The notes below the pieces were generated by a model that saw only the letters and a program-made list of their open reading frames with translations, was not told where the DNA came from and made no database searches. A stretch of DNA of 24,070 bases, from the NCBI GenBank assembly GCA_017420845.1, contig JAFQOC010000591.1, positions 1 to 24,070 of the forward strand, in the 5' to 3' direction. The translations under genes were made by a program, and so were the position numbers. This stretch comes from Clostridia bacterium. Its GTDB lineage: Bacteria; Bacillota; Clostridia; Oscillospirales; CAG-272. Positions 1-24,070 of this stretch are shown piece by piece; position 1 is the stretch's first letter, and the number at the start of each line of letters is the position of its first letter.

Positions 1-1
1 A

Positions 2-835
2 ATATCCGCACTTCAACTTGTTTCGCAACAGATACACCACATCTTCGGGGTGCTTCCCGTGGCGATTGTCAGCGACAATATCTTGCACGGTTTCAAATAA
101 ATGTTGCGGCACAATCCGAGGGAACGTATTCGTGTAAACGCCCTCGGTCTTATGCCGATAGATGCCGACATATCTTTCATTTTGTAATATGCCGTATATC
201 ATAGCTGTTGTAAAGGGCTTTCCCGAGCTATGCATCACACCTTCATCCGTTAGCGTTTTTATGATGTTTTTTGCAATTACGCCCGAAGCATACATTTCGT
301 ATATACGGATAACGATCTTTGCTTCATCTTCGCTTATTACGAATTTTCGATTCACAATTTTGTATCCGTAAGGGATCCCGCCTCCGGCGTAGTTGCCCTT
401 GATGCGGGTCTCCCTCATCCCGCGGCTGACCTTCTGCGCCAGTTCGGCGGAGTAGTATTCGGCCATACCCTCCAGGAGCGATTCAAGAATGATACCCTCT
501 GGACCGTCGGGAATATGCTCCTTGGCTGACACCAAGGATATGCCATAATCCCTCAATGTTTTCTTGTGGATCGCCATCTCGAACTTGTTACGAGAGAAGC
601 GGTCAAGCTTGTAGACCAGCACGACATCCCAAGCCTTTTTCTGTGCGTCCTTCAGCATTCGCTGAAAATCGTTTCGATTGTCGTTGGTGCCGGTCATGGC
701 TCTGTCTATGTATGTGTCTACGACCATCATATCGTGATGCTCGGCGTAGGCCATGCACTCTCTGAGCTGACCCTCGATGGATTGTTCGGTTTGCCGCTCG
801 CTGGAATAGCGGGCATAGATGACTGCCGTTTTCAT
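2..835 (-). CDS. Large serine recombinase/integrase (resolvase domain + recombinase domain + start of zinc ribbon); 3' end runs off the window
   Basis: Hand translation from ATG at 835 is open to base 2: MKTAVIYARYSSERQ (catalytic Ser motif), VLVYKLDRFSRN, ESLLEGMAEYYSAELAQKVSRGM, GGGIPYGY, ending YLLRNKLKCGY (start of CxxC zinc ribbon). RBS GAAAGGAG at 845-852. Absent from the ORF track because no stop lies in the window. Confidence 0.95.
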   Translation of the reverse strand, partial: MKTAVIYARYSSERQTEQSIEGQLRECMAYAEHHDMMVVDTYIDRAMTGTNDNRNDFQRMLKDAQKKAWDVVLVYKLDRFSRNKFEMAIHKKTLRDYGISLVSAKEHIPDGPEGIILESLLEGMAEYYSAELAQKVSRGMRETRIKGNYAGGGIPYGYKIVNRKFVISEDEAKIVIRIYEMYASGVIAKNIIKTLTDEGVMHSSGKPFTTAMIYGILQNERYVGIYRHKTEGVYTNTFPRIVPQHLFETVQDIVADNRHGKHPEDVVYLLRNKLKCGY

Positions 836-993
836 GGGAGCAATCTCCTTTCTTTTGATTTCACCCATAAGCATACACGTTTGACGTTCAAATGTAAACT
901 GACGGATGTGGCGAGTTTTGCGCTTTTACTGGACACTTTTGAACCGCACCTGAACCGATTCTGTCCCGATTTGATTCTTGCTCTGATCAGCAT
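832..993 (-). CDS. Possible 53-aa basic peptide upstream of the recombinase
   Basis: ATG at 993 with GAAAGGAG at 1005-1012 (11-nt spacing); its TGA overlaps the recombinase ATG (ATGA). No recognisable family. Confidence 0.3.
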   Translation of the reverse strand: MLIRARIKSGQNRFRCGSKVSSKSAKLATSVSLHLNVKRVCLWVKSKERRLLP

Positions 994-1145
994 ACTCTTC
1001 TTTACTCCTTTCTGCCCAAAGGGCACCATCATCCCATCGGAAAAGGCTGAAGCAGTCAAGGTTCAAAGCATGGCCATTGGAAGTACGAGAAAAAAGTTTG
1101 CATCGGTATTGGTGGACTGGTGGTTTTCAGCGAAGTTTTTTCACC

Positions 1146-1173
1146 TTGACGGCGAAGGCTTTTCTGATATACT
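1146..1173 (+). promoter_or_regulatory. Sigma-A/70 promoter with extended -10
   Basis: TTGACG (1146-1151), 16-bp spacer, TG-a-TATACT (1165-1173); points at the remnant genes. Confidence 0.6.
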
Positions 1174-1308
1174 CCCCCAAAAATAGAAAATCCGTCAATG
1201 TTGTGATGATTGCGAAGCATCAAGAATCATGGCGGGATTAATTCAAGAGAAATATACTCACACAGAAATCAAAACTGTCCATATACGACTCAAGCAACCA
1301 AAACCTCC

Positions 1309-1563
1309 AAGCTCGAGTCCGGCTTCAAGCGCACCGTCAAGAAGGCGGGTAAGAAGACCAAGGACTTCGTGGGCAAGAAAACCGCCCAGGTCAAGGAATA
1401 CCGTAAGCAGTACAAGAGCGACGCGGATTATGCCTTCGACATGGGATTTAAGCGCGGGTGGGACGCGGCGTACGTCAGCCCCCACCGAGCGAGTGCCAGA
1501 TCGGCCGCCGCCCGAGGCTTCAAGAAGGGTATCAACAATCAGTACCGTTCCGATAAGCACTGA
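1309..1563 (+). pseudogene. Lys/Arg-rich gene fragment of unknown function, no supported start
   Basis: KLESGFKRTVKKAGKKTKDFVGKK...GFKKGINNQYRSDKH has strongly coding-like usage (most Lys are AAG, GC-rich third positions). The upstream part of this frame (1210-1308) is AT-rich and has no RBS. Confidence 0.45.
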
Positions 1564-1564
1564 G

Positions 1565-1804
1565 ATGAGATCCGCCATGACTTACATCATGAAGTACATC
1601 GAGAAGTCCGGGGAGAAGCTCGTTTATTCCCGTGGGCTGCCCCAGTATTTCAAATCCGACATTCTGGATGACGACGTGGTATGTCCCATCGGAATGGAGG
1701 ATCAGAAGTTCTTGCTTTTCGACAACTTATCCTGCTTCGAGGATGGGGTGTATATCGGGGAGGTCAGCCCCGAGATGATCAAGCAGATGAAGAAGGCAAA
1801 CTGA
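1565..1804 (+). pseudogene. 3' remnant of an HUH-superfamily rolling-circle replication initiator (Rep)
   Basis: MRSAMTYIMKYIEKSGEKLVYSRGLPQYF...QMKKAN. YIMKY (1583-1597) matches RCR motif III (YxxKY); motif I and the HUH motif II are absent. The first ~110 aa of the 1229-1804 ORF are an off-frame reading of the neighbouring fragment. Confidence 0.6.
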
Positions 1805-1977
1805 CGGCGGATCGTCGGGACAAAGCGGTTCCATGGAAGCAACATTAGCCAGTACGGATACTAAATCGGAAGGACAAAATAAAATGTTCGATATGTAACT
1901 ATGGATTTTCAAAAGGCGTATATAAGCTAGAACGCAAACAGACAACCTACCAAAAACGGTCCATCTATTGAATTGAT

Positions 1978-2008
1978 AAATGCAAAAAGAGCCTCACAAA
2001 TGCAAAAA
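1978..2008 (+). repeat. 11-bp direct repeat AAATGCAAAAA, 20-bp period, upstream of the SBP promoter
   Basis: Copies at 1978-1988 and 1998-2008. Confidence 0.8.
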
Positions 2009-2023
2009 TATTTACAATATATA

Positions 2024-2052
2024 TTGACATTTTGACCGTTATATGGTATAAT
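2024..2052 (+). promoter_or_regulatory. Consensus sigma-A promoter for the SBP gene
   Basis: TTGACA (2024-2029), 17 bp, TG-g-TATAAT (2044-2052). Confidence 0.85.
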
Positions 2053-2118
2053 TGGCACAAAGGTAAAGCCACTATTGTCGGCTTGAACTTTATTTACGAT
2101 CATAAGGAGGAAATCAAC

Positions 2119-3636
2119 ATGAGTCTTACTCTAAAGAGGATCATTTCATTGCTGTTATGTATCATAATTCTTTTGCCAACATTGGTTGCTTGTGGTCAGC
2201 AAACGGAGAACCCGTCTGACACTGACAACAAGCAAAGTGGTGATTCTGGGGACGCAAACAATACGGAAGTATCCGAAACGGAAACAACGGATCCCGTTCA
2301 AGACGCGCTGGATCGCCTGACCGCAGATGTGGACTGGGGTGGCAAAGACTTTGGCATGTTGTACGTCAATGACATTGGCGGTTATGTGGAGGAGGTCGAG
2401 GCTACTGCGGATTCCGGGGATTCCTCCTCCAGCGGCGTCATCAACGATGCGGTGTTTGAAAGAAACACACTGTTTGAGGAGTATTGCAAGCTGAACTTCG
2501 TTCTGATTCCCGTCAGCAGCGGCATGGTTAGTACCAGCCTCAAATCCGAGGTGCAGACCGGAACCGGAGATTTCCATTTGATTACGCAAACCATGACTGG
2601 ATCGGCAGACTCCGCCATTTCAGGTTACCTGCACAACTTCATGGATCTCGACATCGACTACGAGACCCCTTGGTGGGACGCGGGAACCCTGGATTTCGCC
2701 CTGTGCGGCCAAGTGTTCTTCATGGACGGCCCCTTCAATATCGTGGACGATGACGTGACCTTTGTCATGATGTTCAATAAGGAACTGCAGAAGCAGCATC
2801 AGGTTCCCAATCCCTACGAGACGGTCATGAATGGCGACTGGACCCTGGACAATTTCAATTCTATCATTAGTAACCTTTCCGTAGAAAATGGTGACGGAAA
2901 ATGGGACGAAAAAGACACATACGGCTTCTCTACACCCCACTCGATCGGCACTACCTTCTTCTACGGTGCCGGGCTTCAGTATGTGATCAATGACCGTACT
3001 ATGGATCAGCCTGAGTTGGCTCTGGATTCTTCGAAGATGGAAAAAGCACTGGACGTGCTTGCTAAGGCCCGTTCGATCGTCAAGGAGGGGAACTCCACTT
3101 ACGTCGCAGAGGGTACCGAATACGGCAAAGCGAAGGAGATCTTCTTGGATGGCCGAAGCCTCTTTTATGTAGAAGTAGCCAGTTATCTGCGCGCCCTGAA
3201 CAAGAACATGGAGACCGAATACGGTGTGATCCCAATCCCAAAATACAATAAGGAGCAGGAGAAATACCACACCTGGCGAGCCGGAAACGGATCAACTCTG
3301 TCGATTCCCACAACGGTAGCGTCTATGGATGTGGAAATGTTCGCAAAGGTACTGGAGACCTACTGCGTGCTTTCCCAGAAACTGGTGCGTCCCGCTTACT
3401 ATGATATCATGCTGACCACCCGAAACGTTCAGGATGTAGAGTCCTCCGAGATGCTGGATCTCATTTTTGAAAACCGCATTTACGACATGGGTGCCTACTT
3501 TGAGGTTCTTGGCTTTAATACCCTGTTCAACAAGAGCGTTATCGGTGAAGATACCTTCTCCTCCTCCTATGCGGCCGCCGTCAAGACCTACGAAAAGAAG
3601 ATGTTTGTTCTTCTCCAGAAAATCGAGAAGGATTAA
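2119..3636 (+). CDS. ABC-type extracellular solute-binding lipoprotein (probably carbohydrate), 505 aa
   Basis: RBS AAGGAGG before ATG 2119 (true start is internal to the 2032 ORF). Signal peptide with lipobox LVAC, acidic S/T/D/E linker, then SBP-like segments (AVFERN..FEE, PYETVMNGDWTLD, YGVIPIPKYN, DVESSEMLDLIF). Confidence 0.85.
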   Translation: MSLTLKRIISLLLCIIILLPTLVACGQQTENPSDTDNKQSGDSGDANNTEVSETETTDPVQDALDRLTADVDWGGKDFGMLYVNDIGGYVEEVEATADSGDSSSSGVINDAVFERNTLFEEYCKLNFVLIPVSSGMVSTSLKSEVQTGTGDFHLITQTMTGSADSAISGYLHNFMDLDIDYETPWWDAGTLDFALCGQVFFMDGPFNIVDDDVTFVMMFNKELQKQHQVPNPYETVMNGDWTLDNFNSIISNLSVENGDGKWDEKDTYGFSTPHSIGTTFFYGAGLQYVINDRTMDQPELALDSSKMEKALDVLAKARSIVKEGNSTYVAEGTEYGKAKEIFLDGRSLFYVEVASYLRALNKNMETEYGVIPIPKYNKEQEKYHTWRAGNGSTLSIPTTVASMDVEMFAKVLETYCVLSQKLVRPAYYDIMLTTRNVQDVESSEMLDLIFENRIYDMGAYFEVLGFNTLFNKSVIGEDTFSSSYAAAVKTYEKKMFVLLQKIEKD

Positions 3637-3665
3637 AGAGAATCATCCATTCCTTAATTCCAACA

Positions 3666-3705
3666 AAAACCCTCTCAGACACCTGCGGGTATCTGAGAGG
3701 GTTTT
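3666..3705. terminator. Bidirectional intrinsic terminator
   Basis: AAAACCCTCTCAGA-CACC-TGCG-GGTA-TCTGAGAGGGTTTT: 14-bp perfect arms including A/T tracts, between convergent genes. Confidence 0.85.
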
Positions 3706-3720
3706 GTGTGTTGAAGCGGT

Positions 3721-3760
3721 TCAAGAGAGCGGGATGTCACGCCTTGGAGGGACATCCCGC
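3721..3760 (-). terminator. Second hairpin, probable terminator/3' stabiliser of the minus-strand cluster
   Basis: GCGGGATGTC (3729-3738) pairs with GACATCCCGC (3751-3760); followed on the minus strand by TCTCTT, a weak U tract. Confidence 0.55.
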
Positions 3761-3788
3761 GTTGAGGAATCGCTTTGCGGGGAATGTA

Positions 3789-3887
3789 TCAATCATCCTC
3801 GCGCTTTTTACGGGAAAGCATGGCCGCTGCCGCTGCCGCTGCCGCTAAAGCGGTGCCACCCACGCCGAGGGAGGAACGGCAGCCCTT
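3789..3887 (-). other. C-terminal GCxS + hydrophobic helix + basic tail signal (copy 1)
   Basis: KGCRSSLGVGGTALAAAAAAAAMLSRKKREDD-stop. Confidence 0.75.
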
Positions 3888-6455
3888 GCCCGTGGCTTCG
3901 GTGGTAGGCTCGGTAACATCAGGGGACAGCGCATTGGTCTCCTCAACCTCTTCGGTGGCGGGCGGGGTCTCCTCGCCGCTGTCGGTATCGGTCTCGGGGA
4001 CAGTAGAGTTGGCCTCGGTGGAAATATAGCTGAACTTGAAGCGACCGCCGGGAGCAACGTCGCCCGAAATGTAGAAGTCCATAATATCGCCTGAGAACTT
4101 GGTGTAGTCACCCTCGTCATGAACGTTATCCGTCCAGGCGAAGTTCACGGTATAGTCGTTACCGGAAAGGCCCAGATCTGCCTTGGCGATCTTGACAGTC
4201 ATGTGCTTTCCGTCGACCTTGTACTCCACATCTGCCACCTTCTCGGTCTTGCTGTAATCGTCTGCGGCGGTAAACTTCTCCAGTACCAGGGTATTCTCGC
4301 CGGCAGGGGACTTGTTGACAACGTAGTCAAAGGTGTTCCAGCCCTGATTCTCCTGGTTGCAGTCAATGTACAGGGTCATCCACAGGTTATCGGTATAGGG
4401 CGTGATGTTCTCGTTACACTCTACGTGGAACCAGACATATTCATCATCACGAGCTATCTGCGCGCCAATAATGTCGTTTCGGCCCGAGGTCTCAGTGTAG
4501 TAGTGGTCAGCGTAACCCTGAGCGTCACGGTCGTCGGTGTTGCCGATGTAGGCGGCGTAATAGGGCTCTACGGCTGCCCACTGCTCGTTGCCTGCCAACA
4601 AGTCAATGGTTTTATTTGCACTGGGGGTAGGAATAGGACGCGCACCCTTATACTGACGGACGAAATTTACAAGCTGGTAGTAGTAATGATCCTTCAAGTC
4701 ACCCTTCGTGGGTTCGATATCACGGGAGAACTCGTCGTTGTAGGTATCCAGGAAGCCCTGATCCACATATGTCTGACCGGATCCCCAGTTGTACCAACGG
4801 CTGGCCTGCCACTCGTTCCAGCCTGTGACAAATACAACCTGAGGATCGATCTTCAAAGCGTTATTCCATTGCTCGGCGAAGTTGTAGCCCCACTTGGTGG
4901 CCTCGGTCCCTTCTACCTCGTAGCGATTCTCATAGGTGACGGTGTAGGAACGGCCGCATACGTTACTGCCGCTCATACAGGCCATTTGATCCACCACGTA
5001 GTTGTGATTTAGCGCGATGCCCACGGACATCTGTTCCACTACGCCCGCGCGGCGGGACTTTTCGTCCTTGTAGTAGTACGCCTGGGGAGCCTTGGCCAAC
5101 CAGCCCCAGTTGGAGTAGCGGGTCTTGTAGTCACTGATGAGGTACTTGGCCTGACCGCGGCGGAAGGTGAAGAATTCGCTTACTTCCTCGATCAGGGGAG
5201 AGGTAGCCGTCTGGAATGCGCTCTCGATGCCCATGATCATGGGCTTGCCGTCCCAGTAGAACCACAGGTTCTGATACTTGTTTTCACGGTAAATGTCGTA
5301 GTAGATATACGAGAGCTGCATCTTGTTGTACTTGGCATCATTAAAGGGCAGAAGGTAGGAGACCTTAGGAGTCCGCACACCGTCATTCATGGCCTCGGTC
5401 CAGGTATCGTATAGGGTATAGTAGGCCTCCCGATAGATGCGGTCGGTATTGGAGTTGTCGGTAAAGACCACGTCCACCCCGGCATTGGTCAGAAGCTCGG
5501 CTTGACGGCGGAGTACCCACTGATCCGTAGAGCGGTAGTACCCATAAATGGGCTCGTTCCAGAAGAAGGTATGATGGTTGATACCGTTCCATACCTCGTG
5601 ATTCTTGTCATTGGCAGCCTCGGGATACTTCATGGATACGTCCTGAAGCGGGAAGGGTGTGCGGTAGGCAAAGCTCTCGGTGTGCCAGGTCCAGAAGAAC
5701 ATGGCCAGGGTCCTATCCTCCCGGGGATCGCCCACATCGGCGTTGGTCAGGGACTTACGCCCCAGGCCGTCGGTAAAGACCCAGGTATCGGGCATGACCT
5801 CGTGGGTGTAGATGAGGCTGTCCTCAGGGATAACATACTCCTCGGGTACAGGGTGATCGCCTGTCGCGAGATTGGAGGACTCACAGGGGAGGAATGGCTC
5901 CACGGGGGTCTTGGTGAAGGTGACAGTGATCTCCCAGTCCACAGCCTCCTCCACGTCCAGACCCAGGTAGGCGTAGCCCTTTGAGACTCTGGAATCACGC
6001 AGTCTCACGCCCACGCATCCGATAGGATCCGACAGGGCGATGAGGTATTCGCCAGCGGGCTGCTCGTCAAAGGAGAAGTTGTTGGCAGAATCGCTATTGA
6101 TCTTAGACAGATGGGTGGTGGCGACGGGCGTGCCCTGAACGGACTCCGCAAAGGAGCCTGTCCACTTGTACAGGGAAACGTCAACCTCGGGCTTCACCGT
6201 GCTCCATGACCAGGTAAACAGCGTAATGGCGAGCTTGTTGAAGGGGGCACCGAAATTCATGCGGTAACCGTAAGTAGAATAGGTATCCAACCGCTTGTAA
6301 TCCCTTGTGGCATCGGGATTATACGCGCGGATGCGGGAGATCTTGTTTGAAGCAATATTGTCATCCTCGGCATTGACAGGCATAACGAACCGTGCGTTCA
6401 TCATGAGCATCAGAATAACAAGGGACATGATACTCCATTTTTTAAAGTGTTTCAT
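3789..6455 (-). CDS. Secreted, C-terminally anchored glycoside hydrolase-like protein (GH71/GH99-like barrel plus beta domains), 888 aa
   Basis: RBS AAAGGAG before ATG 6455; signal peptide ending PVNA. Motifs AMFFWTWH, FWNEPIYGYYRSTDQWVLRRQAELLTNAGVDVVFTD, VFVTGWNEW, SRDIEP, then ARDDEYVWFHV...WMTLYID (CBM9/DOMON-like), a P/T/E linker, and KGCRSS-hydrophobic-RKKR. Confidence 0.7.
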   Translation of the reverse strand: MKHFKKWSIMSLVILMLMMNARFVMPVNAEDDNIASNKISRIRAYNPDATRDYKRLDTYSTYGYRMNFGAPFNKLAITLFTWSWSTVKPEVDVSLYKWTGSFAESVQGTPVATTHLSKINSDSANNFSFDEQPAGEYLIALSDPIGCVGVRLRDSRVSKGYAYLGLDVEEAVDWEITVTFTKTPVEPFLPCESSNLATGDHPVPEEYVIPEDSLIYTHEVMPDTWVFTDGLGRKSLTNADVGDPREDRTLAMFFWTWHTESFAYRTPFPLQDVSMKYPEAANDKNHEVWNGINHHTFFWNEPIYGYYRSTDQWVLRRQAELLTNAGVDVVFTDNSNTDRIYREAYYTLYDTWTEAMNDGVRTPKVSYLLPFNDAKYNKMQLSYIYYDIYRENKYQNLWFYWDGKPMIMGIESAFQTATSPLIEEVSEFFTFRRGQAKYLISDYKTRYSNWGWLAKAPQAYYYKDEKSRRAGVVEQMSVGIALNHNYVVDQMACMSGSNVCGRSYTVTYENRYEVEGTEATKWGYNFAEQWNNALKIDPQVVFVTGWNEWQASRWYNWGSGQTYVDQGFLDTYNDEFSRDIEPTKGDLKDHYYYQLVNFVRQYKGARPIPTPSANKTIDLLAGNEQWAAVEPYYAAYIGNTDDRDAQGYADHYYTETSGRNDIIGAQIARDDEYVWFHVECNENITPYTDNLWMTLYIDCNQENQGWNTFDYVVNKSPAGENTLVLEKFTAADDYSKTEKVADVEYKVDGKHMTVKIAKADLGLSGNDYTVNFAWTDNVHDEGDYTKFSGDIMDFYISGDVAPGGRFKFSYISTEANSTVPETDTDSGEETPPATEEVEETNALSPDVTEPTTEATGKGCRSSLGVGGTALAAAAAAAAMLSRKKREDD

Positions 6456-6498
6456 ATAAGTCTCCTTTATGTAAGGATATTGGGGGGATCTGGTTATC

Positions 6499-6543
6499 GG
6501 GATTGCCTCGCCCGTGAGGATAAACCACAGGCGAGGCAACCCC
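6499..6543 (-). promoter_or_regulatory. Intra-operon stem-loop without U tract
   Basis: Minus-strand RNA GGGGUUGCCUCGCCUGUG-9 nt-CACGGGCGAGGCAAUCCC pairs over 18 bp with two G-U wobbles; begins 7 nt after the stop at 6551. Confidence 0.7.
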
Positions 6544-6550
6544 TTATTGA

Positions 6551-9529
6551 TCATTTGTCAGTCTTCATTTCGGGAATGGTAATGTCCGAGAACGCGCCAT
6601 ATTCCAGGGAAGAGAACTGGAACACCGCGGCGGTTGCGTTACCGCGGTTGGAGATACCGATCTGGGAAAGAGGGGTATCCGCGATCAGGGTGTTCTCAAC
6701 AATCTCCTGGGTTCCGTCGGCCAGGGTGATCTTGGCGGTCTCCGCGAAGGTGTTGCCGGGGATACAATTGGCGGCCTTGATATCGCCATAGGTCTTGCTT
6801 CCGGAAAGCTCGACGGTGGCCATGAGCTTGCCGTCCACCAAAACGTATACGCAGTAGCCGTCATCCGCCAGGGTCAGCTCGGTACCGGTGCAGAGGATGG
6901 TGTAGTACTTGTTGCCCACACGTCTGGAGACGGTGCTGTCGTAGTACTTCACGATCAGGTGCAGGTTGCCATCCATAATGGCCGCGTAGATACCCGCGCC
7001 GCCGGTATGACCCGCACCGTCACCCTCATAGAACTGACGGATTCTCGTATTCGAGGAAGCGGTTTCGTCAGAGATGACCTGCTGGTAGCCGCGAACGATC
7101 ATGTAGCTCTTGAGCTTGCCATCAGCAGCCAGGGTGGTCTGGGCATTGTTGAGCTTGAAGTAGTACAGACCGTCGTTGGTGTGGGCCATGGCGTTGATCA
7201 TGTGCATACCGTAGACCTTCTGACCGTTCAACTCCTCGATCATACAGCCACCCTGAGCCAGCTTCATTTCAAAGAAACCGGGCAGGTCGGTCTGATCGAA
7301 GGTAGTGCCCGCATCGTACTTGTTGACATCAGCGGTGAAGCTGACTGTGGTATTGGCAATGCCGTAGAGTTGATCCTTTTCGCCGCAGGCGGTGCAGGTG
7401 CCCTCTGCGAAGCTATGGCCAAGAGGAGCGCCCTCAACGATCTGGCAGAGGGAGCAGTACTTGGACTCGGTACAGGTGGCATCCACCCAATTGTGATTGC
7501 AGAAAGCGAACTCGGGAATCGTGATCGCGGAGAAGGGGCCGTACTCCACAGAGGAGAACAGGAACGTACCCGCAGCGGAGTTACCGCGGTTGGAAATACC
7601 GATCTGGGACAGAGGGGTATCTGCGATCAGGGTGTTCTCGATGGTCTCCTCGTTGCCGTTTGCCAGCTTGATGGTAGCGGAGGCGGCAAAGGTGTTGCGA
7701 GGACTGCAGTTCTCGGCCTTGATATCCGCGTAGGTGATGCTGCCAGAGAGAGCAACGGTAGCCATGAGCTTGTCGCCCACCAGGATATACACTGTGGAGC
7801 CGTCATCTGCCATGGTCAGCGCGGTGCCCTCGCAGGGGATGGTGTATAGCTTATTGCCGATGCGGCGCTCCGCCGAGACGTTGTAGTACTTCAGTATGAT
7901 GTGCAGGTTTCCGTCCATAACAGCCGCGTAAATACCCGCGCCGCCCGTATGGCCCGCTCCGTCATTTTCATAGAAGGACAGGATCCTTGTGTTCGAAGAC
8001 AGGGAGGCATCGGAGATGACCTGCTGGTAGCCGCGAACGATCATGTAGCTCTTGAGCTTGCCATCGGCTGCCAGAGCGGTCTGGGCATTGTCGAGCTTGA
8101 AGTAGTACAGACCGTCATTGGTGTGTACCATGGCGTTGATCAGGTGCATGCCGTAGACCTTCTGTCCGTTCAGCTCCTCAATTACGCAATTACCCTGAGC
8201 CAGCTTCATTTCGAAGAAATTGGGCAGGTCGGTCTGATCGAAGGTCGTGCCATTCTCGTAGCCATTGACGTTGGAGGTGAAGCTTCCCGTAGTGTCGGGG
8301 ATGACAATGGGCTCGGGCTCAGGCTCGGTCTCCTGGGGCTCAGTCTCCTGAGGCTCGGTCTCTTGGGGCTCGGTCTCAGGGGGCGTTGTCACGTCCATTT
8401 CGGGGATGGAGATCTCCGAGAAGGGGCCGTACTCCAGATAGGAGAACAGGAAGGAACCGGCTTGGGCGTTACCGCGGTTGGAGATACCGATCTGGGACAG
8501 GGGGGTATCTGCGATCAGGGTGTTCTCAATGGTCTCCTCGGTGCCATCTGCCAGCTTGATTGTGGCGGAAGCGGCGAAGGTGTTGCCGGGCGAGCAGTTC
8601 TCGGCCTTGATATCCTCATAGGTGATGCTGCCGGACAGGGCGATGGTGGCCAGGAGCTTGTCACCCACCAGAACGTACACGGTGGAGCCGTCATCTGCCA
8701 TGGTCAACTCAGTGCCCTCGCAGGGAACGGTGTAGAGCTTGTTGCCGATACGGCGGTTGGCGGTGTCATCGTAATACTTCAGAATGAGATGGAGATTGCC
8801 ATCCATGATGGCCGCGTAGATGCCCGCGCCGCCAGTATGGCCCGCACCGTCGTTCTCATAGAACTGCTTGATGGAGATCACCTGCGCGGCTCCCGTATCC
8901 TCGTTCTGGATCAACCAGTCGGAGTTGACTCGCTGGTACGCGCGAATCAGCATGTAGGACTTGAGTTTACCGTCAGCAGCCAGGGTGGTCTGGACGTTAT
9001 TGGTTTTGAAGTAGTAGAAGCCATCGTTGGTGTAGTACAAACCGTTGATCAGGCGCATGGCGTACACTTTCTGACCGTTGAACATCTCAACGCCGCAACT
9101 TCCCTGAGGCAGAGACATATCGAACAGGTTGAACATATCGGTGTAATCAATGGCGGTACCCACATCCTCGTTCTCCACCTCGGTAAAGAAGTAAATATCC
9201 GTGTTTTCGATGATCTCGGGCTCGGTCTCCTGAGGCTCGGTCTCCTGAGGCTCGGTCTCCTGAGGCTCGGTCTCCTGAGGCTTGGTCTCCTGAGGCTCGG
9301 TCTCCTGAGGCTTGGTTTCCTCAGGCTTGGTTTCCTGGGGCTTGGTCTCTTCGGGCTGGGTCTCCTCCGGCTTGGAATCCTCAGGCTGAGTCTCCTCAGG
9401 CTCGGTGGGGGTGCCGGTCCCGGTTTCATGGGTGTCTGTGGGCTGCTCCGCAGGGGGATCCTGGGTACAGGCTGTCACAGCGAGCAACAGCGCGAGCAGC
9501 AGGCAGGCGATCACGAGTAGCTTTTTCAT
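6551..9529 (-). CDS. Surface lipoprotein with three tandem ~260-aa domains of unknown family, 992 aa
   Basis: RBS GAAAGGA spacing favours ATG 9529. Lipobox VTAC, pentapeptide stalk, three homologous domains sharing DGAGHTGGAGIYAA and ENTLIADTPLSQIGISNRGN. Confidence 0.9.
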   Translation of the reverse strand: MKKLLVIACLLLALLLAVTACTQDPPAEQPTDTHETGTGTPTEPEETQPEDSKPEETQPEETKPQETKPEETKPQETEPQETKPQETEPQETEPQETEPQETEPEIIENTDIYFFTEVENEDVGTAIDYTDMFNLFDMSLPQGSCGVEMFNGQKVYAMRLINGLYYTNDGFYYFKTNNVQTTLAADGKLKSYMLIRAYQRVNSDWLIQNEDTGAAQVISIKQFYENDGAGHTGGAGIYAAIMDGNLHLILKYYDDTANRRIGNKLYTVPCEGTELTMADDGSTVYVLVGDKLLATIALSGSITYEDIKAENCSPGNTFAASATIKLADGTEETIENTLIADTPLSQIGISNRGNAQAGSFLFSYLEYGPFSEISIPEMDVTTPPETEPQETEPQETEPQETEPEPEPIVIPDTTGSFTSNVNGYENGTTFDQTDLPNFFEMKLAQGNCVIEELNGQKVYGMHLINAMVHTNDGLYYFKLDNAQTALAADGKLKSYMIVRGYQQVISDASLSSNTRILSFYENDGAGHTGGAGIYAAVMDGNLHIILKYYNVSAERRIGNKLYTIPCEGTALTMADDGSTVYILVGDKLMATVALSGSITYADIKAENCSPRNTFAASATIKLANGNEETIENTLIADTPLSQIGISNRGNSAAGTFLFSSVEYGPFSAITIPEFAFCNHNWVDATCTESKYCSLCQIVEGAPLGHSFAEGTCTACGEKDQLYGIANTTVSFTADVNKYDAGTTFDQTDLPGFFEMKLAQGGCMIEELNGQKVYGMHMINAMAHTNDGLYYFKLNNAQTTLAADGKLKSYMIVRGYQQVISDETASSNTRIRQFYEGDGAGHTGGAGIYAAIMDGNLHLIVKYYDSTVSRRVGNKYYTILCTGTELTLADDGYCVYVLVDGKLMATVELSGSKTYGDIKAANCIPGNTFAETAKITLADGTQEIVENTLIADTPLSQIGISNRGNATAAVFQFSSLEYGAFSDITIPEMKTDK
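6569..7351 (-). repeat. Domain repeat R3 (C-terminal copy)
   Basis: Anchor ACCGCGGTTGGA at 6641; homologous to the copies at 7583 and 8471. Confidence 0.9.
7511..8293 (-). repeat. Domain repeat R2 (middle copy)
   Basis: Anchor at 7583, 942 bp from the R3 anchor. Confidence 0.9.
8322..8381 (-). repeat. 15-bp coding tandem repeat x4 (P[PQ]ETE linker)
   Basis: Units such as GGCTCGGTCTCCTGG and GGCTCAGTCTCCTGA on the + strand. Confidence 0.9.
8399..9199 (-). repeat. Domain repeat R1 (N-terminal copy)
   Basis: Anchor at 8471, 888 bp from the R2 anchor; carries a 7-aa insertion relative to R2/R3. Confidence 0.9.
9219..9398 (-). repeat. 15-bp coding minisatellite x12 (P[EQ]E[TS][EKQ]-type stalk)
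   Basis: Consensus + strand unit GGCTCGGTCTCCTGA; 12 contiguous units with no spacers, in frame. Confidence 0.95.
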
Positions 9530-9568
9530 GGTCATATTCCTTTCTTTATGGTATGGTTTGGGAGAACG

Positions 9569-9652
9569 TCAGGACTTTTTCTTCAGAACGTAAGCCGCGG
9601 CAGCCAGTATGATGACGGAGCTGATTCCAAGGACGGAGCCGCAACCCTGTTT
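9569..9652 (-). other. C-terminal GCxS + hydrophobic helix + basic tail signal (copy 2)
   Basis: KQGCGSVLGISSVIILAAAAYVLKKKS-stop. Confidence 0.75.
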
Positions 9653-10813
9653 TTCGGGTGCGGTGGTGACCTCCTCGGGCTTTTCGGTACCTTCGGGCTC
9701 CGTGGGGGCTTCGGTCTCGGGGATCTCTTCAGTGGGGGTCTCGGTAGGGGCTTCCGTGGCGGGCTCGGTCACCTCCTCGGTGGGAGGCTCGGTCACGTCG
9801 AATTCATCTCCGTCGCCCTCAGTCTCATCCTCGCCCAGGATCTTGATGCCGAAGCAGTTCAGCTCCATCCCATCCTGAACGGGCATCTCAAGCTTGATAC
9901 CGTTTTCCGCGGGAGTCCAATTACAGATGGGCATACCAGTTTCGTCCACCATACCGTTCAGAGTACCCGCTCCCCAGTTATAGATACCGTTAGCGCCGGG
10001 CTTTCCTACAGAGCGATCCAGATAGTACAGGGAAATACCAATCTTCAGGGGCTTGTTGTCAACACCGCCCATGTAGATGGTGGGGTTCTCGCCCCAGGCG
10101 GCTTTGAAAACGTAATCATTGTACAACTGCTCCCAGGACATGGCGAACTCAGCGCTCCAGCCTGTCAGTGTGGCGCGAGCCGCTCCCTTGACACCGTCAC
10201 CGTTCTCTTCGGAGATCAAGCCGTCCATATCCGACTCCTGACGGTGGAATTCCAGCGGCAGACCGTCCTCAATGCAGCAGAAGGAATAGAAGATGTTTTT
10301 CTGGTTGGTCAGGGAATCGGGATCCTGCTCCACCTTCTCGCCCAGCTTGCCGCCAAAGTCAATAGCGATCTGGAAGGCATCGCCATTGTAGTAATTTTGG
10401 GTGGTGCCGTAGCAGAAATCAGGGTCGGTCACATAGAAGCCGACGTAGAAGTAATTTTCGTCTGCCACGAAATAGGCGGAAATGTTCCACCCCTCGGGCA
10501 TACCGGGATCAAGATAGCCGCCTTGGCCGTTGTGATCTTTCACCTTGTCACCAAAGCCGGTCCAGGAGATCATATTCTCAGGGCCGATTGTGGTCACAGA
10601 ATAACCCGCGTCAGCCCAGTCGGCCATATCACCGTCCGTCAGATCGAGCTTTTCAGAGGCATCGGGATCCCAAGTGATATCTACCTGTCCAACAGGATAA
10701 AACTCTTCGGCACTACCAATCGTATAAGCTGCGCCGTCCCATGCAACAACCGTTATTGCGGCCATGGACATGAGCATAGCTATTACGCAGATGATTGCAA
10801 TGATTTTTTTCAT
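9569..10813 (-). CDS. Secreted CBM9/DOMON-like carbohydrate-binding protein with C-terminal GCxS anchor, 414 aa
   Basis: RBS AGGAGG; signal peptide; LDLTDGDMADW, AYFVADENYFYVGFYVTD, NGDAFQIAID, GWSAEFAMSW (CBM9-like pattern); P/T/E linker; QGCGSVLG-hydrophobic-KKKS. Confidence 0.7.
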   Translation of the reverse strand: MKKIIAIICVIAMLMSMAAITVVAWDGAAYTIGSAEEFYPVGQVDITWDPDASEKLDLTDGDMADWADAGYSVTTIGPENMISWTGFGDKVKDHNGQGGYLDPGMPEGWNISAYFVADENYFYVGFYVTDPDFCYGTTQNYYNGDAFQIAIDFGGKLGEKVEQDPDSLTNQKNIFYSFCCIEDGLPLEFHRQESDMDGLISEENGDGVKGAARATLTGWSAEFAMSWEQLYNDYVFKAAWGENPTIYMGGVDNKPLKIGISLYYLDRSVGKPGANGIYNWGAGTLNGMVDETGMPICNWTPAENGIKLEMPVQDGMELNCFGIKILGEDETEGDGDEFDVTEPPTEEVTEPATEAPTETPTEEIPETEAPTEPEGTEKPEEVTTAPEKQGCGSVLGISSVIILAAAAYVLKKKS

Positions 10814-10990
10814 GGTTTTCCTCCTTTTCGCTCACAGCGAGTGTGTTTCCCATCGCCGCGCGGAAACCTCTTGCGTTGTTTCCGATATGGTATAATGGTT
10901 GCGGCTCAACTACGTAATAAATGAAATCCGAGCGGTGAACCGCAAGCCAAACTCAAATTTCATTTGGGTCATGAAAAAATATTTTACAGT

Positions 10991-12094
10991 TTACTCTTTC
11001 CAAGAAGGAATCTCATCCTTGAAGAGCTGGTAGAACTCCGCATTTGTGACCAGGACTATGGAATCATCTTTGGCCGCAGCCTCGGTTATCATCTTAATAT
11101 ACTCTTCGAATTGATCCCAACTATTGGCGATATCCAATTCATATCCGTGTCCCCACATGAGGAACAGCATATCCTCCTTGCAATCCGTTGCAATAAATTT
11201 ACGAAGCAGGTACATCGCATCGCTATCGTTGATCGAGCACGTCGGATACCATGTCATAAAATACTCGGGGAGAGAGAATCTGTCCAAGCCCTTGTTCGTA
11301 TTGCGGTTGGTGCAGCTTCCGTAGCGGATATCGGTGGTCGCCAGAACGGTTTCAATGACTTGATCGTTCAGGTTCTTGTCACCCCCCGGCCAGGCTACGC
11401 CGACAGGCTTGTAGCCGAAGAGCTCCTGGATATTTTGGGCATCACCGAGGAGTTCTTGGGTGACCTCCTGTTCGGTAAGATTATTGAGCCCGCGATGATT
11501 GAGGGAATGACACTCCACATCAAATCCATCGTAGACTCCGGACAGGATCTGCTCTTTGGTGTAGCGCAGATGCGGCACATCCGGCCGTCCCGCCTGCTGT
11601 CCAACCTGAGGCCAATCGACACCGTACATACCTGTATTAATATAGAAAGTACAACAATAGGCATTGTATTTTTTCAGGATTTCAATAATACGTTCATCCT
11701 GCGTGATTCCATCGTCAAATCGTAATGTAAAATATTTTTTCGGAGTGCCGTCACGAACGATACCGTGACCTTCACAGCCCTCAGGAACTTGAGTGATCGC
11801 CTCGGTGGTAACTTCCTCGGTCGTAATTTCCTCAGTAGTGAATTCCTCGGTGGTGACTTCTTCTGTCATACTCTCCTCCTCTGTCGCGGTTTCGTCATCC
11901 GGGGGCATCGTTGGCTCTTCGGTCATCGGTTGATACTCGCCTGTTGCTTCCGCAGACTCTCCTGGGGATACGTCGGGAGTCGAGGAAACGCCGTCCTGAT
12001 TCCCGGGATCTGCATCGCAGGCACTCAAAAGGAGACATATTACGATGGAGAGCAGGCAACAAATGAAAAGAATACCTGTTTTTTTCTTCATCAT
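10991..12094 (-). CDS. Polysaccharide deacetylase (CE4/NodB-like) lipoprotein, 367 aa
   Basis: RBS AAAGGA; lipobox LSAC; E/T stalk; LRFDDG (motif 1), HSLNH (metal-binding motif 2), AWPGG, WGHGYE. Confidence 0.85.
   Translation of the reverse strand: MMKKKTGILFICCLLSIVICLLLSACDADPGNQDGVSSTPDVSPGESAEATGEYQPMTEEPTMPPDDETATEEESMTEEVTTEEFTTEEITTEEVTTEAITQVPEGCEGHGIVRDGTPKKYFTLRFDDGITQDERIIEILKKYNAYCCTFYINTGMYGVDWPQVGQQAGRPDVPHLRYTKEQILSGVYDGFDVECHSLNHRGLNNLTEQEVTQELLGDAQNIQELFGYKPVGVAWPGGDKNLNDQVIETVLATTDIRYGSCTNRNTNKGLDRFSLPEYFMTWYPTCSINDSDAMYLLRKFIATDCKEDMLFLMWGHGYELDIANSWDQFEEYIKMITEAAAKDDSIVLVTNAEFYQLFKDEIPSWKE
11801..11860 (-). repeat. 15-bp coding tandem repeat x4 (EE[VFI]TT stalk)
   Basis: CTCGGTGGTAACTTC, CTCGGTCGTAATTTC, CTCAGTAGTGAATTC, CTCGGTGGTGACTTC. 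Confidence 0.85.
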
Positions 12095-12186
12095 AAGCTG
12101 TCCTTTCTATTGTTACATGTTTCTTTTTGTGGTTCACGCCCTGTAAAATAAGTGAAAAAGTACAAGTATCGGTAGAATCTATTGCC

Positions 12187-12215
12187 ATTATAGCACAAAT
12201 CTGACAATAATGCAA
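12187..12215 (-). promoter_or_regulatory. Sigma-A promoter for the deacetylase/surface-protein cluster
   Basis: Minus strand TTGCAT (12215-12210), 17 bp, TG-c-TATAAT (12195-12187). Confidence 0.75.
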
Positions 12216-12299
12216 TAGTTTTTTCAAAATTTCTTTTAACATTGTATAAATGTCACTATTTGGTATTTCAAAAAACTTTTTCCTGCTATATCTGAACGC

Positions 12300-12331
12300 A
12301 AAAAGGAGACGATCCTGAAAAGATCGTCTCC
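12300..12331 (-). terminator. Intrinsic terminator of the AraC gene
   Basis: GGAGACGATC / GATCGTCTCC 10-bp stem, 7-nt loop, then TTTTT on the minus strand. Confidence 0.85.
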
Positions 12332-12373
12332 AATGCACGTATACAATAATGAATAGATCGTGTTTTAGAGGGA

Positions 12374-13198
12374 TTACGGAGAGCCCGCCTTTTTTTCGTC
12401 GGAGGGAGTCGTTCCGAAACGTTTCTTGAACTGACGGTAAAAGGAAGAGTAATCCGCAAATCCCGCTTCCTCGGCGGCAGTCACAGCGGGGGTTCCGCCT
12501 CGAATCAATCTACGGGCCATATTCAGCCGCTTCAAAATGACGTAATCCCAAATAGAGATCCCCATAGAATGACGGAAGGTCTGATTGATATAGGAGTAGC
12601 TGTACCCGAAATGCTCGGCCAGCATATCCATGTTTTCTATGCATTGAGGAGCTTCATTGATGTAATCGATGATGCGGCTCACTAAACTTTTTCCCTCTAC
12701 CGTAGGCGCGCTGTATCCGCCACCATCCTGTATCGCATTAGCAATCTCGTAAAGCAAGGTAGGAATATATAAGCGAATCCGAATCCTCCTTTCCTGCTCG
12801 GGCAACGGTTCATGAACCATATGGAGAAGCATGTTTTGAATCTTTTCCAACCGCGGCGAAGGCGCGATATAGTTACGATGCCCGAGGGGGCGATCAAAAA
12901 AGGAAGACAGCAAGAATTCTCGGTAGACTGGCGCAACAAATCCCGTTGTGAAGTGTAGTGCGATTCGCTCGTAGGGTCCGTCGGGACTGATATGAGGCGT
13001 ATGGGTTTCTCCTTCCCGCATGATCATGATGCATCCGGGAGACAACGGGTAGTCATAGCCTTCTACTGTATAGTATCCTGTCCCTCTCAGCAGACAAAAG
13101 ATTTCGTTTTGGGTATGCGTATGCAGGAAAAATTGACTTTCCTCTGGATGGATCGTTGTTTTATGATGCATATAGAGTTCTTCGTCAGTATAGATCAT
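12374..13198 (-). CDS. AraC/XylS-family transcriptional regulator, 274 aa
   Basis: Start MIYTDEE after AAGGA. N-terminal cupin (LHTHTQNEIFCLLRGTGYYTVEG..Y.LSPG); C-terminal HTHs (LAEHFGYSYSYINQTFR, AAEEAGFADYSSFYRQFKKRFGTTP). Confidence 0.93.
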   Translation of the reverse strand: MIYTDEELYMHHKTTIHPEESQFFLHTHTQNEIFCLLRGTGYYTVEGYDYPLSPGCIMIMREGETHTPHISPDGPYERIALHFTTGFVAPVYREFLLSSFFDRPLGHRNYIAPSPRLEKIQNMLLHMVHEPLPEQERRIRIRLYIPTLLYEIANAIQDGGGYSAPTVEGKSLVSRIIDYINEAPQCIENMDMLAEHFGYSYSYINQTFRHSMGISIWDYVILKRLNMARRLIRGGTPAVTAAEEAGFADYSSFYRQFKKRFGTTPSDEKKAGSP

Positions 13199-13229
13199 GG
13201 CATCCTTTTCCTTGTATATTTTTAAGCAT

Positions 13230-13258
13230 ATTATATCATGAAGCAATCGAAAATGCAA
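13230..13258 (-). promoter_or_regulatory. Sigma-A promoter for the AraC gene
   Basis: Minus strand TTGCAT (13258-13253), 17 bp, TG-a-TATAAT (13238-13230). Confidence 0.75.
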
Positions 13259-13449
13259 TATAAAAAAGAAAAAATTTCATGCTCGATATGCACAAATTTC
13301 CAAAAAGCCATCTGTAACTCTCTTGTACACACAAAAACACGGAAACGGAGGATGTAACATTGGGGTTTTTTCATATATGCACAATATGGTAGTTTCAAAC
13401 CGCGGACAACGTTAAATATGCAATGTAATTGATTTTTTTGAAAATATAC

Positions 13450-13478
13450 TTGCTTTTTTGTAACAATTCTGCTATAAT
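13450..13478 (+). promoter_or_regulatory. Sigma-A promoter for the CE15-GH106-uxa operon
   Basis: TTGCTT (13450-13455), 17 bp, TG-c-TATAAT (13470-13478). Confidence 0.75.
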
Positions 13479-13606
13479 ATAGGCAAGAGTTGATCCTCTC
13501 AAGTCACTTAGGCCGTTTTTGCGTACTGCACCGATGTTGTACGCATACTTCTTATTCATTAAACAAAGCTGTACAATTTCACAAAATTTATAAAGGAGCT
13601 CACGCT

Positions 13607-14743
13607 ATGAATCAAGATTATCTTCACGTAACGAAGTATGAGGTCCTCGGGCAGCTGCCCGACCTCTTCACATTTCAGGACGGTACCCCCGTTGAAACAC
13701 CGAAAGACTGGAAAAGACGCCGTACCGAGTTGTACCGGACTGCCGTAGAGCTTCAGTACGGTACCCTGCCGCCCAAGCCCGAGTTTATGGAGGTCGAGAC
13801 TCTCTATATTGGTGCCAAGGTACGCTCCTACCGGATTCATACGGGTACGAAAGCGGCTCCCGTCAGCTTCCTGATGAAGCTGGTACTTCCTACCGGCGGG
13901 TATCATTATCCGGCCATCATTGACGGCGATATGTGCTTCCCCTATCACATGGACAGTGAGTACCTTGCCGCCGCCACCGATGAAGGCGTGGCCTGGGTAT
14001 TCTTTGACCGCACCGAGCTGGCCCACGATATACAGGGTGAGGGCCGCCGCAAGGGTCAGCTGTATGACACCTACCCCGATTACACCTTTGGCGCAATCGG
14101 TGCCTGGGCGTGGGGATACTCCTGCTGTGTGGATGCTCTGGAGATCATCTGTAAGGATCAGGAAAAGCCTCTTATCGATCTTTCCCTGATTGCCTTTTCG
14201 GGGCATTCTCGAGGCGGCAAGACTGCCGCTCTGGCCGGGGCCGTGGATACACGTGCGGCTATCGTGAATCCCAACGAGACCTGTGCCGGTGCTTGCGGCT
14301 GTTACCGCATTCACATTGAGGGCTACTGCGACGGCATCCCGCCTTTCCGTTCCGAGACCCTGGCCGATCTGTGGCGGAACTATTCCTTCTGGATGGGCCC
14401 CGGCATGGGAGACTACGCTAACCGTGAGGACGAGCTTCCGTTTGATGCTCACTTTCTGAAAGCCATGATAGCTCCCCGTGTTCTCTTTGTTTCGGAGGCG
14501 GCCGGAGATCTTTGGGCCAATCCCGTGGGCTCCTGGATGACCACCATGGCTGCCGGAAAAGCATTCGGGTTTTTGGGCGTGCCGGATAACCTATACTGGT
14601 ACTTCCGTGAAGGAACGCACTATCACACGGTGGGTGACGTGAAAATGCTTGTACATATTATCAAGCGGCAGAGAGATCCCTCCCTGCCTCTGCCCGAGGC
14701 CTTTTATAAAACGCCCTTCCCTCCCTTTGATCCCATCTATTGA
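13607..14743 (+). CDS. CE15 glucuronoyl esterase-family protein, cytoplasmic, 378 aa
   Basis: RBS AAAGGAG; LPDLFTFQDG, GAIGAWAWG, nucleophile elbow GHSRGGK (14201-14221), LPFDAHFLKAMIAPR, DLWANP, REGTH; no signal peptide. Confidence 0.85.
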   Translation: MNQDYLHVTKYEVLGQLPDLFTFQDGTPVETPKDWKRRRTELYRTAVELQYGTLPPKPEFMEVETLYIGAKVRSYRIHTGTKAAPVSFLMKLVLPTGGYHYPAIIDGDMCFPYHMDSEYLAAATDEGVAWVFFDRTELAHDIQGEGRRKGQLYDTYPDYTFGAIGAWAWGYSCCVDALEIICKDQEKPLIDLSLIAFSGHSRGGKTAALAGAVDTRAAIVNPNETCAGACGCYRIHIEGYCDGIPPFRSETLADLWRNYSFWMGPGMGDYANREDELPFDAHFLKAMIAPRVLFVSEAAGDLWANPVGSWMTTMAAGKAFGFLGVPDNLYWYFREGTHYHTVGDVKMLVHIIKRQRDPSLPLPEAFYKTPFPPFDPIY

Positions 14744-14773
14744 GAAAAACCAATGTTCTGTAAGGAGGCTCAT

Positions 14774-17335
14774 ATGAACGATACCAGATTGCTCGAGGTT
14801 CTTACCCGACAGGAGGATAATTATCTCCTCCCCTTTTATTGGCAGCACGGCACTCACCGCGACCGTATTCCCGCTCAAATACAGCGAATTTATGAGAGCG
14901 GATGTCGCGCGGTGTGTGTAGAATCCCGTCCTCACCCTGATTTTTGCGGTCCCAACTGGTGGGCCGATATGGATGTGATCCTGGATGAGTGCGCAAAACG
15001 AGATATGAAGGTCTGGATTCTGGATGATAAGAAATTCCCGACAGGCTACGCCAACGGTCTGATCGAAAAGAAGTATCCCTACCTACGCCAACGTGAGATC
15101 ATTGAGGAACACGTAGATGTTCTGGGTCCTGCTCCCGATACGGCTTTTCTGGTGAATCACACCGTCAAGGATGATGAGACCTTGGGTGTGTATGCGTTCC
15201 GTCGGGCAGACGAGGGAGAAGCCCTCGTGGGTCCTCCCATCGATCTGACGCCTACCCTCTCGGAGGGATACGTCTACTGGGACGTTCCCGAGGGATGCTA
15301 TCGCGTATTCTTCTATACCAAGTCCTTCCGCGGAAGCCGGGGCAACTATATTGACATGATCACCCCTGAATCCTGCCGTGTGCTTTTGGAGGGTGTATAT
15401 GAACCTCATTATGAGCATTATGCCAAATACTTCGGGAACACACTCGTGGGCTTCTTCTCAGACGAGCCTTCCTTTGGTAATGGCATGGCAACCCGTCACC
15501 CTACGGATCCCAGCGGTCATGAGCGCACGTTGGGCACGGTGGGCATCGCGCTTCCTTATTCCCCCAAGGTGATCGAATATATGTCCGCTGAAATGGGAGA
15601 GGATGCCGTCCCCTATCTGGGCGAGCTGTGGTTCAGTAGTGAGCACGCTCCCGTTACACGACTGGCCTATATGAATGCCATCACCCGCCTGTATCGGGAT
15701 AATTTCTGCTATTTGGTGGGCAACTGGTGCCGCGACCACGGTGTCATGTACATCGGTCATGTCATCGAGGACTATAACTGCCACGCACGAACCTGCGGCG
15801 GTACGGGACACTACTTCCGGGCGTTGGAAGGGCAGGATATGGCGGGAATTGACATTGTCTTGCATCAGGTTATGCCCGGTATGGCACATCATATCCATAA
15901 TTGCAGCCTGGGAACCGGCATCAGCGATCCGGCGTTTTATCATTACGTTCTGGGTCAACTGGGTGCTTCCCTCGCCCATCAGTATCCCCAAATGAAGGGG
16001 AGAGCGCTGTGCGAAGAATTCGGCGCATACGGTTGGGCAGAGAGCAGTACCATGATGAAGTGGATCACGGACTTCTTGTTGGTGCGGGGCATCAACCATT
16101 TCGTCCCCCATGCCTTTTCTCCCGATTATCCTGATCCCGATTGTCCTCCTCACTTTGGTGCAGAGGGGCACGACCCTCAGTTTGAGGGCTTTACAAAGCT
16201 CATGAACTACACCAATCAGGCAGCGCACCTGCTGTACGGTGGGGAGCATATCACTTCCTGCGCCATTCTGTACCACGCTGAAGGCGAGTGGATGAACAAC
16301 AAGGGCGAGTATATGTTCACCCAAGTCCCCGCTAAAGCGCTGTTGGACGGACATCTATGCTACGATATCATCTGTCAGGAAACCTTGGAGGCCGCCCGCG
16401 TCGAAAATGGTAAGCTGGTTGTCAACGGAGAGGTGTACGGTGCATTGGTCGTACCTTACGGACAGGTGCTGAACCACGCGCTGACCCCGGAGGTCAAGCG
16501 GCTCTTGGAAGCAGGTGTACCCGTGCTTCTTTGCGGTGGCAGACCTGAGGGCTTGGAGGGTGAGGTCATTTCCGCCTCGGAGCTCCCCGCCCGCATTCGG
16601 GAGCTGGGTCTGGCCGATATCACCGTGGAGGGAGATTGCCCCCTGCTCCGTCATTATCATGTGCGGAGAAACGGTGCGGATGTATTCATGTTCTTCAATG
16701 AGGACAGTATTCATACCGCTGATGCTACGGTCACGTTGCCCGTAAACGGAGATTTCGCTCGTCTGCGTCTTTTGGAGGATGGAGCCCATCGCGATGTCAC
16801 AGAGAACGGGCGAATCCGCGTAAAGCTATTGCCCGGGCAATCTGAGATCTTGGTTTTCGGTGACGAAGCCGTGGCAGAGCTACCGATTCTTCCCGCCATT
16901 TCGTATACTATACCGCTGGCTCCCCATTATACCATCGAGCTGGCAAGCTCCGAGGATCTGACCTCCTTCGAATTTTATAAGGAGACAGACAAGCTGGTCA
17001 ATATGACCGCATCTTCTGAAAAGCCTGCCTTCTCGGGTATTATGCGCTACTCCTTTGAGCTGTCATTGGATAGTATTCCTTCCCTTGCCGCTTTGGATCT
17101 GGGACGGGTTGGGCAGACGGCAAAGGTGTTCGTAAATGACAGCTTCGCGGGCTTACGCATTTCCGCTCCTTACGTGTTCCCCATCTCCCATCTGCTGCGA
17201 GAGGGGCAAAACGCCGTAAGAGTGGAGGTCGCCAATACCTTGGTCGGCAAAGAGCGGGATCGATTCTCACAGAACATGCCTATCCCGCCCTCAGGACTTC
17301 TCGGCCCTGTACAAATTCTTGTATATCAATCCTGA
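14774..17335 (+). CDS. GH106-like glycoside hydrolase (putative alpha-L-rhamnosidase) with C-terminal GH2-type sugar-binding domain, 853 aa
   Basis: RBS AAGGAGG; KVWILDDKKFPTG, FFSDEP, AGIDIV, CEEFGAYGW, RGINHFVPHAF, LDLGRVGQTAKVFVN...GQNAVRVEVANT; no signal peptide. Confidence 0.72.
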   Translation: MNDTRLLEVLTRQEDNYLLPFYWQHGTHRDRIPAQIQRIYESGCRAVCVESRPHPDFCGPNWWADMDVILDECAKRDMKVWILDDKKFPTGYANGLIEKKYPYLRQREIIEEHVDVLGPAPDTAFLVNHTVKDDETLGVYAFRRADEGEALVGPPIDLTPTLSEGYVYWDVPEGCYRVFFYTKSFRGSRGNYIDMITPESCRVLLEGVYEPHYEHYAKYFGNTLVGFFSDEPSFGNGMATRHPTDPSGHERTLGTVGIALPYSPKVIEYMSAEMGEDAVPYLGELWFSSEHAPVTRLAYMNAITRLYRDNFCYLVGNWCRDHGVMYIGHVIEDYNCHARTCGGTGHYFRALEGQDMAGIDIVLHQVMPGMAHHIHNCSLGTGISDPAFYHYVLGQLGASLAHQYPQMKGRALCEEFGAYGWAESSTMMKWITDFLLVRGINHFVPHAFSPDYPDPDCPPHFGAEGHDPQFEGFTKLMNYTNQAAHLLYGGEHITSCAILYHAEGEWMNNKGEYMFTQVPAKALLDGHLCYDIICQETLEAARVENGKLVVNGEVYGALVVPYGQVLNHALTPEVKRLLEAGVPVLLCGGRPEGLEGEVISASELPARIRELGLADITVEGDCPLLRHYHVRRNGADVFMFFNEDSIHTADATVTLPVNGDFARLRLLEDGAHRDVTENGRIRVKLLPGQSEILVFGDEAVAELPILPAISYTIPLAPHYTIELASSEDLTSFEFYKETDKLVNMTASSEKPAFSGIMRYSFELSLDSIPSLAALDLGRVGQTAKVFVNDSFAGLRISAPYVFPISHLLREGQNAVRVEVANTLVGKERDRFSQNMPIPPSGLLGPVQILVYQS

Positions 17336-17393
17336 ACTTTTTCCTACACATCGTTTGAGCATTGAGCGGTTTTCCCGAACAGGAGGTTGAATT

Positions 17394-18674
17394 ATGAAAA
17401 ACACAGCTTTGGAACAGGTCATCCAATTTGGCGAAGGCGGTTTTCTCCGCGGCTTTGCGGATTGGATGCTGCAAAAAATGACAGATGTCGGAGCTTTTGA
17501 CAGCAAAGTCGTGGTCGTACAACCTATTGAAAAAGGCATGTGCGATCTATTGACAGCACAGAATTGCCAATACACCCACATCATTCGCGGCGCGGAGGGC
17601 GTGGAGACCTCGGTCATCGACGTGATCTCCCGTTGTGTCAAGCCCTATGAGGATTGGGAAGCCTACCTGTCCCTGGCGGATATTCCTTCCATGAGATTCA
17701 TTATTTCCAACACCACGGAGTCGGGCATCGTGTTCTGCGAGACGGATATTCCCGAAAACGCGCCCTTTATTTCTTTCCCTGCCAAGCTCACTCTGCTCAT
17801 GAAGCGCAGATTCGAGCAAGGACTGGGGGGCTTTATCCTTCTGCCCTGCGAGCTGATCGACCGAAACGGCGATAATCTCAAGCGGTGCGTTTTTCAGTAT
17901 GCCGAGCTCTGGGGCTTGGGTGATGATTTCAAGGCATGGGTAGAGGAAGAGAATATCTTTACCAACACCTTGGTGGATCGCATCAATACGGGCTATCCAA
18001 AGGGTGAAGAGCTGCATCTGGGCTACGAGGATGCCATGGTCAATACCTCGGAGTATTTCCATCTGTGGGTCATTGAGACGGAATACGACATTGAGAAGGA
18101 ACTGCCCTTCTCGGCGGCGGGACTCAATGTGATCGTAACCAGGGACAAGCTGGAAATGTACCGCACCCGCAAGGTGCGTATTCTGAACGGCGCCCATACC
18201 TCCCTGGTTCCCTATGCCCTGCTGTCGGGCCTGGATACGGTGGGCTCCTGCATGGAGGACGAAACCATGAAGGAGCATATCCGCAAGTGCGTGTTTGATG
18301 AGATCATTCCCACGCTGGATCTCCCCCGCGACGAGTTGATTGACTACGCGAACAACGTGCTGATTCGTTTTTCCAACCCCTACATCAAGCACTATCTGTC
18401 CTCCATTGCGCTCAATTCGGTCAGCAAGTTCAAGGTGCGGGTACTGCCTTCCATTCTGGAGTATCACAAGCGGTTCGGTGTGTATCCCCCCACCCTGACC
18501 TTCGCCTTTGCCAAGCTGATCGAATTCTACCGCACCGATATGACCAATGATGCCCCCGACGTGGTGGCGTTTATGAAAACGGCATCCGTCAAGGAGATCC
18601 TGTCCAAGACCGAATATTGGGGCGAGGATCTGACATGTCTGTACGACGAGGTAGCACGCTATGTGGATCCATAA
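17394..18674 (+). CDS. uxaB: Tagaturonate reductase (altronate oxidoreductase)
   Basis: IQFGEGGFLRGFADW, ISNTTESGI, FPAKLT, LPCELID, NTLVDRI, KVRILNGAHT, RFSNPYIKH, SIALNSVSKF; RBS AGGAGG. Confidence 0.93.
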   Translation: MKNTALEQVIQFGEGGFLRGFADWMLQKMTDVGAFDSKVVVVQPIEKGMCDLLTAQNCQYTHIIRGAEGVETSVIDVISRCVKPYEDWEAYLSLADIPSMRFIISNTTESGIVFCETDIPENAPFISFPAKLTLLMKRRFEQGLGGFILLPCELIDRNGDNLKRCVFQYAELWGLGDDFKAWVEEENIFTNTLVDRINTGYPKGEELHLGYEDAMVNTSEYFHLWVIETEYDIEKELPFSAAGLNVIVTRDKLEMYRTRKVRILNGAHTSLVPYALLSGLDTVGSCMEDETMKEHIRKCVFDEIIPTLDLPRDELIDYANNVLIRFSNPYIKHYLSSIALNSVSKFKVRVLPSILEYHKRFGVYPPTLTFAFAKLIEFYRTDMTNDAPDVVAFMKTASVKEILSKTEYWGEDLTCLYDEVARYVDP

Positions 18675-20037
18675 GCTGGATAACGTGGAGATCGATCTGA
18701 CGGACGGCCACAAGTACGCGCGGCAGGATCTGCAGGTCGGTGATCTTATCATTAAATACGGCAACCCCATCGGGCACGCCACCGCGCCCATCCGCAAGGG
18801 CGAGCACGTCCATACCCACAACATGAAAACCAACCTATCGGGGATCATTGAGTACAGCTATACGCCCCGAAAGGATTTTCCCCGCGAGACTCCTGCAACG
18901 GATGTGCCCTGCTTTATGGGCTACGTCCGCCCGAATGGGGACGTAGGCATCCGAAACGACGTCTTTATCGTCAATACGGTGGGCTGTGTCAACAAGATCT
19001 CGGAGCGCTTGGCCGCCTTGACGGGGGCTGTCGCCTTTCCCCATCCCTTCGGTTGCTCCCAGCTGGGAGAGGATCAAGCCGTCACTCAGTTCATTCTCAA
19101 AGGTATCGTCAACCACCCCAACGCGGCGGGCGTACTGGTTTTGGGTCTGGGCTGCGAGAATAACAACATCGAGGTATTCAAAACAGTTCTGGGCGATTGG
19201 TCCCCCGAGCGGGTCAAATTTCTGAACTGCCAGGATCACGAGGACGAGATCGCGGAGGGCGTACGCCTGATTCGCGAATTGCAGGCATATGCAGACACCT
19301 TTGTTCGTCAGCCCGTGCCTGTGTCAGCCTTGCGGGTGGGACTGAAATGCGGCGGTAGCGACGGCTACAGCGGCATTACCGCCAACCCCTTGGTAGGTCG
19401 CTTTTCGGATAAGCTGATCTCTATGGGCGGCTCCTGCGTTCTGACCGAGGTTCCCGAAATGTTCGGTGCCGAGCATCTTCTCATGGCCAGAGCCGAAAGC
19501 GAGGATGTGTTCCGCAAAATTGTAGATCTCATTAACAATTTCAAGGCCTACTACGAAAAGCACGGCCAGGTGATCTACGAGAATCCCTCCCCCGGGAACA
19601 AGAAGGGCGGAATCACGACCTTGGAGGAAAAGTCTCTTGGCTGTGTGCAAAAGGCGGGCAGCGCGCCCGTCGTGGACGTGCTGGACTACGGTGATACGGT
19701 GCGGCGGGGCGGTCTCTCCCTGCTGAATGGCCCGGGAAACGATCTGGTCGCCATTACCAATCTCTTTGCCGCAGGTGTACATATGATCCTATTCACCACG
19801 GGCAGAGGTACGCCCGTGGGAAGCGGTGTGCCTACAGTCAAGATCGCCACCAATCAAGGGTTGGCAACCCAAAAAGCCTCGTGGATCGACTTTGATGCAA
19901 GCCCCATCTTGGAGGGCATGGATCTGACAGATGAACTGTTTGATTACGTGCTTCGGGTAGCAGGCGGAGAAAAATCGAAAAACGAGACTTACGGATATAA
20001 AGAAATATCCATTTTTAAGCAAGGCGTTACGTTGTAA
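18661..20037 (+). CDS. uxaA: Altronate dehydratase (short SAF domain + catalytic domain)
   Basis: GHKYA..IKYG.PIG..HVHTHN.KTNL, GIRND, HPFGCSQLG, GLGCENN, GLKCGGSDG.SGITANP, NPSPGNKKGGITTLEEKSLG, FTTGRGTP; overlaps uxaB by 14 bp. Confidence 0.95.
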   Translation: MWIHKLDNVEIDLTDGHKYARQDLQVGDLIIKYGNPIGHATAPIRKGEHVHTHNMKTNLSGIIEYSYTPRKDFPRETPATDVPCFMGYVRPNGDVGIRNDVFIVNTVGCVNKISERLAALTGAVAFPHPFGCSQLGEDQAVTQFILKGIVNHPNAAGVLVLGLGCENNNIEVFKTVLGDWSPERVKFLNCQDHEDEIAEGVRLIRELQAYADTFVRQPVPVSALRVGLKCGGSDGYSGITANPLVGRFSDKLISMGGSCVLTEVPEMFGAEHLLMARAESEDVFRKIVDLINNFKAYYEKHGQVIYENPSPGNKKGGITTLEEKSLGCVQKAGSAPVVDVLDYGDTVRRGGLSLLNGPGNDLVAITNLFAAGVHMILFTTGRGTPVGSGVPTVKIATNQGLATQKASWIDFDASPILEGMDLTDELFDYVLRVAGGEKSKNETYGYKEISIFKQGVTL

Positions 20038-20070
20038 CTGCCCTTGCAAGAAAGGACGGTATATAAGTTT

Positions 20071-21363
20071 ATGCGACAGGAAGAGTATTTCCCCGATGGG
20101 ACAAGGATCGATGATTGGTTTTATGAAGAGTCCTTTCCACGGCTTGAGGATCTCGGGAAGCAATACGTTCTTACACAGTACGGCATTGCAGACGATGGCA
20201 ATCTCTACACGGAAAAGATTCAAAACCTGATTGACGAGATCCATGCCACAGGCGGCGGTGTTGTAGTTGTTCCTGCCGGCACGTATCGGACGGGCGCGCT
20301 GTTTTTCAAGCAGGGTGTTCACCTGTATCTTTCCTCGGGAGCGATTCTGCTGGGTAGTGACGATATTGCCGATTATCCCATCGTGAAGACCCGCATTGAA
20401 GGTGAAACATGCCTGTATTTTGCCGCATTGATCAATGTAGAATCCACGAAGGGTTTTACTCTTTGCGGAGAAGGCATGATAGACGGAAACGGTCTGCGCT
20501 CCTGGAAGGCCTTTTGGTTGCGTCGGAAGTGGAACGGCAGCTGTACCAATAAGGACGAGCAACGCCCCCGTCTTCTCTATATCGCCAATTCCTCTGATGT
20601 GACCATTCATGGCGTTTCCCTATGCAATTCCCATTTTTGGACAACACATATATACAAATGCCATCATGTGCGGTACACCGGGTGTTCGATCTTCGCTCCC
20701 CGATCTCCCGTCCATGCTCCCAGCTCGGATGCCATTGACATCGATGCCTGCTCCTATGTGCACGTGAAGGCTTGCCGTATGGAGGTAGCAGATGACGCTG
20801 TCGTGCTAAAGGGTGGTAAAGGCCCCTGGGCAGACACGGATGAGAACAATGGCATGAACGAGAGTATTCTGATCGAAGATTGCGAAATCGTTGCTTGCGA
20901 CGCGGCGCTCACGTGCGGCTCGGAGTCCATTCACAATCGGAATGTGATCCTGAGAAAATGCCGGGTCTCTCGTCTGCAAAGTGTGCTTCATTTGAAATTG
21001 CGTCCCGATACGCCGCAACGCTATGAGCACATTCGAGTTGAAGATGTGAACGGAAGCTGCCGCTTCTTCGTGACCGCGAGACCGTGGACTCAGTTTTATG
21101 ACCTGAAGGATCGGACGGATATCCCCATGTCCTATGCAGATCAGATCACCATTCGTGATTGTTCCGTAATCTGTCAGACCTTTTTGAACATGGCCCTCAA
21201 CAAAGAGCACGGACAAATCACGAGTTTTTCCTTGAAAAATCTACACATACAAGCATACATGTATAAAGCGGACGAATGCCCCGAAGAAGATCTTACCCTT
21301 CACGATGTCATCGTGGAAGCAGTCGAGCCCGATGCATGGAAGAATAAAAAGGAGGCTATATGA
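20071..21363 (+). CDS. GH28 polygalacturonase-family enzyme, cytoplasmic, 430 aa
   Basis: GGGVVVVPAGTYRTGALFFK, IEG, G.GMIDGNG, RPRL, NSHFWTTH, SSDAID, DDAVVLKGG, TCGSE; no signal peptide. ATG 20071 preferred over TTG 20044, but RBS spacing is long. Confidence 0.88.
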   Translation: MRQEEYFPDGTRIDDWFYEESFPRLEDLGKQYVLTQYGIADDGNLYTEKIQNLIDEIHATGGGVVVVPAGTYRTGALFFKQGVHLYLSSGAILLGSDDIADYPIVKTRIEGETCLYFAALINVESTKGFTLCGEGMIDGNGLRSWKAFWLRRKWNGSCTNKDEQRPRLLYIANSSDVTIHGVSLCNSHFWTTHIYKCHHVRYTGCSIFAPRSPVHAPSSDAIDIDACSYVHVKACRMEVADDAVVLKGGKGPWADTDENNGMNESILIEDCEIVACDAALTCGSESIHNRNVILRKCRVSRLQSVLHLKLRPDTPQRYEHIRVEDVNGSCRFFVTARPWTQFYDLKDRTDIPMSYADQITIRDCSVICQTFLNMALNKEHGQITSFSLKNLHIQAYMYKADECPEEDLTLHDVIVEAVEPDAWKNKKEAI

Positions 21364-22748
21364 GCTATTTACAGGACAAATTTCTATTGACGACCAAAAC
21401 GGCGGCGCAGCTTTATTTCGACTATGCGAAGGACATGCCCATATTCGATTATCACTGTCATCTGTCCGAGCAGCAGATCCTGGCTAACGAGCCCTGCACG
21501 GATCTGTGCGAGCTGTGGCTGGGCGGTGATCATTACAAGTGGAGACTCATGCGGAACTATGGCATTGACGAGGCCTATATCACAGGCGATAAGAGCCCTA
21601 AAGAGCGTTTCGCCGCATTCTGCAAGGTGCTTGGTACTGCCTACGGGAACCCTATCTACCATTGGTCTCAGCTGGAGCTGAAGAGCTTTTTCGCCTGCGA
21701 TCTGGAGATCAACGAAAAGAACGCAGATGCTATTCTGGAGCATTGCAATCGCTATATGGCGGAGCATCGCGTTACCCCGCAATCTTTGATCGAATCCTCG
21801 GGTGTAAAGGTTCTTTGTACCACCAACGAGGTCTTTGATGATCTGACCGTGTTCGACGAAATCGCCAAGAAGGACTACGCATTCCGCGTTTTCCCCGCCT
21901 TCCGCGCCGATCGGATCATGAATATTGAGGCTTCCAATTATCTGACCTTCCTCGGCAAGCTGGAAGCATTGACTCATACCATCACGAGTCTCGGTGAGCT
22001 GGAATCCGCCCTGGAGCAACGTCTCACAGAGTTCATCAAGCGGGGAACCTGCGCCAGCGATATTGCGCTGGAAAAGGTATATGTGATCCCGTCCTTTGAG
22101 GAGGCGGATCGGGTACTGCGGTCGGCTCTGTGCGGCAACTCCGTCAGCACGTCCGATGCCGAAATATTCAAGGGATATCTGACCTACTTCCTTATGAAGC
22201 TGTACGCCAAGCACGGCATCGCTACCGAACTGCATATTGGCGCTATGCGGAACAACAATTCCCGCATGTTTGGGAAGTTGGGGCCGGATACCGGCTACGA
22301 TAGTATTTCCGATACCAACAGCATCACCGAGTTGTCCCGACTTCTGGACCGCTTGGACAGTGAAGGCATGCTGCCGAAAACCATTATTTTCAATCTGAAT
22401 CCCAAGATGAATCCCGAAATCATGACCCTCATCGGTTGTTTCCAGGGAAGTGAGGCCAAGGGCAAGATCCAGTTTGGTGCCGCCTGGTGGTTCCTGGATA
22501 ACAAAGTCGGTATGGAGCGCCATTTGGAGGATCTGACGGCTACTGGACATATCGCCACCTTCGTGGGTATGCTCACCGACAGCCGTTCCCTTCTCTCCTA
22601 TCCCCGTCATCAGTATTTCCGTCGGATTCTGTGCAGCTATCTGGGTGCCATGATGGAGCGGGGCGAGATGACTGCGGACGTAGAATCTGTAGGATCCGTG
22701 GTTCAGGATATTTGTTTCCGGAATGCTCTGGAATATTTCAATGTCTGA
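21360..22748 (+). CDS. uxaC: Uronate (glucuronate/galacturonate) isomerase
   Basis: PIFDYHCHL, GDHYKWRLMR, GNPIYHW, LHIGAMRNNN, QFGAAWWFLD, MLTDSRS.LSYPRH.YFRRILC; ATGA overlap with GH28. Confidence 0.96.
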   Translation: MSYLQDKFLLTTKTAAQLYFDYAKDMPIFDYHCHLSEQQILANEPCTDLCELWLGGDHYKWRLMRNYGIDEAYITGDKSPKERFAAFCKVLGTAYGNPIYHWSQLELKSFFACDLEINEKNADAILEHCNRYMAEHRVTPQSLIESSGVKVLCTTNEVFDDLTVFDEIAKKDYAFRVFPAFRADRIMNIEASNYLTFLGKLEALTHTITSLGELESALEQRLTEFIKRGTCASDIALEKVYVIPSFEEADRVLRSALCGNSVSTSDAEIFKGYLTYFLMKLYAKHGIATELHIGAMRNNNSRMFGKLGPDTGYDSISDTNSITELSRLLDRLDSEGMLPKTIIFNLNPKMNPEIMTLIGCFQGSEAKGKIQFGAAWWFLDNKVGMERHLEDLTATGHIATFVGMLTDSRSLLSYPRHQYFRRILCSYLGAMMERGEMTADVESVGSVVQDICFRNALEYFNV

Positions 22749-22776
22749 AATTCCTAAGGAGAAGAAGGTTATTCAT

Positions 22777-23334
22777 ATGGAAAAATTTATCCCTGTTGTG
22801 GTCATCAAGGAACTGTCCGAGACAGATAGAATTTTGACAGCCCTCAAGCACAGCAAAATTAACTGCGCCGAGATCACCTTTCGCACATCCTGTGCCGCTG
22901 AAGCAATTACTTATGCTGTAGCTAACTATCCCGACATGGAGATCGGTGCAGGCACCGTTATCAACGCCGAACAATGTGAGGCCGCGCTGGCTGCAGGTGC
23001 CACCTTCATCGTGTCCCCCGGTTTATCTCCATCGGTTGCCAAAATCTGCAACGAGCGAGACATCCCCTACTATCCGGGTTGCGTGACCCCCACCGAAATA
23101 ATGGCTGCCTTGGAATTGGGTATCACTACTGTAAAATTCTTCCCCGCCAACGTTTATGGCGGTTTGAAGGCACTGAAGGCCTTGTCCTCCCCCTTCCCTC
23201 AGGTGAAGTTCATTCCCACGGGGGGCGTGGATCGCTCTAATATTGACGAATTTTTAGCCTTTGACAAGGTGGCGGCCATCGGCGGTAGTTTCTTTGTCAA
23301 GGAATCTCTGGAAAAGATGGAGGCAAACAAATGA
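22777..23334 (+). CDS. eda: KDPG/KHG aldolase
   Basis: AEITFRT, IGAGTV, FIVSPG, PGCVTPTE, VKFFPA (Schiff-base Lys), FIPTGGV; start chosen from AAGG spacing. Confidence 0.93.
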   Translation: MEKFIPVVVIKELSETDRILTALKHSKINCAEITFRTSCAAEAITYAVANYPDMEIGAGTVINAEQCEAALAAGATFIVSPGLSPSVAKICNERDIPYYPGCVTPTEIMAALELGITTVKFFPANVYGGLKALKALSSPFPQVKFIPTGGVDRSNIDEFLAFDKVAAIGGSFFVKESLEKMEANK

Positions 23335-24070
23335 GCAGAATCGTAACCTTTGGCGAGATCATGCTGCGGCTCGCTCCCAATGGCTATTACCGTTTCTTCC
23401 AGAATGACCAGATGCAGGCCACCTTCGGCGGTGGCGAGGCCAACGTGGCGGTCTCCCTGGCCAATTTCGGCCTGGATTCCGCCTATATCACCAAGCTTCC
23501 GAAGCACGCCATCGGTCAGGCGGCCATTGATTCCCTGCGCTATTTCGGTGTGGACACCTCCGGTGTAGTACGCGGCGGCGACCGTGTGGGCATATACTAT
23601 CTGGAAAAGGGTGCCTCCCAGCGCGGGTCTGTCTGCATCTATGACCGTGCCCATTCGGCTATCGCCGAGGCCAAGCCCTCCGATTTCGATTGGGATGCTG
23701 TCTTTGAGGGCGCGGATTGGTTCCATTTCACCGGTATCACCCCCGCTCTGGGCGGTGAGCTTGTGAACATCTGTCTCGACGCCTGCAAGGCCGCCAAGGC
23801 TCATGGGGTCAAGATCTCTTGCGACCTCAACTACCGCGGTAAGCTCTGGACCCGCGCCGAGGCAAGAGAGGCTATGACCAAGCTCTGTGAGTACGTGGAC
23901 GTCTGCATCTCCAACGAGGAGGACGCCAAGGACGTCTTCGGCATTGAGGCCGAAAACACCGACATTTACGGCGGCAAGCTGAACCACGAGGGCTACAAGT
24001 CGGTGGCCAAGCAGCTGGCCGATCGGTTCGGTTTTGAGAAGGTGGCCATCACCCTGCGCTCCTCCATCTC
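23331..24070 (+). CDS. kdgK: 2-keto-3-deoxygluconate kinase (PfkB family), runs off the right end
   Basis: Hand translation MSRIVTFGEIMLRL..FGGGEANVAVSLA..GIYYLEKGASQR..YDR..FHFTGITPAL..DLNYRGKLW..NEEDA; RBS GGAGG; ATGA overlap with eda. Not in the ORF track. Confidence 0.93.
   Translation, partial: MSRIVTFGEIMLRLAPNGYYRFFQNDQMQATFGGGEANVAVSLANFGLDSAYITKLPKHAIGQAAIDSLRYFGVDTSGVVRGGDRVGIYYLEKGASQRGSVCIYDRAHSAIAEAKPSDFDWDAVFEGADWFHFTGITPALGGELVNICLDACKAAKAHGVKISCDLNYRGKLWTRAEAREAMTKLCEYVDVCISNEEDAKDVFGIEAENTDIYGGKLNHEGYKSVAKQLADRFGFEKVAITLRSSI

Follow-up and report, generated by a model that had tools for sequence, protein, structure and literature searches.

Sorting signals that carry a Cys near the C-terminus are already known, and for one of them a protease, MrtX, has been proven. 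In the working model for MYXO-CTERM, a lipid is placed on the Cys and a CPBP protease then cleaves; cleavage of MYXO-CTERM by MrtX has been shown experimentally, an Lgt-like enzyme has been proposed for the lipidation, and the Cys-modifying transferase, in 2025, 'remains unidentified' (PMC11980579).

Here we describe a Cys-containing tail from a 24,070-nucleotide stretch of a Clostridia genome (the window; contig JAFQOC010000591.1), and a divergent Lgt paralogue, Lgt2, which is a candidate for a gene dedicated to Cys modification, tied as it is to a CPBP/Rce1-like protease by operon, gene fusion and phyletic pattern. In the literature outside subscription journals, neither the pairing of an Lgt paralogue with a CPBP protease nor a Cys tail in Clostridia turned up in our searches. 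The hosts belong to an abundant, uncultured and sortase-less group of Clostridia from the herbivore and human gut; all are represented by MAGs, and the positive genomes fall into one genus and six genera related to it, with a single further cassette in another family.

Two unrelated secreted proteins share a tail

A sequence-only reading of the window had reported that two otherwise unrelated secreted proteins end alike. Both tails are found in translation on the minus strand, at the positions that it gave (Table 1), and the bodies of the two proteins, P0001 and P0002, are unrelated (best BLASTP E 0.06). The signal peptide and acidic P/T/E stalk that it had ascribed to both proteins were likewise recovered, the N-termini being signal-peptide-like. 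M34 (window 6455) is the probable start of P0001; the ESM Atlas entry of this protein also begins at residue 34. A Pfam search gave no domain in the P0001 body, which is part of a 17-member paralogue cluster of tail-bearing proteins. A dockerin or CBM6 is present on P0001 relatives in other Bacillota, which we record as a lead only. Among the homologues of P0002, the stalk drifts freely in length and sequence while Gly-Cys stays fixed, being kept at the tail position in all 36 complete homologues; the sequence-only reading had named a Cys not conserved among homologous tails as a refutation, and the Cys proved conserved without exception.

The gene between these two, P0003, encodes an ordinary N-terminal lipoprotein whose P/T/E stalk starts right after the lipobox. 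It has no G-C tail and gave no match to the tail HMM described below; its layout is the mirror image of that of its two neighbours, and it does not belong to the signal. Canonical Lgt and LspA for lipoproteins of this type are encoded elsewhere in the genome.

Table 1. Features of the window and of the Lgt2-CPBP locus in the same genome (G000).
Feature	Position	Strand	Basis or remark
P0001, secreted cargo protein	3789..6455	-	888 aa from M34 (probable start); ORF open 3789-6554
P0001 signal peptide	about 6369-6455	-	signal-peptide-like N-terminus in translation
P0001 acidic P/T/E-rich stalk	3888..4019	-	44 residues, directly before G-C; read from translation
P0001 C-terminal tail, K-G-C-R-S-S-L-G + TM helix + R-K-K-R-E-D-D	3792..3887	-	translation; tail HMM
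P0001 tail Cys codon	3879-3881	-	
P0001 stop codon	3789-3791	-	
P0003, gene between P0001 and P0002	6551..9535	-	N-terminal lipoprotein, lipobox ending in Cys23
P0002, secreted cargo protein	9569..10813	-	414 aa; translation; weak CBM9-like match
P0002 signal peptide	about 10742-10813	-	signal-peptide-like N-terminus
P0002 acidic P/T/E-rich stalk	9650..9832	-	61 residues, before G-C; translation
P0002 C-terminal tail, Q-G-C-G-S-V-L-G + TM helix + K-K-K-S	9572..9649	-	translation; tail HMM
P0002 stop codon	9569-9571	-	
Lgt2, divergent Lgt paralogue	contig C386, L008:2841-3725	-	PF01790
CPBP/Rce1-like protease gene	contig C386, L008:1940-2848	-	PF02517

The tail recurs across the genome

The genome of the window (G000) is 71% complete. 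An HMM scan of it, as the sequence-only reading had suggested, found 53 matches among 12,338 ORFs, all at the extreme C-terminus, as against none among the reversed or the shuffled ORFs, so that the resemblance of the tails goes beyond chance. With this genome tail HMM, the P0001 tail scores 37.5 bits (E 1e-9) and the P0002 tail 40.6 bits (E 1e-10); when the HMM was made from the other tails of the genome, with the window pair left out, both were still found at E about 1e-8 (P0001 at 8.7e-9).

The motif had originally been written GCxSxLG. Its Gly-Cys stands, with G at -1 in 53/53 tails, but the full form does not, since S at +2 occurs in only 44 of them. The core of the motif is therefore G-C, and it is better given in that form; 'GCxS' fits most copies, not all. 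That the Cys is invariant, both in the 53 tails and among the P0002 homologues, while its neighbours vary points to chemistry at the thiol. From the Cys to the basic cluster the median distance is 21 residues, one helix length, and a P/T/E stalk of the window type precedes most of the tails.

The proteins that carry the tail sort by their bodies into about 27 unrelated families or clusters, with domains typical of surface cargo (GH123, GH5, apiosidase-like, discoidin, GDPD and EEP). Where the N-terminus falls inside the contig, 34 of 36 have a signal-peptide-like start. The tail thus has the make-up that Haft describes for generic tripartite C-terminal sorting domains: signal-peptide proteins end in a motif, TM helix and basic cluster, many unrelated proteins carry a copy, and the restricted range matches that of a candidate enzyme. 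It is a genuine sorting signal of this kind, which genomes of the clade carry on about 50 or more secreted proteins each.

No existing model describes this signal. In a scan against NCBIfam 20.0 with E up to 10, which covered both window tails and 20 genome tails, none of the 22 reached the cut-off of any CTERM model, as the sequence-only reading had supposed. MYXO-CTERM (TIGR03382) remained below its cut-off, matching one of the 20 genome tails at E 8.6 and neither window tail, and Synerg-CTERM (TIGR04564) gave at best 12.3 bits against a cut-off of 22.5, with matches to two of the 20 tails at E 0.13 or worse. The strongest of these weak matches were to sortase-type models such as Rumino_NPXTG: the best E on the sortase-signal models was 2.5e-4 among the 20 genome tails, and a window tail scored 14.6 to 15 bits on the LPXTG, NPXTG and GVDTG models (TIGR01167, NF033846, NF058571), against cut-offs of 23.5 and 29, in alignments limited to the TM and basic part. 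The tails contain no x-T-G motif, and Pfam found no anchor domain. The earlier statement that LPxTG is lacking is borne out by these results, and, with no sortase domain (PF04203) in this 71%-complete genome or in any of 28 genus-mates, we rejected the tails as LPXTG-type sortase signals. A rhomboid or rhombosortase was also rejected as the sorting enzyme, there being no PF01694 domain in the 71% of the genome at hand.

A divergent Lgt paralogue is coupled to a CPBP protease

The sequence-only reading had placed a dedicated protease or transferase outside the window. A candidate pair lies on contig C386, where a tail protein gene is followed by Lgt2 and then by the CPBP gene; the latter two overlap by 8 nt, as a translationally coupled pair. 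Lgt2 belongs to the LGT superfamily (PF01790, 96.3 bits against a cut-off of 24.9) but falls below the Lgt equivalog cut-off (TIGR00544, 67.2 against 118.9 bits), whereas a second Lgt on contig C469 is canonical, with 182.4 bits on the same model. This canonical Lgt and LspA are encoded by genes separate from the Lgt2-CPBP pair and serve ordinary lipoproteins. The protease is a member of the CPBP/Rce1-like family (PF02517, 59.7 bits against a cut-off of 22.4), and across 76 of its orthologues FEExxFR, FxxxH and a third motif with a His each show conservation of at least 95%. It is not a member of the myxosortase family (NF040914, NF033192, MrtS NF040589), scoring 22 bits on Mrt_core (NF040914) against a cut-off of 100 and 26.4 on MrtJ (NF033192) against 75.

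This gene order is widely kept. All 11 genus-mate loci have Lgt2-CPBP, most of them preceded by a tail protein gene, and the Lgt2-CPBP order occurs in seven more distant loci as well. Over 80 species loci, Lgt2 has a CPBP gene as its immediate downstream neighbour in 76, and in at least 25 the pair has G-C-tailed genes beside it, on one side or both. In one genus (g5), Lgt2 and CPBP are fused in a single 561-aa ORF with both domains. A long Lgt2 ORF (518 aa) in another genome, G023, overlaps the CPBP gene in a different frame and was not counted as a fusion; weaker Lgt-like matches in other genomes (24-41% identity) have no adjoining CPBP gene and were also not counted. None of the other three CPBP genes in G000 (contigs C13, C37 and C74) adjoins an Lgt gene, and a 371-aa ORF on the minus strand, downstream of CPBP, is probably spurious, as the opposite strand encodes a GH99-like protein. 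In four genomes, a CPBP gene of the C74 type is found about 1.3 kb downstream of the cassette. A complex prediction for Lgt2 and CPBP scored 0.00 ('no answer') and counts neither for nor against their interaction.

Tails and Lgt2-CPBP have matching distributions, and sortase the converse

Profiling of the tails against Lgt paralogues, another of the checks proposed at the outset, gave a clear result among 61 relatives: Lgt2 is present in 31 of 32 tail-bearing genomes and in none of 29 tail-less ones, the sole exception being a genome that is 88% complete. In an order-wide sample of 401 genomes, the eight that have tails are also the eight that have Lgt2-CPBP, and one of them belongs to another family and has the whole cassette on one contig. 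Because the positive genomes are mostly close kin, this perfect profile rests on few independent events. The tail is linked to Lgt2-CPBP both by gene neighbourhood and by phyletic pattern. Sortase shows the converse distribution, missing from 31 of 32 tail-bearing genomes and present in 25 of 29 others.

A proposed pathway and its alternatives

We suggest that Lgt2 lipidates the tail Cys and that CPBP removes the helix, as a C-terminal mirror image of lipoprotein anchoring, and we regard this as moderately probable. The protein would first be exported by Sec through its N-terminal signal peptide, after which the tail helix would keep it in the membrane in an N-out/C-in orientation, so that the Cys lies at the outer membrane face while the basic cluster stays in the cytoplasm. 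Lgt2 would next move a lipid, probably diacylglycerol from phosphatidylglycerol, onto the Cys thiol, and CPBP, as a glutamic intramembrane protease, would cut just after the lipidated Cys, much as Rce1 cleaves after a prenyl-Cys, so that the helix is discarded. The mature enzyme would then sit on the cell surface by its C-terminal lipid, with the P/T/E stalk, which we propose to be a wall-spanning spacer, passing through the wall. The lipid, the order of the steps, the cut site and the topology are what we infer for such a pathway. As the polarity of the tail helix is opposite to that of a signal peptide, its recognition by an Lgt fold would be without precedent.

CPBP might instead cut the tail with Lgt2 playing no part: the housekeeping Lgt would lipidate the Cys, or there would be no lipid and cleavage would simply release or re-anchor the protein, and Lgt2 would serve other substrates. 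A MYXO-CTERM tail was indeed processed by MrtX in E. coli, which has the housekeeping Lgt only, and Lgt was named as a leading candidate by the authors of that work (PMC11980579); G000, too, has a canonical Lgt. However, the 8-nt overlap of Lgt2 with CPBP, their adjacency in 76/80 loci, their fusion in one genus and the match between the distributions of Lgt2 and the tails are a linkage unexpected of a paralogue outside the pathway, and we consider this account unlikely.

The residues of Lgt2 bear on a second alternative. Aligned to 5AZB, its invariant R145, R215 and E219 correspond to R143, R239 and E243 of E. coli Lgt, which the Lgt structure paper reportedly found to be essential, and the residue aligned with R246 is also kept. 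On the other hand, Lgt2 differs from canonical Lgt in having Y at the H103 position and C at those of N146 and E151, the latter two lying in an unusual Cys-rich core (G-R-L-G-C-x-x-x-G-C-C-x-G); the donor, and even the transferase activity, could therefore differ. Lgt2 and CPBP might thus act together on the tail with other chemistry and attach the Cys, or the C-terminus left by cleavage, to another acceptor, maybe by transfer; this could be a wall polymer, an anchor of the glycolipid or lipoteichoic-acid type, or a lipid other than diacylglycerol. These substitutions and the sub-equivalog score (67 vs 119 bits) would fit such a function, and, in a clade without sortase, a wall-linking activity would fill a gap. 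Nevertheless, the invariant equivalents of R143, R239 and E243 are in keeping with the standard phosphatidylglycerol-dependent reaction, and the activity known for CPBP enzymes is that of a hydrolase rather than a transpeptidase (Haft 2023; PMC11980579), which makes other chemistry quite improbable.

Least likely of all is that the tails are plain, unprocessed membrane anchors with a structural Gly-Cys (a helix cap or disulfide), while Lgt2-CPBP tailors ordinary N-terminal lipoproteins and shares the distribution of the tails by common descent alone; the CPBP-fold protein LnsB of S. aureus does take part in lipoprotein N-acylation (PMC7387801), and co-distribution by itself is weak evidence where most positive genomes are kin, but LnsB is without the CPBP catalytic motifs (PMC7387801) that the orthologues here keep, the pair has tail genes as direct neighbours in at least 25 loci, cassette and tails occur together in a second family, and a plain anchor needs no Gly-Cys that is invariant in 53/53 tails with its Cys kept in 36/36 homologues.

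Lipidation by Lgt2 followed by CPBP cleavage, if true, would provide a new tag that anchors displayed proteins to the surface by a C-terminal lipid, and would explain how some fifty glycoside hydrolases and binding proteins are displayed without sortase. We give about even chances to a broader proposal, that the whole clade, of Gram-positive type, replaced sortase anchoring by this mirror-image lipoprotein pathway and that Lgt-family enzymes are the long-sought lipid transferases of Cys-type C-terminal signals generally, MYXO-CTERM included. Since Lgt2 is linked to the protease by operon, fusion and phyletic pattern, a direct test with three genes in a heterologous host is possible. Annotation would improve as well, as the tails and both enzymes now carry generic names only.

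Comparison with known systems

The layout of the tail proteins is that of LPXTG/sortase cargo (signal peptide, stalk, motif, TM helix and basic tail), and both systems serve the surface display of secreted enzymes. Here, however, there is no LPXTG-like motif, no sortase domain was detected in G000 or in any of 28 genus-mates, and the two systems almost exclude each other in our sample. The Synerg-CTERM and JDVT systems are closer in having Cys-containing C-terminal signals, with CPBP partners assigned by comparative genomics and, for JDVT, conserved neighbourhoods of enzyme and substrate genes; the paper on those systems, in contrast, names neither an Lgt partner nor any system from Firmicutes or Clostridia.

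MYXO-CTERM and MrtX of the Myxococcota (TIGR03382, NF040914) share more features with the system described here: a tripartite tail whose invariant Cys follows a Gly and which recurs dozens of times in a genome, on secreted proteins that are unrelated to one another, a cognate protease of the CPBP/Rce1 type (here a predicted one) and a proposed two-step mechanism of lipidation and then cleavage. The differences are that the host is a Clostridia lineage rather than a T2SS-using diderm, that Lys, not Arg, dominates the basic cluster, and that the protease comes with a dedicated Lgt paralogue, coupled or fused to it, where no transferase has been assigned to MYXO-CTERM. Eukaryotic and archaeal CAAX processing also offers a parallel, in that a Cys near the C-terminus is lipidated and a protease of the same Pfam family (PF02517) then cuts just after it, as proposed here. 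CAAX processing takes place in the cytoplasm with a prenyl lipid and trims off three residues, whereas the reaction proposed here would be extracytoplasmic, would use an Lgt-type transferase and would remove about 27 residues including the TM helix.

Finally, the canonical lipoprotein pathway (lipobox, Lgt and LspA) differs in that its signal lies at the opposite end of the protein with the helix in opposite polarity, that its peptidase is the aspartic LspA rather than a CPBP glutamic protease, and that its transferase is an Lgt of the equivalog type, whose cut-off Lgt2 fails. The two would nonetheless have in common an Lgt-family transferase, an intramembrane peptidase that removes a helix, and a Cys at the outer end of that removable helix with small residues beside it. 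Read from the helix to the Cys (L/I/V, A/V/S, S, G, C), the tail would appear to resemble a lipobox read forwards.

The G-C-tailed proteins of the window

The tail-protein genes of the window are carried on its minus strand. Their products, the secreted cargo proteins P0001 and P0002, end alike, as had been read from the sequence alone, and their bodies are unrelated (best BLASTP E 0.06). In P0001 a 44-residue acidic P/T/E stalk leads into K-G-C-R-S-S-L-G, a hydrophobic run and R-K-K-R-E-D-D, while in P0002 a 61-residue P/T/E stalk is followed by Q-G-C-G-S-V-L-G, a hydrophobic run and K-K-K-S. The ESM Atlas entry for P0001 starts at residue M34. P0003 mirrors the layout of both G-C-tailed neighbours: its lipobox Cys23 runs directly into a P/T/E repeat stalk of ~85 residues, of the same kind as theirs, beyond which lie three internal repeats of ~290 aa, the third preceded by a ~40-residue Cys-rich insert; no Pfam family matched P0003 at cut-off. 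A pectin/uronate utilisation cluster adjoins both cargo genes, and the serine recombinase may mark the boundary of a mobile element.

Features of the window
Feature	Position	Strand	Remarks
Large serine recombinase	2-874	minus	Resolvase + Recombinase domains; continues past window edge
P0001	3789-6554	minus	ORF; likely start M34 at window 6455, where signal-peptide-like segment begins
P0003	6551-9535	minus	Ordinary N-terminal lipoprotein, between P0001 and P0002
P0002	9569-10813	minus	ORF; clear signal peptide
Pectin/uronate utilisation cluster	10991-24068		CE15 glucuronyl esterase, GH106-like protein, mannitol-dehydrogenase-family enzyme, altronate/galactarate dehydratase, GH28, glucuronate isomerase UxaC
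CE4 deacetylase	10991-12094	minus	
AraC regulator	12374-13258	minus	

A tail signal across the genome

An HMM built from the tails (G-C motif, TM helix, basic cluster) of the genome of the window, G000 (652 contigs, 2.93 Mb, 57% GC, 70.6% complete), was run on all of its stop-to-stop ORFs of at least 80 aa (n = 12,338). Fifty-three matched at E 0.02 or better, the tail-defining matches all lay at the extreme C-terminus, and a clean gap separated them from noise, which began at E 0.2. Reversed and shuffled ORFs gave no match (0/12,338), and when the two window tails were left out of its construction, the HMM still recovered both at ~1e-8.

Counting from the Cys, Gly occupies -1 in all 53 tails, and Lys occupies -3 in 32 and -2 in 25. 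On the other side, 45 tails have G, R or K at +1 and 44 have Ser at +2, where the remainder mostly have A or G; +3 is taken by A, V, S or T, +4 by L, V or I and, in 25 tails, +5 by Gly. A median of 21 residues, one helix length, separates the Cys from the basic cluster. A looser scan adds the variants G-C-G-A, G-C-T-G and Y-G-C-T, and the invariant core is therefore G-C, not the longer GCxSxLG of the sequence-only reading; the Ser at +2 fits most tails but not all. One subfamily of P0002 paralogues (G000 contigs C281 and C18; loci L143, L157, L165, L167, L168 and L170) has tails without the P/T/E stalk or K-K prefix, in which a helical-looking segment ending K-Y-G-C-[TS] passes straight into the helix; these sequences suggest that G-C is the sole fixed requirement of the tail.

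A signal-peptide-like start was found in 34 of the 36 G000 tail proteins whose N-terminus falls inside a contig. The bodies form 27 sequence clusters, and GH123, GH5, apiosidase-like, discoidin, GDPD and EEP nuclease/phosphatase domains were among those seen in a sample of ten cargo proteins. Among complete P0002 homologues from relatives (bodies 35-83% identical), the stalk changes freely and G-C is kept at the same place in 36/36, which bears out the conserved Cys on which the initial proposal depended. Given the HMM statistics, the null controls, the signal peptides, the 27 body clusters and a G-C conserved while the stalk drifts, the tail has the properties of a modular sorting domain under selection.

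The proposal that this signal had no named model also held: in NCBIfam release 20.0, neither window tail nor any of 20 G000 tails had a convincing CTERM/anchor match. The strongest matches were sortase-type models (Rumino_NPXTG, GVDTG, LAETG, LPXTG), which align only the helix and basic part of the window tail. MYXO-CTERM matched one of the 20 tails (E 8.6), and the highest Synerg-CTERM score, 12.3 bits, fell short of the 22.5-bit cut-off. Neither Firmicutes nor Clostridia are mentioned anywhere in the paper by Haft that treats the Cys-type signals MYXO-, JDVT-, Synerg- and CGP-CTERM.

A candidate transferase and protease beside tail genes

Neither sortase nor rhomboid was detected in the 70.6% complete G000, which has four CPBP/Rce1-like genes. 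Candidates for the dedicated protease/transferase anticipated outside the window are encoded on contig C386 (locus L008), where the minus-strand order is the 3' end of a tail protein, a complete 487-aa tail protein, Lgt2 and CPBP. Lgt2 is a 294-aa Lgt homologue (PF01790, 96 bits) 118 nt past the 487-aa tail protein; the CPBP protease gene (302 aa; PF02517, 60 bits) overlaps it by 8 nt. One cassette-adjacent tail copy (L008:5435-5707, minus strand) has ~10 extra residues past a weakened basic cluster (T-K-K-Y-P-N-G-L-N-V-N), an extension kept in a relative (L062).

Judged by sequence, Lgt2 is a paralogue and not the canonical Lgt: on TIGR00544 (cut-off 119 bits) it scores 67 bits and the other G000 Lgt, on C469, 182 bits. 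G000 also has an LspA gene. Compared with the solved E. coli enzyme (5AZB), the Lgt2 profile keeps the residues opposite R143, R239, E243 and R246. H103 is replaced by Y, and N146 and E151 each by Cys; the resulting core, G-R-L-G-C-x-x-x-G-C-C-x-G, is invariant. The CPBP orthologues look catalytically competent, since they retain FEExxFR, FxxxH and one more His motif; the best NCBIfam matches of the C386 protein, MrtJ and Mrt_core, are both far under cut-off.

Four loci (L041, L042, L046 and L047, of genomes G023, G020, G009 and G025) have a second CPBP gene ~1.3 kb downstream of the pair, orthologous to a G000 gene on C74 (55-71% identity); this second gene may encode a further processing enzyme. 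An extra Lgt-like paralogue without an adjacent CPBP gene, 32-39% identical to Lgt2, occurs at L048-L050 (G012, G009 and G020) and elsewhere.

Linkage and co-distribution

Lgt2 is followed by CPBP in 11/11 genus-mate loci, most with a tail protein upstream, and in seven more distant loci, three other genera included. In genus g5 the two are fused in one 561-aa ORF (LGT domain 7-251, Rce1-like domain 401-502). Unusually long Lgt2 ORFs (517-522 aa) occur in G020 (L042) and G023 (L041:4973-6529). The one in G023 runs into the CPBP gene in a different reading frame, which might reflect a frameshifted fusion or an extended C-terminus; it was left out of the fusion count. When the Lgt2 alignment was scanned against one genome per prokaryote species, at least 575 species had a relative. 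Each of the best 80 (42-83% identity) is the MAG of an uncultured organism. Almost all bear the label Clostridia, Eubacteriales or Oscillospiraceae, and they come from samples of deer, sheep, goat, horse, human and digester origin; CPBP lies directly downstream in 76 of these 80 loci, and G-C-tailed genes (one an S-C variant) on one or both sides in at least 25.

Among 61 relatives, tails (2 to 63 matches each) occur in 28/28 genus-mates and three further genera of the family, with never more than one borderline match elsewhere. At 45% identity or more, 27 of the 28 genus-mates and the same three genera have an Lgt2 orthologue, and no other genome does; the lone tail-positive exception, an 88%-complete genus-mate genome, is missing both Lgt2 and its CPBP. 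Sortase is missing from the whole genus (29/29 genomes) and from two of the other three positive genera, and present in 25 of 29 genomes without tails. An even, order-wide sample (401 genomes, 30 families) gave strong Lgt2 matches (E 1e-84 or better) in eight genomes and tails (at least two matches) in exactly those eight, one other genome having a single weak match. In one of the eight, from a different family, a stretch of 4.4 kb contains tail, tail, Lgt2, CPBP and tail in that order; no other occurrence is clearly separate. Since related genomes are not independent of each other, the counts from both samples speak for consistency and are not statistics.

Proposed mechanism and relation to known systems

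The tail is a real sorting domain whose genetic partner is the Lgt2-CPBP unit. We infer that Lgt2 would attach a lipid, most simply diacylglycerol, to the thiol of the Cys on the outer face of the membrane, and that the CPBP enzyme would next cut behind this modified residue, just as Rce1 cuts after prenyl-Cys. The secreted enzyme would then stay anchored by the lipid at its C-terminus, and its stalk would span the wall. Read from helix towards Cys, the tail may be likened to a lipobox.

A less likely alternative is that the chemistry or the acceptor differs from the one proposed. Alternatively, the housekeeping Lgt might lipidate the tail Cys, against which stand the operon structure of Lgt2 and CPBP, their fusion and the tail genes next to them. 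The same three features argue against tails that are unprocessed anchors beside a pair tailoring N-terminal lipoproteins as LnsB does, and LnsB lacks the catalytic motifs that these CPBP orthologues keep (PMC7387801).

Lipid on the Cys, then cleavage, is also the published working model for MYXO-CTERM, where cleavage by MrtX is proven and the transferase, which 'remains unidentified', is drawn as 'Lgt-like' (PMC11980579). Outside subscription journals we found no paper describing an Lgt2-CPBP/G-C-tail system, and NCBIfam release 20.0 gave no model for it. The system belongs to the Cys-type CTERM/CPBP kind, to which it adds a candidate dedicated transferase, a Clostridia host and an apparent replacement of sortase.

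Follow-up and report, generated by a model that had tools for sequence, protein, structure and literature searches.

Domains of the concanavalin A-like (ConA-like) lectin/glucanase superfamily (Pfam clan CL0004; SCOP b.29) provide the scaffold for several catalytic families, including GH16, GH7, PL7 and PL13/18/28, and this common fold is by itself no proof of function. Lectins and CBMs multiply in tandem for avidity, and Trp is common in CBM sites. In GH43 beta-xylosidases, the C-terminal beta-sandwich packs on the GH43 propeller and is not free-standing. Small modules termed ZBD1 and ZBD2 have been predicted in the IgA protease of Thomasclavelia ramosa (PMC12237041).

The stretch of DNA analysed here (24,070 nucleotides; the window) includes the gene for a surface lipoprotein, P0001, in which three tandem copies of a module follow a stalk. 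The module represents a lineage-restricted sequence family that is small and has no name, and the module's fold, conserved residues, domain partners and genetic context were examined.

Organisation of the repeat lipoprotein and its gene cluster

The coordinates of the features identified in P0001 and the neighbouring genes are listed in Table 1. The stop codon of the P0001 gene occupies positions 6551-6553, and the model of the gene caller is 992 aa in length, starting two codons in at 9529 (MKK). The N-terminus, MTMKKLLVIACLLLALLLAVTAC, includes the basic n-region, the hydrophobic h-region and the lipobox ([LVI][ASTVI][GAS]C) that define a bacterial lipoprotein (Lgt/LspA substrate), and Cys23, at which the lipobox ends, is the predicted lipidated N-terminus. 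A weak match of the N-terminus to the lipoprotein model TIGR03490 (NCBIfam; E 1.6e-4) was also found, and nearly all P0001 homologues share an MKKLL...(V/A)AC start. The stalk is ~85 residues long and rich in Pro, Thr, Glu and Gln. The lipoprotein on a stalk described in the original prediction can be recognised in the sequence from the VTAC lipobox (Cys23) and the E/P/T/Q stalk (24-107). At the C-terminus, 8 residues lie beyond copy 3 and a C-terminal anchor is absent.

Table 1. Features of P0001 and of the surrounding gene cluster in the window
Feature	Coordinates	Strand	Basis
Whole gene, 994-aa surface lipoprotein P0001	6551-9535	-	ORF
Signal peptide with lipobox V-T-A-C	9467..9535	-	Sequence
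Disordered acidic stalk, residues 24-107, (E/K)(T/P)(Q/E)PE-type repeats	9215..9466	-	Sequence
Copy 1 of the ConA-like module, residues 108-383, P0003	8387..9214	-	Genome search, alignment
Linker 1, residues 384-410, TEPQE-repeat spacer	8306..8386	-	Sequence
Copy 2, residues 411-679, P0002, copy used for the model	7499..8305	-	Alignment
Linker 2, residues 679-724, Cys/His-rich	7364..7501	-	Sequence
Copy 3, residues 725-994, P0004	6554..7363	-	Genome search, alignment
First cluster gene, lipoprotein with polysaccharide deacetylase (CE4) domain	10991..12094	-	PF01522 E 1.1e-16; synteny
Upstream gene, 414 aa, C-terminal TM anchor, weak CBM9 match	9569..10813	-	PF06452 E 0.01; synteny
Downstream gene P0109, signal peptide, GH99-like (beta/alpha)8 barrel, C-terminal TM anchor	3789..6554	-	

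When the genome was searched with copy 2, copy 3 was recovered at E 1.8e-132 and copy 1 at E 1.8e-122, placing the repeat far beyond chance. The three tandem copies of ~260 aa, first placed at 6569-9199, were found at 6554-9214; they are 269-276 aa long and share 67-75% identity at the protein level and 73-77% at the DNA level (269 aligned positions). Each of six motif blocks listed beforehand as invariant occurs three times, at residues 153/456/770, 169/472/786, 185/488/802, 229/525/839, 261/557/871 and 337/633/947. The expected three conserved Cys per copy also align (C40, C158 and C200 in copy-2 numbering), with a fourth Cys present in copy 3, and the variation was indeed found to be concentrated in a few segments, namely copy-2 residues 100-110 and 142-146. 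Copy 1 has a 7-residue insertion in a variable loop.

Copy 2 was found to be a mosaic, in which the 5' ~300 nt most resemble copy 3 (nt identity up to 93%) and the 3' ~400 nt most resemble copy 1 (83-90%). The dS between copies is about 0.8, indicating that the duplications are old, and the dN/dS of 0.22-0.32 indicates purifying selection on all three copies, suggesting that all have been kept functional.

Linker 2 contains eight candidate ligands (C679, H681, C688, C694, C697, H707, C714 and C717), which would form two Cys3His sites. No match to this linker was found in Pfam, or among PDB sequences at E<=10. A Cys/His unit of the same type also lies between the copies in the congener protein P0249, with 1-3 units per junction. 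Such putative zinc-binding Cys3His-type mini-modules between modules, present in one linker of P0001 and in P0249, may be related to the predicted ZBD1/ZBD2 of the T. ramosa protease, but the main stalk of P0001 is a disordered acidic repeat and not a Cys/His rod.

A search of the minus strand revealed no terminator-like site within the four-gene cluster that encodes P0001. The PF06452 match of the 414-aa protein falls below the gathering cut-off, and the true start of P0109 is probably Met34 at position 6455. The gene order CE4 / 414-aa protein / repeat lipoprotein / GH99-like is conserved in the congener G003, where the flanking genes are 71-78% identical to those found here; identity drops to only 49% for the repeat protein, which also differs in copy number. 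The opposite strand carries a uronate/pectin catabolic operon at a distance of ~4 kb. The GH99-like family to which P0109 belongs includes at least 2840 proteins. Five congeners each have 11-38 matches in their genomes, and fusions of this family with the ConA-like module occur in other proteins.

Fold and sequence family of the module

The AlphaFold2 (AF2) model of copy 2 (pLDDT 94.5, pTM 0.93) is all-beta, with 20 strands and no helix of four or more residues, consistent with the beta-rich domain that had been described. The two curved antiparallel sheets of ~200-250 residues that characterise the ConA-like superfamily are present, and on this model the module is a ConA-like lectin/glucanase jelly roll, i.e. 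a two-sheet beta sandwich. With dozens of members of the superfamily, 160-190 of the 269 module residues superpose at 3.2-4.4 Å (Z 11-13), the matches spanning model residues 3-260. The best Foldseek matches of the model were to legume lectins, PL7 and GH16 (probability 0.98-1.0).

In the VIA comparison, the highest scores (Z 12.9-13.2, rmsd 3.3-3.5 Å over 170-177 residues) were obtained with the C-terminal sandwich domains of GH43 enzymes and with the receptor-binding domain of phage TM4, followed at Z 11-12.4 by the galactocerebrosidase lectin domain, the Vibrio cholerae sialidase CBM40, GH16, the ERGIC-53/Emp46 lectins, PL7 and CBM66. The GH43 beta-xylosidase domains (5jow, 5z5d and 7k1r; Z 13.2, 13.1 and 12.9; rmsd 3.3-3.4 Å over 170-172 residues) score within 1 Z unit of unrelated families with the ConA-like fold and, whereas they belong to a larger assembly with the propeller, the module in P0001 is free-standing, in tandem and on a stalk. 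The lectin-type modules (CBM40, 2w68/1w0o; CBM66, 4b1m; ERGIC-53/Emp46; galactocerebrosidase, 3zr5) share the fold at Z 10.9-12.4 but have no sequence relationship to the module, and the similarity to CBM40 and CBM66 (Z 10.9-12) is at the generic fold level. The GH16 lichenases/laminarinases and PL7 alginate lyases likewise share the fold at Z 11-12.7. Sequence identity to the ConA-like structural matches is 4-16%, and ~80 residues, including the N-terminal ~30 and the 99-122 loop, are specific to the family and set it apart from the clan.

The alternative of a novel enzyme fold, raised in the original prediction, was rejected, as both Foldseek and VIA identify the AF2 model as a ConA-like jelly roll. 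As this fold occurs here without a catalogued sequence family, the module represents a new sequence family of a familiar fold, and not a new fold. With the whole P0001 protein, searches of Pfam-A and NCBIfam returned only sub-threshold noise for the repeat, and when 30 members of the module family were compared with Pfam at E<=1 no Pfam family recurred, the one isolated match being to Laminin_G_3 (E 0.031). There was no significant match to profiles of the CL0004 clan (Laminin_G_3, DUF1080, Lectin_legB, GH16, Alginate_lyase2 etc.), no Pfam CBM model matched the module in P0001 or the 30 members, and the long homologues P0249, P0017 and P0006 had no Pfam match. Searches of the PDB with the copy-2 sequence and with a profile from the family alignment each gave 0 matches at E<=10, and recognition in the ESM Atlas was below threshold, with unnamed clusters only. 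A literature search on Gram-positive PUL lipoproteins and CBMs yielded no mention of the family. The earlier statement that the repeat could be assigned to no family therefore holds for Pfam, NCBIfam and PDB sequence and profile searches over its length.

The module family comprises 104 clusters among 1.84 billion representatives, and outside the surface lipoproteins of uncultured Clostridia it is almost absent. Of 24 genomes from the same genus, 15 had the family and 16 other families in the order yielded no member; the members have diverged to <30% identity. Two distant members (L010 and L011) have housekeeping genes as neighbours and no sugar-utilisation genes around them, and hence there is no operon clue that holds for the whole family.

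Conserved residues and a possible catalytic role

In an alignment of 102 non-redundant family members, R91 (100%), D167 (100%), R240 (99%), D115 (94%), K139 (92%) and G124 (100%), which faces K139 in a hairpin, were the most conserved, with Y51 and Y67 ranking after R91, D167 and R240, alongside D115 and K139. The three copies of P0001 all retain the family-invariant residues, and the differences between copies lie in two loops. The motif blocks described above as invariant are present in all three copies, but several are conserved among these copies only and not across the family; one of these is YYFK, which falls within the first third of the module sequence. A functional role for the His of DGAGHTGG, which had been noted as conserved, and for the three Cys is not supported, as across the family the His varies and the Cys are found in 9-25% of members. 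No invariant Glu or His was found in the 102 members.

The near-invariant charged residues could be those of an active site. The modules would then constitute a new ConA-fold GH or PL family, displayed in triplicate on the surface, with R91, D115, K139, D167 and R240 as the active site; the carboxylates would be D115/D167, or else R91/K139/R240/Y126 would make up a constellation of the lyase type. GH16 and PL7 structures match the model as strongly as lectins do, the uronate/pectin operon is nearby, and in most proteins of the family no catalytic domain is recognised elsewhere, which leaves the module as a candidate for this role. However, the GH16 catalytic motif E-[ILV]-D-[IVAF]-[VILMF]0-1-E (ExDxxE), which in GH16 lies on an inner strand, and each of the PL7 blocks R[ST]E[LV]R, Q[IV]H and YFKAGxYxQ were found by regular expression in 0 of the 102 family domains, and the Pfam clan members gave no signal. 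Three tandem copies at 67-75% identity would also be unusual among catalytic domains, and the module is appended in the manner of a CBM to real enzyme modules. A catalytic role is therefore considered improbable.

That the modules are structural spacers or a scaffold lacking a ligand, only extending or organising the surface layer, is very improbable. In favour of this view, the GH43 C-terminal domains with the highest structural scores do not act as binding modules on their own. However, near-invariant polar residues of surface type persist in a family so diverged, all three copies are under purifying selection, and low-complexity stalks and Cys/His mini-modules already serve as spacers in these proteins.

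Domain partners and proposed function

In P0055 the module is preceded by a GH99-like barrel and by PA14, in G021:C132 it follows a GH99-like barrel within a single uninterrupted ORF, and in P0128 it lies before a SASA carbohydrate esterase. F5/8 type C domains co-occur with the module in 10 of 56 homologues and Laminin_G_3 in 3 of 56, and in a paralogue encoded in the same genome the module follows F5/8C. The number of tandem copies is 3 in P0001 and at least 4 in the congener G003. In being both appended to enzymes and multiplied in tandem, the module resembles CBMs.

The fold as modelled and these domain partners fit a multivalent glycan-binding protein, and it is somewhat better than an even chance that P0001 is a non-catalytic lipoprotein of this kind, encoded in a conserved cluster of four genes for surface proteins (CE4, CBM9-like, P0001, GH99-like). 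We infer carbohydrate binding, multivalency and cooperation with the neighbouring proteins for P0001. The lipid anchor would hold the protein at the cell surface of the uncultured gut Clostridia bacterium, with the acidic stalk holding out the three ConA-like modules. Each module would bind a carbohydrate ligand, the three copies giving avidity, and P0001 may act as a glycan-capture protein or adhesin that works with the neighbouring CE4 deacetylase and GH99-like endo-glycanase. The ligand may be an alpha-linked polymer of the mannan or glucan type, as the GH99-like partner hints. Counting against this reading, the family has no conserved Trp, the charged set (R91, D167, R240, D115 and K139) also resembles a catalytic site, and the distant members are located among housekeeping genes, outside sugar-utilisation loci.

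The ligand could instead be non-dietary, with P0001 an adhesin or recognition protein for host, fungal or bacterial surfaces or proteins that evolves fast under phage or immune pressure, its neighbours being incidental. Phage receptor-binding domains are among the best structural matches (TM4 gp23, Z 12.9; Douge baseplate protein, Z 11.8), viral tail proteins were matched in BFVD, the repeat protein of G003 has diverged further than its flanking genes, sequence has been exchanged between copies, and the distant members stand alone. However, the recurrent partners (F5/8C, PA14, LamG, SASA and GH99-like) are glycan-related, and CE4 and GH99-like genes belong to the conserved four-gene cluster. 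This alternative is judged unlikely, though it deserves some weight, and as cell-surface adhesion is most likely glycan-mediated in any case, it overlaps with the multivalent glycan-binding role.

A new ConA-fold sequence family on a Gram-positive surface protein is by itself unsurprising to specialists. The analysis nevertheless provides a fold and a testable role for a set of surface lipoproteins from uncultured Clostridia of the gut and rumen that are entirely unannotated, every one having been deposited as 'hypothetical protein'. Gene fusion and conserved gene order tie the module family to a very large dark GH99-like family, which has been massively expanded in this genus. If the module does bind glycans, it would qualify as a new CBM family and would offer a handle on the substrate of the GH99-like enzyme family.

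Copy structure of the repeat lipoprotein

The repeat lipoprotein (P0001) begins with a basic/hydrophobic signal that ends in a V-T-A-C lipobox (Cys23), and the public gene call starts two residues downstream, at MKK. The tandem triplication described in the original prediction was confirmed, as the three module copies share 67-75% identity in protein and 73-77% in DNA sequence, and a genome search with copy 2 returned the other two at E values of 1.8e-132 and 1.8e-122. Every motif block quoted in that prediction was found exactly three times in the protein, and the three Cys residues noted per copy were aligned across all three copies.

Features of the contig referred to in the text (module copies are numbered from the N-terminus)
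Feature	Residues	Window position	Strand	Remarks
Serine recombinase (Resolvase and Recombinase domains) and two ORFs		2-874; 1229-3636	(-); (+)	ORFs without Pfam match
GH99-like protein (downstream gene)	921 aa	3789-6554	(-)	No Pfam match
Repeat lipoprotein ORF	994 aa	6551-9535	(-)	
Acidic Pro/Thr/Glu/Gln repeat	After signal, to 107			
Module copies 1, 2, 3	108-383, 411-679, 725-994	6554-9214	(-)	Copy 2 at 7499-8305
Copy 1-copy 2 junction				TEPQE-type spacer
Cys/His-rich linker, copies 2-3	679-724	7364-7501	(-)	45-residue segment
Upstream genes				414-aa protein (weak CBM9 match), CE4 deacetylase lipoprotein, then AraC regulator farther out
AraC-family regulator		12374-13258	(-)	
Uronate/pectin catabolic operon		13490-23334	(+)	

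Between copies, dS was ~0.8, indicating that the duplications are old, and dN/dS was 0.22-0.32, indicating that purifying selection acts on every copy. Copy 2 was found to be a mosaic in which the first ~300 nt are nearest to copy 3 (up to 93% at the nucleotide level) and the last ~400 nt are nearest to copy 1 (83-90%), a pattern suggestive of gene conversion or of unequal exchange between copies.

The linker between copies 2 and 3 has the pattern CxHxWxxATCTxxKxCxxC...LGH...TCxxCG, and its eight potential metal ligands could supply two Cys3His sites. This unit recurs one to three times between modules in a congener protein, P0249 (L032:3348-6860 (+)), and at the start of P0104, a homologue of 5042 aa. 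It had no Pfam match, and no match by sequence was found among solved chains in the PDB; comparison with ZBD1 and ZBD2, the modules predicted to bind zinc in the T. ramosa IgA protease (PMC12237041), is a lead only.

Fold and conservation of the module

The original prediction could not assign the repeated domain to any family, and this was borne out. Pfam-A and NCBIfam searches with the repeat lipoprotein gave only noise, phmmer and family-profile searches of the PDB were both empty, no common Pfam family was found at E<=1 among 30 module-family members, and the ESM Atlas provided no usable lead for the module.

The module was modelled with AlphaFold2 from a 30-sequence alignment that combined the three copies with short homologues and with two paralogous copies encoded in the same genome, giving an all-beta structure with a mean pLDDT of 94.5 and pTM of 0.93. 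Foldseek matched this model to legume lectins, PL7/PL28 lyases and GH16 glucanases (E 6e-5 to 1e-3). VIA, run both as an exhaustive search and as a re-ranking of the Foldseek list, gave Z scores of 11-13.2 across 160-190 residues, with 4-14% identity to the listed structures. Among these, Z was 13.2 for a GH43 C-terminal sandwich (5jow), 12.9 for the receptor-binding domain of phage TM4 (9n6a), 12.4 for the lectin domain of galactocerebrosidase and 12.0 for CBM40 of Vibrio sialidase. GH16 lichenases, ERGIC-53/Emp46 lectins, PL7 lyases, DUF1080 and CBM66 were also matched, and in a viral structure library the same fold was shown by phage tail proteins and receptor-binding proteins. As the model matches lectins, GH16, PL7, GH43 sandwiches and CBM40, the module is predicted to adopt a jelly roll of the concanavalin A-like lectin/glucanase type, with no one concanavalin A-like family standing out. 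These matches exclude a novel fold, and with it the novel enzyme fold offered earlier as one option.

Conservation was scored over 102 non-redundant domains in copy-2 numbering. R91, G124 and D167 were conserved in 100%, R240 in 99%, G188 in 97%, Y51 and Y67 in 95%, D115 in 94%, K139 in 92% (the remainder being Arg), and Y126 and N224 in 81%. The strand register indicates that G124, Y126 and K139 should face one side of the 123-130/133-141 hairpin. The conserved His (DGAGHTGG) and the three Cys of the original prediction proved to be subfamily features, Cys being present in 9-25% of members. The near-invariant Arg/Asp/Lys set could point to a catalytic module, a role that seems distinctly unlikely; no invariant Glu, His or Trp was found across the 102 domains, and none carried the GH16 or PL7 signature motifs. 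The family-invariant residues are all kept in copies 1, 2 and 3, and it is very unlikely that the modules serve purely as spacers.

Distribution and domain partners of the family

When 1.84 billion representative proteins were screened exhaustively with HMMER, only 104 clusters passed E<=1e-3 and 45 passed E<=1e-30; nearly all start with a lipoprotein signal followed by a Pro/Thr/Glu stalk. A local HMM gave 147 domain matches in 124 proteins, 123 of the domains being near full length. The usual protein carries a single copy, typically at around residue 400 of 800-1700 aa, and some carry two; within this set, the window's protein and its orthologue P0005 were the only ones with three copies. 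A further protein, P0111, may be truncated after two copies, as its sequence stops exactly at a copy boundary.

Members are labelled 'hypothetical protein [Clostridia bacterium]' in named sources, and related loci come from MAGs of gut and faecal origin that carry the label Eubacteriales or Clostridia. The domain was found in 15 of 24 sampled genomes of the same genus (1-6 matches each) and in none of 16 sampled from other families of the order. The window's own MAG (G000; 71% complete) has two further paralogous loci. One (L006; G000:C114) encodes an F5/8 type C domain followed by two module copies, and the other (L004/L005; G000:C647) a lipoprotein that combines a PT-repeat stalk with two beta-rich, unassigned regions and one module copy, cut by the contig end.

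The module is attached both to enzymes and to known glycan-binding modules. Among 56 full-length homologues, most of which had no Pfam domain, F5/8 type C was present in 10, Laminin_G_3 in three, and SASA esterase and PA14 in single proteins each. In P0128 the module precedes a SASA carbohydrate esterase. In P0055 the module follows PA14, which is itself preceded by a homologue of the downstream gene in the window (E 7e-50). In congener G021, one uninterrupted ORF joins the GH99-like enzyme-like domain to the module.

Gene neighbourhood and putative role

The downstream gene, with its true start probably at Met34 (position 6455), encodes a predicted (beta/alpha)8 barrel (residues 245-650, pLDDT 76) nearest to GH99 endo-alpha-mannanases (Foldseek E 8e-9; VIA Z 18.5 to 6fwo, rmsd 3.9 A over 274 residues), followed by GH71 (Z ~15) and generic TIM-barrel hydrolases (Z <=12). 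At least 2840 proteins belong to its family, all annotated hypothetical; the genomes of five congeners each gave 11-38 matches, and the blocks W-N-E and S-R-D-x-E are among the family-invariant residues (alignment A4). Both the 921-aa and the 414-aa neighbour end in G-C-x-S-x-L-G followed by a hydrophobic helix and then a basic tail (3789-3900 and 9569-9650 (-)), whereas the repeat and CE4 proteins are anchored by N-terminal lipoboxes. No terminator-like sites were found on the minus strand inside the four-gene cluster (CE4, 414-aa, repeat lipoprotein and GH99-like genes), which is bordered at its downstream end by the serine recombinase and the two ORFs. The uronate/pectin operon encodes CE15 glucuronoyl esterase-like, GH106-like and UxaB-like (mannitol-dehydrogenase-family oxidoreductase) proteins, UxaA (altronate dehydratase), GH28, UxaC (glucuronate isomerase) and KDPG aldolase. 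Distant members of the module family have housekeeping genes as neighbours.

Congener G003 keeps the four-gene order, with 71% identity for CE4, 78% for the 414-aa protein and 77% for the GH99-like protein; its repeat lipoprotein reaches only 49% identity and carries four or more copies, with 1-3 Cys/His units per junction. The two loci (L032, G003:C157:20000-26859; L031, G003:C72:1-3100) are on contigs that probably join, as the break falls within the repeats. An adhesin with a non-dietary role, which appears unlikely, would fit both this faster divergence of the repeat lipoprotein than of its flanking genes and the structural resemblance of the module to phage receptor-binding proteins.

The sequence family of the module is uncatalogued; its fold is very well known, and the manner of its display is familiar. 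Given the fold, the appendage-like behaviour and the tandem multiplication with loop-localised variation, it is somewhat probable that the repeat lipoprotein is a lipid-anchored, stalk-borne, putative multivalent lectin- or CBM-like protein for glycan capture or adhesion, in which the module copies would bind a target glycan that the neighbouring CE4 and GH99-like enzymes would also handle.
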